A stretch of 64,000 bases of DNA, taken from positions 1-64,000 of the forward strand of contig CAVTRC010000002.1 in NCBI GenBank assembly GCA_963737065.1. The letters are read 5' to 3'. Origin of the DNA: Candidatus Eremiobacteria bacterium. Lineage in GTDB: Bacteria > Vulcanimicrobiota > Vulcanimicrobiia > Vulcanimicrobiales > Vulcanimicrobiaceae. Positions 1 through 64,000 of this stretch are shown one piece after another. Every line of letters starts with the position of its first letter. The first letter of the stretch is position 1. The notes under the pieces were generated by a model. It searched no databases. It saw only the letters and a program-made list of their open reading frames with translations, and had not been told where the DNA came from. Position numbers and translations under genes: made by a program.

Positions 1-57
1 CGGGCGCGTCGCGCTAGCTAATCTAAGGACTCGTTTACCGCCGAGCGTTAGTTTTTA

Positions 58-78
58 GGTATATACTTTGTTTATACC
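58..78. promoter_or_regulatory. Putative mazEF autoregulatory operator (GGTATA-N9-TATACC inverted repeat)
   Basis: Inverted repeat in the AT-rich stretch directly upstream of the antitoxin gene; typical position for TA operators. Confidence 0.45.
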
Positions 79-114
79 GGGCTACTCATACTCGCGAGAA
101 AGGCGAACTTTGCG

Positions 115-366
115 GTGTTAGGTTTGACGACGATTTTAGACCGCTGGGGAAACAGCCTCGGCGTGCGCTTACCCAAAGCGGTAATCGAAAGCGCCGGCCT
201 CCGCGAGGGGGACCGGGTCCATATTCAAGTCGAGAACGGAATGGTCGTTATTCGCGCAGCCAAGCCACGGTATTCGCTAGATGAATTACTTGAGGGAGTC
301 ACACCCGGATCGATGCACGCGGAGAGCGCAACGTCAGGTGTCATCGGCGCTGAAGACATTTGGTAA
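115..366 (+). CDS. mazE: AbrB/MazE/SpoVT-family antitoxin
   Basis: RWGNSLGVRLP N-terminal motif and YSLDELL; stop overlaps toxin start (TAATG); start could be TTG 124. Confidence 0.9.
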   Translation: MLGLTTILDRWGNSLGVRLPKAVIESAGLREGDRVHIQVENGMVVIRAAKPRYSLDELLEGVTPGSMHAESATSGVIGAEDIW

Positions 367-704
367 TGGCCTACGTTCCGGATCGAGGCGACATTGTGTA
401 CGTGGACTTCTCGCCGCAGATCGGCCATGAGCAGGCTAATCGACGGCCTGCTCTCGTGCTAAGTCCGAGCCAATACAATGCGTTGACGGGACTGTTTCTT
501 GTCGTCCCGATAACGTCGAAGGTCAAGGGATTTCGATTCGAGGTGCCGCTGCCTTCAACGTGCGGGACGCAAGGGGTCGTGCTTGCCGACCACGTGAAAA
601 GTTTTGATTGGCGCGGCAGGGGCGCTTTGTTTGAAGAAACGGTACCCGAGACGGTTGTCGATGAGGTCGTTGCGCGGATCGCGGCGCTTCTAAAGCTGAC
701 TTAG
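366..704 (+). CDS. mazF: PemK/MazF-family endoribonuclease toxin
   Basis: YVPDRGDIVYVDFSPQIGHEQANRRPALVLS and VPITS motifs. Confidence 0.93.
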   Translation: MAYVPDRGDIVYVDFSPQIGHEQANRRPALVLSPSQYNALTGLFLVVPITSKVKGFRFEVPLPSTCGTQGVVLADHVKSFDWRGRGALFEETVPETVVDEVVARIAALLKLT

Positions 705-708
705 CGAA

Positions 709-810
709 TTATGTCTGCGCGTGGTGCAGAACCCGATCGAGCATGGCGGCCGTCATCGTAGCATCACGGGCAAACGTCGCACGGGGAACGTTACTCGCGC
801 GCAGCGTAAT
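709..810 (-). mobile_element. istB: Degenerate IS21-family istB (ATP-binding helper) fragment
   Basis: Translation TFARDATMTAAMLDRVLHHA resembles the IstB C-terminal motif F.D....A.LDRL.HH; rest of gene absent. Confidence 0.65.
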
Positions 811-860
811 GACTTTCCGTACGCTCGCGACAGCCAACGGCAGAATGGGACGTTGCATTA

Positions 861-1760
861 ATGTATTTCGGTAAACTGCGTTCTTTGATTTTTCTTTTGC
901 TCTTGGCCGGGTGTGCAGGTTCTGCAACCCCGTTCATCGGCCCGAGCCCGGGATCCATGGTGAACTTTACAAAGCTCGTCAGCATCGGCAGCCGTGGATT
1001 GTTTATGCACTGCGCCGGACCGTCGAACGGGATTCCGATTGTTTTTATCAACGGTGCCGGTGACACGCTCGAAGTGTGGTCGCAGATTCAAGCGTCGCTT
1101 TCGACGGCGGCGCTCACGTGCAGCTACGATCCGGCCGGCATCGGCAGCAGCGATCCGCTGCCCGGATCGACGACGAATCTGGCTGAAGAAGCTTCCGACT
1201 TACACGCGCTCTTAGCAGCAGCGCAAATTCCTTCGCCGCGGCTTATCGTCGGGCACTCGATCGGCGGATCGACGGCGGTGTACTACGCGCATGCCTATCC
1301 TAGGGAGGTCTCGGGAGCGGTGGTACTCGACCCGACGTGGATTCCGGTGTTCCAGTTATCGATCTTGACGCAGGAACTCACGGCCGCGTCATACGATCCG
1401 AACGCGGTTCTCCAAGAGATGCAGAGCGTCACGTCGCTTGGCTCGCTACCATTGACCGTCTTGTCGCATGACCCGAATCTCGGACCGGCCCAAGATCCCG
1501 CGCTTGATGCTCAATTGCATGCCTTGTTTCCGAACCTTGAGACGTTGTGGACCCAAGGGCAAGTCGAGATCGCGCATCTCTCAGCGAAGGGGACGCAAGC
1601 ATCAGTACCCGGCGCGTGGCACTATATTATGCTTGCGGCACCGCAAACCGTTTTAACGGCAATCGAGCAACTCGCCGGGATACCGCCTGGTGAAATTACG
1701 TTCTCCTCGTCAAGAACTGCGCAGCCGACGTCGTCCAGGCACTACACGTCGTTCTTCTAG
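861..1760 (+). CDS. Alpha/beta hydrolase lipoprotein
   Basis: Lipobox LLAGC; YDPAGIGSS; nucleophile motif GHSIGG; C-terminal His (GAWH). Confidence 0.85.
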   Translation: MYFGKLRSLIFLLLLAGCAGSATPFIGPSPGSMVNFTKLVSIGSRGLFMHCAGPSNGIPIVFINGAGDTLEVWSQIQASLSTAALTCSYDPAGIGSSDPLPGSTTNLAEEASDLHALLAAAQIPSPRLIVGHSIGGSTAVYYAHAYPREVSGAVVLDPTWIPVFQLSILTQELTAASYDPNAVLQEMQSVTSLGSLPLTVLSHDPNLGPAQDPALDAQLHALFPNLETLWTQGQVEIAHLSAKGTQASVPGAWHYIMLAAPQTVLTAIEQLAGIPPGEITFSSSRTAQPTSSRHYTSFF

Positions 1761-1919
1761 TGCGGTTTCTCGCTTCGTCGAGAAATTGACGGCTGGTCTG
1801 ATTGTTCGTACCAGCTGCGATCGCTTTGTGCACGAGCTTGCGCGATGACTTCGAGACTTGGCGGCAGCTCGAGAACCGCAGTATTGTGGTAGGTCGGACG
1901 CAATGCGGAGGCTTCGAGT

Positions 1920-3098
1920 ATGCGGGCTGTCGTCTTAAAGAAACCGCGTGAGATCACGATCGATGAGATCGAGGAGCCGAAAATAAAAGCTCCAACGGAT
2001 GCTTTGCTGCGATTGTCTTCAACGGCGATTTGCGGCACGGATCTGCATATCTATGAAGGCCGGCTCGGCGGCGACAGTTTGGTGATTGGACACGAACCGC
2101 TCGGCACGGTCCAAGACGTCGGGGATGCGGTTGTCAACGTGCGCGTCGGCGACCGCGTCACGGTCCCAACGCATATATGTTGTGGTTTCTGTCGAAATTG
2201 CGTGCACGGTTTTTCCGCGCAGTGCTTAACGACAAATCCGGGCAAGGCGGGTGCTGCTTACGGCTATCCCGGCATGGGTGAGTACGCGGGCGCGCAGACG
2301 GAGATGCTGCGGGTTCCATTCGCCGATGCGAACTGTTTGCGATTGCTGGGTGAACCCGGGGATTCGTGGGAGCACGATTTCGTGCTGCTCGCGGACGCGC
2401 TTCCGACGGCATATCATGCAACCGAACTCGCGAAAATAGTGCCGGGCGACGTTGTAGTGATCTACGGCGCCGGCGCGATCGGACTGCTCACTGCAATGTG
2501 CGCTTTCTTGCGTGGCGCGGAGCAAGTTTTTGTCGTCGATGCAATTACTGAGCGCCTGCAAAAAGCGAGCGAGCTTGGCGCGCAGCCAATCGACATGAAA
2601 GAGGGCGACGCCGTGGAGCGCATTTACGAACAGCTTGCGCGCCAACGATGCGGCGTCGCATGGCGTGGCGAGGAAGCGCAGATCGGCGCGACGGTTGGGA
2701 TTGATGCGGTCGGTTTTCAGGCGCGCGACCCGCACCATTTTGAGATCGAAAAGCCGACGACCGTTATCCATGATCTTGCCCGCATCATCGCTCCCAAAGG
2801 CAGGTTGAGTATCATCGGCGTTTTCACGGACAGCGACGCTCAGGCGCCTAATGAAGCCGCCAAGCACGGCGATCAGCTGATCCCATGGGGCACGCTGTTC
2901 AAAAAGGGCATTCGCGTGGCGTTCGGGCGAGACGACGACGAGCGCTATAACGACTTTCTGCGCGATATGATCGTTGCGGACAGAATCAAGCCCGGCCGCA
3001 TCGTCTCGCACCGGCTGCCTCTACGCGACGCGGCCGATGCTTTCGAGAAGTTTGATGCGCGCAGCGAGGGTTATATCAAGGTGGTTCTCGAGCCTTAA
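1920..3098 (+). CDS. Zn-dependent alcohol dehydrogenase, glutathione-independent formaldehyde dehydrogenase-like
   Basis: CGTDLH, GHEPLG, CGFCRNC structural Zn site, LADALPT, GAGAIG. Confidence 0.9.
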   Translation: MRAVVLKKPREITIDEIEEPKIKAPTDALLRLSSTAICGTDLHIYEGRLGGDSLVIGHEPLGTVQDVGDAVVNVRVGDRVTVPTHICCGFCRNCVHGFSAQCLTTNPGKAGAAYGYPGMGEYAGAQTEMLRVPFADANCLRLLGEPGDSWEHDFVLLADALPTAYHATELAKIVPGDVVVIYGAGAIGLLTAMCAFLRGAEQVFVVDAITERLQKASELGAQPIDMKEGDAVERIYEQLARQRCGVAWRGEEAQIGATVGIDAVGFQARDPHHFEIEKPTTVIHDLARIIAPKGRLSIIGVFTDSDAQAPNEAAKHGDQLIPWGTLFKKGIRVAFGRDDDERYNDFLRDMIVADRIKPGRIVSHRLPLRDAADAFEKFDARSEGYIKVVLEP

Positions 3099-3117
3099 TA
3101 AGGAAGATTGATAACCG

Positions 3118-3384
3118 TTAGGAACGCGCCGGGTACTGCGACCTCGCCTTTTTAACCATGTCGCGCAGCTCTGCTGCGTAGAACGTTACGGCGTCTTTGC
3201 GCAACATGAGGTCGGGAGCGACGCTGCGCGCCGCGTCGTGCACGATCGAGACGCACGTCTCATCACTTGGGAATGCGGCGTCCGACGAGGCGAGCTCGAA
3301 CGCGAATCTCTTTAGCGACTCCCACACGAGTTCCATGACATTGACGTGCGTGTGGACCTTTTTGCCGCGGTCGAGATCTCGCAT
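3118..3384 (-). CDS. Hypothetical protein (88 aa), downstream of the LuxR-type regulator
   Basis: ATG-started ORF with plausible helical composition, 40 bp after the regulator stop. Confidence 0.55.
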   Translation of the reverse strand: MRDLDRGKKVHTHVNVMELVWESLKRFAFELASSDAAFPSDETCVSIVHDAARSVAPDLMLRKDAVTFYAAELRDMVKKARSQYPARS

Positions 3385-3424
3385 GTCTCGTTTCTTATAC
3401 GTCTGGTATCGCGGGTGTCACAGC

Positions 3425-4912
3425 CTACGCGGCAGAGCGGCCGCCGAGGCGAAGCCATTCGCGTGCGAGCTCAGATCGTTTCGACACTTGGAAGATGCGA
3501 TGGAGTACGCGGATATGCTCCTTCACCGTATTTTCCGATAACGAAAGCGCTTCTGCGATCTCGCGGTTCGTCTGCGAAGCTGCTACGCGTTCGAGAATCG
3601 TCTGGCGCCGCGCCGTGACGTGCCGCATCGGGCCGCGCCGCAGCAACAGCTCTTGGAAGAGCGGAGAACGATCGTGGCGCTCGACGAAATCGTGAACCTT
3701 ATCGAGCCAATGCGACATCCGGCTGCAATCGTACGCGCGCAGCGCGGCCAGTGCCGAACGGAACTCGTAGCCGATCTCGTGGAACGTGCGATGCGCCTCG
3801 CGCGCGTGAACCAATGCGGTGTGTTCGTTCGCAGCGACGATAGCGCGTGCTAAAGCACGGAAGCCGCGTACCGCGGGATGCTGCTGCGCACCGAGCGCTG
3901 AGGTGAAGGGCGACTGCTCTACGCGTTCCAGCAAACGCGTCGTTCGCTGCGCGTCGTGCGCGAAGAGTACATCGACGGAGCCATAAAATGAAACGGGCGC
4001 ATCATTCTGAATGGAAAGCCAGTTGATGTCTTCAAATGCGTCAAACGCATGGCGTGCCGCAACCGCTTCATTGACGGCATCGGTTGCAAGTTTGCATATA
4101 CGCGCGCGGTCGGTCGCCGCGACTGCCGCCTGCAAGGACGACGTAGCCATCGGTAAGCGGTCGAGCCGATAAATTGCGTCGATGTAGTTTCCGTCTTGCG
4201 CCGCAAGCCACGCAAGAGCGCGCTCACAATAGAAGCGATCGTCGTTGCGCAATTCTTGCCAGTTGATGGCGCGCAGCAAATCGCAGACGCGTGGTCCGAT
4301 TTCGCCCAAATCCGTTTCACGCGCGAGCACGGCCAACGGGTGCGCGATAATGCCGATGAGACCAACGTCGACGTTGTGCTCGAGCGCAATGGTGAGCGCG
4401 TTGCTGAGGATCGCTGCGCGCTGCGATAGCGAATGCGTCGCCCACGCTCGAAGTTCGAGCTGTTGAACCCGTTGCGTCGGCGTCTTCGGACGCGCGTTGC
4501 GCAGGAGCGCGACCGCCTCATCGTGGTCGCCATCCATCCATCGAAGCAGCGCGTGCATTCGCATGACGTCCGCTTCAATGAGCGCGTCCGTTGCGTGTTC
4601 AACCGGCGGAGTGCATGAGACGTGCGAAGACATCGCGCGTTCTGCATAGATGCGGAAAAGCGTCGCGAGGCGTCGATCGTCATCGGAAAAGCGTTGCAGA
4701 AACGCAGATGCCGCGACGATATCATTCCATCGCCGTTGGCGAGCAGCAATATCGACCAGCAGCCGCGCGTCATCGCGACTCGCGGGCTGAGCGAGTATTT
4801 CGCGCGCTTCTTTGTACGCTCCGCGGCGGAACGCGGCAAGGGCGATTTCGTAGTTGGTCAAGGGCGCCTTCGTATAAAGCAATTCGAGATTGGTGTCGAC
4901 CTTGGCTGACAC
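3425..4912 (-). CDS. Helical-repeat (TPR-like) protein with C-terminal LuxR-type HTH; putative peptide-sensing regulator
   Basis: C-terminal TARRQTILERVAASQTNREIAEALSLSENTVKEHIRVL is a LuxR/GerE HTH; Ala-rich helical body with no Walker A or receiver domain seen; GTG 4912 has RBS AAGGAGGT 8 nt upstream. Confidence 0.85.
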   Translation of the reverse strand: MSAKVDTNLELLYTKAPLTNYEIALAAFRRGAYKEAREILAQPASRDDARLLVDIAARQRRWNDIVAASAFLQRFSDDDRRLATLFRIYAERAMSSHVSCTPPVEHATDALIEADVMRMHALLRWMDGDHDEAVALLRNARPKTPTQRVQQLELRAWATHSLSQRAAILSNALTIALEHNVDVGLIGIIAHPLAVLARETDLGEIGPRVCDLLRAINWQELRNDDRFYCERALAWLAAQDGNYIDAIYRLDRLPMATSSLQAAVAATDRARICKLATDAVNEAVAARHAFDAFEDINWLSIQNDAPVSFYGSVDVLFAHDAQRTTRLLERVEQSPFTSALGAQQHPAVRGFRALARAIVAANEHTALVHAREAHRTFHEIGYEFRSALAALRAYDCSRMSHWLDKVHDFVERHDRSPLFQELLLRRGPMRHVTARRQTILERVAASQTNREIAEALSLSENTVKEHIRVLHRIFQVSKRSELAREWLRLGGRSAA

Positions 4913-4952
4913 CCGGCTCGACCTCCTTCGCACTCTTGGCCCTTAAGACCGC

Positions 4953-5156
4953 CTACTTCGAGGGGCCCCCGATCGAATCGGCGGTTTTCGGCTGTTGTGA
5001 CGGGCCGCCGATGGAATCGCTGCCCGACACGCGCGACGGCGCGGCGATTCGATGAGGCGGCGTGACGGTGGTCGCCGATGGTCCTCCGATCGAATCGGCG
5101 GGCGCGACCCAGCCTACCATAGCGGTTACGAGGGTGAAGAAAAGCGAAGTCAGCAT
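4953..5156 (-). CDS. Small secreted precursor peptide with three DSIGGPS repeats
   Basis: RBS AAAGGAG 7 nt before ATG; hydrophobic N-terminus ending in APA; three identical heptapeptides encoded with different synonymous codons. Confidence 0.85.
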   Translation of the reverse strand: MLTSLFFTLVTAMVGWVAPADSIGGPSATTVTPPHRIAAPSRVSGSDSIGGPSQQPKTADSIGGPSK

Positions 5157-5181
5157 CGAGCGGCTCCTTTGAAACAGACTT

Positions 5182-5199
5182 CTAGTAGCACCCTACTAG
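5182..5199. promoter_or_regulatory. 18-bp palindrome CTAGTAG-CACC-CTACTAG, candidate operator
   Basis: Perfect 7-bp arms in the divergent intergenic region, 25 bp upstream of the peptide gene. Confidence 0.55.
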
Positions 5200-5281
5200 G
5201 TTTATCGAGAAAATGGGAGTCGTCTCCCGGTTTTTGTGACTTTTTTGTGGCGCGACCCGGTGGGCATACTTAAATTTCCCG

Positions 5282-5755
5282 ATGGTCGATCTACTGCGGG
5301 TTCGGTACGCTTTGCCCATGGACTTCCCGGGGTTCCGCGCAAAGCCGCTCACCGTGAGCGCCGGTCAGCGTTCTTTCGTGTGCCGTCGCCGGCAGCACGC
5401 ACGGCTGACCAGTTTCCAAGCCGCCATCTGGGCCGGCCGGATCGGCGAGCAATTTGGCTTCGAACCGGCGCAGAACTCATCGTTGCGAAGCGCGGCGAGG
5501 GCGGCGGCTTTCGCACGTCTCGCCGGGTGCGTTACGAACCGCCGTCGGATGCCGCGAGAGTGGGAAGCGATCGTCTCGGTCGCGCTCGAATTTACCGCCG
5601 CCATTTCGCCGTTCGAAGGCGCACCGGCCGTCCCGAACCACGCGATTCGAACGCTACTCGATTCGCCCGAGTCACCGCGTCGCGCAGCGGCGTATGCGCT
5701 CGCCGGGTGCTTGGCGTTCGCGACAACTACTCGCGCCCGAATGTCCGCACGGTAG
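5282..5755 (+). CDS. Hypothetical protein, possibly degenerate HD-GYP-like
   Basis: IVSVALEFTAAISP loosely resembles the HD-GYP C-terminal helix (I.AVAD.F.A.TS); catalytic HD absent; TAAATT just upstream of ATG. Confidence 0.45.
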   Translation: MVDLLRVRYALPMDFPGFRAKPLTVSAGQRSFVCRRRQHARLTSFQAAIWAGRIGEQFGFEPAQNSSLRSAARAAAFARLAGCVTNRRRMPREWEAIVSVALEFTAAISPFEGAPAVPNHAIRTLLDSPESPRRAAAYALAGCLAFATTTRARMSAR

Positions 5756-5756
5756 C

Positions 5757-6152
5757 TTAGGGACCGCGGTACGCCAAGTCGAGGATGCGGAAGACTTGCC
5801 CACCCGGTGCGGCAAAGTAGCGGTGCGGGCTCGCGGGATGCGTAAACGACGCAATTCCCGCGCGGTCTAGACGCTCGTGCACACCCGCTACATCGCCGGT
5901 CCGGAACTCGATCCACGCGCCTTTGAAGGCATTTTCGTACACCGGCTTCTCTGGTGAGCGAGGCGCAAGGTCCGAGAACTCGACGCTAAACGCGCTCTTA
6001 TCCGGAAACGAGACGAGCAGAATCGGGTGCGGCAGCCCGAAGTCCCGTTCGTGCACATCACATCCGAGCACGTCTCGGAATAACGACGTGAACGCGTCCA
6101 GGGATTCCGGACGCACGAAGAGGTGCACCCGCGCCCCGAGTCCCTCAATCAT
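5757..6152 (-). CDS. VOC/glyoxalase-family protein
   Basis: FRDVLG, WIEFRTGDV and YFAAPGGQVFRI pattern; size. Confidence 0.75.
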   Translation of the reverse strand: MIEGLGARVHLFVRPESLDAFTSLFRDVLGCDVHERDFGLPHPILLVSFPDKSAFSVEFSDLAPRSPEKPVYENAFKGAWIEFRTGDVAGVHERLDRAGIASFTHPASPHRYFAAPGGQVFRILDLAYRGP

Positions 6153-6364
6153 CGGCGTGACAAAGCGGCATCTGGTTCATGCGCTGCGCTTTACACGCAC
6201 CGGCGCATGAGCCATTTGATCGGCTTGCCTGGTCGATGATTTCAGTCACTTCGTAAACCGATTTTGGGTAAACGCCGGTATAGCCACGGCTCTTCGTGTA
6301 GATCTGAAACTCGCGACTTATCAACCGGGATGTGGCTCGCCCGGCACGCTAGGAGATACGATAT

Positions 6365-6682
6365 ATGTTTAATGATGTGGCTGGCCTACTAAAGCAGGTG
6401 ACCACCGGTCAGGTCGATCAGTCGTCGGTGTCGCAAGCCGCAAGCGACCACGTTTCTTCGATGGACCATGCCGACCTGACGCAGCACCTCCAAACGGCGG
6501 CAAATAACGCCGATCAGAACGGGCAGACGGACGTTTCGCAGCAGATCATCGGGATCATCGAACGCGATCGCACCAACACGCAGGCGCTCAAACAAGATGC
6601 CATTTCTCTGATCACAAGCAACCCGCAGATCCTCGAACAGTTCGCTCCCGAATTCGCAAAGAATCTCCTTAGCCGCATTTGA
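6365..6682 (+). CDS. Hypothetical protein
   Basis: RBS AGGAG; coherent helical ORF 1 bp before the next gene. Confidence 0.75.
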   Translation: MFNDVAGLLKQVTTGQVDQSSVSQAASDHVSSMDHADLTQHLQTAANNADQNGQTDVSQQIIGIIERDRTNTQALKQDAISLITSNPQILEQFAPEFAKNLLSRI

Positions 6683-6683
6683 C

Positions 6684-7634
6684 ATGGCGTCGATCGCACT
6701 CTCGTCCTTTGTCCAAGACGCGAAGGCAACGGTTCACGCGTTCTCTGAGGACAAAGCACCGCGGCTGGCGTCGTCTATCGCGTATGCCACGATGTTCGCG
6801 CTGGCTCCGCTCCTTATCGTCATGATTGCGATCCTCGGCTTCGTGATCGGAACGCAAAACGGCGGCCACGGTCATCACGTTGCCGAGGACGCGCTGATAA
6901 ACCAAATCAACGCTCACGCCGGCTCTCAAGCGGGCGCCACGGTACGTGGAATGGTGACGGCTCAATTCAACAAGCCGCGACAAAGCATAATCGCGCAGGT
7001 GATCGGTTGGGTTGTGTTTTTGCTGGCAGCGAGCGGGCTTTTCGGCGCACTTCAAGATGCCCTCAACACGGTGTGGAACGTCGAGCACACGAAGGGCGGC
7101 TGGAAGCAAATGATCCGTGACCGCGTTGCGTCGTTCGGGATGATCGTCGTGGTCGGCTTCGTTCTCGTCGTTTCGTTCGGCGCGAACGCGTTTCTCACGT
7201 TTCTGGCGAACCACTATATCGCGGGCATTCCGTTCCTCGGATCGCCGGTCATCCTCGAAATTATCAACGTCATCTTGAATATCGCAATCATCACGGTCGT
7301 CTTCGCTTCGTTATATAAAGTCTTACCCGACGTGTCGATTCGGTGGAACGACGTATGGTTCGGTGCGCTTGCAACGGCGATATTGTTCGTCATCGGCGAG
7401 GCGCTTATTTCGCTCTATATCGCAAAAGCGGGTATCGCGTCAGCGTACGGTGCGGCTGGTTCCGTGTTGGTGGCGTTGCTGTGGATATACTATTCCGCGA
7501 TGATCCTTTTACTCGGTGCCGAGTATACGAAGATTCGCGCGAAAGGCGCAAAGACGGAAGCTGCAAGCGTGCTCAAAGGAACGGTCGATGTGCCGGCGGG
7601 CGTCGATCCGAGAAAGAGCACCGGAACGACTTGA
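6684..7634 (+). CDS. YihY/BrkB-family membrane protein
   Basis: EDKAPRLASSIAYATMFALAPL, ALNTVW, YKVLP, AYGAAGS..VALLWIYYSA motifs. Confidence 0.92.
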   Translation: MASIALSSFVQDAKATVHAFSEDKAPRLASSIAYATMFALAPLLIVMIAILGFVIGTQNGGHGHHVAEDALINQINAHAGSQAGATVRGMVTAQFNKPRQSIIAQVIGWVVFLLAASGLFGALQDALNTVWNVEHTKGGWKQMIRDRVASFGMIVVVGFVLVVSFGANAFLTFLANHYIAGIPFLGSPVILEIINVILNIAIITVVFASLYKVLPDVSIRWNDVWFGALATAILFVIGEALISLYIAKAGIASAYGAAGSVLVALLWIYYSAMILLLGAEYTKIRAKGAKTEAASVLKGTVDVPAGVDPRKSTGTT

Positions 7635-7676
7635 GATAGGCGCGCTCGCGCGCGTGCACGAGTGTGAACGAATCTT

Positions 7677-7928
7677 TTATCGTTGTCGACGAAGCGAGAC
7701 ACGCTCGAGCAGTTCTCTTTGATAGAACGCTCGAGCGTCGTCGTGCATCGCAGGCAGCGTTTGGCCGATCGCAACGTCTAGTTCGCGCAGCAGGATGTCA
7801 TCGGCCGGAATTTCGCCCGACCGGTAGCGCTGAACGATATCTTTGAGGCGGGTCCACAGTGCATCCGCGCCATCCAGATGCTCGGGCGTCCGTTTGTTCT
7901 CGTACACGTTGCTTGTGTTGGGAAGCAA
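7677..7928 (-). CDS. Hypothetical protein (start uncertain)
   Basis: C-terminal ~80 aa of ORF 7677-8015 is protein-like; the upstream part abuts a terminator. Confidence 0.45.
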   Translation of the reverse strand: MLPNTSNVYENKRTPEHLDGADALWTRLKDIVQRYRSGEIPADDILLRELDVAIGQTLPAMHDDARAFYQRELLERVSLRRQR

Positions 7929-8013
7929 TGGGTCCAAATTCCTGTACCCCGACGGGATCCGTTCGCGGCATGGCGGGCGGACGGTATGCGGACGCCGGCT
8001 CGTGCGTGCGGGC

Positions 8014-8046
8014 AAAAGCGAAGGCCATCCCGTGGATGGCCTTCGT
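8014..8046 (-). terminator. Rho-independent terminator
   Basis: GCGAAGGCCATCC-cgt-GGATGGCCTTCGT hairpin with T-run on the minus strand, after gene 8077-9480. Confidence 0.75.
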
Positions 8047-8076
8047 TCGTTCCCCTCGGTTGTACCAGTTACGGGC

Positions 8077-9480
8077 TTAGTTGCAGCCGTTCGTCGTTAG
8101 AAGAACGTACGCGTCGAAGTTCGCGACATGAAGCGGGTTCGATATCGCGCGTCCGACGAGATCGCGATAGGTATGACCGCTGGGAAGCGTTGCCACTTCG
8201 CTTGAAAGCGACGATCCGCTGTTCACGACCACGAGTGCATTAGTGAAGCGGCGATACCATACATTCGGGCTTGGTGAGGTTCCTTGATACGCGTCTTCGC
8301 ACGCAGTGCCGAAGTTCGTCGCGTATAACGAATTGTATTGCTCGACTCCGTAGGCGGTGCTGTTACCCGCGAACAGCCCTTCAGCGCCTTCGTTCCCCAT
8401 GAGGTATGTGGCGATCGAATGCTCGATTTGCGTCGTTGAAAGCGCTGTCGTTTGCACGTATTTATCGATAATCAGCGGCGCCACGCCGTGCGCTTGCGCG
8501 TAGCGAACCCAATTGAGCGTCAGCGCGAAGAGCGACGTCGTGCTCGTGTACTTGCCGTAATCGGAATAGCCGGTTTCGTCGACGTCGGCATCCACGTTCG
8601 CAAGAAGAGTTTGCTCGTTCGCGCTGTTGATATTGCCGGCGGGGTGGTTGACGATGAACTTGAGTCCCTCCAACGCGGCGAGACTGTGCGCGGTTTGCGC
8701 CCACGCAACCGTGTCGGTTGCCCACCGTGTATCCGTCTTGCTGCTGTACCGCCGCACGAACGTGCTGCCTTCATAGATGCCGCACGCATACGCGCCGCTG
8801 CCGGCCGCTGCGCCGCCGGCGTTCCAGAAGACGACTTCATCGGCCGCGAGTGCATTGTATCCATTCGCTCGCGCGTATGCCGCTGCCGCTTTGACTTGGT
8901 AACTTACGACCGACGGATTGTGAAAGTCGAGCGGAATATTGGTGGTCAGGCCGCCGACGTACGCGGGGATCTTTGTTGGCGTTCCGGTCGCCGTGCATGA
9001 GTACAAAATCCAATCGGGATGGTATGTCTGCCACCACGCGAGATTGTGGCCTGCAGCGCCCCATGCCGAATAGCTCAAATCGGTTTCTTGCGGAAAATAG
9101 TACGAAGCAATAATGCTCGAATTGCCTGCGAGCCAGGCTGGTGCCATTCCGGGGCGAGCACCCCAAATGACGCCATACCGTTTTGCGTCGGCCTCTGCGG
9201 CCGCTGGTGAGATGCGCGGCGTCCCCATAACATCGAAGACTTGAAATAACCCGACGCCTATTTTCGCCTGCGGCATGAGCGTGGTCGTTGAACCGGTCAT
9301 CGGAGATGCGGCCGTGGCGCTCATTGGGACGGCCAGGGTTGATTGAGGAGTCGATGACACAGGAGCCATCATTGAACCGGCATCCGATCCGCCGCCACAC
9401 GCAGCGAGGGGAGCCGCCAATATCGCAACGAGTGCGACCTTTAGAACGTGGTTCTTGTTCACGCTACGGTCGTCGGACAC
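8077..9480 (-). CDS. Secreted lipoprotein, putative glycoside hydrolase-like domain
   Basis: Lipobox LAAC; S/T/P linker; aromatic-rich domain with HPDWILY, PLDFHNP, ADEV, DETGY, RRFTN..VVVN (resembles GHL15-like families); start uncertain. Confidence 0.7.
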   Translation of the reverse strand: MSDDRSVNKNHVLKVALVAILAAPLAACGGGSDAGSMMAPVSSTPQSTLAVPMSATAASPMTGSTTTLMPQAKIGVGLFQVFDVMGTPRISPAAAEADAKRYGVIWGARPGMAPAWLAGNSSIIASYYFPQETDLSYSAWGAAGHNLAWWQTYHPDWILYSCTATGTPTKIPAYVGGLTTNIPLDFHNPSVVSYQVKAAAAYARANGYNALAADEVVFWNAGGAAAGSGAYACGIYEGSTFVRRYSSKTDTRWATDTVAWAQTAHSLAALEGLKFIVNHPAGNINSANEQTLLANVDADVDETGYSDYGKYTSTTSLFALTLNWVRYAQAHGVAPLIIDKYVQTTALSTTQIEHSIATYLMGNEGAEGLFAGNSTAYGVEQYNSLYATNFGTACEDAYQGTSPSPNVWYRRFTNALVVVNSGSSLSSEVATLPSGHTYRDLVGRAISNPLHVANFDAYVLLTTNGCN

Positions 9481-9602
9481 GGCCGGCGTCGATATTAAGC
9501 TTTTTGCGGTTTCGTTACGTGCTGAAAATATTTTATAAACAAACGGTGACGGGAAATTGATCCGACGTGGCAGGTCTGTGTTCGTTGAGAGCCTTGGGAA
9601 AC

Positions 9603-9634
9603 GAGAAACGGCGGCCGTTAGGCCGCCGTTTCTC
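9603..9634. terminator. Strong hairpin, probable terminator between the paralogues
   Basis: Perfect 14-bp stem GAGAAACGGCGGCC-gtta-GGCCGCCGTTTCTC. Confidence 0.7.
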
Positions 9635-9653
9635 TGGTGAGATCCGAGGATTC

Positions 9654-11372
9654 TTAGCAGCCGCCGCTGCCGAGCAGAATGTATGCGTTGGCCGGGCTCG
9701 CACTCAGTGTCGTGCCCGTGATGCTGCCTCCCATCGAGTCGCTGTATAGGCCGCCGAGGGGGACCGCCGCAGAACTCTTACTCGGATTGACGACGACGAT
9801 ACCGTGCGAGAACTTCCGAACGTACGCGGATCCGACCGTGGTGTACGAGCCGCACGACTTTCCGAGTTGCTGGTTGATCTTCGTGATTTGCCCGAAGTCG
9901 TAGACCGCGCCATACGGGCCGGGGGTGATGAAGAGTGACGCCTTTCCTTCGTTGCCAATCAGGTAGCTGCCGATTGCGTACGCGAGCTGCGAAGCCGTGA
10001 GGCCGAAGTTGCTTGCGTCGCCGTTGAGGCTGCCGCTGAACTTCGCGGTTTCGAGAATCGTCTTGCCTTGGTGTTGAACGTACTCCATGTACGAGAGCGC
10101 CGTCGCAAAGAGATCCGGTGCAGTCGCATACCGTCCATAATCGACGAAGCCCGTTTCATCGACCATCCCGTCGACGTTCGCAACGAGCTTCTCCTCGTCG
10201 GGATTCGCGATGCTGCCGGCGGGGTGATTTACGAACAGTTTCAACTTGTGCGCAGCGAACGTCGGGTTCGATGCAACAATCTGTTTTGCGGTTGCGACCC
10301 ACGCCGCTACGTCATGGTTCCACTGCGGATCGTGGTTCGGAAAACCACCGCCCGGCGAGCCCCAGCGACGTACGAACGTGCCGTTCTGATAGATCCCGCA
10401 ACCGTAGTACCCCGACTCCTGACCGCCGTCATAATCGAAGAACAACGTTTGGTCGGCACCGATTGCATTTGCGCCGTGCGCGATCGCGAAGTTTCCGACC
10501 GTTTCAATTTGATACTGAATGACGGCCGGGTTGTGAATGTCGAGCGGCACGTCGCCCGGGAGACCCGGCTGATATGCGACCGTGTGCGTCGGCTGGTTGT
10601 CGGCGTTGCAGTCGTAGACGACCCAGTCCGGATGATTTGCTTCGAACCACGCGATGGTGTGGCCCGAAATCGGGTGGTAGTCCGTCGGCTGAACGAAATA
10701 CTGAATTGCGGCGAGCTTCGGATTTGCCGAAATCCATTTTCTAGCAGTCGCGCCTTCGTCGCCATCGCCGGCGCCCCATACGGCTGACGTTTTGTTCGCC
10801 ACTGCTTGCGCTTGCGCCGCGGTGGTGGAGTAGTCAAAGATCTGGAACATGCTGACGGCGCCCGCGACGCCGCCGCCTCCAATCGGCCCCGGCGCGACGG
10901 TAGGGACGGGGCTCGGCGAAGCGCTGGGATGTGAAGGCGGCGGCACGGTCGTGCCGGTTGATACGACGGACGCGCTCGCCGCTTGAAAGTTGCCCAGCGA
11001 ATTATAAAAACCGGTGGCCTTCACGACGTCGCCGACTTTCGCGCGATTTATTTCACTGGAGTAGATCGAGACGTTGCCTTTACCTTGGATCGCGGCCACG
11101 ACGTGGAAGTACGGCGTCGTCGATATGCTGTTGACCGGCCCTTGAATCGTCACGTACGACGACGATGCCATGGGCGACGAGGCCGCTGACGACGATGCCG
11201 CTGACGACGCTGCGGCCGGCGACAATGCCGGTGACGACGATGCGGCTTGCGGTATCATCGGCGCGGGATCGGGGCCCGGCGGCGTGACGCCGGAGCTCGG
11301 ACCACCGGAGCACGCGCTCGCGGAGAGCGCGAAGAACAATAGCAAACAGAAGCGTTTGAAGAAACGTCTCAT
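9654..11372 (-). CDS. Secreted lipoprotein, paralogue of 8077-9480 with an extra N-terminal beta domain
   Basis: Lipobox ASAC; shares FQ.FD, WGA, HPDW, PLD.HNP, CGIY, NHPAG, DETG..DYG, YL.GNEG with its neighbour. Confidence 0.75.
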   Translation of the reverse strand: MRRFFKRFCLLLFFALSASACSGGPSSGVTPPGPDPAPMIPQAASSSPALSPAAASSAASSSAASSPMASSSYVTIQGPVNSISTTPYFHVVAAIQGKGNVSIYSSEINRAKVGDVVKATGFYNSLGNFQAASASVVSTGTTVPPPSHPSASPSPVPTVAPGPIGGGGVAGAVSMFQIFDYSTTAAQAQAVANKTSAVWGAGDGDEGATARKWISANPKLAAIQYFVQPTDYHPISGHTIAWFEANHPDWVVYDCNADNQPTHTVAYQPGLPGDVPLDIHNPAVIQYQIETVGNFAIAHGANAIGADQTLFFDYDGGQESGYYGCGIYQNGTFVRRWGSPGGGFPNHDPQWNHDVAAWVATAKQIVASNPTFAAHKLKLFVNHPAGSIANPDEEKLVANVDGMVDETGFVDYGRYATAPDLFATALSYMEYVQHQGKTILETAKFSGSLNGDASNFGLTASQLAYAIGSYLIGNEGKASLFITPGPYGAVYDFGQITKINQQLGKSCGSYTTVGSAYVRKFSHGIVVVNPSKSSAAVPLGGLYSDSMGGSITGTTLSASPANAYILLGSGGC

Positions 11373-11628
11373 TTCAAATCTTCCCTGATTGACGGCGGCG
11401 ATACCGACGAAGACCGGTCGAAGATCAATAGCTGGCTAGGTCTTGCTCGGCATCCCTACTGATAAACGAGAGGCAAGTTATTGCCCGTAGATTTTTTATC
11501 GGCCGTTCATTAAGGGAAATGCGGGTCTTTTGTAAAGAAACCGCCTCGGACGGTGGCCCGATAAGGGACCGACCACGCGCTTAATATTCGCGAGGGGTTG
11601 CGGACCGCGACCGTAATGAGAGAGAGCG

Positions 11629-12940
11629 ATGCGGGATGCGGAGGTCATCGTTATTGGCGCCGGCGCTGCCGGTCTCGCCAGCGCTCTTCGCCTCGCGAAC
11701 GCCGGAATTTCAGCGATCGTCTTGGAGGCGCGTGAGCGGGTCGGGGGCCGCGTCATGGAAGCGACGAAGGGCGGCGTATCGGCTGAGCTCGGTGCAGAGT
11801 TCATCCACGGGCGGGCGCCCGAAACGCGCGCATTGCTGCGTGAACTCGGGCAACGCGAAGTCGAGCCGAGCGGCGACGATTGGGTGCGCGATGCTTCAGG
11901 CGAATTGCGCCTCAGCGAAGACGAATTTCGTTCGGCGGCGTCGCTATTCAAGGACGTCGACATGCTGGAGGTTGACGAGAGCGTCGAACGCTTCCTCACG
12001 CGCTATGCGAACGGACGCACCGACGTGCAACGGGTGCGGAACGCGCGCGCGTTCGTCGAGGGTTTCGATGCGGCGGATCCCGCAAAAGCGAGTGCGCGCG
12101 GTATCGCCTTCGAGTGGCAATCCGGAGTCGACGCCGAAGCTGCGCGACCCGTCGGCGGATATCGTCCGCTCTTCGAGCATCTCCACCAGCGTTGCGTTGC
12201 TTCGGGCGTTCGTTTTCACTTCTCGACGATCGTCGAGCACATCGAATGGCAACGCGGTTCCGTATGCATTGCCGCGCGCAATGAATCGCTGTCGTCGCGG
12301 ACGTTTCGCGCCCGCGCTGCAATCGTAACGTTGCCCGTCGGCGTCCTGCGCGGTCCGGACGTGCGGTTCGAACCGGCGCTTCCGTTATCGACGCGCGAGG
12401 CGCTCGACAAGATCGAGATGGGCGACGTCGTGAAGGTTGCATTGTTTTTCCGCTCGCGGTTCTGGGAGCATCTGTCCCGCGGACGGTATCGCGACGCCGG
12501 ATTCTTTCGCGATTTGACGGACGTCTTTCCAGTGTACTGGACGCAACTGCCGTTGCGACGACCGTTCGTCATCAGCTGGCTTGGCGGACCGGCGGCAACG
12601 CGACTTCGTCGCCGGCCGGCTCACGAGATCGTAACCGATGCGCTCGAGGAATTCGGACGCCTGTTCGATGCGACGCAGCGCGCGTATGAAGAGTTTGAAG
12701 GCGCCGATCATGCATGATTGGGGCGCAGATCCGTTTGCGCGCGGCGCGTACAGTTATCTCGGCGTCGGCGGCGAACGCGCCCGCACGCAGCTCGCGGCAA
12801 CGGTCGACGACACGTTGTTTTTCGCAGGCGAGGCGACGTCGGAAGACGGACAAGGCGGGACGGTGAACGGAGCGCTCGTAACCGGAGAACGTGCGGCTCG
12901 TGAAGTGGCGGCCTTGCTTGCGCCGAAACCGCCGCCGTAA
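11629..12940 (+). CDS. FAD-dependent amine oxidase family protein (+1 frameshift near 12700)
   Basis: GAGAAG, EARERVGGRV, ELGAEFIHG; C-terminal HDWGADPFARGAYSY and LFFAGEAT lie in the next frame. Confidence 0.85.
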
Positions 12941-13491
12941 TGGAATCCGCGTCATCGACGTTTTCTTCGTGGTCGGTGTTTTATACGTTGACCGGAAGTT
13001 CCGCCGCCGCATTAACGGGACTCACGTTCGTGGTGATCACGCTGATGCAAGACAGCCGGCGACGCGTTTCAACGGACGGGATTCCAAGGGTCAGTGCCGC
13101 AACGATCGCGCACTTTACCGCGGCATTGATGATTTCCGGGATTCTGTGTGCGCCATGGCCGGCGCTCATCGGACCCGAAACACTGCTCGCGCTCATCGGA
13201 GCGGCCGGCGTTTCGTATCAGTGCCGCTTGCTGATGATGTCATTGGAATCGACGGCAACGGGATACGAACCCGACGCGGAAGATTGGACGTGGTATACGT
13301 TTCTTCCGATGTTTGCCTACGCGCTCGTCCTTGCGGGAGCAATCGTTCTCGCGATCGCGCCGAGATTTGCCGCGTACGCGCCGGCCGCGGGCGTCGCGCT
13401 ACTGATCCTGATCGGCATTCACAACTCCTGGGATATCGTAACGTACATCGCGTTCTTGGATCGGCCGCAGCACGAGGACGACCAGCAGTAG
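12940..13491 (+). CDS. Hypothetical integral membrane protein
   Basis: Several TM segments; GSSAAALTGLTFV and IGIHNSWD; TAATG overlap. Confidence 0.8.
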   Translation: MESASSTFSSWSVFYTLTGSSAAALTGLTFVVITLMQDSRRRVSTDGIPRVSAATIAHFTAALMISGILCAPWPALIGPETLLALIGAAGVSYQCRLLMMSLESTATGYEPDAEDWTWYTFLPMFAYALVLAGAIVLAIAPRFAAYAPAAGVALLILIGIHNSWDIVTYIAFLDRPQHEDDQQ

Positions 13492-13494
13492 ATG

Positions 13495-14228
13495 CTACAC
13501 GGCTTTCTTTCGCGGTAACAGAAAGAGAAGCGGCGCAAGCGCCGCAGCAATGAGACCCGAGACGAGCAGTACGTCCGCGTACGCGAGCGTCGTGGATTGC
13601 TGCTGTACGAGCGCCGAGAGCTGCGCCGCCGAGTGCGTCTGCATGAACTGTGCGACCGCCGGGTGCGAGAGCGTCATGGATCCCGCAAGCATCGACTGCT
13701 GGAAAATCGTCCGGCGATCGAGCATCGTCACGAGCGCCGCTGCCGTAATGGAACCGCCCATTTGAAACGACAGAATAATGAACGACGACGCTTTTGCCGC
13801 TTCCTGGGGGACCGCGCGCAGCGTTGCAACGAGCAGCGGGGAATAGACGAGCGCGATGCCGGTTCCAGCGAAGAGCTGCGGCAATACGCAATCGTAAATC
13901 CCGCGATCGAGGCGAGAAAATAGTTCTTGCGGCCGAACCGGCGCTGCAGCCACGGCGTAATCGGGATGACCACGACGTTCGCGACGACAAACGCCGTGAC
14001 GACCCAAATCGCTTCATCGACCGTTGCGCCGAGATTGCCTTGAATCGTCGGAAGCGACACGTTGACGATCGTGGTGTCGATCATCTGCAGCAGTGCCGCG
14101 AGCATGACGCCGGCGACGATCAGCACGCGCCGTAGCCCGTATTCTACGAGCGGCTCGGCCTGCGTGGGCGACGGACGTACGGCAACTACAGGCGTCCGCG
14201 GCGGTGCCGGACGCTGAATCGACAACAT
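13495..14228 (-). pseudogene. DHA2/EmrB-family MFS transporter with large internal deletion
   Basis: N-terminal DTTIVNVSLPTIQGNLG..FGRK joined out of frame (near 13887) to C-terminal QMGGSI..LDRR; central helices missing relative to the paralogue at 39421-40956. Confidence 0.8.
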
Positions 14229-14273
14229 TGCGCTGTAAAACTATCGCACGCGCAAAACGGTTGCGTCGATTTT

Positions 14274-15680
14274 TTACTGTTGTTGCGTTACGAAATTAAT
14301 CGTTGGCTGATCGCACGGTTCGCCCATGTGCGCGTCCGGAATCGCCGTTTGCCGCGTTGCGGTGATATCGGTGCTTTCTGCCGCTTGTTGTTCGACCACG
14401 CCGTCCCACGCGTGCACGTCGACGCCCGCAGGAATCAACGCCCACCAGAAGAGGCGCTCGACGCTGTACTCTTCCGTCCCGGCAACGCGTTCAATAGTGG
14501 GATATGGAGCGAGGGAATGCACGCCGCTCAAGATTTGCTGTAACGCGGAACTGTTCGTGCCGAGCGATGCGACCATGCCACTCTTGATCGCTTCATCGAT
14601 CTGCGCCGGTGACGAGATCGTTTCGGCCGCGAGCGTCAGCAGAAGATCGCGCAAGAGCACGTTCGATGGATCGGCGATCGGCGAGCCGCGCAGCGGAAGC
14701 GGTCCGCCGACGAGAACCGTGCGGTTCGGCTTGGAAGTCAATTGCGGTAGGCTCGCAAGCGTCACGAGCGTTCCGTAACTATGCGCTTCGATGTCGTAGT
14801 TGGAGAGCGAGAGACCGTTGACGAACGTTGTAAAGAGCGCCGCTTCAACCGCCGGCGGCTGCGCATAGTCGTAATCGAAGCCGAAGATTTGTTGATACGA
14901 GTACGGAGCGGTGCTGTCGCCGTCAGCGGACGTCGACAGGTAGTCGTTTGCGCATGAATACGCAGTCTCAACGCTCGAGAAAATCCCGTGAATCACGACC
15001 AGCGTTCGCGCGCTCGTGCTCCAAACGTTGAACGGCTGCTGCCAGTAGCCACCGTACCAGGTCGGGATCCACAGTTTGCCGCCGAGTTGCGTCGCTTTCG
15101 CGGTCGCGTTCGTTTCGCCGAGCGCAATCTTGATGTTCGTTACACCGGCGAGCATCGGTTTGGGAATCTCGAGCCGAAGCGTATGCCGCGCAACGTCAAA
15201 CGTGCCGTGAAGCACGACACGGTTGCTGCCCGCCGCCGTCGTTAGCGTGACGAGCGGAGCGGCAGCGGATTCGATCGCCGCTGCCTCTACCGGTCCGTAC
15301 ACCATCGACACTTCTATGCCGGTGGGTGCGCTCGTGTACGAGTACGTTGCGCCGGGGTTGCGTGCAGCGATGCCGCCCGGAAGCGAAATCGACAACACGC
15401 CGTGCGCGACGCTCCACGCGCTGTTCGGCGGAGTGTCCGTCGCATTCGCATCGAAGGCGACGCTGACGTTCTGATCCGACGCGAGCACGTTTGGCGCAAC
15501 CGTGACGGCATCGCCGTGCGGTGTTCCCAGGCTTCCGCCGGGCGCGGCGTCGATCGGCATCGTAATGAGGCTCAAGCTCGGTGTCGATGGGCCGACGAAC
15601 TTCCCGGTGGACCCGGAACATGCAGTGAACGCAACAGCAATGAACGATGCTGCCAAAAGGCGACGAACGCGCTTACTCAT
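14274..15680 (-). CDS. Lipoprotein with C-terminal alpha/beta hydrolase (lipase-like) domain
   Basis: Lipobox FTAC; VIHGIFSS, AHSYG nucleophile, GPLPLRGSP, WDGVV, C-terminal His. Confidence 0.75.
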   Translation of the reverse strand: MSKRVRRLLAASFIAVAFTACSGSTGKFVGPSTPSLSLITMPIDAAPGGSLGTPHGDAVTVAPNVLASDQNVSVAFDANATDTPPNSAWSVAHGVLSISLPGGIAARNPGATYSYTSAPTGIEVSMVYGPVEAAAIESAAAPLVTLTTAAGSNRVVLHGTFDVARHTLRLEIPKPMLAGVTNIKIALGETNATAKATQLGGKLWIPTWYGGYWQQPFNVWSTSARTLVVIHGIFSSVETAYSCANDYLSTSADGDSTAPYSYQQIFGFDYDYAQPPAVEAALFTTFVNGLSLSNYDIEAHSYGTLVTLASLPQLTSKPNRTVLVGGPLPLRGSPIADPSNVLLRDLLLTLAAETISSPAQIDEAIKSGMVASLGTNSSALQQILSGVHSLAPYPTIERVAGTEEYSVERLFWWALIPAGVDVHAWDGVVEQQAAESTDITATRQTAIPDAHMGEPCDQPTINFVTQQQ

Positions 15681-16341
15681 CCACGTGGACGTTGCTGCCT
15701 TGATCGTCGAAAGAGAACCGCGTGTCGTAGGCTTTCACTTCGCCCGTGAGGTCGTCGCGGACGCGGGAGTGAATGGCGAGCCGGTGAAACGCCTTGCCGC
15801 CGCGTTTCATCACGCCGCCGTACGAGTATTGAACGAGCGGCGTTTTCTCGTCTATCGGCGCGAGACGTCCTTTGTGCACCAGCATGCCGAGCATCTGGTC
15901 TTGCAGTCGTTTCGGAATGAGTCGCGCGACATCGTCGGCTTTGAGCTTGACGAGTTCGAGTTCTTTCAGCGCCTTGTTTTCAATCGTGACGTGATCGTTG
16001 TTGCAGAAACGGATCACGGCGTCCCAATCGTCCGCGCTGATCCCCGTGAAGCTTAGGCCGTAGCGCCATGCGGGCTTGCCTTGCGCAGTGCCCGGCATCT
16101 GCCAGACGCGCTTCGCGCGAATAACGACATTGCGCGACTCGATCTGCACCCGCAAGTTCACCTCTTCGGGGAGTGCGGCCGGTGAGACGACCCCTACGCC
16201 GCTGCCCGAAATATCGAGGCAGACGCAGCTCGCCCACTGTGATCCCACCGCCGCCCACGCCGGAAACGGACCGGCGCGACGCGGATATTTGCGCCGGTTC
16301 TGCGGTGCCCCGGTGAACAGCGTGATGAGGTCATTGAGCAT
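15673..16341 (-). CDS. PilZ-domain (c-di-GMP-binding) protein
   Basis: RRKYPR (RxxxR) and DISGSG (DxSxxG) motifs. Confidence 0.88.
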   Translation of the reverse strand: MLNDLITLFTGAPQNRRKYPRRAGPFPAWAAVGSQWASCVCLDISGSGVGVVSPAALPEEVNLRVQIESRNVVIRAKRVWQMPGTAQGKPAWRYGLSFTGISADDWDAVIRFCNNDHVTIENKALKELELVKLKADDVARLIPKRLQDQMLGMLVHKGRLAPIDEKTPLVQYSYGGVMKRGGKAFHRLAIHSRVRDDLTGEVKAYDTRFSFDDQGSNVHVDE

Positions 16342-16401
16342 CTACCATACTTTTCGACGCTCGCACGCGGGACAATGAGCCTCTGGTCAGGCTTGCACGT
16401 T

Positions 16402-17563
16402 CTACTGATGCCGCGCGACCGTCGATTGGACCGGAATCACCTCGTGCTGAGTGATCCAGGCCGCGGGGCCATCCGCCGAGACGATGTAATCGCCGAAGTA
16501 TTGCCCGTGCGGACCGTCGATCATCACTTGCACCTTCGCGCTCGAACCATCGACGAGTCCCGCGCGCACGACGCGAAATTCGGTCGCGCCGGCCAAAATC
16601 GGCGCTTCCGTAAGGTTTGATGTGCCGGCGCTCGCAGAAAGGCCGAGATTTCCGAGCGCCGAGCTCGCGTCGCCGCGCATGAGCGAGTCGAGGTACGACA
16701 TCACGATAAGACGCGCGCGTTGAACGAGTGCCGGCTCGTGCGAGGGCATCGTTCCAGCGGCGAGCTTCTTTGATGAAATCCGCCGAAGCGCGGCTGCATG
16801 CTCGCGTGCTCGCGTATCCGTCTTCGCGGCCGTGCGATTACGAGCGGCCACGGTGCTTGGAATCGGAGTCGCCTTGGGCTTCGGCGTTGCGACCGGCGTT
16901 GCGACGGGCGTTGGTCGTGCGGTCGGACGCGGCGTCGGCGCCGGGGTCGCGGTCGCCGGCGCCGCGGTATGTTGTGCGACGACGATGTTCGATGGCGCCG
17001 CGCGATGCACGGCGGGATGCACGACCGCATGGTGCGCGACGCTTCGCACGGGCGGTGCATGGGCAACGACGGCCGGACGATGCGACATCCACGCGAACGC
17101 CGTTTTTCCGGCCGGGACGATCAAGAAGATCAGCGCCGCGAGCGCGGCGCCCCCGGCAATGATGCCCGAGAGCGATGGCGCCGGCGGCTTTCTTCACTTT
17201 GGGAAACGCCTCGCGCATGGTGGAGGCTAAGGAATAAACCTGCGGACCGCCTTCGGGCCCTTCAACGGTTGCCGGGGCCTCCGTAATCGCCGGACCGAGG
17301 ATCGCATGGAGAGCGCGGCGGTCGAGCGTTCGAAGCGCGCGACGGTTCTGCTCGAGAAACGTCCGGAAATCCGGCGACATCTCAAAGAGCGCGCGCTCGT
17401 CGTCGTCCATACGCGGAACGCTGTGCGCGATGAGTTCTTGAAGCTGCGCTTCGCTGAGTGTGTCCAAGTACGCGCGCGTCGCTTGCGCCACGGCAAGGGG
17501 GCTAAGCGCGGAGAGCGCGTAGTCCACCGAGCGCGACCCGCGGTCCGGCTTCATAAACATCAC
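16402..17563 (-). CDS. Hypothetical single-pass membrane protein with Pro/Thr-rich linker (+1 frameshift near 17190)
   Basis: 5' frame (16838-17563) switches at AAGAAAG to the frame encoding the TM helix GIIAGGAALAALIFLIV and the C-terminal domain. Confidence 0.6.
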
Positions 17564-17658
17564 GACGCTACTCTACCCGTTCAATTCGTGCGCTGCTAGG
17601 CGCGACCGGCAGCGCGAAAACTAGGACTATCGCCTGGGGCTGAAGGAGAGCGGTCGCC

Positions 17659-18684
17659 ATGCGCTTCGTCGTTCTCACCTGGGCGCTGTCGCGGTTGCTC
17701 GTCATCGGCGTGATTGCAGCGAATGGGCACGCGAGCGCTTTCATGAATTGGGATGGTGCCTGGTACGGTTCGATTCTCGCGCACGGGTACGAATACATGC
17801 CGGACGGCCGCCGCCACAACGTCGCATTCTTCCCGTTATTTCCACTGCTCGCCGTCCCATTCGTGACGCACGGTGTACCGTGGCCGATCGCTGCCGCCGT
17901 TCTTTCGAACGCGTTATTCCTCGCGGCACTCGTCGTCGTCTATCGCATCGCCGTTCGACATTACGATCCCGTGAGCGCGAGATGGTGCGTGACCGTTGCG
18001 TGTTTGCTGCCGCCGTCGCTGTTTTGCAGCGTTGCATATCCGCAAAGCTTGTTCTTATTGTGCAGCGCGGCGGTCCTCTATCTGTGGGATCGTTCGCGCG
18101 CGCCGGCGGCCGGTGCCGCAGGTGCCCTCGCGTCGGCCGCAAGTCCGCTCGGCATTCCGCTCGCGTGCGCAATGCTCGTCGATGGAATCGCGCAACGCCG
18201 CGCCGCCGCGATTGTGGCTGGGCTGCTCGCGTTCTGCGGAACGGGTGCGTTTGCACTCTACTGCGCGCTTCATTTCCGCGATGCAGTGGCATTCGTCCAC
18301 GCGCAGCGTGCATGGCGTAACGGCTTCGGTGTCGACCTCAGCGCATGGCGCGCAATTTTCGGTTCCCTCATGACGCTGGACGGCTTTCGTCAAAACATCA
18401 TGGTCGTCGCGCTCGTTCCTATCGGGGCGCTCGCCGTGCTCGTGCAAGCTCGCGCGCTCGGGCGTTTGATGACGATCTACGCGCTCGCTGGGCTCGCAAT
18501 GCTCGTACTTTCGGGCACGCCGTTTTCGGTCGACCGTAATGCATATGCCCTTGCACCCATCCTCATCGCGTACGGTGCGATGTTTCGCCGCGTACCGGCG
18601 GCCGGTTACGTCGCGCTCGCGCTGTGCGCGCTGCTGTTGCTCGTCGACAGTGCCCGGTTCGCGCGTTTCGAGTGGGTGGCGTAA
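17659..18684 (+). CDS. GT-C mannosyltransferase (PIG-V-like) membrane protein
   Basis: WDGAWYGSI, AFFPLFPLL, AQRAW motifs; multiple TMs; RBS AAGGAG. Confidence 0.85.
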   Translation: MRFVVLTWALSRLLVIGVIAANGHASAFMNWDGAWYGSILAHGYEYMPDGRRHNVAFFPLFPLLAVPFVTHGVPWPIAAAVLSNALFLAALVVVYRIAVRHYDPVSARWCVTVACLLPPSLFCSVAYPQSLFLLCSAAVLYLWDRSRAPAAGAAGALASAASPLGIPLACAMLVDGIAQRRAAAIVAGLLAFCGTGAFALYCALHFRDAVAFVHAQRAWRNGFGVDLSAWRAIFGSLMTLDGFRQNIMVVALVPIGALAVLVQARALGRLMTIYALAGLAMLVLSGTPFSVDRNAYALAPILIAYGAMFRRVPAAGYVALALCALLLLVDSARFARFEWVA

Positions 18685-18719
18685 CCGAACGCGGCGTCAG
18701 CGTTGTTTAGGAAGGATCG

Positions 18720-19328
18720 ATGACGACGCAGCTCGCGCTTTTTGATCCCGGTCCGCGCATTCTCGTTGACGACGAAACCGGACGCATTGCGTATTATCCG
18801 GCCTTGCTCGATCCTACGGAGGCCGTGCGACTGTTTCGTTGGTTGCTCGAGAATGCACCATGGTCGTCGGAGACGATGTGGATGTACGACCGTATGGTCG
18901 ATGTGCCGCGACTCGTCGCACGGTACGTGGTGGAAAACTTGCCGCCGCTGCTCGACGCCGCGCGCAAAGGCGTCGAAGCGTTTCTCGGCGAGCGGTTCAC
19001 GACCGTCGGGCTGAACTATTATCGCGACGGCCGCGACAGCGTCGCCTGGCACAACGATCATCTCGCCGACATGCCGCCCCAGCCGACGATTGCACTCTTG
19101 AGTCTGGGTGCCACGCGCCGAATGCAGGTGCGAACAAAGCGGCCTCCGCGGGTCGTTCACGGAATCGATCTGGACGCCGGCAGTCTCTTCGTGATGAGTG
19201 GGCCGTCGCAAGAATATTGGGAGCACACGATCGCTAAGGCGCTGCGTCCGACCGACGCGCGTATCAGCGTCGCGTTTCGACCGCGCATCGTCGGGAATGT
19301 TCCGCAGCATGAAGAGCCGCAAGCCTAA
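18720..19328 (+). CDS. AlkB-family 2OG-Fe(II) dioxygenase
   Basis: LNYYRDGRDSVAWHND (HxD), SLGATR, WEH, RISVAFR. Confidence 0.92.
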   Translation: MTTQLALFDPGPRILVDDETGRIAYYPALLDPTEAVRLFRWLLENAPWSSETMWMYDRMVDVPRLVARYVVENLPPLLDAARKGVEAFLGERFTTVGLNYYRDGRDSVAWHNDHLADMPPQPTIALLSLGATRRMQVRTKRPPRVVHGIDLDAGSLFVMSGPSQEYWEHTIAKALRPTDARISVAFRPRIVGNVPQHEEPQA

Positions 19329-19464
19329 CGCTCCTGATGAGACGCCGCACGAAAAGCGCGACGTCCCAAGCGACCGTCCTTATGTGGAAGATGCGTCCAT
19401 TCCCGGCGATAACGATCCCCGCACGGCCCTCGATCCGCAACTCGAACGGCGAGCAGAGCGATGA
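19309..19464 (+). CDS. Small hydrophilic hypothetical protein (51 aa)
   Basis: Fills the gap in the operon; ATGA overlap with the next gene. Confidence 0.45.
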   Translation: MKSRKPNAPDETPHEKRDVPSDRPYVEDASIPGDNDPRTALDPQLERRAER

Positions 19465-19820
19465 AAAAAGCAGCTGCGGACACGATTCACGATCAAACGC
19501 CGATTCTGGATCTACGTAAACACCGTCACGGCGAACAGATTCGCGGCGCGTTACGATACGATGCCGCCGCGCTGCTCAAAGCCGAGCCGCTCGTGCTGCC
19601 GTTGCCGAAAGAACGCACGATTGCGATTTACGCCGACGACGAGCGCGTTGCCGAAGCCGTCGCGAGAAGATTGTCGGACTACGGTTACGAGGACGTCGAA
19701 CAAATCGATGGTGGCATCGATGCATGGAAGGCCGCCGGTCGTCCGACGGAGCCCGAAACGCAAGAACAGCCCGTTCCAACGGTCGATGGAGCGGGCATCA
19801 AACGCAGCGAAGACCGTTAG
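19461..19820 (+). CDS. Rhodanese-like domain protein lacking the catalytic Cys
   Basis: ILDLR, QIRGA, IDGGIDAWKAAG; IYAD where VYC is expected. Confidence 0.85.
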   Translation: MKKAAADTIHDQTPILDLRKHRHGEQIRGALRYDAAALLKAEPLVLPLPKERTIAIYADDERVAEAVARRLSDYGYEDVEQIDGGIDAWKAAGRPTEPETQEQPVPTVDGAGIKRSEDR

Positions 19821-19843
19821 CCGCCGACGCGCGGTCACGCAAC

Positions 19844-20596
19844 GTGCGGCTGGCGGGACGAACGATCGACGTCGCTACGACGCCGGCGCTTCGTCGCGGC
19901 GCGCCGACGCTCGTCTTCCTTCACGAGGGATTGGGATCCATTGCGCTTTGGCGTGAGTTCCCGCAACACATTGCCGAACGAACCGGCTGCGCTACCGTCG
20001 TCTATTCGCGGTACGGCAACGGTTTTTCCGAAGTACTGCGCGAGCCGAGAACCGTCCGCTACATGCACGACGAGGCGCTCATCGCGCTTCCGGAACTGCT
20101 GGCGGCGTTGCGCATCAAACGTCCGATCCTCGTCGGACATAGCGACGGTGCATCGATCGCCTTGATGTACGCAGCCGCGTTTGCAAACGACGTTTGCGCG
20201 TTGGTCGTCGAAGCGCCCCACGTCGTAGTGGAAGACGTGAGCGTCACCAGCATCGCGGCGATCGGCGAAACATACCGCACGACCGATTTGCGCGAGAAAA
20301 TGTCGCGGTATCACACCGATGTCGATGCGACGTTCTACGGCTGGAACGACATCTGGCGTCTGCCTGCGTTTCGTTCGTGGTCGATTCTCGAGATGTTGCC
20401 GTCTGTGCGAGCGCCGGTGCTCGCGATTCAAGGCGTCGACGACGAATACGGAACGCTTGCGCAACTCGATCTTCTCGCGCGCAGCACTCGCGCGAGTACC
20501 GACCGTCTCGTGCTCGCACGATGCGGGCATGCCCCGCACCGCGATCGCGCGGATGTCGTCGAAGGCACGGTTTCGGAATGGGTCGCCGCGCTCTGA
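19844..20596 (+). CDS. Alpha/beta hydrolase
   Basis: FLHEGLGS, GHSDGASIA, QGVDDEYG, CGHAPH; start uncertain. Confidence 0.9.
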   Translation: MRLAGRTIDVATTPALRRGAPTLVFLHEGLGSIALWREFPQHIAERTGCATVVYSRYGNGFSEVLREPRTVRYMHDEALIALPELLAALRIKRPILVGHSDGASIALMYAAAFANDVCALVVEAPHVVVEDVSVTSIAAIGETYRTTDLREKMSRYHTDVDATFYGWNDIWRLPAFRSWSILEMLPSVRAPVLAIQGVDDEYGTLAQLDLLARSTRASTDRLVLARCGHAPHRDRADVVEGTVSEWVAAL

Positions 20597-20604
20597 CCTA
20601 GCGG

Positions 20605-22062
20605 TTACGGTTGCGGCGCCGGCACGAAATGCACTTGTCCGGCTGCGTAGTCGATCACGACGTTGAAGTGTTCGAGGAACCCTGCACCGAGGTGCCCGAA
20701 CGCGGTGCCGTGCAGGAGCTGCGTTGCTCCGATACGCTGCTGGCTCATCGACAGACCGCCGACCCGCACCTCGGGAATCGTTCCGATCAATTCAATGCTC
20801 GTACCGCCTACGCCGGAAACCTGCCGCTGATCCGTCGCGGAAAACAGCTCGCGATGCGCCTGATAATAGTCGTATGCTAAATTGATGTTCGATTCGTCGC
20901 CCGTGTCAAGCGCGAGTTGCGTTCCAAGTTTTCCGAGCTGCACGGTGAGTACCGGAACGAAATTTTGAAAGATGACCGGCACCGACGTTCCGCCGGGCGG
21001 AATCGGCGCACCGAACGTTATCGTGTGATTCGCCGGATCGAGCCCGATCGTCGTCGAGGCGAGGACGTCGGCGCCGAGCACGACATCGTAGCCGAACTTC
21101 TGGATGTCCCGCAACACGACATAGTTTGCCGGTCCATAGGTGGCGTTCCCGACGCGCAAATCCGCCGCGCGCACGACCTGCGTGGAGTAATTGCCTAAGC
21201 CGCGTACGTCGAACGACCCGACGGTGGGCGCATGAAGTTCTTGCGCGAGCTCAGCGCTAATCGAGAGTCCCGAGTTTCCGGTGTCGAGCAGGCACGTCGT
21301 CTCTACGCCGCCGAGGCTGCACGGAAAAATCGGAATCGCCCGATCCGGATCGCTTTTGACGGCCATCGGCGGCCCGTGAAAAACCGGCACGGGGCCGTGC
21401 GGCGTCGCAAAGTCGTCGGTCGTGGTGTCGCGGGTATCGTAACGCTCGACCACGTCGCCGTTGCGCAAGACGAGAAATGGAAGATCGAGACTGCCGACCG
21501 CGCGGTAATCGCGATATTCGAGCGTCGCGTCGCCGTCGACGTCTTGGATGTAGCGCACGAGCGCAGTTCTCGGGTCCACGAAGACGCGCATCGGCGTCGC
21601 ATCGCCGTTGCTAACCAACAGCACGCGATAACGCACGTCATCGACCGTCTGCGAACCCGCGTCGCGGACGTACCCGCCGTTATCGACGAAGTCCGCAGAG
21701 AGAAAGTCGAGCGACGCGATCGTCCGTTCTCCGCGCAGATATGAATCGTTGGTGTCCGACTGCGGAAGCCGGGTGCCGTTGATATTGAGCGAGTAAACTT
21801 TTTCGCCGTCGAAATACGTGCCGGCGCATAAGTTTGACTCGCATTGATACGTCGCGAACCTCATGCCTAACGCTTCACTATGCACCGCCGTCGTTTCATG
21901 CTGCAGCGTGAGGTGCGAGGACGACGTAAGATGCGTGCGCCACACCGGGCCACTTCGCGCGCGCATGCGATCCAGGAACGTCGCAACGTCGTCCGGACGT
22001 GCAGCCGCCATCGTCGTCGTGACGACGGCGAAGAGCAGAGCGAGCCGCGCGGCGAACAGCAT
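20605..22062 (-). CDS. Secreted protein with two retropepsin-like aspartyl protease domains
   Basis: Signal peptide; LLDTGNS..VLGAD and ALDTGDES..GHLGAGFL motifs. Confidence 0.82.
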   Translation of the reverse strand: MLFAARLALLFAVVTTTMAAARPDDVATFLDRMRARSGPVWRTHLTSSSHLTLQHETTAVHSEALGMRFATYQCESNLCAGTYFDGEKVYSLNINGTRLPQSDTNDSYLRGERTIASLDFLSADFVDNGGYVRDAGSQTVDDVRYRVLLVSNGDATPMRVFVDPRTALVRYIQDVDGDATLEYRDYRAVGSLDLPFLVLRNGDVVERYDTRDTTTDDFATPHGPVPVFHGPPMAVKSDPDRAIPIFPCSLGGVETTCLLDTGNSGLSISAELAQELHAPTVGSFDVRGLGNYSTQVVRAADLRVGNATYGPANYVVLRDIQKFGYDVVLGADVLASTTIGLDPANHTITFGAPIPPGGTSVPVIFQNFVPVLTVQLGKLGTQLALDTGDESNINLAYDYYQAHRELFSATDQRQVSGVGGTSIELIGTIPEVRVGGLSMSQQRIGATQLLHGTAFGHLGAGFLEHFNVVIDYAAGQVHFVPAPQP

Positions 22063-22065
22063 GGC

Positions 22066-22362
22066 ATGGAATTCGAGTTGCTCGACCGCTATCTTCTTGA
22101 GGCGACGCCTGCGAAGGACGAGGTGGTGAAAGCACTCCTCGCCGAGCGTAGCAACGTGGCGGGCGCGCAGGCGTTTTACGAAGGGATGCGCATGCTGGGT
22201 GCGCGGACACCGGACTTGACCCTGATCGCGTTGCGGCTCGTCTTGGCCGGAAAGAGGGCCGATGACGACAACGTCGTTGCGTTGCGCGAGCTTGCCGAGC
22301 GGGCCCGTTCCGGCGAGGGCGCCGTGGCAGCGCGCGACGCGTACATGAGGGCGCTCGCTTAA
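22066..22362 (+). CDS. Hypothetical protein (98 aa)
   Basis: Helical ORF MEFELLDRYLLE..., first of a + strand run. Confidence 0.6.
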   Translation: MEFELLDRYLLEATPAKDEVVKALLAERSNVAGAQAFYEGMRMLGARTPDLTLIALRLVLAGKRADDDNVVALRELAERARSGEGAVAARDAYMRALA

Positions 22363-22430
22363 TGTGGCGGGTTCCGAGGACCCGTACACAGTCCTCCGGA
22401 ACGGAACGCGTACCGGGCGCGTTACCCCTG

Positions 22431-22796
22431 ATGACGATGACCACGAAGCAGTTACTTGCCGTAATCCTCTGCAGCGTTTCTTGGCTGCCGCTTCGTGTTG
22501 CCGCTCACGCGCAAGAATCTCCGCCGAACAATCTTTACCGGTCGCTCGAATCGGGCAGTCCGTCCCGCCCGGCGGCGCGCGTCCACGGGGTTATCGCATC
22601 GATTGACTACGCGTCGGGAACCCTCGTCGTGCGCCACGACGGTCACAACACGCTCGTTGCCGTCGTGCCGAGTACGTCGATCTACGGAGGACCGGGATAC
22701 GCAGGGCTCTCCGACCTGCGTCGCGGTCAAACCGTTGACATTTCGGTCTACGAAGTCGACGGCCGTCTCGTTGCGCAATCGATTCGTCTGAAGTAG
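22431..22796 (+). CDS. Secreted OB-fold-like (DUF5666-like) hypothetical protein
   Basis: Signal peptide; GVIASID and LSDLRRGQTVDI..LVAQSI pattern. Confidence 0.6.
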   Translation: MTMTTKQLLAVILCSVSWLPLRVAAHAQESPPNNLYRSLESGSPSRPAARVHGVIASIDYASGTLVVRHDGHNTLVAVVPSTSIYGGPGYAGLSDLRRGQTVDISVYEVDGRLVAQSIRLK

Positions 22797-22798
22797 CG

Positions 22799-23786
22799 GT
22801 GAACGGCGAGCGCGGGCTGGACGTTCGCGGCCTCGTCGTGCAGTTCGCGCGTGCCGGTACGCCCGCAATAGCGGACGTCAGCTTTGACGTTCCGCCCGGG
22901 CGAACGCTGTCGGTCGTGGGTCCATCGGGCGCCGGGAAGAGCACGATGTTGCGCGCAGTTTGCGGACTCGTTCGCATTGCACGCGGTGAGATCGCAATCA
23001 ACGGACGTTCCGTGGTTGCCGAGCCGCCGCAAGCGCGGCGCGCAGCGATGGTGTTTGCATCCGATGCACTTGCGCGAACGATGACCGTGCGCGAGAACCT
23101 TGGCTTTGTACTGCGCTCGCGCGATGGCATGGATCGCGTCGCGGACGTGGCACGCGCGCTCGACGTTCAGTCGCATCTTGAGAAATATCCCCAACAACTC
23201 TCGACCGGGGAACGACAGCGCGTCTCGATCGCACGCGCGGTGCTTTCCGATCCCGCAGTCCTCTTGCTCGACGAACCGCTCGCGCCGCTCGACCCCGATC
23301 TCCGCGTGCGGGTACGCGATGAGATCGTACACGTTCGCGAGCGTTTTGCCGGTCCGATCGTATTCGTCACGCACGATCATTCCGACGCGATGGCGGTTGC
23401 GGACGATCTCGTCGTCCTGATCGACGGGCGCATCGAAGACTCCGGCGATCCGCAGCGCGTCTACGATCGCCCCGCGACCGCGCGCGCAGCAGCGTTTCTC
23501 GGCGCGCGTCCGATGAATCTCGTGCCGGGCGCCGTCTTCGGCTGGGACGGCGGTGTGGCCGGATTTCGTCCGGAACGCGCGTCGCTCGCGAGCAGCGGCG
23601 CTCCGTTACGCGGACGTGTTGAACGCGTGGAACGAACCGGCGCGGATGTGTACGTGCACGTGCGCACGCCGTACGGCGTTGCGATCGTTCGCGCGCCGGC
23701 ACCCGATGCGCCCGGCATCGGAAGTCGAAACCGGCATCAGTGTCGCGGCCGGCGATCTCTGCCGCTACGATACGATGACGCCGTGA
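22799..23786 (+). CDS. MalK-like ABC transporter ATP-binding protein (+1 frameshift near 23725)
   Basis: Walker A GPSGAGKS, LSTGERQR, LLLDEP, VTHD; TOBE-like tail continues in the next frame to TGA 23786. Confidence 0.85.
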
Positions 23787-25296
23787 CGGATCTGCTTGCG
23801 GCTCGCGGCGGGCGTCATCGTCACGGGCTTCGACGGAACGGCGCTTGGCGAACGGGACATCATCCGCGCTTCGCCGCACGCCCTTCGCCGGTTTCATTCT
23901 TTTTGCGCGCAACGTCGAATCGCTCGCACAAGTTCGCGCGCTTACGGACGTCCTTCGCGGGTTCGGTGATCCGGCGCCGCTTCTCTCGATCGATCAGGAG
24001 GGCGGCCGTGTTGCGCGCCTCCGCGAAGGAGTCGAGGAGTTACCGGCGATGATGGCACTCGGCGCGACCCGCGATCCGTCGCTCGCGCATCGAGCCGGGG
24101 AGCAACTCGCGTTCGATCTACGCCGTGCCGGGCTCACGCACGATTTCGCGCCGGTCGTCGACCTCGCGCTCGATCCGATGAATACCGTGATCGGCGCTCG
24201 CGCATTCGGACAGTCGGCAGCGCTCGTCATTGAAATGGCCGGCGCGTTCGTGCGCGGTCTGCAACGTGGAGGCATCGCGGGAACGCTCAAGCATTTTCCC
24301 GGGCACGGCGACACATCGGTCGACTCGCATCTCGATCTCCCGGTCGTTCGCACCGGCGCCGCAACCTTGCGAGAACGCGATCTCGCTCCGTTCTTCGCGC
24401 TCGCGCCGGAAGCCGCATCGGTCATGGCCGCGCATGTCGTAGCGGCGGCTTTCGATCAGGCCGTCCCCGCAACGCTTTCCCAGCGGCTATTGAACGATCT
24501 GTTGCGCGACGAATGGCAATACGACGGCGTCTGCTTTACCGATTGCATGCAGATGAACGCCGTCGCGAACGGGATCGGAACGGCTTACGGCGTCGCGGCG
24601 GCAATCGCTGCCGGTGCCGATTGCGCGATCGTCAGCCACGACCTCGAACTGGCGGAAGCAGCAGCGCAGCATCTTGCCTCCCAGGTCGAAGCCGGGCGCA
24701 TTCCATACGCGCGCCTGGAGGAAGCATTCGAGCGCGTCATGCGCCTGCGACGCGCAGCCGCTATGCCGATTGCGCTCGATGCGCCGGCGCCGCATCGGGG
24801 CATCGGCCGGGAAATCGCGCGTCGCGCCGTGACGCGGATTCGCGGCGTCGCGCACGCCGATCCGACCGCATCGATTGCGATCTCGTTCGCCGGCGTGACG
24901 ACGGAAGGCGCTCAAGGAACGTTCGATCCCGGCGCGTCGCTTGCATCACAAGCGCCGGCGTTACAGCAGCGACTCGCGCCGCTCGATCCATCCGACGCCG
25001 ACGTGCGCGCGTTGCTTGATGCGATCGCGCAGTCGCACCGCCGCCCGCTCGTGCTGATGCGTCGCGCGCACCTCATCCCGGCGCAGGCGCGTGCCGTCGC
25101 AGCCACTTTGGAGCGCTTTCCTGACGCGCTGCTCGTTTCCGTGCGCGAACCGTACGATTGCGAGCTCTTTCCGCAGGCGCAGCATCTGCTTGCAGCGTAC
25201 GGCGACAACGCGGTGAGCCTCGGCGGTCTTGCCGATACTATTTTCGGCGACGGATCCGCCACAGGAGTGCTTCCCGTTGATCTTGCTTGCGTCTAA
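23783..25296 (+). CDS. nagZ: Beta-N-acetylhexosaminidase (GH3); two +1 frameshifts in the first 70 nt
   Basis: GFILFARN, IDQEGGRV, KHFPGHGDTSVDSH, FTDCMQM. Confidence 0.92.
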
Positions 25297-26314
25297 ATTC
25301 TCGGCGATCGACGACGTGTTGCGCGCGGCAACGGGAACGTCGTTCACGGGTGCGGTTGCGCGCATCGAGCATCGTGGAAAGCTCGTCTTCGAAGAAGCGT
25401 ACGGGGTGACGAGAAACGACGAGCAGGAGCGTTCCGTTTACGTCGATACGCGGTTCGATCTTGCGTCGATCACAAAACTCTATGTGTCGACTCTCGCGCT
25501 CATGCTCGTCGCGGACCGACGGCTAAGCTTCGACGCGCCGCTGCTCGAGTGGATGCATGAGTGGCGCGGGACGGATCACGAGCCGATCACGCTTCGGATG
25601 CTGCTCGCGCATACGTCAGGTATGAATTCCGGCGCGGATTACCGCACGCTGCTCGACGCCGACGTTGCGCGCGCTGCGTTGACGCGGACGCTCGTTGCAT
25701 CGCCCGGCGAGCGCGTCATCTATAGCGATCTCGGCATGATTGCGCTCGGCACGCTTTTGGAACGCGTCTCGGGAATGTCGTTGCGCGCGCTCGTCACGCA
25801 ACGATTCCGCGAATCATCTGCGCAATTCGTCCCGTCATCCCACGAGCGCCTCGCGATTCCCGCGACGGAAATGGATGCGTGGCGCGGTCGCGTGCAAGGT
25901 AGCGTGCACGATGAAAAAGCACATTTAATGAACGGTGTCGCGGGACATGCCGGAATGTTCGGAACGGCAGCCGACGTTGCGGCGCTTGCGGAACCGTATC
26001 TCGCCGCGCTCAACGGGCGCGAACAGTCGCTGCTTCCGGCGGTGCTCGCGCACGAAGCGGTACGAGAAGCGGCGTACGATCCGGTCCTCCGGCGCGGGCT
26101 CGGCTGGGCGCTGAAGACGAACGATGAGAATTCGTGCGGGCGCCTCATGTCGCACGACACGTTCGGACACACCGGATTCACGGGCACCTCCGTATGGGCC
26201 GATCCACGACGCGACGTCAGCGGCGTGCTGCTGACAAACAGCGTGTACTTCGGCCGGTCCGATTCGCGCCCGCTGCGCGCGGCGTTTTACGAAGCAATGA
26301 TGGAAGCCGTATAG
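25277..26314 (+). CDS. Serine hydrolase (beta-lactamase fold), AmiE-like
   Basis: FDLASITK (SxxK), LLAHTSG, YSDLG, GSVHDE, GHAGMF, GHTGFTG; operon context. Confidence 0.85.
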   Translation: MILLASKFSAIDDVLRAATGTSFTGAVARIEHRGKLVFEEAYGVTRNDEQERSVYVDTRFDLASITKLYVSTLALMLVADRRLSFDAPLLEWMHEWRGTDHEPITLRMLLAHTSGMNSGADYRTLLDADVARAALTRTLVASPGERVIYSDLGMIALGTLLERVSGMSLRALVTQRFRESSAQFVPSSHERLAIPATEMDAWRGRVQGSVHDEKAHLMNGVAGHAGMFGTAADVAALAEPYLAALNGREQSLLPAVLAHEAVREAAYDPVLRRGLGWALKTNDENSCGRLMSHDTFGHTGFTGTSVWADPRRDVSGVLLTNSVYFGRSDSRPLRAAFYEAMMEAV

Positions 26315-26326
26315 GAATCGCGGTCG

Positions 26327-27478
26327 ATGCTCGCGATCGGATTGATGAGCGGAACGTCTTTGGACGGCATCGATGCGGCGCTGGTTCGTATCGTGCCGAG
26401 GGGCGATTCGTACGCAATCGAGCTGCTTCAGTTCGTTACGGTTCCGTTCGACGAAGAAGTCATCGCGGCGCTGCGGCAAGCGTTGCCGCCGAGCACCGTA
26501 ACCGCGGCGCATTTCACGCAGCTGCATCGCGCGCTCGGCGCCGCGCTTGCGCGTGCAGCACGCGTCGTTTCCGGTGCGTTGAAGATCGGGTACGTCGCAT
26601 CGCACGGACAGACGGTGTATCACGACGGTACGCGTCACATCACCCTGCAACTCGGCGATCCGTTCGTGCTGCGCGAATCGCTCAACGCGACGGTGATCTA
26701 CGACTTTCGCAGTGCCGACTGTGCCGCCGGAGGTCATGGTGCGCCGCTCGTTCCGTACGTTGACGCACTTCTGCTTGCCGACGCCGCCGAGGACCGCGTC
26801 GCGCTCAACATCGGCGGAATCGCGAATCTCACGGCTTTGCCGCGAGCAGCCGACGTTCACGACCTCGTCGCGTTCGATTGCGGACCGGGCGTGATGCTCA
26901 TCGACGCGTTCGTCCGTCAGCGCACGCGTGGCGAGATGTGGATGGATGAAGACGGCGCGTTGGCGGCATCCGGGACGCCGGATACCGCATTGCTGAACGC
27001 GATGTTGGCCGACCCGTATTTTGAGATGCCGCCCCCGAAATCGACCGGCCGCGAGCGGTTCGGCGAACACTTCCTCATGCAGCACGGCAAGGCGCTCGGG
27101 CGCCTTTCCCTCGAAGACGGTGCGGCGACGCTCACCGCACTGACCGCACGTGCGATCGCGCGCGCGGTACGCGACGTGCGCATGAGCGAATCTCACATTT
27201 TTTGCAGCGGCGGCGGCGCGCGCAATGCGTCGCTCGTGCGCGAACTGCAGTCGCTGCTGCCCGGCGCACTCCTCGACCCGACCGACGTTGCCGGAATTCC
27301 GGTTGATGCGAAGGAAGCCATTGCCTTCGCGGTGCTCGGCTACGAGACGCTGCGCGAGCGTCCGGCAAACGTGCCTCGCGTAACGGGCGCAACGCGAGCC
27401 GTTCCGCTCGGAGCCATTGCACCGCATGGTCTGCGCGAAGTGCTTGCGGAGGTTGAAGCCGAGTGTCTCTCGTCGTAG
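26327..27478 (+). CDS. anmK: Anhydro-N-acetylmuramic acid kinase
   Basis: GLMSGTSLDGID, SHGQT, GGHGAPLVP, LNIGGIAN, PKSTGRE, KEAIAFA. Confidence 0.95.
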   Translation: MLAIGLMSGTSLDGIDAALVRIVPRGDSYAIELLQFVTVPFDEEVIAALRQALPPSTVTAAHFTQLHRALGAALARAARVVSGALKIGYVASHGQTVYHDGTRHITLQLGDPFVLRESLNATVIYDFRSADCAAGGHGAPLVPYVDALLLADAAEDRVALNIGGIANLTALPRAADVHDLVAFDCGPGVMLIDAFVRQRTRGEMWMDEDGALAASGTPDTALLNAMLADPYFEMPPPKSTGRERFGEHFLMQHGKALGRLSLEDGAATLTALTARAIARAVRDVRMSESHIFCSGGGARNASLVRELQSLLPGALLDPTDVAGIPVDAKEAIAFAVLGYETLRERPANVPRVTGATRAVPLGAIAPHGLREVLAEVEAECLSS

Positions 27479-28359
27479 GCGTTGATGCCGGAGGGTCGTC
27501 AACGAGCGTCATCGTCGAACGCGACGGCATCGCGAGCGGTGCGTTCGAAGGCGATGCTGCGAACGTGCGTCGAGCCGGCGTAGACGATGCAGCCGCAACG
27601 ATCGCTCGCGCCGTCGCGAGCGCGACGCAAGGCGAAGCCGTCGATGCGATGGTCGTCGGCGCGGCCGGAGCGGGATACGAAGAAGTCGCATCGGCGTTGG
27701 AGAGAGCGCTGCGCACGCGTGTTTCGGGCGCTCGCGTCTTCGTCTGTGACGATGCAAATATTGCGCTGCGCGCAGCGGTGGAAAAAGGCGACGGTATTGT
27801 CGTCATCTCGGGAACGGGATCGATTGCTTATGCCGTCGCCGGTGAGAAGACGTTCCGCGCCGGCGGCCATGGGTTTCTACTCGGCGACGAAGGATCCGGC
27901 GCTGCCATCGGAGCCGCGGCGGTGCGATTGTTATTGCGCGTGTATGACGGACGCGCGCGCCGCGACGGGTTCATCGAGGCAATCGAAAGCGTTTTCGATA
28001 GCGATACTCCGGAAGACCTCATGCAGGCGGTGTACAGCGATCCCGATCCGGTACGCAAACTCGCTTCCCTCGCGCCGGTCGTCGTTGCTTGCGCGTCGGA
28101 CGGCGAGCGCGATGCGAGCAAAATCGTGCAAGCGGCGGCGCTGGAACTGGCGGACTTGCTCAAGACGGTCGTGCGTTCGTCGGGCCTCGCGCAGCGCGAT
28201 GTTCCGGTCGTGCTTTCAGGCGGATTGCTCGCGCACAATTCCTTGCTCACGTATCTGCTGGAAACGCGCATCGTCAACGAATACCCCTCGTTCCTTTTGG
28301 TGAAGAATCCGCCCGCTCCCGAATACGGGGCGCTCGCGCTCGCACGAACGATGCTCTAG
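27463..28359 (+). CDS. BadF/BadG/BcrA/BcrD-family sugar kinase (GlcNAc/MurNAc kinase-like)
   Basis: GVDAGGSST, ISGTGS, GGHGFLLGDEGSG. Confidence 0.88.
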   Translation: MSLVVGVDAGGSSTSVIVERDGIASGAFEGDAANVRRAGVDDAAATIARAVASATQGEAVDAMVVGAAGAGYEEVASALERALRTRVSGARVFVCDDANIALRAAVEKGDGIVVISGTGSIAYAVAGEKTFRAGGHGFLLGDEGSGAAIGAAAVRLLLRVYDGRARRDGFIEAIESVFDSDTPEDLMQAVYSDPDPVRKLASLAPVVVACASDGERDASKIVQAAALELADLLKTVVRSSGLAQRDVPVVLSGGLLAHNSLLTYLLETRIVNEYPSFLLVKNPPAPEYGALALARTML

Positions 28360-28442
28360 GAGACTGCCACAACATGGCGCATTTTCGCCTTCATGCCGCC
28401 TTTCTTCGGATACTTCGTTGCCGTGCTGCGATGATCGCCTGA

Positions 28443-29330
28443 ATGGCCGATTTCGAAATCCCGCAAACGGAACGGCGCAATGATGCGTTGCGCGGGCTGG
28501 ACACGTTGTCGAGCATCGATCTCGTTCGCGCGATTTCGGGCGATCAGCGCGCCGCGATCGATGCGGTGAATGGCGCAAGCGACGCGATCGCTCGCGTCGT
28601 CGATGCGGTTGCGGAGCGGCTTTCCCGCGGCGGGCGGTTGCATTACGTCGGTGCCGGCACGAGCGGACGCCTTGGCGTGCTCGACGCGTCGGAAATGCCG
28701 CCGACGTTCGGAACGCCGCCCGAACTCGTGTGCGCGCACATCGCCGGCGGCGATCGCGCGTTACGCACGTCGATCGAAGGCGCTGAGGACGATGGTGTCG
28801 GAGGCGAACGCGCGATGGCGGGCCATGCGTATGCCGACGACGCAGTCATCGGCATTTCGGCAAGCGGCGGCGCTGCCTACGTCACGCGCGCGATCGCTCG
28901 TGCGCGTGCAGTGGGAGCGTTCACCGCCGCGATTGCAAACAGCGATCCTTCGCCGTTGGGTGATGCTGCGCAGGTGACGATTTTTCTAGATACCGGACCT
29001 GAAGTTTTAACGGGCTCCACGCGGTTGAAAGCGGGGACGTCGCAGAAGCTTGCGTTGAACGCGATCTCCACCGCGGTCATGGTGCGGCTCGGCAAAGTCT
29101 ACGAAAATTTGATGGTGGACGTCGTCGCGACGAACGCGAAGCTCAATCGCCGCGCGGCGGGGTTGGTCCAAACGCTCGCGGGTGTTTCGAAGGACGAAGC
29201 CGAGCGGCTCCTCTCGGCTGCGGGCGGACGAGTGAAGATTGCGGTCGTCATGTCGCGCCGCGGCGTCGATGCGGAAAGCGCAGCATCGTTGCTGGAAGAC
29301 GAGCGGGGATTTCTGCGCAAGGTTTTATGA
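28443..29330 (+). CDS. murQ: N-acetylmuramic acid 6-phosphate etherase
   Basis: GAGTSGRLGVLDASEMPPTFG, GPEVLTGSTRLKAGTSQK, GKVYENLMVD. Confidence 0.96.
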   Translation: MADFEIPQTERRNDALRGLDTLSSIDLVRAISGDQRAAIDAVNGASDAIARVVDAVAERLSRGGRLHYVGAGTSGRLGVLDASEMPPTFGTPPELVCAHIAGGDRALRTSIEGAEDDGVGGERAMAGHAYADDAVIGISASGGAAYVTRAIARARAVGAFTAAIANSDPSPLGDAAQVTIFLDTGPEVLTGSTRLKAGTSQKLALNAISTAVMVRLGKVYENLMVDVVATNAKLNRRAAGLVQTLAGVSKDEAERLLSAAGGRVKIAVVMSRRGVDAESAASLLEDERGFLRKVL

Positions 29331-30842
29331 TCGCATTCTTCCTCGCGCTCGCGATGGTGTTCGTGCCGCTCGACGATCGGCCCGTCACGTACCAACTGCC
29401 GCTCATGCTTGGACGCATCGCCGGTCAACCGATCATCGCACCGCCGCGCGCGTTGATCGGACGCTATCTTCATTTCGGTCAACCGGATGGGATCGTTCGG
29501 TGGCTCAACGCCGATGCGCCGCGTACGGATCGGTACGTCGTTTCGAGCGATATGCTCGCCTACGGTGGGCTGGTCGCATCGCGCGTGCCCGGAGTGACAT
29601 ACGACGATGCGTATTTCCGCTTGCGTGAACTCGACATGCTGCGTCAGCGCTCGCCGCATGCATGGATCGGCACGTTCGGTACCATCATGCGGCTCGCGCC
29701 GACCGGCGTGCCCGCAATCGGCGACGCAGCATCGTTTTTTGCGGCATATCCGACGTGGCAGTATCTGCAGGAGTATGCGAACCTCCACGATCCACCGTCT
29801 GCGGAAGAAGCGGCGCGCGCGCAAGTTCTGGCGCAAAAAATCGGCACGACGACGTTGAGTGCATATCTACAAGCTCGGGCGCGTAACTACGCCGTCGACC
29901 ATCTTTTGATCGGTATGACGGCGGCGGGCATCATCGATCGTCTTGTCCTCGGGCAAGATGATGCAAAGCCGTACGGATTACACGTTCCCGAGCTCGCCGC
30001 GTTGCAGGCGTATGCGCAGCAGGCGCAGACCGGTCCGCGCGTTTCCATCCAACCCGGAGCGGATGAACTCGGTATGGCGCTTGTCGCGCACGGGCTCGCG
30101 CGAGCGGTCCATTGGACGCCGCACGTCGCGGTGTACTACTCACGTCCGGACGGTGCCTCGTATCAAGATCCGTTGGAATTCGCGCCGGTGGGCGTGACGA
30201 TTGAAAGCCTGATCTCGCTTTGCGGCGCCGTGCGCGACGACGACCATCCCGACTTCACGCTTTACGTCCGTGTACCGTCAACGGGCGGCCCGCTCGATGC
30301 CAAACTTCTCGCCGATCTCAAAGAACGCGCCGATGCCGGCCAATCGATCGCGTTCACTGATTTGAGTTTCGAGAAGAGCTACGACGCCCAAGGCGCGTTT
30401 GCGCAGCAGCTGCTGCAGAGCGGGATCGCCTCGAAGCTCGACGCGTACTCTTCGTGGAACACCGCCGCGAACACGATCGGCACGGCGCTCGCCGAAACGA
30501 TCGCCGCCAATGCGGGCCGCCGCTCGCATACGTATGACCGGCTTGCTCATCAGACGTTCACCTTCATCCGCTTGGTCGACGACGTCGATTTCCACGTCAA
30601 AGTCCGTCCCGATCTCAACGCGTGGCTCGGCGGAGAAGACATCGACGATCACACCTATCTGCTTCCGGACGTCGCCGCGCAAACAGCCGCGCGCAATCGC
30701 GAGCCTGTTATGGAGCGATGCGCAGCAAACGCTGCAGCAGCTCTACCCGAACCTCCACATCGCAGCGATGAACATCACCCTGCCGTGGGACCGTACGTTC
30801 GAAACGGAACTCGACGTCAGTTTAGCGCCGAATGTTCCTTGA
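29327..30842 (+). CDS. DUF4127-family protein (+1 frameshift near 30700)
   Basis: VPLDDRP, DMLAYGGLVASR, PGADE, YSSWNTAANTIG; terminal LPWDRTFE lies in the next frame. Confidence 0.8.
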
Positions 30843-30859
30843 ACGCGCGCGGCATCCCG

Positions 30860-31447
30860 TTACGGCGTGCTGGACGGTACGCCGGACGGCGTCTCGTTCG
30901 TACTGGCGGCAGGAGGGCACAGCGTCAGCAGCGCGGCATGAGCCGCCGGGTCTTCCGGTACGCCGTCAAGTCTACCGTATGTCAGCAAATATGCGTCGTG
31001 CGACGGTCCCAGTACGATGGCCTGTTCGTTCATGAACGCATGCGCGCCGATGATGAATTTCTCTTCAACGTACAAGCCGTCCACGGTGCCATTGCAAAGC
31101 TTCTCGTCGCGAAATGCGAGCACGTTCTGCGGCCCGACAAGCTTCTCGAATGTGAGCTTCGTTGCGGAGCGGAACGCGTCTTGGCTGCTCCCGGTAAAGG
31201 TTTGCGTGACAAGATTTATACTGGAGCCAGTCGTCTTGATTGTCGGGGACGACCAGAACCCAATCATGTGCGGTGCGGCCGCCACAAAAATCGGCACCGG
31301 ATGCGGTTCCCAGCCTGCAGGCGGCTGAAACAACTGTGTAACTGACGGACTGGGGCTTGGAGTCGGGCTTGGGCTCATTTGCGCCATCGCGGTCGCGGGA
31401 GCAAAGAGTAAGCCAACTATCAGAAAAGCACTCGCCACCGCGCTCAT
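30860..31447 (-). CDS. Secreted hypothetical protein
   Basis: Signal peptide ending AMA; Pro/Ser linker; AAGGA upstream of ATG 31447. Confidence 0.7.
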   Translation of the reverse strand: MSAVASAFLIVGLLFAPATAMAQMSPSPTPSPSPSVTQLFQPPAGWEPHPVPIFVAAAPHMIGFWSSPTIKTTGSSINLVTQTFTGSSQDAFRSATKLTFEKLVGPQNVLAFRDEKLCNGTVDGLYVEEKFIIGAHAFMNEQAIVLGPSHDAYLLTYGRLDGVPEDPAAHAALLTLCPPAASTNETPSGVPSSTP

Positions 31448-31486
31448 CCCAGTCCTTCTCGCATCAAGGGACGCTAGCATAGGCGA

Positions 31487-32143
31487 CTACAGCCCCAGTT
31501 CGCTAAATCGCCGTGCCATCTCGCCGACGTTTTCGTAGACGCGATAGGCGCCCGCAGCGACGAGTTCTTCCCGACTGTAGCCGCCGGTGAGGACGCCGAC
31601 GCCGAGCGCCCCGGCTCTTCGAGACGAGAGCATGTCCCAAACGGCGTCGCCGATGACGATGGAATCGCCCACGTCGACGCCGAGTTTCTCCGCAGCTTTT
31701 GCAAACGGCTCCGGTGACGGCTTGGACTCCGTTTCGTCGTTTTTTGTTACGACGACCGCATCTTGCGGAGTCGCGATGATCTTCAAGAGTTTTGCGGCGT
31801 CGTCGGGGTTTGCGCTCGTTGCGATCGCCCACGGTGTCTTATACTTCTCAAGCGTTCGCCACAACAGCTGCACGCCGGGCACCGCGCTCGCGCGATCGAT
31901 GTACTTGTGATACTCGTCGGCCTCCGCCTTCTCGATCGACGCTCTCACCTCGCCGGAGAGATCGAGATCGAACGCGTCCGAGACCGCGCGCACGAGCATT
32001 GCACCGGTCATGCCGACGCGCTTGTGGTATTCGAACGCGGGCAGCGTTATGCCATGCGACGTAAAGGCGATGTGCCACGCGGCGACGTGTTCGTAGACGG
32101 AGTCGACCAAGGTTCCGTCGAGATCGAAGATCAGCGCTGACAT
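31487..32143 (-). CDS. HAD-family hydrolase
   Basis: FDLDGTLVDS, ATS, KPSP, IGDAVWD. Confidence 0.92.
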   Translation of the reverse strand: MSALIFDLDGTLVDSVYEHVAAWHIAFTSHGITLPAFEYHKRVGMTGAMLVRAVSDAFDLDLSGEVRASIEKAEADEYHKYIDRASAVPGVQLLWRTLEKYKTPWAIATSANPDDAAKLLKIIATPQDAVVVTKNDETESKPSPEPFAKAAEKLGVDVGDSIVIGDAVWDMLSSRRAGALGVGVLTGGYSREELVAAGAYRVYENVGEMARRFSELGL

Positions 32144-32523
32144 AGTTCGATCAGTACGCCTTGCGTCGACTTGGGATGAAGAAACGCGATACGATTGCCG
32201 TGCGCGCCCTTGCGCGGGTGCTCGTCGATGAGCCGCACGCCTTTGCTTCTCAAATCGGCCAGCTTCGCTTCGATGTCGTCGACGCGGTAGGCGGTGTGGT
32301 GCAATCTCGTATCGGCGTCGCCGCGGTACTTGGCGATCGGCGAGCCTTCGTCGAGCGGTCGCAACAGTTCGACGATCGATTCACCGGCCTGCAGCCCCAC
32401 CGCTTCGACGCCCTGGTCTTCGATCGTTTCCCGGTACACGGGATAGAATCCGAGCGTTTCGGTGTAGAATTTCACCGTTGCCTCCAAGTCCTTGACGACG
32501 ATCGCGATGTGATCGATCTTCAT
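32131..32523 (-). CDS. mce: Methylmalonyl-CoA epimerase
   Basis: IDHIAIVV, LHHTAYRVDDI, FLHPKSTQGVLIEL. Confidence 0.93.
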   Translation of the reverse strand: MKIDHIAIVVKDLEATVKFYTETLGFYPVYRETIEDQGVEAVGLQAGESIVELLRPLDEGSPIAKYRGDADTRLHHTAYRVDDIEAKLADLRSKGVRLIDEHPRKGAHGNRIAFLHPKSTQGVLIELCQR

Positions 32524-34098
32524 GCGACGACTTCCTTGGCGCGATAGACGCCGAACACGTCGCGGAGCACGTTGCAGATTTCGCCGAGGGTCGCACCCGC
32601 GTCGACTGCGTCGATGAAATGCGGCATCAGATTGTCGCGTCCGGCCGCCGCGGCGCGAACGTCGTCCAGCCGTACGCACACGAGCGCGTTGTCGCGCTGC
32701 GCGCGGAAGCGTTGGAGACGGCCCGTCTGTTCGCGTTCGATGCGCTCTTCGATGCGCTGCAACGGTATCTTTAGCTCACCGTCCGCCTTCGGAAAATTCG
32801 TTCACGCCGACGACGACCGCGTCACCGCGCTCGATAGCTTGTTGTGCCTGATATGCGGAATCGGCAATACGGCTTTGCATCCATCCCGACTCGATCGCGG
32901 CGATGCTTCCGCCCATTTCATCGACTTCGGCAATGAGGGCACGTGCGCGTTCGATTAGCTCGTTCGTGAGCGATTCGACGTAATACGATCCGGCAAGCGG
33001 ATCCACGATATCGGCGACGCCCGATTCGTACCCGATGATCTGCTGCGTGCGAAGGGCTAACTTTGCGCTTTCGGCGGTTGGAAGCGCAAGTGCTTCATCT
33101 TTGCCGTTCGTGTGCAGCGATTGTGTGCCGCCCAGGACAGCCGCGAGCGCTTGCAGCGTAACGCGAACCACGTTGTTGTCCGGTTCTTGCGCGGTGAGCG
33201 TCGAGCCGGCCGTTTGCGTGTGGAAGCGAAGCATCTGCGAGCGCGGGTCCTTGCAGCCGAATTCATCGCGCGTGATATGTGCCCACAAGAAGCGCGCGGC
33301 ACGGAACTTCGCGACCTCTTCGAAGAAGTCGTTATGCGCATTCCAAAAGAACGAGATCCGCGGCGCTACGACGTCGAGATCGATACCCGCGTTACGCGCG
33401 GCATGCAAGTATGCTTTCGCGTTGGAGAGCGTGAACGCGATCTCTTCGACGGCCGTGGAGCCGGCTTCCCGAATGTGATAGCCGGAGATCGAAATCGTGT
33501 TCCACTGCGGCACGTGCTGCGCGCAATACGCCATGAGATCGGTAACCAGCCGCATCGACGGTTCCGGCGGATAGATGTAGGTTCCGCGTGCGACATACTC
33601 CTTGAGCACGTCGTTTTGCACCGTGCCTCCCAGCTTCTCGAACGGGATGCCGCGACGGCGAGCGACGGCGAGCAGCATCGCGAGCAGAACGGACGCCGGC
33701 GCATTGATCGTCATCGAGACCGTCACCCGATCGAGCGGAATGCGATCGAAGAGCGTCTCCATGTCGGCAACGGAATCGATTGCAACACCGACCTTTCCGA
33801 CTTCGCCCCGCGCAATCGGCGCATCGGAGTCATGACCGAGCTGCGTCGGAAGATCGAACGCGACGGACAGTCCGGTCGTGCCGCGCTCGAGCAGATATCG
33901 ATAGCGCGCATTCGACTCGGCTGCCGTTGCAAAACCCGCATACTGGCGCATCGTCCACAGACGGCCGCGATACATGTCGCGACGGATTCCGCGACCGAAC
34001 GGAAATGCGCCCGGCTCACCCAAGTCGTGCGGCGTTCCCCGCGTGCGGTCGTATGTCGACTGCAGCGGTATGCCGCTTGCATTTTCATCCCTTGCCAT
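32520..34098 (-). CDS. Methylmalonyl-CoA mutase large (substrate-binding) subunit, split type (+1 frameshift near 32776)
   Basis: [40 protein letters not shown]-terminal ATLGEI lies in the next frame; no B12-binding domain. Confidence 0.93.
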
Positions 34099-34209
34099 GC
34101 CGCCGGAATGTTTCGCGAAAGAATGGCTTGCACCGCTTTCGTTCGAACGCCTTCGGATGAACACAATGCTGGAGCGCGCTGCCGCGGCGCAAGCGGACAA
34201 GAGACTGTC

Positions 34210-34803
34210 GTGACGATACCGGACGGTTATCACGACGTACCGCCCGGCAAGCTGGCAAACGTTGTCACGAACCTTGAAATGTTTGCGCGTCCGCCCGTGC
34301 GTGCCGATCCGCCCGGCGTTCGCGCGAGGTTGCGGCGGATGGAACGGCCGCCGCTCGACGAGTATCGCGCGCTCTTTCATAAAGTCGGCGACGAGTATCT
34401 GTGGATGTCGCGCCTGGTAATGAGCGACGAAGAACTGTCGTCCGTCGTGCACGATCCGCTCGTTGAGATTTACGCGGTCGCATACGAAGGCGACGACGAG
34501 GGAATGCTCGAGCTGGATTTTCGGAACCAACCAGAAGCGGAGCTCGTATTTTTCGCGCTCACCGGCCGTCTCATTGGAACCGGAACCGGACGGTGGCTGA
34601 TGAACCGCGCGCTCGACGTCGCATGGTCGCATCGGATCCGCCGTTTGTGGGTGCACACGTGCACGCTCGATCATCCGAATGCGGTGGATTTTTACATTCG
34701 CTCCGGTTTTGTGCCGTTCAAACGGCAAGTCGAAGTTTGCGACGATCCACGGCTGATGGGCGCGGCGCCGCGTGACGCGGCCGCGCATATCCCGCTACTC
34801 TAG
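34210..34803 (+). CDS. GNAT-family N-acetyltransferase
   Basis: [28 protein letters not shown]. Confidence 0.88.
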
Positions 34804-36558
34804 TGTGACCAGCGGTGAATTCGCTTCGACGGTCACGCCGGGTTCCGCGTGAACTGCGGTCACCGTTCCCGCGCGATGCGCGCGGATTTCGTTCATCATT
34901 TTCATCGCTTCGACGACCGCGACGACTTGGCGCTCCTCGACCGCTTCGCCCACGTTGACCTTGATTTCAACGACCGCGCCGTGCATCGGCGAGATGATGT
35001 CGTTGCCGTGCGACGTCGCCGCGGCTTTCTTTGAAATCGCGCGCCGCGGCGCGCCTTTTGCTTCGGTCGCCGGTGATATTGCTGCGGTGCGGCCGTTCGG
35101 CACGTCGAGCACGCGAACGCGATACATCCGTTCGTTGATCTCGACGCGAATCACGGGCGATGCTTGCGCCTGTTCCGACACGGGCGCGCGAACTTCACCG
35201 TTGGTCTTGGCGGCGAAATGTGCGGCGGCGAACGGCTCCAGCGTTGCCGTCCCGTACGTCGCGTCGAGCACCGGCGGATAGTCGCAAAGCGCGCGAAGCA
35301 GCGGGAGCGTCGTTGGTACGCCTTCGATGACGTATTCGTCGATCGCGCGTCGCAGACGCGCAATCGCTTCGCCGCGCGTCGGCGCCCACACGACCAATTT
35401 CGCAATCATCGAATCGTAGTCCGGAGAAATCGTATAACCCGGATACGCAGCGCTGTCGACCCGTACGCCGAGACCGCCCGGCTCGCGATACGACGTGATC
35501 GTCCCGGGCGCAGGCCGGAAGTTTGCTGCCGGATCTTCCGCGTTCACCCGCCCCTCGATCGCGAAACCGCGGAAGTCGATATCGTCTTGTGCAAAGCCGA
35601 GCTTTTCGCCCGCGGCGATGCGAATCTGCTCGCGTATCAAGTCGATTCCGGAGATCATTTCGCTCACAGTGTGCTCGACTTGGATGCGCGTATTCATCTC
35701 GAGAAAGAAGAACTCGTCTCCCGAGACGAGACATTCGATCGTGCCGACGGAGTCATAACCGATCGCCTGTGCCGCGCGCACGCCTGCGTCGCGCATGGCG
35801 CGCCGTACCTTCAGCGGAATCTGCGGCGGCGCTTCTTCCCAGACTTTTTGATGGCGGCGCTGCAGCGAACAGTCACGCTCGCCGACATGGAGCACCGTGC
35901 CGTGTTTGTCGGCAAGGATCTGCAGCTCGACGTGTTTGGGATTTTCGAGATACCGCTCGGCGTAGATCGTTCCGTTCTTGAAATACGCCTCCGCTTCGCG
36001 TTGCGCCGTCGTGAACGCGGATTCGATCTCGTCAAGCGTCCGCGCGACCTTCAATCCTTTGCCGCCGCCGCCGCCCGATGCTTTGAGCGCGAGCGGCAAA
36101 CCGTATTGCTGCGCCGCGCGCTTCGCACCCGCGACGTCCGGAATCGCTTCGGTGCCACCCGGGACAAACGGGACGTTCGCTTGTTGCATCGCTTGACGCG
36201 CTCGCAGTTTGTCGCCCATCGCCTCGACTGCATCTGCGTGCGGGCCGATCCATACGAACCCCGAAGCAACGACGCGCCGTGCAAATGCAGCGTTTTCCGC
36301 GAGGAACCCGTATCCCGGATGAATCGCTTGCGCTTCCGAACGCATGGCGACATCGAGAATCGCATCCGCGTTGAGGTAGCTCTGCGACGGTGCGGCAGGA
36401 CCAACGAGATAGGCCTCGTCCGCCATGCGTACGTGCATGCCGTCTCGATCCGCTTCGGAATAGATCGCAACGGTTGCGATGCCCATTTCGCGAGCGGTGC
36501 GAATAATACGGACCGCGATCTCGCCGCGGTTCGCGATGAGAATCTTAGTGAAGGGCAC
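34795..36558 (-). CDS. Acyl-CoA carboxylase alpha subunit (biotin carboxylase + BCCP)
   Basis: ANRGEIA, HPGYGFLAEN, EMNTRIQVEH, biotin site EAMKM. Confidence 0.95.
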   Translation of the reverse strand: MPFTKILIANRGEIAVRIIRTAREMGIATVAIYSEADRDGMHVRMADEAYLVGPAAPSQSYLNADAILDVAMRSEAQAIHPGYGFLAENAAFARRVVASGFVWIGPHADAVEAMGDKLRARQAMQQANVPFVPGGTEAIPDVAGAKRAAQQYGLPLALKASGGGGGKGLKVARTLDEIESAFTTAQREAEAYFKNGTIYAERYLENPKHVELQILADKHGTVLHVGERDCSLQRRHQKVWEEAPPQIPLKVRRAMRDAGVRAAQAIGYDSVGTIECLVSGDEFFFLEMNTRIQVEHTVSEMISGIDLIREQIRIAAGEKLGFAQDDIDFRGFAIEGRVNAEDPAANFRPAPGTITSYREPGGLGVRVDSAAYPGYTISPDYDSMIAKLVVWAPTRGEAIARLRRAIDEYVIEGVPTTLPLLRALCDYPPVLDATYGTATLEPFAAAHFAAKTNGEVRAPVSEQAQASPVIRVEINERMYRVRVLDVPNGRTAAISPATEAKGAPRRAISKKAAATSHGNDIISPMHGAVVEIKVNVGEAVEERQVVAVVEAMKMMNEIRAHRAGTVTAVHAEPGVTVEANSPLVTLE

Positions 36559-36697
36559 GCAACTCTTCCATTCCCAGCTCGGGCATTCGAGCGGCGGTCT
36601 TCCAACGCGAGACCGTCGATTGCGGCGCGTTCACCTCGGAGGCTTCGGTGAGCAGATCGAGCGCGACGACGAGCGCGGCCATTTCGTCTTCGCTCAC
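36545..36697 (-). CDS. Putative acyl-CoA carboxylase epsilon-like small subunit (50 aa)
   Basis: MSEDEMAALVVALDLL...SRWKTAAR; GTGA overlap with the fabI stop and overlap with the alpha-subunit start; below the ORF-track size cut-off. Confidence 0.65.
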   Translation of the reverse strand: MSEDEMAALVVALDLLTEASEVNAPQSTVSRWKTAARMPELGMEELRALH

Positions 36698-37485
36698 TTC
36701 AATGTGAAATCAGGCGGAATCATCCCCACCGCATGATACCCGCCATCGACAAAGTGCACGTCCGCCGTAATCGCCGACGAAAGGTCCGACGCAAGATACA
36801 CGGCGGTGTTGCCGACGTCTTCAGCGGTGACGTTGCGCCGAAGCGGCGCGACTTGCGGTACGACGTCGAGCATTTTCGTCGCGCCCGAAACCTGGCGCAT
36901 GCTGGCGGTTTTGATCGGTCCTGCCGAGATCGCGTTGACGCGAATGCCACGATTTCCGAGGTCGTACGCTAGATAGCGCATCGACGACTCGAGCGCTGCC
37001 TTCGCAATTCCCATCAAGTTGTAGTTCGGCACGATGGCTGTTGCCCCAAGATACGTCAGCGCCATGATCGAGCCGTTGTCGTTGATGTCGTCGCGAAGCG
37101 TCGATACGAGCGCGATCAGCGAATACGCCGAAACATCGAGGCAAAGCGAAAAACCGCCGCGCGTCGTGTCGTACACGGTCCCACGCAAGTCATTTTTGTC
37201 GGCAAAGGCGATCGAGTGCACGAGCCCGTCGATCTTCCCGAACGACGATACGAGCTCGTTGCGCATCGCTTGCAGCGACTCGTCTTTAGAGACGTCACAT
37301 TCGATGACCGTGCCGCCGCCGAGTTCCGTTGCGAGTCGCTCGACTTCATCCTTGACGCGTTCGCCCTGGTACGTGAACGCCAGCGTCGCGCCGTGCTCGT
37401 GCATTTTGTGCGCGATGCCCGTCGAGATCGACCAGCGATTGGCAACGCCCGTAATGAGGACGCGCTTTCCTTCAAGCAGCTTCAC
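36694..37485 (-). CDS. fabI: Enoyl-ACP reductase
   Basis: GVANRWSI, LVHSIAFA, YNLMGIAKAALE, NAISAGPIKT. Confidence 0.95.
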   Translation of the reverse strand: MKLLEGKRVLITGVANRWSISTGIAHKMHEHGATLAFTYQGERVKDEVERLATELGGGTVIECDVSKDESLQAMRNELVSSFGKIDGLVHSIAFADKNDLRGTVYDTTRGGFSLCLDVSAYSLIALVSTLRDDINDNGSIMALTYLGATAIVPNYNLMGIAKAALESSMRYLAYDLGNRGIRVNAISAGPIKTASMRQVSGATKMLDVVPQVAPLRRNVTAEDVGNTAVYLASDLSSAITADVHFVDGGYHAVGMIPPDFTLK

Positions 37486-37657
37486 GTACGCTAGATACCA
37501 TCGCAACCGACGGCGACCTTCTCGAAGCAGCAGCGCAGACACGCGCGATGGATCGCGACGCAGATGGTGGCGTGCGAACAACACCGAGCGCGCTCAATGC
37601 GCGTCTTTCACCATGAACCGACCGGTCGGCAAGACGTTTGCCGAACGCTCGCGTCTC

Positions 37658-39211
37658 CTAGAGCGGAATGTTGCCGTGCTTGCGCTTTGGTCGCTCGACG
37701 CGCTTGTTTTCCAGCATCTCGAGCGCGGTCGCAATCGCTCCCCGCGTCCGATGCGCCTCGATGACGTCATCGACGTAGCCGCGCTGTGCCGCGATGTACG
37801 GATTCGCAAAGCGTTCGGTGTACTCGTCGATCAGTTCTTTCGTCTTTGCGTCTTTGTCCGCGGCCGCGGCGATTTCGCGGCGATCGATCACCTTGACCGC
37901 GCCCTCCGCGCCCATCACGGCAATTTCGGCCGTTGGCCATGCCAGGTTGATGTCGGCGCGAATGTGCTTCGACGCCATAACGTCATATGCACCGCCGTAC
38001 GCTTTGCGAGTGATCACCGTAATTTTCGGTACGGTCGCCTCCGCGAAGGCATAGAGCAGTTTCGCGCCGTGTAAAATGATGCCGCCGTACTCTTGATCGG
38101 TGCCCGGCAAGAACCCCGGAACGTCAACGAACGTGATCAACGGGATGTTGAACGCGTCGCAAAAACGTACGAAGCGCGCCGCTTTGATCGACGACTTGAT
38201 GTCAAGCACGCCGGCGAGCACGTTCGGCTGGTTCGCGACGACGCCGATGCTGCGTCCCGCGATGCGCCCGAAGCCGCAGATGATGTTTTGCGCGTAGTGC
38301 GGTTGAATCTCGAAGAAGTCACCGTAGTCAAGCACGCCTTCGATCACCTCGTGCATGTCGTACGGCTTGTTGGGCGAGTCGGGGACGAGATCGTTGAGTT
38401 CGGGCGTTTCACGTTGCGGATCATCGTCGGTCGTGAAGCGCGGTGCGTCGTCTAAATTGTTCTGCGGCATATACGAGAGCAGCAGCTTCGTCGATTCGAC
38501 GAGATCGTCTTCATCGCTCGCGACGACGTGCGCGACGCCGCTTCTCGTCGCGTGCGTCATCGCGCCACCGAGTTGCTCGAACGTCACGTCTTCACCGGTC
38601 ACCGTTTTGATGATTTCCGGACCGGTAATGAACATCTGCGAGATATGCTCGGTCATCAGAACGAAGTCCGTGATCGCGGGCGAGTACACGGCTCCGCCGG
38701 CGCACGGACCGGCGATAAGGCTCAGTTGCGGAATAACGCCGCTCGCCTGAACGTTGCGCCAAAATATCTCGGCATAACCGCCGAGCGATACGACACCCTC
38801 CTGAATGCGTGCGCCGCCGGAGTCGTTGACGCCGATCATGGGCGAACCGGTCCGCACGGCAAGGTCCATGACCTTGCAAATCTTCTCTGCGAACGCTTCG
38901 CCGAGAGAACCGCCCAGCACCGTGAAGTCTTGAGAGAACACGAAGATCTGACGGCCGTCGATCGTTGCGCGTCCCGTAATCACGCCGTCGCCGAGGAACT
39001 CTTTGTCGTCTAAGCCGAACGCATTTGTCCGGTGCACGACGAACTGATCGAGCTCGGTGAACGACCCATCATCGACCAGCGCTTCGATCCGTTCGCGCGC
39101 GGTGCGTTTACCGCGCGCATGCTGACGTTCGATGGCGTCAGTGCCGGCGGGCGCTTGCGCGAGCGCGCGCTTGCGCGCGAGTTCTTCATATTTTTCCCCG
39201 TGCGATCTCAC
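37658..39211 (-). CDS. pccB: Acyl-CoA (propionyl-CoA) carboxylase beta subunit
   Basis: [47 protein letters not shown]. Confidence 0.93.
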
Positions 39212-39222
39212 GGGAAGAAGCG

Positions 39223-39399
39223 TTAGGTAGCGCTCTCCTCGCTGCCTTCATCGGAGTCGCCGGTGAGGGCCTCAGCGATTTGCTCTTCGAAAAGCGCTCG
39301 CTCAGCGCCGACCATACCCGTGTCATCCGCTCCGACGACCGCATCTTCGTTGCCGTTGTCTTCGAAGATCTGTTCGATGTCCGAATGTTTGCGTTCCAT
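39223..39399 (-). CDS. Small acidic hypothetical protein (58 aa)
   Basis: [14 protein letters not shown]...; TATAGT 7 nt upstream of ATG (leaderless-like); not in the ORF track. Confidence 0.55.
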
Positions 39400-39420
39400 A
39401 GGCGGAACTATACCCCGATA

Positions 39421-40956
39421 TCAGTCGACGGCTATCGGCGCGTGATGTGATGCGGCGGTTTTCGGCGGCCGTAACAGAATGACGAGCGGTGTAAGGATGA
39501 ACGTCACGATACCGAGGACGTAAAACGCATCCGCAAATGCGAGCGTCGTCGCTTGTTGATTCACCGCTCCGGCGACGTTTGCGAGCGGCGCGTGCGCGGC
39601 GAGCGCGCGCTGTACGGCGGGATGTGAAAGCGTAATGGCTCCCGCGAGATTATCGAGGTGGAACGCACCGCGGCGATCGAGGAGCGTGACCAGGATCGCC
39701 GTGGCGATCGAACCGCCGAGTTGCTGGCACAAACTCAAGAGCGACGTGGCCTTCTGTGTATCGAGTCCTTGTACCGAACTCAACACGGACACCGCGAGCG
39801 GCACGAAGAGCATGCCGAACCCGATCCCGCCGAAGACGAGCGGGAACACGAACGTCGAGAAGACGCTGTCCGTCGTCAGCACTTGCGCCGTCAGCACGTT
39901 GGCAATCGCAACGATGATGAAGCCCGTGGCGAGCAAAATCTGCGGACGCACTTTCGCGCGATTGAGCAGTGCGAGCGTGACGAAGGTCATCACCATGATC
40001 CCAAGCGCGCGCGTGAGGATGGAAAGACCCGAGAGCGTCGCGGTGAACGCGAGCAAGCCTTGCTGAAACTGCGGCGTCAGAATAACACCGCCGAAGAGTG
40101 AAAACGCGAGCACCATCGCGAGCGCACAGCCCGCTGCCACCGTGCGATTACGCAAGAGAATCCGCAGATCAACGATCGGATTCTTTACGACGCGGAGTTC
40201 CCAATACGCGAACGTTGCGAGCGCGCCAACGGCGACCGCCGCGGTTAGCGTGATGTTTTGATCGTTGAACCAGTCGTAGCGTTCGCCTTCGTCGAGCACG
40301 TACTGCAAACATCCGAGCCCCATCGCCATCAACGCAAGTCCAACGCCGTCGACGGACGGACGTCCGCGCCGCGCCGGGTCGCGCAAGTACATCGCGCACA
40401 GCAACGCGGAAATGATCCCGGGAAGAACGTTCACGTAAAAGATCCAGTTCCATGACAGCGCGTCGGTGAGATATCCGCCGAGCGTTGGTCCGATCGACGG
40501 ACCAACGACTGCGCCGAGCGACGTGAGCGCTTGGCTCAATCCCAGTTGTTTCGGGGGAAACGTGTCGCGCATAATCGCCTGTCCGGTTGCAATCAAGCCA
40601 CCGCCGCACAGCCCTTGGAGCACCCGATAGAATACGAGTTGCTCGAGGCTCGTCGCGGTGCCGCAAAGTCCCGATGTGATCGTGAACCCCACGATCGCGC
40701 TGACGTAATAGTTGCGCCGCCCCATCAACTGTTGCAGCCACGGCGTCAACGGGATCACGATGACCGCCGCGATGATGTATCCCGTGACGATCCACGCGGC
40801 GTCGTCGAAGTTCGCGCCCATGTTGCCCTGAATCGTCGGAAGCGCGACATTGACGATCGTTGCGTCGAGCACTTGCAGCAGTGTTGCCGACATTACACCG
40901 ATGACGATCAGCCATCGACGCATTCCGTATTCGACGAGGTCTTGGTTTCCGTGCAT
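39421..40956 (-). CDS. DHA2/EmrB-family MFS efflux transporter
   Basis: DATIVNVALPTIQG, RVLQGLCGG, GPSIGPTLGG, WNWIFYVN; multiple TMs. Confidence 0.93.
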   Translation of the reverse strand: MHGNQDLVEYGMRRWLIVIGVMSATLLQVLDATIVNVALPTIQGNMGANFDDAAWIVTGYIIAAVIVIPLTPWLQQLMGRRNYYVSAIVGFTITSGLCGTATSLEQLVFYRVLQGLCGGGLIATGQAIMRDTFPPKQLGLSQALTSLGAVVGPSIGPTLGGYLTDALSWNWIFYVNVLPGIISALLCAMYLRDPARRGRPSVDGVGLALMAMGLGCLQYVLDEGERYDWFNDQNITLTAAVAVGALATFAYWELRVVKNPIVDLRILLRNRTVAAGCALAMVLAFSLFGGVILTPQFQQGLLAFTATLSGLSILTRALGIMVMTFVTLALLNRAKVRPQILLATGFIIVAIANVLTAQVLTTDSVFSTFVFPLVFGGIGFGMLFVPLAVSVLSSVQGLDTQKATSLLSLCQQLGGSIATAILVTLLDRRGAFHLDNLAGAITLSHPAVQRALAAHAPLANVAGAVNQQATTLAFADAFYVLGIVTFILTPLVILLRPPKTAASHHAPIAVD

Positions 40957-41134
40957 CGGTAAACTTCTAGACGAGGGCGCCGTCTCTCAATCCTGGCTAC
41001 GGCAGCGCCATTTTCAGCGGCCGGGGCATCGCCCGTCCTTGGCGTAAAGCAACCGGCGTAAAGTAGCCGCCGGACGGCAGTACGCTAGGCCGCCCGGCGA
41101 ACCGTTTAAAGTAGCGCGTGCAAAACCCGATACC

Positions 41135-41446
41135 TTACCAAATACCAAGCGCCGCTTTGACGTCGTCGGAAGCCATCGTTGCCGGATCCCACGGAGGAGT
41201 GAACGTGACGTCCACCTTCGCAGTCTTGACGCCCTCGACGCTGAGCACGCGATCTTCAACGGACTTTTTGAACATCGGGCCGACCGGACACATCGGCGAG
41301 GTTAGCGTCATCAAAACGGTAACGTGCTCCTGGTTGTCACCTTCGACGCTGACGTCGTATACGAGACCAAGCTCGAGGATGCCCATGTTGATCTCGGGAT
41401 CCTTCACGTCTAGGAGTGCGGTGCGAACTTCTTCGACGGTGGGCAT
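41135..41446 (-). CDS. DUF59/SufT-like Fe-S cluster assembly protein
   Basis: DPEINMGILELGLVY, TLTSPMCP, FTPPW. Confidence 0.92.
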   Translation of the reverse strand: MPTVEEVRTALLDVKDPEINMGILELGLVYDVSVEGDNQEHVTVLMTLTSPMCPVGPMFKKSVEDRVLSVEGVKTAKVDVTFTPPWDPATMASDDVKAALGIW

Positions 41447-41657
41447 GGCCGTTTATTGTAGCACGCAACTTTTTTCGCGCGAGCGATGTCCGAAAGGATG
41501 ATCGACTCGTGCCGGTTAGCGGTCCGCGAGGCTTTTTATTCCGTATTAAGGATCACAGAGAGTGTCACGAAACTGGAATGCGACGGGTAGAGTTAAATAG
41601 ACACCTGCTCCCGAAGGCGATTGCCGAAGGATTAGGTACCGGAGGAAGAGCCTAACA

Positions 41658-44153
41658 ATGTCAATGTGGGAACCGTTCACCGAGCGCGCGAGACGAAGCA
41701 TCGTCCTAGCTCAGGAAGAGGCGCAGCGGCTTGGGAACAACTACATCGGAACCGAGCATATCTTGCTCGGTATCATTTCCGAAGGCGAGAGTTTGGCTGC
41801 TAAAGTCCTCGAGTCGCTCGGCGTGAACCTTGCGAAAGTACGCCAAGAAGTAGAAGCGATCGTGGGCCGTGGCGGTCAGACCGTGCAACAGGAAATGGTG
41901 TTTACCCCGCGCGCGAAGCGCGTTATCGAGCTCGCCTTCGAAGAAGCCCGCCAGCTCAATCACAACTACATCGGAACGGAACATCTGCTGCTCGGCCTTA
42001 TCCGCGAGGGTGAGGGTGTGGCGGCGCGTGTGCTGACGAACCTTGGCGTCGATCCGGCGAAGGTTCGCGTGCAAACGACGTCGCTGCTCGGCGCTGAAGG
42101 ACAGCCGCCGGCACCGAAAGGCAAGAGCAAGACGCCGACGCTCGATGCATACGGCCGCGATCTCACGCAACTCGCTCGCGAGAACAAACTCGATCCGGTG
42201 ATCGGACGAAGCAACGAGATCGAGCGCGTCATCCAAATCCTCTCGCGCCGCACCAAGAACAACCCGGCGCTCATCGGTGAACCCGGCGTCGGTAAGACGG
42301 CGATCGCCGAAGGCCTTGCGCAGCGCGTGATCAAGGGCGACATTCCGGATCCGCTGCGCGATAAACGCGTCATCACGCTCGACCTGGCCGGGCTCGTCGC
42401 CGGTACGAAGTACCGCGGTGAGTTCGAAGAACGCATGAAGCGCGTGATGGACGAAATCCGCGGCGCAGCAGGCGAGATCATTCTTTTCATCGACGAGTTG
42501 CACACGCTCGTCGGAGCGGGCGCTGCCGAAGGTGCAATCGACGCAAGCAATATCATCAAACCGGCGCTTGCGCGCGGCGAACTGCAGTGCATCGGTGCGA
42601 CGACGCTCAACGAGTTCCGCAAACACATCGAGAAGGACTCGGCGTTAGAACGCCGCTTCCAGCCGGTGATGGTCGGCGAACCGTCGGTCGACGAAACGGT
42701 CGAGATCCTCATGGGATTGCGCGATCGTTATGAAGCGCACCATAAAGTGCAAATCACCGACGCCGCACTTGCCGCGGCCGCGAAGTTATCCGATCGCTAT
42801 ATCACCGATCGGTTCTTGCCGGACAAAGCCGTCGACTTGATCGATGAAGCAAGTTCTCGCGTACGTTTGCAAGCGACGCTGCCGCCGCAATCGATTCGCG
42901 ACATCGACGCGCAATTGCGCAAGGTGATCGCCGAAAAAGAGTCGGTCGTGAAAAATCAGGAGTTCGAAAAAGCGGCGTCGGTCCGCGACCGTGAGGAAAA
43001 GCTGCGACTGGAGAAATCGAAGCTCGAAGAAGAATGGCAGCAGAAGAAGGCCCAAACCGCCGATAAGATGCTGCAGGTCACGGAAGACAATGTTGCCGAG
43101 ATCGTATCAGCGTGGACCAAGATCCCGGTCAGCCGTCTAGCGCAAGCGGAGACCGAGAAGCTGCTCAACATGGGCAACCAACTGCACGAGCGCGTCGTCG
43201 GTCAAGAAGAAGCGATCAACGTCATCACGCGCGCTATCCGCCGTTCGCGCGCGGGCCTAAAGAATCCGAATCGCCCCATCGGCTCGTTCCTCTTCCTCGG
43301 TCCGACCGGCGTTGGTAAAACCGAAGTCGCGCGCAGCGTCGCGGAGTTCATGTTTGACGACGAAGAGTCGATGATTCGCATCGACATGTCGGAGTACATG
43401 GAGAAGTACTCGGTGTCGCGTCTGGTCGGCGCGCCTCCGGGATACGTCGGGTACGAAGAAGGCGGTCAACTCACCGAAGCGGTGCGCCGCCGTCCTTACT
43501 CCGTCGTGCTGCTCGACGAAATTGAAAAGGCGCATCCGGACGTCTTCAACTTGCTGCTGCAAGTCCTCGACGACGGACGCTTGACCGATTCGCAAGGCCG
43601 TCAGGTCGACTTCAAAAACTGCGTCATCGTGATGACCTCGAATGTCGGAGCGACCGGCATGCAAACGACGACCGACATCGGCTTCCGCCCGTCGAAAGGC
43701 TCAGAAGACGACGAGGCTAAGGGCTACGAGCGGATGAAGAACAAAGTGCTCGAGGAGATCAAGCACACGTTCCGGCCGGAGTTTTTGAACCGCATCGACG
43801 AAGTCGTCGTCTTCCACCAGCTTACGAGGGAACAGATCGAACAAATCGTTGGTCTGGAGCTCGAGAAGGTGCTGCGCGAAGTGAAGGCTCAGGAGATGAA
43901 TCTCAAGGTAACGGAAGCTGCCAAAGCGCTGCTTGCAAAGAAAGGCTGGGACCCGCAGTTCGGTGCGCGTCCACTGCGTCGCGCGATTCAGCGCAATGTT
44001 GAGGACGAGCTCGCGGAGGAAATGTTGAAGGGCACGTTCACTGCCGGCGATCACATCTTCGCCGACGTCGACGAGACTGATTCCGAGAAGCTGAAGTTCT
44101 CAAAGATACCGTCGGTCGAACCGCCCGCGCCACCGCAACCGGCGCACGCATAG
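41658..44153 (+). CDS. clpC: ATP-dependent Clp protease ATP-binding subunit ClpC
   Basis: Two Clp-N repeats; GEPGVGKT and GPTGVGKT Walker A motifs; UVR-like middle domain; IGF loop. Confidence 0.97.
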
Positions 44154-44164
44154 GCAGGAACCCC

Positions 44165-44195
44165 AAGACCGGACCAACGTCCGGTCTTTTTCTTT
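44165..44195 (+). terminator. Rho-independent terminator of clpC
   Basis: AAGACCGGAC-caac-GTCCGGTCTT followed by a T-run. Confidence 0.85.
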
Positions 44196-44270
44196 GAGCA
44201 ACGATGCGTGGCCTCGCTGTGTAGTAGGCCGTTCAAAAGATGGGTACCCTGCTTGTAGGAGGCCACGACC

Positions 44271-44594
44271 ATGCTCTTTAGATTGAAATCCCGCAACGAG
44301 CCGTGTCCCGACCAGAAAGCGACCGTCCAGCCCGAGTCACCAGAATACGATGAAGACGGACGCCGGTACGTCTTCCGCTTCCCCGCGTCCGCGCCACGGA
44401 ACTACCGCGTCGATCGCGACCGTATTTTCGACTACCTCGCCACCCACGAGGTACCGGGGCCGCGCGCGCGCCGGATACGACGCGACGTACGCAACGCAGC
44501 AAACTTCTACGAAGATATTCGCGAGATTCAAACGCACGCCGACGTCGAACCGCTCGACGAATTGAGCCAGCGTCGCTTCCGTTCCGCATCGTAA
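44271..44594 (+). CDS. Hypothetical protein
   Basis: RBS AGGAGG before ATG. Confidence 0.7.
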   Translation: MLFRLKSRNEPCPDQKATVQPESPEYDEDGRRYVFRFPASAPRNYRVDRDRIFDYLATHEVPGPRARRIRRDVRNAANFYEDIREIQTHADVEPLDELSQRRFRSAS

Positions 44595-44642
44595 GAGTTC
44601 GCTAGCGCGGAGATCGCTCGCAGCGTCGGGAATCTGCGTCGT

Positions 44643-46718
44643 ATGAGCGCTTCACGCTGTCTGCTCGCCGCATTGTTGTTTGTCTGCCTCGCCGCAACGC
44701 AGGCATCGTCCGCAACGCGGCAGCCGGTTCGAGCGGAAGATTTGTTCCGGCTGACGTTGATATCCGCGCCGGTGATCTCGCCGGATGGAAACAGTGTCGC
44801 ATTCGTCGTTTCGCGGATGAACGGTCCCGAAGACCGATACGATGCCAACGTCTGGCTCGTGAGCATGCGCGGCGGTTCGCCGCGAGCACTTACCTCCGAT
44901 GGTTCGTCGTCGTCGCCCGCATGGTCGGCCGACAGTTCGCGCATTGCGTTCGTGCGGACGGCACGCGATGTCCCGCAAATCTTCTCGTATAACACTCGGT
45001 CGCACGCTACGTCGCAACTGACGCATCGTCCAACGGGTGCATGGTCGCCGGTGTGGTCGCACGACGGCCAGCGCATCGCGTTCGCGTCCCTCACGGTTGA
45101 CGCGCAACCGCCGGCGCAGATTGATTTTCGCGCCGCCGGCTTTACGCCGAAACCCTCGCAGCGCACGAGCGATATCCGCGTGATCGATACGGAACGCTAT
45201 GAAGCCAACGGAGAAGGCTACGTCTATAACAAGCACCAGCATCTCTGGGTCATGAACGCGGACGGCTCCGCGCCGCGCGCGTTGACGTCCGGTCATCGGT
45301 GGTCGGAAGCGCAATACGTCTGGTCGCCGGATGACTCAATGGTGGCGTTCGCATCGCTGCGCCGTGAAACGTCCCGCGCGAACGAGAGCGACGTGTACAC
45401 GATTGCATCGCGTGGCGGCGAGATGCGGCTCGTGCGCTCGCCCGACGTTGCAAACGTGCAGCCTGCATATGGCAACCGCGGCAAGCGCGTCTATTTCTTC
45501 AGCGGTAATGTCGATGACAGCGCGGAATATCCGGCGCTCGTCTCGGCCGATCCCGACGGTTCGCACAGGACCGTCGTCGTAAAAAAGAACGCGTACCAAT
45601 GGGGCGATTGGGTTCTGGCCGATCTCAAAATGCCGGGCATGATTTGCGGGCCGCTCTTTACGCCCGGCGATCGCACGATCGTTACCGACGTTTCAATGGC
45701 GGGAAGCACGCGACTCGCCGCAGTTGAGCGTTCGACCGGGAACGTAACAATGCTCACGGGCGGCGATAGTGCGATCGCCGACTGTTCGATGAGCCGCGAC
45801 GGTCGGTGGGTCGCGTATACGAAAGCCGATTTTACGCATCCGGCGGAAGTATATGTGCGCGACATGCACAATGGAACCGAACGCGCGTTGACGGCACTCA
45901 ATCGATCGTATCTCAACGGCGTTATGCTATCGCAACCGCAGCGCTTCACGATTCACGATGCCGGCGGTTTCAACGTCGATGCGTGGTTCATGCCGGCCGT
46001 CGGTCCGCATGCGGTCGGGAAACGTCCGACGATTCTCGATATTCATGGCGGTCCGCAAGCTGAATTCGGCGCGACGTTCTTTCACGAACTGCAGTATTGG
46101 ACGGGACGGGGCTACAACGTCGTGTTCATTAATCCAGAAGGCAGCATTGGTTACGGACACGCGTTTGAAGCGGCGCTCGAAGGCAATTGGGGACCTCCGA
46201 TGTTCGACGACATCATGCGCGGGATGGATCAGGTCGCAAAGCGTCCGAACGTCGACCCGTCGCGCTTCGGCGTCATCGGCGGAAGCTACGGCGGCTATGC
46301 AACGCTCTGGGTCATCGCGCATACGAACCGTTTCAAAGCCGCGATCTCCGAGCGACCGGCGAGCGATCTCGCAACAGAATCGCTTGACGCGTTCTTCGCG
46401 AGTTCGAATGGACTCGGCGGCCAATACGCGTGGGGGAAACCGTGGAATTCATCCAGCAAAAACTTCACCGATTCCCCGCTTACGTACGTCGAGAACGTGC
46501 ACACGCCGCTGATGGTGCTGCACTCGACGCAAGATACGGAAACGCCGGTGGATCAGACGCTTGACGAATTCTCAGCGCTCAAGCAGCTTGGTCGAACCGT
46601 TCGCTTCGTTGAAGTACCGGGCGAAAATCACGATCTCAATCGGACGGGAACGCCGATCCACCGCATCGAGCGTCTTCATATTCTTGCATCGTGGTTCGAC
46701 CGGTATCTCTCGCCGTAA
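44643..46718 (+). CDS. Secreted S9-family (prolyl oligopeptidase-like) peptidase
   Basis: Signal peptide; WD40/PD40-like WS.D repeats; IHGGP, GGSYGG, ENH. Confidence 0.93.
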   Translation: MSASRCLLAALLFVCLAATQASSATRQPVRAEDLFRLTLISAPVISPDGNSVAFVVSRMNGPEDRYDANVWLVSMRGGSPRALTSDGSSSSPAWSADSSRIAFVRTARDVPQIFSYNTRSHATSQLTHRPTGAWSPVWSHDGQRIAFASLTVDAQPPAQIDFRAAGFTPKPSQRTSDIRVIDTERYEANGEGYVYNKHQHLWVMNADGSAPRALTSGHRWSEAQYVWSPDDSMVAFASLRRETSRANESDVYTIASRGGEMRLVRSPDVANVQPAYGNRGKRVYFFSGNVDDSAEYPALVSADPDGSHRTVVVKKNAYQWGDWVLADLKMPGMICGPLFTPGDRTIVTDVSMAGSTRLAAVERSTGNVTMLTGGDSAIADCSMSRDGRWVAYTKADFTHPAEVYVRDMHNGTERALTALNRSYLNGVMLSQPQRFTIHDAGGFNVDAWFMPAVGPHAVGKRPTILDIHGGPQAEFGATFFHELQYWTGRGYNVVFINPEGSIGYGHAFEAALEGNWGPPMFDDIMRGMDQVAKRPNVDPSRFGVIGGSYGGYATLWVIAHTNRFKAAISERPASDLATESLDAFFASSNGLGGQYAWGKPWNSSSKNFTDSPLTYVENVHTPLMVLHSTQDTETPVDQTLDEFSALKQLGRTVRFVEVPGENHDLNRTGTPIHRIERLHILASWFDRYLSP

Positions 46719-46777
46719 TGTGAAGCCCACATGGTCCGTCTGTCGCCCGCTCGGGTGAAGGCGTGGAGGAGTATTGC

Positions 46778-47233
46778 TCAGGCAGGCCGCGTTTGCATCA
46801 TGATGTTTGCGATTTGCGACATCACGACTATGCCGCTTTGATTGATCGTGTGCAATCGAACCCGCATCGTGCCGCGCTCGTTCTTTCCCGGCCACGGAAG
46901 TTTTTCGATCACTTCGCCACGCACGTGCAGTGTGTCGCCGGGAACGACCGGCGCCAGCCAACGGAGGTCGTCGATGCCCGTACCGATCACACCGGTCGCG
47001 CGCAGCACGCCGGATGAGACGACCAAGCGCATCGTGATCGCGGCCGTGTGCCAGCCGCTCGCGACCAACTCATGGAACGGGCTCGCGGCGGCTGCTTGCG
47101 CATCCAAATGGAACGGTTGCGGATCGTAGAGATGCGCGAAGGCAAGCGATTCTTTTTCCGAGAGTGTGAACGGCTCGGTTTCGAACGTATCGCCCAGGAT
47201 AAATTCGTCGAAATACCGCTCGGGATATTTCAC
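46778..47233 (-). CDS. MaoC-family dehydratase
   Basis: YDPQPFHLD, ASGWHT, WLAPVVPGDTL. Confidence 0.9.
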   Translation of the reverse strand: MKYPERYFDEFILGDTFETEPFTLSEKESLAFAHLYDPQPFHLDAQAAAASPFHELVASGWHTAAITMRLVVSSGVLRATGVIGTGIDDLRWLAPVVPGDTLHVRGEVIEKLPWPGKNERGTMRVRLHTINQSGIVVMSQIANIMMQTRPA

Positions 47234-47925
47234 GGTCGGACGTCGATCTCGACGAACGATTCCACTGATGTGTGCGCGGAGGCGGGAACGGTTCCATCTT
47301 CGGGGCGCGCCAGCTGCACGGTTTGCACTCCCGCATCACGAGCCGCATCGAGCTCCGCGATAGTATCGGAGAAGAAGACGACGTCGTTCGACGCGACTCC
47401 AACGTCCTTGACGATGCGCTCGTACGACGACGCTTCACGTTTTCCGCCGATCGTCGTGTCATAAAATCCCGAGAAGAGCGGCAGCAGATCGCCGGCGACG
47501 CTGTGTCCGAAAAGGAGCTTCTGCGCGGCAACGGATCCCGACGAATAGACGTACATGCGAACGCCCGCGTCGTGAAAACGGTTGATCGCGTCGATTGCGT
47601 CTTGATAGAGATGGCCGCGAATGCCGCTGGATTCGAATCCTTCGACCCAAATATGCCCCTGTAGTTCTTTGAGCGGCGTGACTTTGATATCGTTATCGCT
47701 CCACGTGTGGAGCGCGCGAAGAATCGCCGCTAGATCGTGAACGTCGACGGACGCTACACGGGCCGCTTCGTCGAGAATCGCGCGCATCCACGGCTCTTCC
47801 GCGTGCGCGTGGACGTATGCGTTCATCCGCGACTTTGCATACGGAAACAAAACGTCGCGCACGAACGCAATCGAGCCGACCGTTCCCTCGATGTCGATCA
47901 GGGCGGCTGCAGCGCGAAAATGCAC
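47230..47925 (-). CDS. mtnC: Enolase-phosphatase E1 (acireductone synthase)
   Basis: DIEGT, FVRDVLFPYA, LKELQG, YSSGSVAAQKLLF. Confidence 0.95.
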   Translation of the reverse strand: MHFRAAAALIDIEGTVGSIAFVRDVLFPYAKSRMNAYVHAHAEEPWMRAILDEAARVASVDVHDLAAILRALHTWSDNDIKVTPLKELQGHIWVEGFESSGIRGHLYQDAIDAINRFHDAGVRMYVYSSGSVAAQKLLFGHSVAGDLLPLFSGFYDTTIGGKREASSYERIVKDVGVASNDVVFFSDTIAELDAARDAGVQTVQLARPEDGTVPASAHTSVESFVEIDVRP

Positions 47926-47935
47926 GCGAGGAACT

Positions 47936-48493
47936 CTAGTCGAGCTTCGGAAAACCGCTCGCGATTGCGTCGCCCGTGAAGTTGGCCACCCAGCCTTCCG
48001 GATTCACGAAGAGCCGGATCGCTGTGAACTCGGGATCGCAGCCCATGTCGAACCAATGCTTCGTTCCGGCCGGAACGCTGATGAGATCGCCTTTCACGCA
48101 AATCGTTTGATAGACGCGGTCGCCGGCATGAAGATAAAACGCGCCCCGGCCGTCGACAAAAAAGCGCACTTCGTCCTCGGAGTGCTGGTGTTCGTCAAGA
48201 AACTTCTTGCGCATCGGTTCGGTGTTCGGCGTGCCGCGCTCCAATCGAATCACGTCGACCGATTGGTACCCGCACTCATCGATGAGTCTATCGATCGACG
48301 AGCGATACGCAGCGATCACCGTATGTTGATCCGCGCCGGCGGGAAGATCTGCATCGGCTGCCCAGCGCTCGAAGCGCACGCCGATCTTCGCGAGCTCCGA
48401 CGCGATGCGTTCGCCGTCGCCGGTTTCGAGCACGGGCGCGGACGGACTGCCGTCGTCGTAGACACGTAACGTTGAGGTCGCGATTGCGGTCAT
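47936..48493 (-). CDS. mtnD: Acireductone dioxygenase
   Basis: KFLDEHQHSEDEVRFFV, VPAGTKHWFD, AIRLF. Confidence 0.95.
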   Translation of the reverse strand: MTAIATSTLRVYDDGSPSAPVLETGDGERIASELAKIGVRFERWAADADLPAGADQHTVIAAYRSSIDRLIDECGYQSVDVIRLERGTPNTEPMRKKFLDEHQHSEDEVRFFVDGRGAFYLHAGDRVYQTICVKGDLISVPAGTKHWFDMGCDPEFTAIRLFVNPEGWVANFTGDAIASGFPKLD

Positions 48494-49122
48494 GTGATTC
48501 TCCGTTCTTCCAGAGAGCACTGAAGCAGAAACTCTAGGCCTTCCAAGTGGCGGCGCGCGTCGTCCATCGTCGCACCCCACGCATATAACCCATGTCCCGC
48601 GAGCAGGTATCCAGGCACGCGTGGAACGGACTCGAGCGCTGCTTCGATGCGTGAAGCAAGCGCAACTGTATCTTGGTCGTTTGCAAAGATCGGTAGCCGT
48701 AGCGAGCTTTCGTGCGTCGTGATCCCTTCCAGCGATTTATGCATTTCGAACCCACGGAGCGCAACCGCGCCGTTCGCCGCATCGACGCGTGACAGTACCG
48801 TCGCCGCGACGGAATGGATGTGCGCGATGGCGCCCGTGTTCGGATCCGCGGCGTAGCGCGCAACGTGGAGCGGTGTTTCCGCGGAAACGCCGGGCGGTAA
48901 TGGTGCGTTGAGGTCGACCACGATGAGATCGTCAGGGCCGATGTTTCCTTTGTCGATACCCGAGCGCGTGATCGCGATCCGCGACATAGCGATGCGGCGC
49001 GAGAAGTTGCCGCTCGTGGCGGGAACCCAGCCGCGCGAAGCGGCGAAACGTCCAATCGCGGCGATATCGGATGCGACGGACTCCGGAACCGTCGGAAGGT
49101 GCATCGTCATCCGCAACACCAT
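48490..49122 (-). CDS. mtnB: Methylthioribulose-1-phosphate dehydratase
   Basis: GWVPATSGNFS, SAETPLH, HIHS, GHGLYAWG; start may be slightly downstream. Confidence 0.93.
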   Translation of the reverse strand: MVLRMTMHLPTVPESVASDIAAIGRFAASRGWVPATSGNFSRRIAMSRIAITRSGIDKGNIGPDDLIVVDLNAPLPPGVSAETPLHVARYAADPNTGAIAHIHSVAATVLSRVDAANGAVALRGFEMHKSLEGITTHESSLRLPIFANDQDTVALASRIEAALESVPRVPGYLLAGHGLYAWGATMDDARRHLEGLEFLLQCSLEERRIT

Positions 49123-49133
49123 ACCATAGCCCG

Positions 49134-50762
49134 ATGCTCAACGTCCTGGTGGCCGTGTTGCTCGCACAAGGTACAGCTTCGCCCTCGCCGCCGCTCAGTG
49201 CGACCCCAACGCCGAATCCGTTGGCATCGCCTTCAGCATCACCGCTTCCGGCGGCAGGCCTCCAAGCGTCGCCCGCATCGCTCGCGATTCATCCCGGCGG
49301 AACGGCGACGCTGCGTATCATCAACGCGGCGGGCGCACTGACTGCGACCGCGGGTCCGCTCGTCGCCGTCGCCGTGAATCAGGCGGAGAAAACGCTATCG
49401 GTCAGCGCAGCGGGACAACTCGGACGTGACACGATTCACGTCACCGATCAAACGGGTGCGGCAGTCGACATTCCCGTGCTCGTTGCGCAAGACGCCGGCA
49501 GCGTGCCGAGCGCGGTGACGTTGAAAGTGACCGGTTCAGCGATTGATCCGGCGTGGCTCTCGACGCAAATATCCGCCGCCGTCGCGCGCAATGCGACCGT
49601 GCAGCCCGGTGCAACGCTCGCCGCACCGTCGCCGCCGATTGCACCGCCCCAGGCCGGCGCAACGACGAGCGTGCCGGTTGCCGTACAGATCAACGGAAAC
49701 GGCCAATACGTCGATGTTGCAACGACGACGAATGTCAACGTGCAAAACGTCAGCGTTGAACCGTTCGCTCCGCCGACACTCATGTACGACGACGATCCGG
49801 AGCATTTGACCGGCGACGGTGTCCTGTATCGCGGAACGGTGGACGCGAGTGCACCGTCGCGTCTGTACTATTACCATGACAATACGTTGGACACGCGGCG
49901 TCTCGTCGTCGCTCTTTCGTCCGCGGCGAACCATCCGTCCACGGTTCAGACGATCGATTCTACCGCGGGCCCGAACATCGACGTGATGAGCGTCGGCCAC
50001 GCCGTCAGCCGCGATTTCCTTTTGATGAAGCCGCGCAATGCCGGCGTCATCTACGACCTCGATCCGTCAACGGCACTGGTTCTCCACGATGTTCCGATGA
50101 GCAGCCGGCAACTCGTGGCCGGAACGATCGGCATCAATGTGCTTTCCGGCGGTCCGGTTACCGTGACCGTGCTTGCGGTTTCGCCCGGTGCCGATCCACG
50201 GACGATGCTCGCGGGGCCGTTGCTTCCGCGCGATGGGCATAATCGCGGCGGCGTCTTTGAGCTGACGAACTTCGGCACGAATTCGCTCGCGTACACCGTC
50301 GGCGGGAACGACACGTCGGTCGTGTACGGCGATCGTGATCCTACGCCACAAAATATCGACCCCTCGAGTCCCGGGCATGACTATGGCGACTACGGCGTCA
50401 TGCACACATTCTTGTTCTCGCTCGACAACCCGACGAGCGCGCCGGCCAACGTCTATCTCTATGAGCGGCCGATCGGCGGCGTCGTGCGTTCGAGCTTTCT
50501 GGTCGACGGCAGGCTCATAGAAATGGGGTGCGTGCGGGTCAATACGGCGCGGTATCAAATTGCAGCGTTCGCACTCGAGCCCGACGCGCGTTATCAGCTC
50601 AACGTGCAAACGATGACGGACGGTGGATCGAACTACCCGCTCGAGATCGGCCTGACGACAACGCCTCCCGAGCCGGCCGTGCCCGCAATCTCCGCCGCCG
50701 CCGGATGCTTCCCGAAAGCGCAGGCGGCACCATCTGCGTCATCGGCGGCAACGCGTTTTTAA
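49134..50762 (+). CDS. Secreted hypothetical protein with Ig-like/beta-rich domains
   Basis: Signal peptide, Pro-rich linker, DDDPE..GVLY and GDYGV motifs; TACCAT 6 nt upstream. Confidence 0.75.
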   Translation: MLNVLVAVLLAQGTASPSPPLSATPTPNPLASPSASPLPAAGLQASPASLAIHPGGTATLRIINAAGALTATAGPLVAVAVNQAEKTLSVSAAGQLGRDTIHVTDQTGAAVDIPVLVAQDAGSVPSAVTLKVTGSAIDPAWLSTQISAAVARNATVQPGATLAAPSPPIAPPQAGATTSVPVAVQINGNGQYVDVATTTNVNVQNVSVEPFAPPTLMYDDDPEHLTGDGVLYRGTVDASAPSRLYYYHDNTLDTRRLVVALSSAANHPSTVQTIDSTAGPNIDVMSVGHAVSRDFLLMKPRNAGVIYDLDPSTALVLHDVPMSSRQLVAGTIGINVLSGGPVTVTVLAVSPGADPRTMLAGPLLPRDGHNRGGVFELTNFGTNSLAYTVGGNDTSVVYGDRDPTPQNIDPSSPGHDYGDYGVMHTFLFSLDNPTSAPANVYLYERPIGGVVRSSFLVDGRLIEMGCVRVNTARYQIAAFALEPDARYQLNVQTMTDGGSNYPLEIGLTTTPPEPAVPAISAAAGCFPKAQAAPSASSAATRF

Positions 50763-50834
50763 AACTTTTTGACGGGTGCGCCGGTTTTTTGGCATAGCGG
50801 TCGCGACGCGAATGCGGTAGGCTGGTTCAAAGCC

Positions 50835-51818
50835 GTGGAACGTACGACCGAACCGAAGATCGTTTTGCTCGTCCGCCTGCTCAACGCTATTGATGAGGGG
50901 CGTCACTCCTTCGAGAGCCTGAAAGACCGGATCGCGGAAGGTGGGCGTCGTCCAAGCACGCGCAGCTTACGCCGCTATCTGGCGGTCCTCTCTGAAGCGG
51001 GCTTTCCGTGGTACTTCGACCGTACGACGAATACGTACCGATTCGCGGGCGGCTATAGTCTTAAGCGGCTCGATCTCTCGGGCGGCGAACTGTTCGGCCT
51101 CGTCGCACTCCGCTCGTTTGGCGCCTCGATCGGCGGCGCCATTGGCTCCTCGATCAACGACATCACCGACAAGCTCTTGGGCTCGACCAGTAACGGAGCA
51201 CGCGCACGCGCCGAAGCGCCTACCCCGCTCGCCTTCCGCCTTTCCGAGATCCGACTCGACGAGAACGGCGAAGCGGCGTTGCGCGTTTTTTCCGCGGCCG
51301 AGCGCGCGTCGCGCAGCGTCGAGTTCGTCTATCAAGACAAAGAACGAAAGCGCAGTACGCGTGTTGCCGATCCGTACGGATTCATCGTGAGCACGGGGCG
51401 CATATATTGCGTTGCATACGACCATGCGCGTCGGGACAAACGCGTCTTCGCCGTAGACAATGTAAGCCAACCGCGCATGCTCGCGCGGACTTTCGTAAAG
51501 CCGGAAGACTTTGACGTTGAAGCGTACGCGGCTGCGTCGATCAGCGGCGTGATGCACGGCGACGACACAACGGCCGTGCGCGTATATTTCGCGCCTCGCG
51601 TTGCGAAAGCGGCGATTGCGGCGCGGGTCGTCGCGGAACGGCAAATAACACGCAACGATGATGGGTCGGCGCATATCGAATACCGCGTCGCGGACGTCGA
51701 CGAACTCGTACGCTGGGTTCTCGGCTGGGGATCGCAAGCCGAAATCGTCGAACCCGCTCCCGTCCGCGATCGCATCTCCGTATTAGCCCACGAAATCACC
51801 GCAAAATACGGCACATAA
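50835..51818 (+). CDS. HTH-WYL-WCX (PafB/PafC-like) transcriptional regulator
   Basis: N-terminal HTH (RSLRRYLAVL..AGFP), WYL core R..DPYG...Y..AYD..R..RVFAVD, WCX tail WVLGWG...EIVEP. Confidence 0.9.
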   Translation: MERTTEPKIVLLVRLLNAIDEGRHSFESLKDRIAEGGRRPSTRSLRRYLAVLSEAGFPWYFDRTTNTYRFAGGYSLKRLDLSGGELFGLVALRSFGASIGGAIGSSINDITDKLLGSTSNGARARAEAPTPLAFRLSEIRLDENGEAALRVFSAAERASRSVEFVYQDKERKRSTRVADPYGFIVSTGRIYCVAYDHARRDKRVFAVDNVSQPRMLARTFVKPEDFDVEAYAAASISGVMHGDDTTAVRVYFAPRVAKAAIAARVVAERQITRNDDGSAHIEYRVADVDELVRWVLGWGSQAEIVEPAPVRDRISVLAHEITAKYGT

Positions 51819-51854
51819 CCAACGTACGAGGTCGCATAGGTTTTTGCGGGTGCA

Positions 51855-51888
51855 AAAACAAAATCAGCGGGTGCGAGCCCCGCTGATT
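51855..51888 (-). terminator. Rho-independent terminator
   Basis: Minus strand AATCAGCGGG-gctcgca-CCCGCTGATT followed by TTGTTTTT. Confidence 0.75.
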
Positions 51889-52056
51889 CAGACGTATTCG
51901 CTCACCAAACTCGCCTGTCTGACTCTCGGGTGGGAGAGCCTTACTGACTCGAGTGGCGGTTCGATCGGGACCGCTCAAGGCTGCCAGCGCAGCCATTACG
52001 AGCGGATAACTCGATCGCGACCGATACGCGCGTCGCGCTCCGGCGCGAGCCGAAGT
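51856..52056 (-). ncRNA. Candidate ~200-nt structured non-coding RNA of unassigned family
   Basis: Own sigma70-like promoter and intrinsic terminator; several hairpins; no convincing ORF. Confidence 0.6.
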
Positions 52057-52062
52057 GAACGC

Positions 52063-52091
52063 ATCGTAGCACCGGACGTGAAGCGCTTCAA
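52063..52091 (-). promoter_or_regulatory. Sigma70-type promoter TTGAAG-N17-TACGAT with extended TG
   Basis: Canonical spacing and TGn extension, pointing into the structured intergenic region. Confidence 0.6.
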
Positions 52092-52186
52092 GACGTTCGT
52101 GCGTTCGCACACACCGTATCCACAAGAAACTGGTTGTTATTCACGTTTCGCGCGGCGTTATGCACAACGCGGCGTGACGCACCGGT

Positions 52187-54046
52187 TCAACCTCCGCTCA
52201 GATCGACGATCATTTCCGTCGCGAGCGCGACGAAGAATCCGCACGCGAGCGCTGTCGTTACGGTGCTCGTGAGGCCGATGCGTTTGAGCACGCTCCACAT
52301 TTCGCCGATGACGAACACGAGCGCGCCGGCCGCGATCGTCAAGAAGAAAACGGAAAGCAACGGTGAGCTGAAAAAGTAACCGACGACGGTTCCAAGGAAC
52401 GTCGGGCCGCCGGCAACCAACCCCGCGAGTGCGATCTGTCCCCACGTCGGGACCATCCGTCCGGCCATTGGTGCGGCGATGCCGAAACCTTCGGTCGTAT
52501 TGTGCAATGCGAATCCGATGATTAGTCCGATTGCCAGTGCCGTAGCACCCGTCGCGGCCGATGCGCCGATTGCGAGCCCTTCGCCGAAATTGTGCGCGCC
52601 GATACCGAGCGCGATAACGGCCGAGAGCGCGTAGGGATGTTCGCCGGCTTCGTGCACGTGATGCTTCATGAACTGCATCGACGCACTGCCCAGACCAACG
52701 AGCCCGAGTAGAAACCCGCCGATGTACGCAACCACGAGCCACGCCGGAAACGCTCCTTGCCCCGCGTGCCAGATCGACATCGCTTGCGTTAACGGGATGG
52801 TTGCGTTCTGAGCGATTTCAACGACGAGAAAGACCAGAATTCCGATTGCGAGCGCGTTGAGGATCGCGATGACGTTCGGCGAAAGCCGGCGCGCGCGCGC
52901 GATGGGCAATCCAAGGAAGATTGTGAGTCCCGCGATTGCGCCGAGCAGCAGCGTCTTTTGCATCGAAAGCGGCGCGGGAGCGCTCGACGTCTTCATCGGC
53001 ATCATCGGCGCGCTCATCGAGGCGAACGTGTCCGGTGTTCCATGGTAGTGAAGCGCCGTGATCAGTCCCGCAGGCAACGAATCCGCGCCCTCTACGTGAT
53101 CCGCGACGTGGCAATGAACGAGCCAGGTGCCCGGTTTTGCATTTGCGGTCACGATCACGTCGACGCGTTGACCCGGCCCTACTTCGACCGTGTCTTCTTC
53201 GTCATCGCCGGAAACGGGACGGGCGTCGCGCTCGATGACATGCTGGTAGTGGCCGTGCGTGTGCATCGTGTGAAACTCTTCACCCGACATGCTGATCCAC
53301 CGTATGCGGATCCGTTGCCCTTTCCGAACGTCCAGTTGTTTCGTGTCCGGATACTCTTTGCCGTTGAGCGTCCAATGATTCTCGATGCCGCTCTGAATCA
53401 TCCACGAGGAAATCATCTCGACGTAGTCGTGCGCGACGTTTCGCTCCACTGGAAGCGGATGGCTCGGCACTACAACGATCGCGCCGTACAAACCCGACTC
53501 GAGCATCGCTTCCGTGCTGTGCGTGTGATAGATGAACGTGCCGGGTTGATTCGCAACGAACTCGTACCGAAACGTGCCGCCCGGCTGAACCATTGGTTGT
53601 GAGATTCCGGGAACGCCGTCCATGTCGACGCCGGTCCCGTGAATGCCATGCAAGTGAATCGTGTCGGGCATGTCACCGTCGTTCTGATAGTCGATAACGA
53701 CGGTGTCGCCTTGGTGCACTTGCAGAACCGGGCCGGGCACGACGCCGTTGTACGTCCGCGCCATCACGACCAGTCCGCTGCGAAGCGTCCACGGCGCTTG
53801 CCGTTCGACGATGTGGAAAACCTTCGTTCGGCCATGAACCTCGGGGACCGCCTGATAGCTGCCGTCATCGCGCGGGACGCTTCGAGATTCGCCCGGTGCG
53901 GGGGTGGCGACGGGGATCGCGCCCCGCAGCGGCTGTAAGCCTTGCGCCAGGCTCTGCGGTGTGCTGATGTGTTCGTCGGCGTCCGCGCGCGCGGCAATGG
54001 GAGAAAGGAAAAGCGCCAGAACCAGCGCGGACAAGAGCAGTCGCAT
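52187..54046 (-). CDS. Two-domain multicopper oxidase fused to a ZIP-family metal transporter
   Basis: Signal peptide; Cu motifs IHLHG, YHTH, HTMHTHGH, HCHVADH; C-terminal ZIP motifs HNFGEGLAIG and LHNTTEG. Confidence 0.88.
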   Translation of the reverse strand: MRLLLSALVLALFLSPIAARADADEHISTPQSLAQGLQPLRGAIPVATPAPGESRSVPRDDGSYQAVPEVHGRTKVFHIVERQAPWTLRSGLVVMARTYNGVVPGPVLQVHQGDTVVIDYQNDGDMPDTIHLHGIHGTGVDMDGVPGISQPMVQPGGTFRYEFVANQPGTFIYHTHSTEAMLESGLYGAIVVVPSHPLPVERNVAHDYVEMISSWMIQSGIENHWTLNGKEYPDTKQLDVRKGQRIRIRWISMSGEEFHTMHTHGHYQHVIERDARPVSGDDEEDTVEVGPGQRVDVIVTANAKPGTWLVHCHVADHVEGADSLPAGLITALHYHGTPDTFASMSAPMMPMKTSSAPAPLSMQKTLLLGAIAGLTIFLGLPIARARRLSPNVIAILNALAIGILVFLVVEIAQNATIPLTQAMSIWHAGQGAFPAWLVVAYIGGFLLGLVGLGSASMQFMKHHVHEAGEHPYALSAVIALGIGAHNFGEGLAIGASAATGATALAIGLIIGFALHNTTEGFGIAAPMAGRMVPTWGQIALAGLVAGGPTFLGTVVGYFFSSPLLSVFFLTIAAGALVFVIGEMWSVLKRIGLTSTVTTALACGFFVALATEMIVDLSGG

Positions 54047-54139
54047 TGCGTAATTTAGTTTTGCCTAAATTGCCTTGTAGTCCCGCCAACTCCGCATATC
54101 GAGGGCAGGCGCGCCCGTGATCGGCCGGAAGTTTACCGC

Positions 54140-55693
54140 ATGACGTCCACGCTCAGGCTGCCCGGCACGGTCGAACTCGACGGGCGCCATCTCACGCTCG
54201 AAGCGATTGAAGCGGTTGCAAACGGCGCTCCCGTTACGATTTCTCAGGAAGCGCGCGAACGCGTCGTTCGCGCGCGCGCCTTCGTCGAGGAGCGGTTTGC
54301 GGAGGGTGAAGCAATCTACGGGGTAACCACCGGCTTCGGACGCCTCGCGAACGTGCCGGTCGACCCGAAAGACGCCGCGCAGTTGCAACTGAACCTCGTG
54401 CGCAGTCACGCCTCCGGCACGGGACCGCCGCTCGACAAGCGTCTCGTCCGCGCAGCAGGTGTCTTGCGCGTCAATTCACTCGCTGCCGGCCACTCGGGCG
54501 TCAAGCTCGAAACACTCGAATTGCTGGCGGGACTTCTCAATCGAGCCGTCACGCCCGTCGTTCCGTGCCAAGGGTCCGTTGGTGCAAGCGGCGATCTTGC
54601 GCCGCTCGCGCACATGTCGCTCACGCTGATCGGTGAGGGCGAAGCGTTCTATCAAAACGAACGTTTGCCGAGCGACGTCGCGCTCGCACGCGCTGGATTG
54701 GAACCGGTGACGCTCGGACCGAAAGAGGGGCTCGCGCTCATCAACGGCACGCAAATGATGACCGGCATCGCGGCGCTCGGGATTCTACGTGCGGAGCGCC
54801 TTGCCGCCGCGGCGGACGTGATCGGAGCGATGTCGCTCGAAGCGTTTCTCGGAACCGATCGCGTCTTCGACCGTCGCATCAACGACCTTCGCCCGCATCC
54901 CGGTCAGACGCGCGTGGCGGCGAACCTGCGCGCGCTGCTCGAGCGTTCGGAAATCATGCTCTCGCATCGCGAGTGCGGACGCGTGCAAGACCCGTACTCT
55001 TTCCGCTGCATTCCCGTCGTGCATGGAGCGGTGCGCGATTCGATCGCACATGTACGCAGCGTTGCGGAGATCGAAGCAAATTCCGTGACCGATAATCCGC
55101 TCGTCTTTCCTGACGACGGCGAGTTCCTCTCCGGCGGGAATTTCCACGGAGAACCGATCGCGCTCGCGATCGATTTCCTGAAATTTTCGATCAGCGAACT
55201 CGCATCCATTGCGGAGCGTCGTTTGTATTTGCTGCTCAATGCCGAGGACCGGGGCTTGCCGCTATTCTTGACCGGCCGTTCGGGATTGCAATCGGGATTG
55301 ATGATCGTCCAGTACGCCGCCGCAGCGGTGGTGAACGACAACAAAGGCTTGGCGTGGCCTTCGAGCGTCGATTCGATCCCGACCTCCGCCGGTCAAGAGG
55401 ACCACGTCAGCATGGGCATGACGTCGGCGAACAATCTTATGCGCGTGCTCGACAATGTCGAAGGCGCGCTCGCATGCGAACTTCTCGGTGCGCTGACCGC
55501 GACCGATTTCCGCCGCCCATTGAAATCCGGCGCCGGCACGCAAGCCGCGTATGACGTGGCCCGGACTTCCATTGCGCCGTGGACGGAAGACCGCGCCCCG
55601 GCGCCCGATATCGAAGCGGCACGCGAACTCATTCGCACGGGCGCACTAACGCAAGCAGCGACGCGCGCGACAGGTGCAAGGCTCGATCGGTAA
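54140..55693 (+). CDS. hutH: Histidine ammonia-lyase
   Basis: YGVTTGFG, GSVGASGDLAPL (MIO), QDPYSFRC, GGNFHG, QEDHVSMG. Confidence 0.96.
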   Translation: MTSTLRLPGTVELDGRHLTLEAIEAVANGAPVTISQEARERVVRARAFVEERFAEGEAIYGVTTGFGRLANVPVDPKDAAQLQLNLVRSHASGTGPPLDKRLVRAAGVLRVNSLAAGHSGVKLETLELLAGLLNRAVTPVVPCQGSVGASGDLAPLAHMSLTLIGEGEAFYQNERLPSDVALARAGLEPVTLGPKEGLALINGTQMMTGIAALGILRAERLAAAADVIGAMSLEAFLGTDRVFDRRINDLRPHPGQTRVAANLRALLERSEIMLSHRECGRVQDPYSFRCIPVVHGAVRDSIAHVRSVAEIEANSVTDNPLVFPDDGEFLSGGNFHGEPIALAIDFLKFSISELASIAERRLYLLLNAEDRGLPLFLTGRSGLQSGLMIVQYAAAAVVNDNKGLAWPSSVDSIPTSAGQEDHVSMGMTSANNLMRVLDNVEGALACELLGALTATDFRRPLKSGAGTQAAYDVARTSIAPWTEDRAPAPDIEAARELIRTGALTQAATRATGARLDR

Positions 55694-55749
55694 CGCGTTG
55701 TTGTGAAACCCCCGAACTAACGATCGCCGAACGTGCGGCGCAACATCGA

Positions 55750-57129
55750 ATGGCCGCGCTTGTGAAGCGCCGTTCGTTCTTGCAGGCAACGGCGAGCGCA
55801 GCCGTCGTGCCGCTGATCGCAGCGGCGCCGAACGCGCAAACCATCGCGCGGCAAGTACGCGATGAGTTTCTGCACGCGTGGCAAGGCTATAAACGCTTTG
55901 CGTGGGGTTACGATGAAGTAAAACCGGCCAGCGGAGTGCCGTCGAATTTCTTTATTCCAACGCATTCCTTCGGTTTGTCGATTATCGAGGCGCTCGACAC
56001 ACTCTACGTGATGGAACTCGACGAAGAGCTCGCCGCATGCGTCGAATGGCTGCGAGCGCACGTCGATTTCGATGTTGACGGCAGCGTGCAGATGTTCGAA
56101 GCCGTAATCCGGATGGTCGCGGGATTCCTCTCGGGCTATTATGCGACCGGTGAACGGTTCATGCTCGACGCGTCGCGCGAGTTGGCGGACCGGCTCTTGC
56201 CGTGCTTCACGAAATCACCGACCGGCGCACCGTATCGATACGCGAATCTGAAGACCGGTGCCGTTTCGGATCCGAAGTCGAATCTCGCCGAAATCGGTAC
56301 CAATATTCTGGAATTCGGTGATCTCTCTCGATTGACCGGCGATCCGAAATATCTTAACGTGTCGATGCGCGCGTTTCAGACGGTCATCGCGAAACGCTCG
56401 CAGCTGAATTTACTTGGGACGAATTTCGATGTTGAGACGGGGCAATTCATTGGTGAAGACGACGTCGCGCCTGATGAGCCCGTGGATTCGTTCTACGAGT
56501 ACCTGTGGGGCGGCTGGCAGATGCTCGGCATCGCCCGGTGCCGCGACTGGTACCGCACGTTCACCGATGCGATCTTGAAGTACAAAATCGTTCGCGTTGA
56601 CGGACGGCTATGGTTTCAACCGGTGAACTATCGCAACGGGTCTCCAATCGGGCCTACACAACTTACCGAGCTGTCGTCATTCTACGCGGAGCTGGTCGCG
56701 AAAGGCGGCAATCGAGATATCGGGTCGGCATTCTACGACTCATGGACCGACGTACTCGACCGCTACACGCTAATCCCGGAAGCGATCGATTACACGACGC
56801 TCGCGATCGTCGATCCCGCATACGGCCTGCGACCCGAGTATCCGAACTCGGCGTTCGACCTCTGGTTCCTCACCGGTGACGAAAAGTACCGCCGAACCGC
56901 GTATCAATACTTCCAGGCCTTGCGAGCAAATTGTCGCGTCGCGAACGGCTACACGGTGCTCGAAGATGTACGAACGCGGCCAATGACACGTGGCGATCAC
57001 TTCCCTGCGTATTCGTTCAGCGAAAATTTCAAGTATTTGTATTTGATGTTTGCGGACTCGAAACGCTTCGACCCGTCATCATACTATCTAAATACCGAGG
57101 GAAAAGTGTTGCGGGGACTGGTCCGTTGA
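55750..57129 (+). CDS. Tat-exported GH47 alpha-1,2-mannosidase-like protein
   Basis: KRRSFLQ Tat motif; HAWQGYKRFAWGYDE, LDTL, FEAVIR, DSFYEYL, LRPE, ENFKYLYLMF, NTEG. Confidence 0.88.
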   Translation: MAALVKRRSFLQATASAAVVPLIAAAPNAQTIARQVRDEFLHAWQGYKRFAWGYDEVKPASGVPSNFFIPTHSFGLSIIEALDTLYVMELDEELAACVEWLRAHVDFDVDGSVQMFEAVIRMVAGFLSGYYATGERFMLDASRELADRLLPCFTKSPTGAPYRYANLKTGAVSDPKSNLAEIGTNILEFGDLSRLTGDPKYLNVSMRAFQTVIAKRSQLNLLGTNFDVETGQFIGEDDVAPDEPVDSFYEYLWGGWQMLGIARCRDWYRTFTDAILKYKIVRVDGRLWFQPVNYRNGSPIGPTQLTELSSFYAELVAKGGNRDIGSAFYDSWTDVLDRYTLIPEAIDYTTLAIVDPAYGLRPEYPNSAFDLWFLTGDEKYRRTAYQYFQALRANCRVANGYTVLEDVRTRPMTRGDHFPAYSFSENFKYLYLMFADSKRFDPSSYYLNTEGKVLRGLVR

Positions 57130-57329
57130 TGCGCCGCACCGTGTTAATGCTCGCGCTGCTGCTCATTGCGGCGGTCGAGATTCCGCAGTCCGAAATTGAC
57201 GCCGACAATGCGCGATGGAAAGCTTTCGGCGTGAATGCCGCCAGCGGCGGCAATCGTAAGCGCCGCCCGAAATTCTGCGTCAATGGATCAGCGCGCAGCG
57301 GCTCCGCGACGCATCCGGTCCGCACGTAG
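57129..57329 (+). CDS. Short secreted ORF, possibly truncated
   Basis: TGATG overlap with the GH47 gene; signal-peptide-like N-terminus MRRTVLMLALLLIAA. Confidence 0.35.
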   Translation: MRRTVLMLALLLIAAVEIPQSEIDADNARWKAFGVNAASGGNRKRRPKFCVNGSARSGSATHPVRT

Positions 57330-57856
57330 AGTACGCGACGGATTCGTGCTTTGCGAACGCGTTGCACTTCAATTTAGAAGAGTAGCTTTGTGCAAACCTT
57401 GCGCAACCGTGATGGAGCTCGAACCTGCCGCCGCGCTCGCGCGCTAGCACCGCACGTCGCGCAAGACGGACCACTCTCACAGGCGTGTGCCGCTACTGCG
57501 GTGCGCGCCGATGGCGGCCGCGGCTGCGCTTCACCTCGTTCTCTCGGCGCAGGCTCACGTTCGGTGACTGCTGAGGAGCTGCGCCAGCGCGCCCTCGGCT
57601 TCGCTCGAGGCCAAATTCGACGATTCGGCCGCCGGAGAAATATCGAACGCGGCCTCATCGCGTATCTTAGCGCCGCAAACGTGGCGGCCGTCGCACGTAC
57701 GTCGCGCTGCCGGAAGAGCCGATTTTTCATTCCAAGCGATGCCACACCGATGGCACGGCGGTTTAGCAGAATTACAAGGCGCGACTGTCGGTGATGCACC
57801 GACTTCGGCGGACGTTTGAGAACGCTCGCACGAGCGCATGCATCACGGCCTTCGAA

Positions 57857-58429
57857 ATGGAGTATCCGATGTTCGATCTGCCGGCGTGGCTGCAAGTCGT
57901 CGTTGTTGGGCTCGTGCTTTTCGGCGCGGTTGTGCGACCGCGCGGAGTCGCAGTGTCGCTGCCGGCGATTGAGCGCCCGAGCGACGATCCGCTGTGGCAA
58001 CGCTTCAACGCAATCCGCAGCATCCTCGGCAATCAGAGCCGCCGGTTTGCCGACGTCGACGCCACGCTCGGCGTCATGGTGATTTTTGAAGTCACCGTAG
58101 CGTTCTGGGTTCTCGATAAGGCGCTGAACGCCACGCCGCCGCGAACCGCTTCAATCATCGTCGCGGCGTTAATGGCGATTCCAATTTTCGTTGCGATCGC
58201 GTCGATGCGATGCTTAGGCGGGAAAGAAAGCCCGAAGGCCACCGAGTTTCTCGTGGCGCTGGAGCAAGATGAAGGACGCGCTGTCGACGAAGCCATTCGA
58301 GAGACGACCGCGGACTTCGCGAAGAACGGCGAGAACCTGAAGGGTAAGGAAATCGGCGTTAACGTGTCCCTGGTGCTCTTCGCCGTGCTAGCCGTGGTTG
58401 AGCTCACCTGGACAAGGATGATACGATGA
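57857..58429 (+). CDS. Hypothetical membrane protein (about 4 TM)
   Basis: Hydrophobic segments; start uncertain (57791-57869). Confidence 0.65.
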   Translation: MEYPMFDLPAWLQVVVVGLVLFGAVVRPRGVAVSLPAIERPSDDPLWQRFNAIRSILGNQSRRFADVDATLGVMVIFEVTVAFWVLDKALNATPPRTASIIVAALMAIPIFVAIASMRCLGGKESPKATEFLVALEQDEGRAVDEAIRETTADFAKNGENLKGKEIGVNVSLVLFAVLAVVELTWTRMIR

Positions 58430-58572
58430 TTGTGACCATGTTGAAGAATCTTCTGAGCGACTTGCGGGACTTCGTCCAGATGTTTTTCGATCCGGAAGCA
58501 GTCTACGCACGCAATATCAAACCGGCACGCGGGCTCGATGCTCCGCGCGAGGACTGGAGCTACCCTCGATAG
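58426..58572 (+). CDS. Small hypothetical protein (48 aa)
   Basis: ATGA overlap with the upstream gene; followed by a terminator; not in the ORF track. Confidence 0.45.
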   Translation: MIVTMLKNLLSDLRDFVQMFFDPEAVYARNIKPARGLDAPREDWSYPR

Positions 58573-58589
58573 GGCAAGCGCATTTTTGC

Positions 58590-58625
58590 GAAGGGCGTCG
58601 GGAAACCGGCGCCCTTCTGCTTTCT
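58590..58625 (+). terminator. Probable terminator
   Basis: GAAGGGCGTCGG-gaaa-CCGGCGCCCTTC hairpin with T-rich tail. Confidence 0.6.
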
Positions 58626-59088
58626 ACGCAAGAGAAGCATTCGAATCGCGCTAGGCGCGCGCTCCACGAGCGACGGCAACCACGTCTCCACGAGGCGACG
58701 CTTCTTCTGTTGCTTCGACTTCGCTTTCGATTTCTGTTGAGCCGCGATAACGTTCATTGTAGCACGACGGTACTTCGGCGGCGTTTCGTGGAACGCGCGG
58801 CATTTTGTCATCCGCGACTCAATCATCGCGTGTGAAACGTGCGGGCGCGTCAGGCGGAGGTGTTTGACTGGCTCTTCGAGTCGGGATTCGGGCTCAATTC
58901 GGAACGAGAAGCAGCATAACCACATGAGGCATCGGGCAACCGACGATTACGGCGACGGCCGCTCCGTGGATGGGTATGGAATCACCGTCGATGTTTTGTT
59001 ACGCAACGGGCAGTCGCAAACCAGTGAATCGTTGTATCGCCTCGCAACGGCGCTCCAATCTCAGCGCCAAGGCGGGTACAATGGCGAC

Positions 59089-59440
59089 ATGCCGACGCTC
59101 GGCAAGACTCTGCTTTCGTTCGCATTCGCTACGTCGATCGCGGCTTGTACCGCGCAACAACAACAACAGACGAAAAGCGAGGTCAATCAGGCGGTGCGTA
59201 GCATCCCGACGCCCGTGAAAGTGGGTGCGCAAGACGCAGCGCTTACCGCCGAAGTCGCCGGCGTCATGGCTGCGCAGACCGGCGTTAATGCATTCAATGT
59301 CAAGCCGAGCGCGCATCGTCGGCGTCGTCACGTTAACGGGTAAGGTTCCGACGCGCGAAATAAAGTCGACGCTCATTGCCGCCGTTCGGCGCGTTCACGG
59401 GGTGACACGAATCGTCGATCGCATTACGATCCGCCGCTAG
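59089..59440 (+). CDS. BON-domain lipoprotein (+1 frameshift near 59318)
   Basis: Lipobox IAAC; DAALTAEV; GVVTLTGKV..GVTRIVDRITI lies in the next frame. Confidence 0.82.
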
Positions 59441-59450
59441 GGAACGTCCG

Positions 59451-59972
59451 CTAGATATGATCTGCGAGGATCGCGAAGAGTTCGCGGCGTGCTTTGTCGA
59501 GCGCTGCTACCGCTTTGCGATACGATTCCATGTTGCCGGTGCGCGCGATTTGCTTTACCGCATCTCTGATTCCGTGCACTTGGCGCATCGCTTCGGCGAT
59601 GATGCCGTAGATGTTTTCGCCGTCGTACTCTTCGCCGTCGTTTTCGCGTTCGCGCTGCGAGAGCAACTCGCGCCCTTTGTCGGTGATTTCGTACGTGCGT
59701 TTTCCGTCGCGCTCTTGACCGCGGATGTAATCGCCGTCTTCAAGCATCTGCAACGCGGGATAGATCGATCCCGGGCTCGGGCGCATGCCGGTTTTTGATT
59801 CGATCTCGAGCATGATGTCGTAGCCGTGACGCGGCCCTTGCAACAAGCACTCGAGGATCTCGTACTTCATTTCGCCGCGCGCGCGTCCGCCGCGCATGCC
59901 GCGTCCGTGACGGAATCCGCCCGGGCCCCACGGGCCGCCGTAACCGTGCCGTCCGTGTTTAAAGTGGAACAT
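59451..59972 (-). CDS. PadR-family transcriptional regulator
   Basis: RGEMKYEIL, PRHGYDIM, PSPGSIYPALQMLED, YEITDKG. Confidence 0.93.
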   Translation of the reverse strand: MFHFKHGRHGYGGPWGPGGFRHGRGMRGGRARGEMKYEILECLLQGPRHGYDIMLEIESKTGMRPSPGSIYPALQMLEDGDYIRGQERDGKRTYEITDKGRELLSQRERENDGEEYDGENIYGIIAEAMRQVHGIRDAVKQIARTGNMESYRKAVAALDKARRELFAILADHI

Positions 59973-60198
59973 TGAGGTGTTTCTCCGTGGGCTTGATGTG
60001 GGTTTGCGCGGGGCGCGAAGCCTGCACGCCTGCGTCGCCGCGCGCGATATCTTCGAGATCGCGGCGCGCGTTCGCGAGCACGACGAGCGCTTTGCGAATC
60101 ATCGCAACAACGACGACGAAAAATGTTTCTGCCTCACGCGTTCCGTGGCGATGGCGCCTAAAGCTGTGTTTGCACATTCTCAAGCATGCCTCCGTCAT
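59959..60198 (-). CDS. Hypothetical protein upstream of padR
   Basis: ATG 6 nt after the -10 box; overlaps the padR start. Confidence 0.45.
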   Translation of the reverse strand: MTEACLRMCKHSFRRHRHGTREAETFFVVVVAMIRKALVVLANARRDLEDIARGDAGVQASRPAQTHIKPTEKHLNVPL

Positions 60199-60199
60199 G

Positions 60200-60233
60200 A
60201 CGCGATACTATTCGATATATCGCGTAATGTCAA
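60200..60233 (-). promoter_or_regulatory. Sigma70 promoter TTGACA-N17-TAGTAT overlapped by palindromes; candidate PadR operator
   Basis: Consensus -35 and 17-bp spacer; ACGCGATA-N10-TATCGCGT and CGATATATCG palindromes. Confidence 0.7.
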
Positions 60234-60271
60234 GCGGGCTTGTGCGCCGGCTCGCCTAAGACCCCTCCGCT

Positions 60272-61933
60272 ATGACGAGTACGATTTCCGCTGCGCGCAC
60301 CGTTCGCGCACCTCGCGGCAGCGAGCGTTCGTGCCAAGGTTGGCCGCAAGAAGCGGCGCTGCGGATGTTGATGAACAATCTCGATCCCGACGTCGCGGAG
60401 CGTCCGGACGATTTGGTCGTCTACGGCGGAAACGGTCGCGCTGCGCGCTCGTGGGAAGCATTCGATGCGCTCGTGCGGACGCTGCGCCGGCTGAAGAATG
60501 ACGAGACGATGATCGTGCAGAGCGGCAAACCGGTCGCCGTTTGGAAGACGCACGAACGCGCGCCGCGCGTGTTCATCGCGAATTCGAATCTCGTGCCGAA
60601 ATGGGCGGATTGGAAGATCTTCCGCGAGCTGGAAGCGCAAGGACTCACGATGTACGGCCAGATGACGGCCGGATCGTGGATTTACATCGGCACGCAAGGC
60701 ATCGTGCAGGGGACGTACGAGACGTTTGCGGAGCTATCGCGACAGCACTTCGGTGGAACGTTGAAGGGACGGATCTGCCTGACCGCCGGCGTCGGCGGTA
60801 TGGGCGGCGCGCAACCGCTTGCGGTTACGATGAACGACGGGATTGCGCTCGTCATCGACGTCGATCGCTCGCGTTTGGATCGCCGTCGCGATCTGCGATA
60901 CCTCGACAAAGTCGTCGATTCACGCGAAGAGGCGTTGCACGAAGTCGAACGCGCGCGCAAAGCCGGTGAAGCGGTTTCGGTCGGCTACGAAGGCAACGCT
61001 GCGACGGAGTTCTGGGACCTCTACGATCTCGGATTCCGCCCGGATGCCGTGACCGATCAAACGTCCGCGCACGATGTAATCAACGGGTACGTTCCCGAAG
61101 GGCTGACGTTGGAAGAAGCGGCCGAACTGCGGCGCAACTCGCCGGAAGAGTACGAACGCCGCGCGCTCGAGAGCTGCGGCAAGCACGTCGAGGCGATGGT
61201 ACGTTTCCAAGATGCCGGCGCGATCGTGTTCGACTACGGAAATAACATTCGCGCGCAGGCGCAGCGCGCCGGATACGGGCGGGCATTCGCATTTCCGGGA
61301 TTCGTTCCGGCGTTCGTGCGCCCGCTGTTCTGCAAGGGTTCCGGTCCGTTCCGTTTCGCGGCGCTCTCCGGCGATCCGAAAGACATTCATCGTCTCGATC
61401 AAGAGTTGCTTGCGCTCTTCCCGGACGATGCGGGATTGCAGCGTTGGATCAGACTCGCGCAGGAACGCGTATCGTTCCAAGGACTGCCTGCGCGTATTTG
61501 CTGGCTCGGCTATGGCGATCGCGCGAAAGCCGGATTGCGTTTCAACGAGCTCGTGCGCGGTGGTGAGATTTCCGCGCCCATCGTGATCGGGCGCGATCAT
61601 CTCGATACGGGAAGCGTCGCTTCGCCGTATCGTGAAACGGAATCGATGAAAGATGGATCCGATGCGATTGCCGACTGGCCGATTCTCAACGCATTGTTGA
61701 ACACTGCCGCAGGCGCGCATTGGGTAAGTTTCCATCACGGCGGCGGCGTTGGTATCGGTTACAGCTTGCACGCCGGCATGGTGGTGGTGGCCGACGGGTC
61801 GCAAGACGCGCAGGCGCGGCTCGCAGCGGTGCTGACGACCGATTGCGGCATGGGCGTCGTTCGGCACGCCGATGCCGGATACGAAATCGCAATGGAAACG
61901 GCGGATACCAAAGGCATCGACTGGCGCCTATAG
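60272..61933 (+). CDS. hutU: Urocanate hydratase
   Basis: [46 protein letters not shown]. Confidence 0.97.
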
Positions 61934-61942
61934 CGACGCGGA

Positions 61943-63163
61943 ATGGAACCCTTAGTCGTACGCGCAAAGACGATCGTGACGTGCGAAACCGTTGCCGCGC
62001 AAAACGGCATCACGTTCGATGCGCTCGGGCGCATCGACGATGCCGCGCTGATCGTCGACGGCCATCGGATCGCTGCGGTCGGGAAACGCACCGACATCGA
62101 ACGGTCGGTGCACGATCGGCCGGTCCGCGAACTGGACGTACGCGATTGCGTCGTCGTACCGGGCTTTGTCGACGCGCACGCGCATCCGCTCTTCGCCGGC
62201 GATCGTGAACCGGATTTTGCGGCGCGTCAGCGCGGCGAAAAGCCACTGCTTGGGATGCTCTACACCGTCGAACAGACACGCAATGCGTTACTCGAGCCCC
62301 ACCGCTTCTACGAACGAGTGATTCATCCGCGCTTGAAGATGTTGCTGGCGCACGGCACGACGACGCTCGAGACGAAGACCGGATACGCGCTGCACAAGCC
62401 CGGCGAAACGGAACTCCTCGACATCGTAGCAGCGCACACGAGCGACTACGACGTGCCGGCAATGATTGCAACGTTCTTGGGCGCGCATGCAGTGCCGCCC
62501 GAGTTCACAAACGAGAGCGCATACATCGATTATCTTATCGATCAGCTGGTGCCGTTGGCACACGCGCACGGTGCGGTCTATGCCGATGCGTTCTGCGAGC
62601 CCGGTTTCTTTTCGCCGGAAGAGACTCGCCGCTATCTCGAAGCGTGCCGCGCGCATGGCATGCGCTTGCGCGTACATTGCGACGAAATGAACTTCGGGCA
62701 TGCTGCCGAGATGGCCGTGGACGTCGGCGTGGACGCGGTCGATCACTGCAATTGCATTCGAGAGCAAGACGTCCGCGCGATCGCAGAGAGCCGTACCGTC
62801 ACGGTTGCGTGCCCCGCAACGATTGCGTACCTCGATCTCCCCAAGCGCGCACCGGTTCGCGAATTGCTCGAACGAGGCGCAGCCGTTGCGCTTGGGAGCG
62901 ACTACAATCCGGGAACGTCGCCGTGCTTCAACCTGCAGACGGTTGCGTACTTCGGCCGGAAACTCTTTGGGCTCACCGCCGCGGAAGCGCTCCACGGCGT
63001 GACCGTTGCCGCGGCGCGTTCGCTGCGGGTGCACGCCGGCGCCTTGCATGCCGGAGCGGTCGCGGACTTCGTTGCGCTGCGTATTGATTCTCCCGATGAA
63101 TTCGGATGGCAGCATGGCGGAAATCTCGCTGTTGCGGTCGTCCATCGTGGAGTCGTTCTTTGA
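61943..63163 (+). CDS. hutI: Imidazolonepropionase
   Basis: PGFVDAHAH, GTTTLETKTGY, TFLGAHAVP, DAFCE, SDYNPGTS. Confidence 0.92.
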   Translation: MEPLVVRAKTIVTCETVAAQNGITFDALGRIDDAALIVDGHRIAAVGKRTDIERSVHDRPVRELDVRDCVVVPGFVDAHAHPLFAGDREPDFAARQRGEKPLLGMLYTVEQTRNALLEPHRFYERVIHPRLKMLLAHGTTTLETKTGYALHKPGETELLDIVAAHTSDYDVPAMIATFLGAHAVPPEFTNESAYIDYLIDQLVPLAHAHGAVYADAFCEPGFFSPEETRRYLEACRAHGMRLRVHCDEMNFGHAAEMAVDVGVDAVDHCNCIREQDVRAIAESRTVTVACPATIAYLDLPKRAPVRELLERGAAVALGSDYNPGTSPCFNLQTVAYFGRKLFGLTAAEALHGVTVAAARSLRVHAGALHAGAVADFVALRIDSPDEFGWQHGGNLAVAVVHRGVVL

Positions 63164-64000
63164 GGACGTTACCGAACGAACTCGTGCGCTGCGCGCGCGC
63201 GCTGGTCGGCGGCGAGACGCGCTACGACTACGCGTTCGTCGTGCGCAACGGGCGCATCGAGGACGCCGGAGATTTCCCGGTCGTGGCGCAGCGTAATTCG
63301 CGGCTCACGGCTCGTTCGTTCCCCGCCGATCGTTTAATCGTCCCGGGATTCATTAACGGTCACAGCCACGCATATCAAATCTTGCTGCGCGGCTGGGCTG
63401 ACGATTGGACGTTCGCCAAATGGCGTAGTGACGCGCTCTACAAAGTCGTGCCGCAACTCACCCCCGATGACATCTATTGGACCTTCATCGCGGCGTTCTC
63501 GGAGATGCTCGGGGCCGGTATTACGACGGTGGCAGAGTTTTTTTACCTCAACGGCGCTGGGAATGCGCACGCCGAAGCCGCGATTCGGGCTGCCGACGAT
63601 ACGGGCATCCGGCTCGTGTTCGCCCGTACCTGGATGGATGCGGACTATGCGCCGCCGCAATTTCGTGAATCGATCGACGTAGCGCAATCGCGCACGTTGC
63701 AATTGATGCAAGCCTATCCCTGGGCGAACGTTTGTGTTGCGCCCCATTCGCTGCACGCGGCATCGCTTGATATGATTCGCGCCGCGGCCGATTTTGCGCG
63801 CGCGCACGACTGCATGATGCACGTGCACGCCGCGGAGGCGTCGTATGAAGGCGAAGCGACGCTTTCCAAGCACGGCGCAACGCCGATCAAGCTGCTCGAC
63901 CGGTTGGATTCACTCAACGATCGGACGATCGCCGTTCATGCGATCTACATCACCGCGGATGAAAAGCGTCTGCTTGGAGAGCGCGGCGCGCGTGTCATCC
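63160..64000 (+). CDS. Amidohydrolase, formiminoglutamate deiminase (HutF)-like; runs off the window end
   Basis: TTG overlaps the hutI stop; PGFINGHSHAYQ..LRG, EMLGAGITTVAEFFYL, APHSL, HVHAAE. Confidence 0.8.
   Translation, partial: MRTLPNELVRCARALVGGETRYDYAFVVRNGRIEDAGDFPVVAQRNSRLTARSFPADRLIVPGFINGHSHAYQILLRGWADDWTFAKWRSDALYKVVPQLTPDDIYWTFIAAFSEMLGAGITTVAEFFYLNGAGNAHAEAAIRAADDTGIRLVFARTWMDADYAPPQFRESIDVAQSRTLQLMQAYPWANVCVAPHSLHAASLDMIRAAADFARAHDCMMHVHAAEASYEGEATLSKHGATPIKLLDRLDSLNDRTIAVHAIYITADEKRLLGERGARVI

Follow-up and report, generated by a model that had tools for sequence, protein, structure and literature searches.

The locus described here lies in the window, i.e. the whole stretch of 64,000 nt that was analysed, and contains two genes on the minus strand. 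The upstream gene, identified by ORF listing and translation, is an open reading frame of 67 aa (4953–5156, stop codon included) with the Shine–Dalgarno sequence AAGGAG (5164–5169, minus strand) 7 nt upstream of its ATG. The downstream gene codes for a regulator of 495 aa (3425–4912, stop codon included), which was characterised by translation, Pfam, and a structure model. It starts with a GTG at 4912, 40 nt past the stop codon of the peptide gene, and is preceded at a distance of 8 nt by the Shine–Dalgarno sequence AAGGAGGT (4921–4928, minus strand). Both Shine–Dalgarno sequences are strong. A sequence-only reading of the region had described the 67-aa reading frame with a good ribosome binding site and, 40 nt downstream on the same strand, a regulator of about 495 aa with a LuxR HTH, and this arrangement was reproduced in our analysis. 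No terminator-like site is present on this strand between the two genes, which together with the short same-strand gap suggests that they are cotranscribed.

A further reading frame of 88 aa (3118–3384, minus strand, GC3 0.78) lies 40 nt 3' of the stop codon of the regulator gene and is possibly the third gene of the transcription unit. It matches no family in Pfam or NCBIfam. The model of the 88-aa protein is a three-helix bundle (pLDDT 83), for which a fold search of the PDB returned nothing at E<=0.001. On the other side of the unit, 25 nt upstream of the ATG of the peptide gene, we identified a perfect 7-4-7 inverted repeat, CTAGTAG-N4-CTACTAG (5182–5199). It occurs once in the window, but because matches with at most three mismatches arise in 24 of 100 shuffles the repeat is not significant by itself. 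We infer only that it could serve as an operator, bound by a LuxR-type HTH as a dimer, or could alternatively form a hairpin in the RNA. A sequence scan revealed a second, terminator-like inverted repeat (5-4-5, 5215–5228) with T-runs on both strands; it could delimit the transcription unit on its 5' side. No sigma-70-type promoter consensus was found between 3000 and 6400. The reading frame beyond these repeats, ORF157 (5282–5755, plus strand), has no family match and an atypical GC2.

The 67-aa peptide consists of a hydrophobic N-terminus of 20 residues and a tail of 47 residues rich in Pro, Gly, Ser, and Thr. Exact matches to the heptapeptide DSIGGPS are found at residues 21–27 (5076–5096), 47–53 (4998–5018), and 60–66 (4959–4979, all minus strand), the last one ending one residue short of the C-terminus. 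The copies are preceded by Ala, Ser, and Ala and followed by Ala, Gln, and Lys-stop, respectively; a six-frame translation of the whole 64-kb window contains no further copy of the heptapeptide. In composition-preserving shuffles of the peptide any 7-mer appeared three times in none of 200,000 cases and twice in four. Tandem Repeats Finder detected no tandem array in the region 4900–5200, so the spacers are unrelated. The earlier description of three exact copies behind Ala, Ser, and Ala, separated by unrelated spacers, is therefore correct. A degenerate fourth unit at residues 35–41, recognised by eye and identical in three of seven positions, was dropped for insufficient support.

At the DNA level the three 21-nt copies differ pairwise at 5, 3, and 4 positions. 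The variable columns number five. Each is a third codon position (P = 1.0e-3 for all of them being so), and together they make up the complete set of five four-fold-degenerate sites in the unit (P = 4.9e-5 for this exact set). As the copies differ at no other sites, the heptapeptide is under selection as protein. GC by codon position in the reading frame amounts to 0.57/0.63/0.75. Judged by its sequence, the 67-aa reading frame is in all likelihood a genuine gene that is translated, with purifying selection acting on its heptapeptide unit.

We considered whether the repeats could instead act as DNA binding sites or as a structured RNA leader controlling the regulator. Inverted repeats are present within the peptide reading frame, and the predicted folding of the 331-nt leader is slightly better than that of shuffled sequences (z -1.81), with 4 in 100 of these doing equally well. 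Such a noncoding role is nevertheless highly improbable, because the copies vary only synonymously, the Shine–Dalgarno sequence at 7 nt is strong, and GC3 reaches 0.75. Moreover, no Rfam family was found at the gathering threshold in the window, and none was convincing at E<=1, where the region 4800–5800 gave two meaningless sub-threshold matches. With zero Rfam matches at the gathering threshold and a fold z of -1.81, RNA was rejected as the main explanation.

The regulator has two parts. Residues 433–484 (3461–3616, minus strand) form a GerE/LuxR-type HTH, matched by Pfam PF00196 with a score exceeding the gathering cutoff (E 6.7e-10), and the AF2 model places the helices of the HTH at residues 434–494. 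In a search of the family profile against the PDB this part matched GerE (1fse, 5.6e-15) and NarL (2.6e-13). The preceding part, residues about 20–412 (3677–4855, minus strand), is predicted by the AF2 model to be an all-alpha, TPR-like solenoid of about 20 helices; the model has a pLDDT of 89.2, a pTM of 0.83, and no strands. Profile positions 8–200 of the family match the TPR proteins TTC21B (2.5e-14) and SRP72 (2.5e-9) as well as consensus TPR (8e-8). Foldseek, run with the regulator model, also returned TPR solenoids, NprR and Rap included. Apo NprR (5dbk_A) ranked second (E 1.2e-3, TM 0.57 on target), Rap-phi105 with peptide 26th, and NprR-NprX 27th, amid many unrelated TPR proteins at E about 1e-3. 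The sole match at E<=0.001 was TTC7B, and eukaryotic TPR proteins score like the RRNPP receptors; the similarity of the modelled fold to RRNPP receptors is generic.

Neither Pfam nor NCBIfam contains a match for a REC, autoinducer-binding, or AAA domain in the regulator. The NCBIfam matches to SdiA and to a PA1136-type model span the HTH only, and those to response-regulator models are confined to residues about 425–490. The model and the domain searches support a protein in which a TPR-like solenoid is followed by a LuxR-type HTH, with no other sensor domain; the sequence-only reading had proposed a TPR-like body lacking receiver, AHL-binding, and AAA/LAL ATPase domains, and on both points it agrees with our results. 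The regulator shares the C-terminal four-helix GerE-type HTH with the LuxR/FixJ/GerE transcription factors. It differs, however, from AHL-type LuxR receptors, as its N-terminal part is all-alpha and not an autoinducer-binding domain, and from NarL/FixJ response regulators in having no N-terminal receiver domain. The domain order resembles that of MalT, where a helical-repeat sensor region likewise precedes a C-terminal LuxR-type HTH, but the regulator is about half the size of MalT/LAL proteins and lacks their N-terminal AAA/STAND ATPase. MalT has a sugar as its ligand and not a peptide.

We then asked how the N-terminus of the peptide may function. Residues 1–20 (5097–5156, minus strand) look like a signal peptide or a membrane anchor. 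Their mean Kyte–Doolittle hydropathy is 1.65, they contain no Lys, Arg, Asp, or Glu, and they end in Ala-Pro-Ala, which abuts the first DSIGGPS. Signal-peptide cleavage sites follow the -3/-1 rule, by which signal peptidase would be expected to cut after this Ala-Pro-Ala. In canonical RRNPP pro-peptides a short N-terminus with basic residues precedes a long hydrophobic region (PMC10075063). Compared with these, the hydrophobic region is present here but Lys and Arg are absent from residues 1–20. The hydrophobicity and the Ala-Pro-Ala end of what had been called a signal-like N-terminus were both reproduced. The three other exported-looking proteins nearby (861–1760, 8077–9480, and 9654–11372) all carry Lys or Arg within their first ten residues.

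An N-terminus lacking positive charge and with a hydrophobic stretch of 16–17 residues, rather long for the h-region of a signal peptide, could also be an uncleaved membrane anchor with a cytoplasmic tail. Much as an anti-sigma factor does, the three DSIGGPS units would then capture up to three regulators by their TPR grooves and keep them at the membrane, to be set free by a signal or by proteolysis. TPR domains do bind extended peptide motifs inside cells, and three identical units suit multivalent capture. In addition, the GerE HTH is akin to region 4 of sigma-70, as seen in a weak Pfam match of the regulator to Sigma70_r4_2 that recurs in 47 of 57 family members. The 47-residue tail contains four Lys/Arg versus three Asp/Glu, but its net charge is only +1 and acidic or neutral residues flank the anchor; the topology is thus not clearly decided by the positive-inside rule. 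Also against a tethered partner, the sequence Ala-Pro-Ala-Asp conforms to a cleavage site of signal peptidase I, and it is at precisely this point that the first unit begins. We know of no precedent for a membrane-tethered peptide that captures a TPR–LuxR regulator and regard this explanation as distinctly unlikely.

The regulator belongs to a large family. A profile search found 415 cluster representatives at E<=1e-10, of which 64 reach E<=1e-30; the majority are about 500 aa long, and hundreds align end to end with the profile. Residues conserved across the family include W218, R231, W235, D268, R385, and W402 of the regulator. The nearest Atlas clusters come mostly from Vulcanimicrobiota and Actinomycetota. 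The TPR–LuxR relatives comprise about 435–575 aa and match GerE, some of them together with TPR_12 or TPR_19. A combination of TPR and LuxR_C is tabulated in PMC3466318 for Rhodococcus, Saccharopolyspora, Streptomyces griseus, and Thermobifida, all Actinobacteria. The TPR-then-LuxR architecture is not new, and given this table and the 415 representatives the novelty that had been claimed for it had to be abandoned. These "orphan" regulators of Actinomycetota and Vulcanimicrobiota equal our protein in architecture and size; the difference is that here a candidate ligand gene lies directly upstream. Searching genome contigs with an alignment of eight regulator sequences gave 14 loci, all of other LuxR families and matched in the HTH region only, and tblastn against plasmids gave two records, again restricted to the HTH. 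Within the 64-kb window neither the regulator nor the peptide has a paralogue.

The peptide, by comparison, stands alone. Among proteins of 36–118 aa the query itself was the only one of 191 word-sharing candidates to be retained, and among proteins of 119–2000 aa there was none out of 2845 candidates. The ESM Atlas gave no usable match, and a literature search for the motif returned no papers. In the same protein database seven homologues of the regulator with 44–57% identity were found, and a similar peptide did not surface alongside them. It could be argued from this single instance of the pairing, and from a peptide without relatives, that two real genes adjoin here with no functional link. 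Against such a chance neighbourhood stands the suggested cotranscription across 40 nt free of terminator-like sites, and we consider it quite improbable.

A functional link need not mean that the regulator senses the peptide. The peptide could be exported as a surface or matrix component, as an antimicrobial, or as a signal for another receptor, and the TPR–LuxR protein could simply regulate transcription of the peptide gene according to some other input. LuxR-family regulators commonly adjoin genes that they control, and the palindrome precedes the peptide gene. Furthermore, the peptide is an orphan and the regulator is not. In the literature, surveyed mostly at the level of listings, we found neither a ligand nor an adjacent peptide gene for TPR–LuxR regulators. 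For a family of this size with no known peptide partner it is therefore quite possible that the ligand is something other than this peptide. On the other hand, the peptide gene is situated upstream in what appears to be the regulator's own transcript and not in a separate target operon. An unmodified Pro/Gly/Ser-rich tail of 47 residues with three identical units and unrelated spacers resembles a precursor and not a folded product, and exporter, immunity, and modification genes are absent nearby. On balance a merely regulated product seems rather unlikely.

We tentatively prefer an RRNPP-like pair of a secreted peptide and a cytoplasmic receptor with a different receptor layout, an explanation that is possible but falls short of being probable. 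The systems used for comparison were Rap/Phr, NprR/NprX, PlcR/PapR, Rgg/SHP, PrgX, and AimR/AimP. As in these, a small pro-peptide gene, here the 67-aa reading frame, adjoins the gene of a TPR-type receptor on the same strand. The candidate mature unit is found at the very C-terminus of the precursor, and RRNPP pheromones are usually the C-terminal 4–10 residues of theirs (PMC10075063). Several pheromone copies per pro-peptide are known in Rap-Phr systems (PMC11343458), and multi-copy precursors are reported for some Rap-Phr, AimR, PlcR, and NprR systems (PMC9765709). The repeats are in this respect a further likeness, and the polyvalent precursor is not the novelty that it had been taken for. 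In RRNPP receptors the sensor is a superhelix of 5–9 TPR motifs whose peptide pocket is concave (PMC9765709), and the predicted solenoid of our regulator (about 20 helices, pLDDT 89) is similar to this superhelix.

The differences concern the DNA-binding domain and the host. In RRNPP receptors the HTH is N-terminal and of the XRE type, whereas here it is C-terminal and of the GerE/LuxR type, which places the solenoid at the N-terminus. RRNPP systems are found in Bacillota and their mobile elements, whereas the host of the present pair, to judge indirectly from the nearest Atlas clusters, is probably a member of Vulcanimicrobiota. No sequence homology to Rap, NprR, PlcR, Rgg, PrgX, or AimR was detected with Pfam or NCBIfam in the regulator or with Pfam in the 57 family members, and none of the 60 matches listed for the family profile against the PDB is an RRNPP receptor.

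If the preferred reading is correct, a minus-strand transcription unit of two, perhaps three, genes would encode a peptide signal together with its receptor. The 67-aa precursor would be exported via its hydrophobic N-terminus and cut after Ala-Pro-Ala, exposing the first DSIGGPS. Extracellular or periplasmic proteases could then free up to three heptapeptides, or slightly longer or shorter forms, and the heptapeptide would re-enter the cell. TPR solenoids bind short extended peptides, and docking is conceivable in the concave groove of the TPR-like solenoid, where it would alter how well the LuxR-type HTH at the C-terminus dimerises on DNA. A candidate target of this HTH is the 7-4-7 palindrome that precedes the peptide gene, and binding there would result in autoregulation.

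The positions of the outer repeats, directly behind Ala-Pro-Ala and one residue before the C-terminus, speak in favour of a signal precursor. Among the 57 reading frames of the window scanned with Pfam (10 + 47) there is no RiPP-type enzyme, modification enzyme, protease, ABC exporter, or Opp system, in line with the earlier statement that no RiPP modification enzyme is encoded nearby. The lack of a modification enzyme and of a dedicated exporter fits an unmodified, Sec-exported signal. It also sets the peptide apart from multi-core RiPP precursors, e.g. those of cyanobactins, in which identical short cores are separated by spacers as they are here, but for which a modification or processing enzyme or an exporter would be expected among these reading frames. 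Against a signal pair stand the absence of detectable relatives of the peptide while the regulator has homologues, the missing Lys and Arg in residues 1–20, and the absence of an oligopeptide permease from the window; oligopeptide permeases are usually encoded elsewhere in the genome.

As judged from the DNA, the repeat-peptide gene and the TPR–LuxR regulator look like a putative peptide-signalling pair of new design. From the interpretation put forward in the sequence-only reading we retain the gene pair, the selected heptapeptide, and the predicted TPR–LuxR fold; the novelty of the architecture and of the polyvalency does not hold, and the N-terminus lacks the basic residues canonical in RRNPP pro-peptides. 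It is doubtful, though worth stating, that this is the first case outside Bacillota of peptide quorum sensing by a receptor with the TPR sensor at the N-terminus and the LuxR-type HTH that it drives at the C-terminus, and that the "orphan" TPR–LuxR regulators are in part receptors for small, fast-evolving, mostly unannotated neighbouring peptides. Papers on quorum sensing in Eremiobacterota, covered mostly at the level of listings, yielded no such peptide–regulator pair. Peptide signals read by cytoplasmic TPR receptors have so far been described as a trait of Bacillota and their phages (PMC10075063, PMC9765709).

Should the peptide turn out to be no more than a regulated product or a partner at the membrane, the result amounts to a modest annotation of an orphan gene. 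If the signalling pair is real, however, peptide quorum sensing of RRNPP logic would reach a barely cultured phylum, and a large set of TPR–LuxR regulators would gain a testable class of ligands. Genome scans should in that case seek short repeat-bearing reading frames beside TPR–LuxR regulators. Current RRNPP detectors would filter out exactly this N-terminal-TPR/C-terminal-LuxR class by design: RRNPP_detector, as described in PMC10075063, explicitly discards the N-terminal TPR layout.

Three open reading frames follow one another on the minus strand from 5156 down to 3118. The first (4953–5156) encodes the 67-aa peptide, the second starts 40 nt past it and encodes the 495-aa regulator (3425–4912), and the third, an 88-aa ORF (3118–3384), lies 40 nt past the regulator stop codon. 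The next gene, which codes for a zinc-type alcohol dehydrogenase and ends at 3098, lies on the plus strand; as it is convergent, the unit ends near 3118. AAGGAG is situated 7 nt 5' of the peptide ATG and AAGGAGGT 8 nt 5' of the regulator start codon GTG; an alternative in-frame GTG at 4933 would overlap the latter Shine–Dalgarno sequence. In the AlphaFold2 model the first 13 regulator residues are disordered, and the homologues begin about 25 residues further in. All coordinates and motifs of the sequence-only reading, which had proposed a new peptide-signalling cassette, were reproduced. The 88-aa ORF (GC3 0.78) matched no family in Pfam or NCBIfam; AF2, run on the single sequence, gave a confident three-helix bundle (pLDDT 83) for which no PDB fold was found at E≤0.001. 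It may be the third gene of the unit.

The peptide contains the heptapeptide DSIGGPS at residues 21–27, 47–53, and 60–66, and no further occurrence of it was found in the window in any of the six frames. A 7-mer present three times was obtained in none of 200,000 composition-preserving shuffles of the peptide. The spacers separating the copies are unrelated and Tandem Repeats Finder detected no tandem array in the gene. At the DNA level the three 21-nt copies vary in five columns, which coincide with the third position of every four-fold-degenerate codon in the unit (Ser, Gly, Gly, Pro, Ser); the Asp and Ile codons are the same in all copies. The probability that five variable columns land on exactly these sites is 4.9e-5, and that all five fall on third positions 1.0e-3. 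As the synonymous sites have drifted with the amino acids kept in every copy, purifying selection acts on the peptide rather than on a motif in the DNA or RNA, and this signal is unusually clean. The earlier claim of three exact copies with unrelated spacers is therefore strengthened at the codon level. The small ORF, whose GC3 of 0.75 falls among the values of nearby genes, is very probably a real gene, with the heptapeptide as its selected unit. That the locus is a non-coding element is very improbable, as the variation confined to four-fold-degenerate sites points away from it; no matching Rfam family was found, the fold of the leader is barely better than that of shuffles (z –1.81), and RNA alternatives for this ORF are weak. 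Within the ORF (4959–5103) short imperfect inverted repeats of 13–15 nt (80–87% complementary) are present, partly owing to near-complementarity between the DNA for the first residues of the heptapeptide and that for residues 35–39; they may add to the mRNA structure reflected in this z value.

Residues 1–20 of the peptide are uniformly hydrophobic (mean Kyte–Doolittle 1.65) and end with Ala-Pro-Ala, and the Asp that follows is the first residue of DSIGGPS copy 1, in agreement with the –3/–1 rule for signal peptidase I. The N-terminal region contains no Lys or Arg, in contrast to all three other exported-looking proteins nearby (861–1760, 8077–9480, and 9654–11372), each of which has basic residues among its first ten, and to the pro-peptides of the RRNPP systems of Bacillota, which according to PMC10075063 start with a short basic domain. 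The export signal is plausible but atypical, and the segment may instead be an anchor that stays uncleaved, with the tail in the cytoplasm. That the peptide is a membrane-tethered partner capturing the regulator would fit this N-terminus and is, on balance, unlikely. The 861–1760 protein, encoded on the plus strand opposite to the regulator and 1.7 kb from it, combines a lipobox signal peptide with an alpha/beta-hydrolase that weakly matches S33 serine aminopeptidase, proline iminopeptidase, and lactonases; that it processes the Pro-rich peptide is pure speculation. The other two proteins (both minus strand) are adjacent paralogues (35% identity over 415 residues) whose signal peptides are of the lipobox type and whose linkers are rich in Ser, Ala, and Pro; the 9654–11372 protein has a sub-threshold Pfam match to GHL15, a hypothetical glycosyl hydrolase family.

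The sole Pfam domain of the regulator is GerE/LuxR at residues 433–484 (E 6.7e-10), with TPR_12 remaining sub-threshold, and the NCBIfam response-regulator, SdiA, CsgD, and EpsA models cover only the HTH; as had been proposed, no other sensor domain is present. The AlphaFold2 model, built from eight homologues, is confident (pLDDT 89.2, pTM 0.83) and all-helical, with about 20 helices over residues 20–412, a short linker, and a four-helix HTH. A family profile of 57 members matched PDB sequences of TPR proteins with positions 1–200 (TTC21B 2.5e-14, SRP72 2.5e-9, designed consensus TPR 8e-8) and GerE, NarL, and DesR with its last 60 positions. Foldseek against the PDB returned nothing but TPR solenoids, headed by TTC7B (8.2e-4) and the apo quorum sensor NprR (1.2e-3, TM 0.57 normalised on NprR); subunits of APC/C, LGN, CCR4-NOT, and IFT separate the latter from phage phi105 Rap with peptide (rank 27 being NprR–NprX, Rap rank 26). 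The modelled body is thus a TPR-like solenoid, a kind that binds extended peptides, followed by the C-terminal LuxR HTH, as the sequence had suggested. It resembles RRNPP receptors no more closely than it does eukaryotic TPR proteins.

A word-indexed search yielded only seven full-length relatives (44–57% identity) and one distant TPR/CsgD protein. When 1.84 billion cluster representatives were searched exhaustively with the profile, 64 passed E≤1e-30 and 415 passed E≤1e-10, mostly of about 500 aa and with alignments over the full length. In the ESM Atlas the nearest clusters comprise GerE proteins of 397–574 aa; in some of these clusters TPR_12 or TPR_19 is present in 16–42% of members. They come most often from Vulcanimicrobiota (kingdom Bacillati at NCBI) and then Actinomycetota, an indirect hint that the window, too, belongs to Vulcanimicrobiota. 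By sequence comparison, then, the family is not rare. A TPR+LuxR_C architecture is tabulated for several Actinobacteria in PMC3466318. This tabulation and the 415 representatives show that the protein architecture is not new; arrangement, motifs, solenoid, and HTH of the sequence-only reading stand, whereas its new receptor architecture fails for the regulator alone. No TPR-LuxR regulator paired with a peptide gene was found in the literature portions available, and a genome-contig search with the regulator profile gave HTH-level matches only.

We infer a functional link between peptide and regulator. It is favoured because the genes appear cotranscribed, the regulator lacks another sensor domain, and its modelled sensor belongs to a peptide-binding fold class. 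Moreover, the peptide is precursor-like, with copy 1 at the presumed signal peptidase site, copy 3 C-terminal, and spacers rich in Pro, Gly, and Ser; among the neighbouring ORFs scanned, none for modification or export was found, which upholds the earlier statement on modification enzymes; and multi-pheromone pro-peptides have precedent in RRNPPA systems (PMC9765709; PMC11343458). The link is disfavoured because the peptide is an orphan (no relatives in a database that includes the peptide itself and regulator homologues), its N-terminus is atypical, and the regulator family is large and without a known ligand. That the two are unrelated neighbours is improbable; a peptide that is a regulated secreted product is somewhat less so, if still doubtful. 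Our preferred reading, held tentatively and for a single instance, is an RRNPP-like peptide–receptor pair with inverted domain order, in which a precursor peptide would act on a TPR-solenoid receptor with a LuxR-type output domain. The likeness proposed is one of working mode and not of family: the regulator has neither the RRNPP domain order nor sequence homology to it, and the taxon differs, so that the pair is not an RRNPP member.

Upstream of the peptide ATG, at a distance of 25 nt, lies a perfect 7-4-7 inverted repeat (5182–5199) that occurs once in the window. It may serve for autoregulation, as inverted repeats of comparable length are bound by dimeric HTH proteins of the LuxR type. This is a lead only, drawn by analogy: in 24 of 100 shuffles a match with up to three mismatches was found, and an RNA hairpin formed from these bases is just as conceivable. 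Between the peptide gene and the adjacent gene on the minus strand, a stretch of roughly 530 bp (5230–5756) has the highest GC of the neighbourhood (0.62–0.65) and contains no convincing gene. ORF157 (5282–5755, plus; GC3 0.73, atypical GC2 0.60) matches no family; as a genuine gene it would run divergently from the peptide gene, and the 125-bp gap contains both the 7-4-7 repeat and a short 5-4-5 repeat (5215–5228). Overlapping genes for a MazE-type antitoxin (115–366, plus) and a PemK/MazF-type toxin (360–704, plus) form a type II toxin–antitoxin pair. Further blocks encode methylmalonyl-CoA mutase, biotin carboxylase, enoyl-ACP reductase-like, and carboxyltransferase proteins (32776–39211, minus) and a histidine-utilisation set of aromatic amino-acid (histidine) ammonia-lyase, urocanase, and amidohydrolase (54140–63163, plus). 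Both represent ordinary chromosomal metabolism, and the peptide–regulator locus is therefore chromosomal and not an obvious mobile element.
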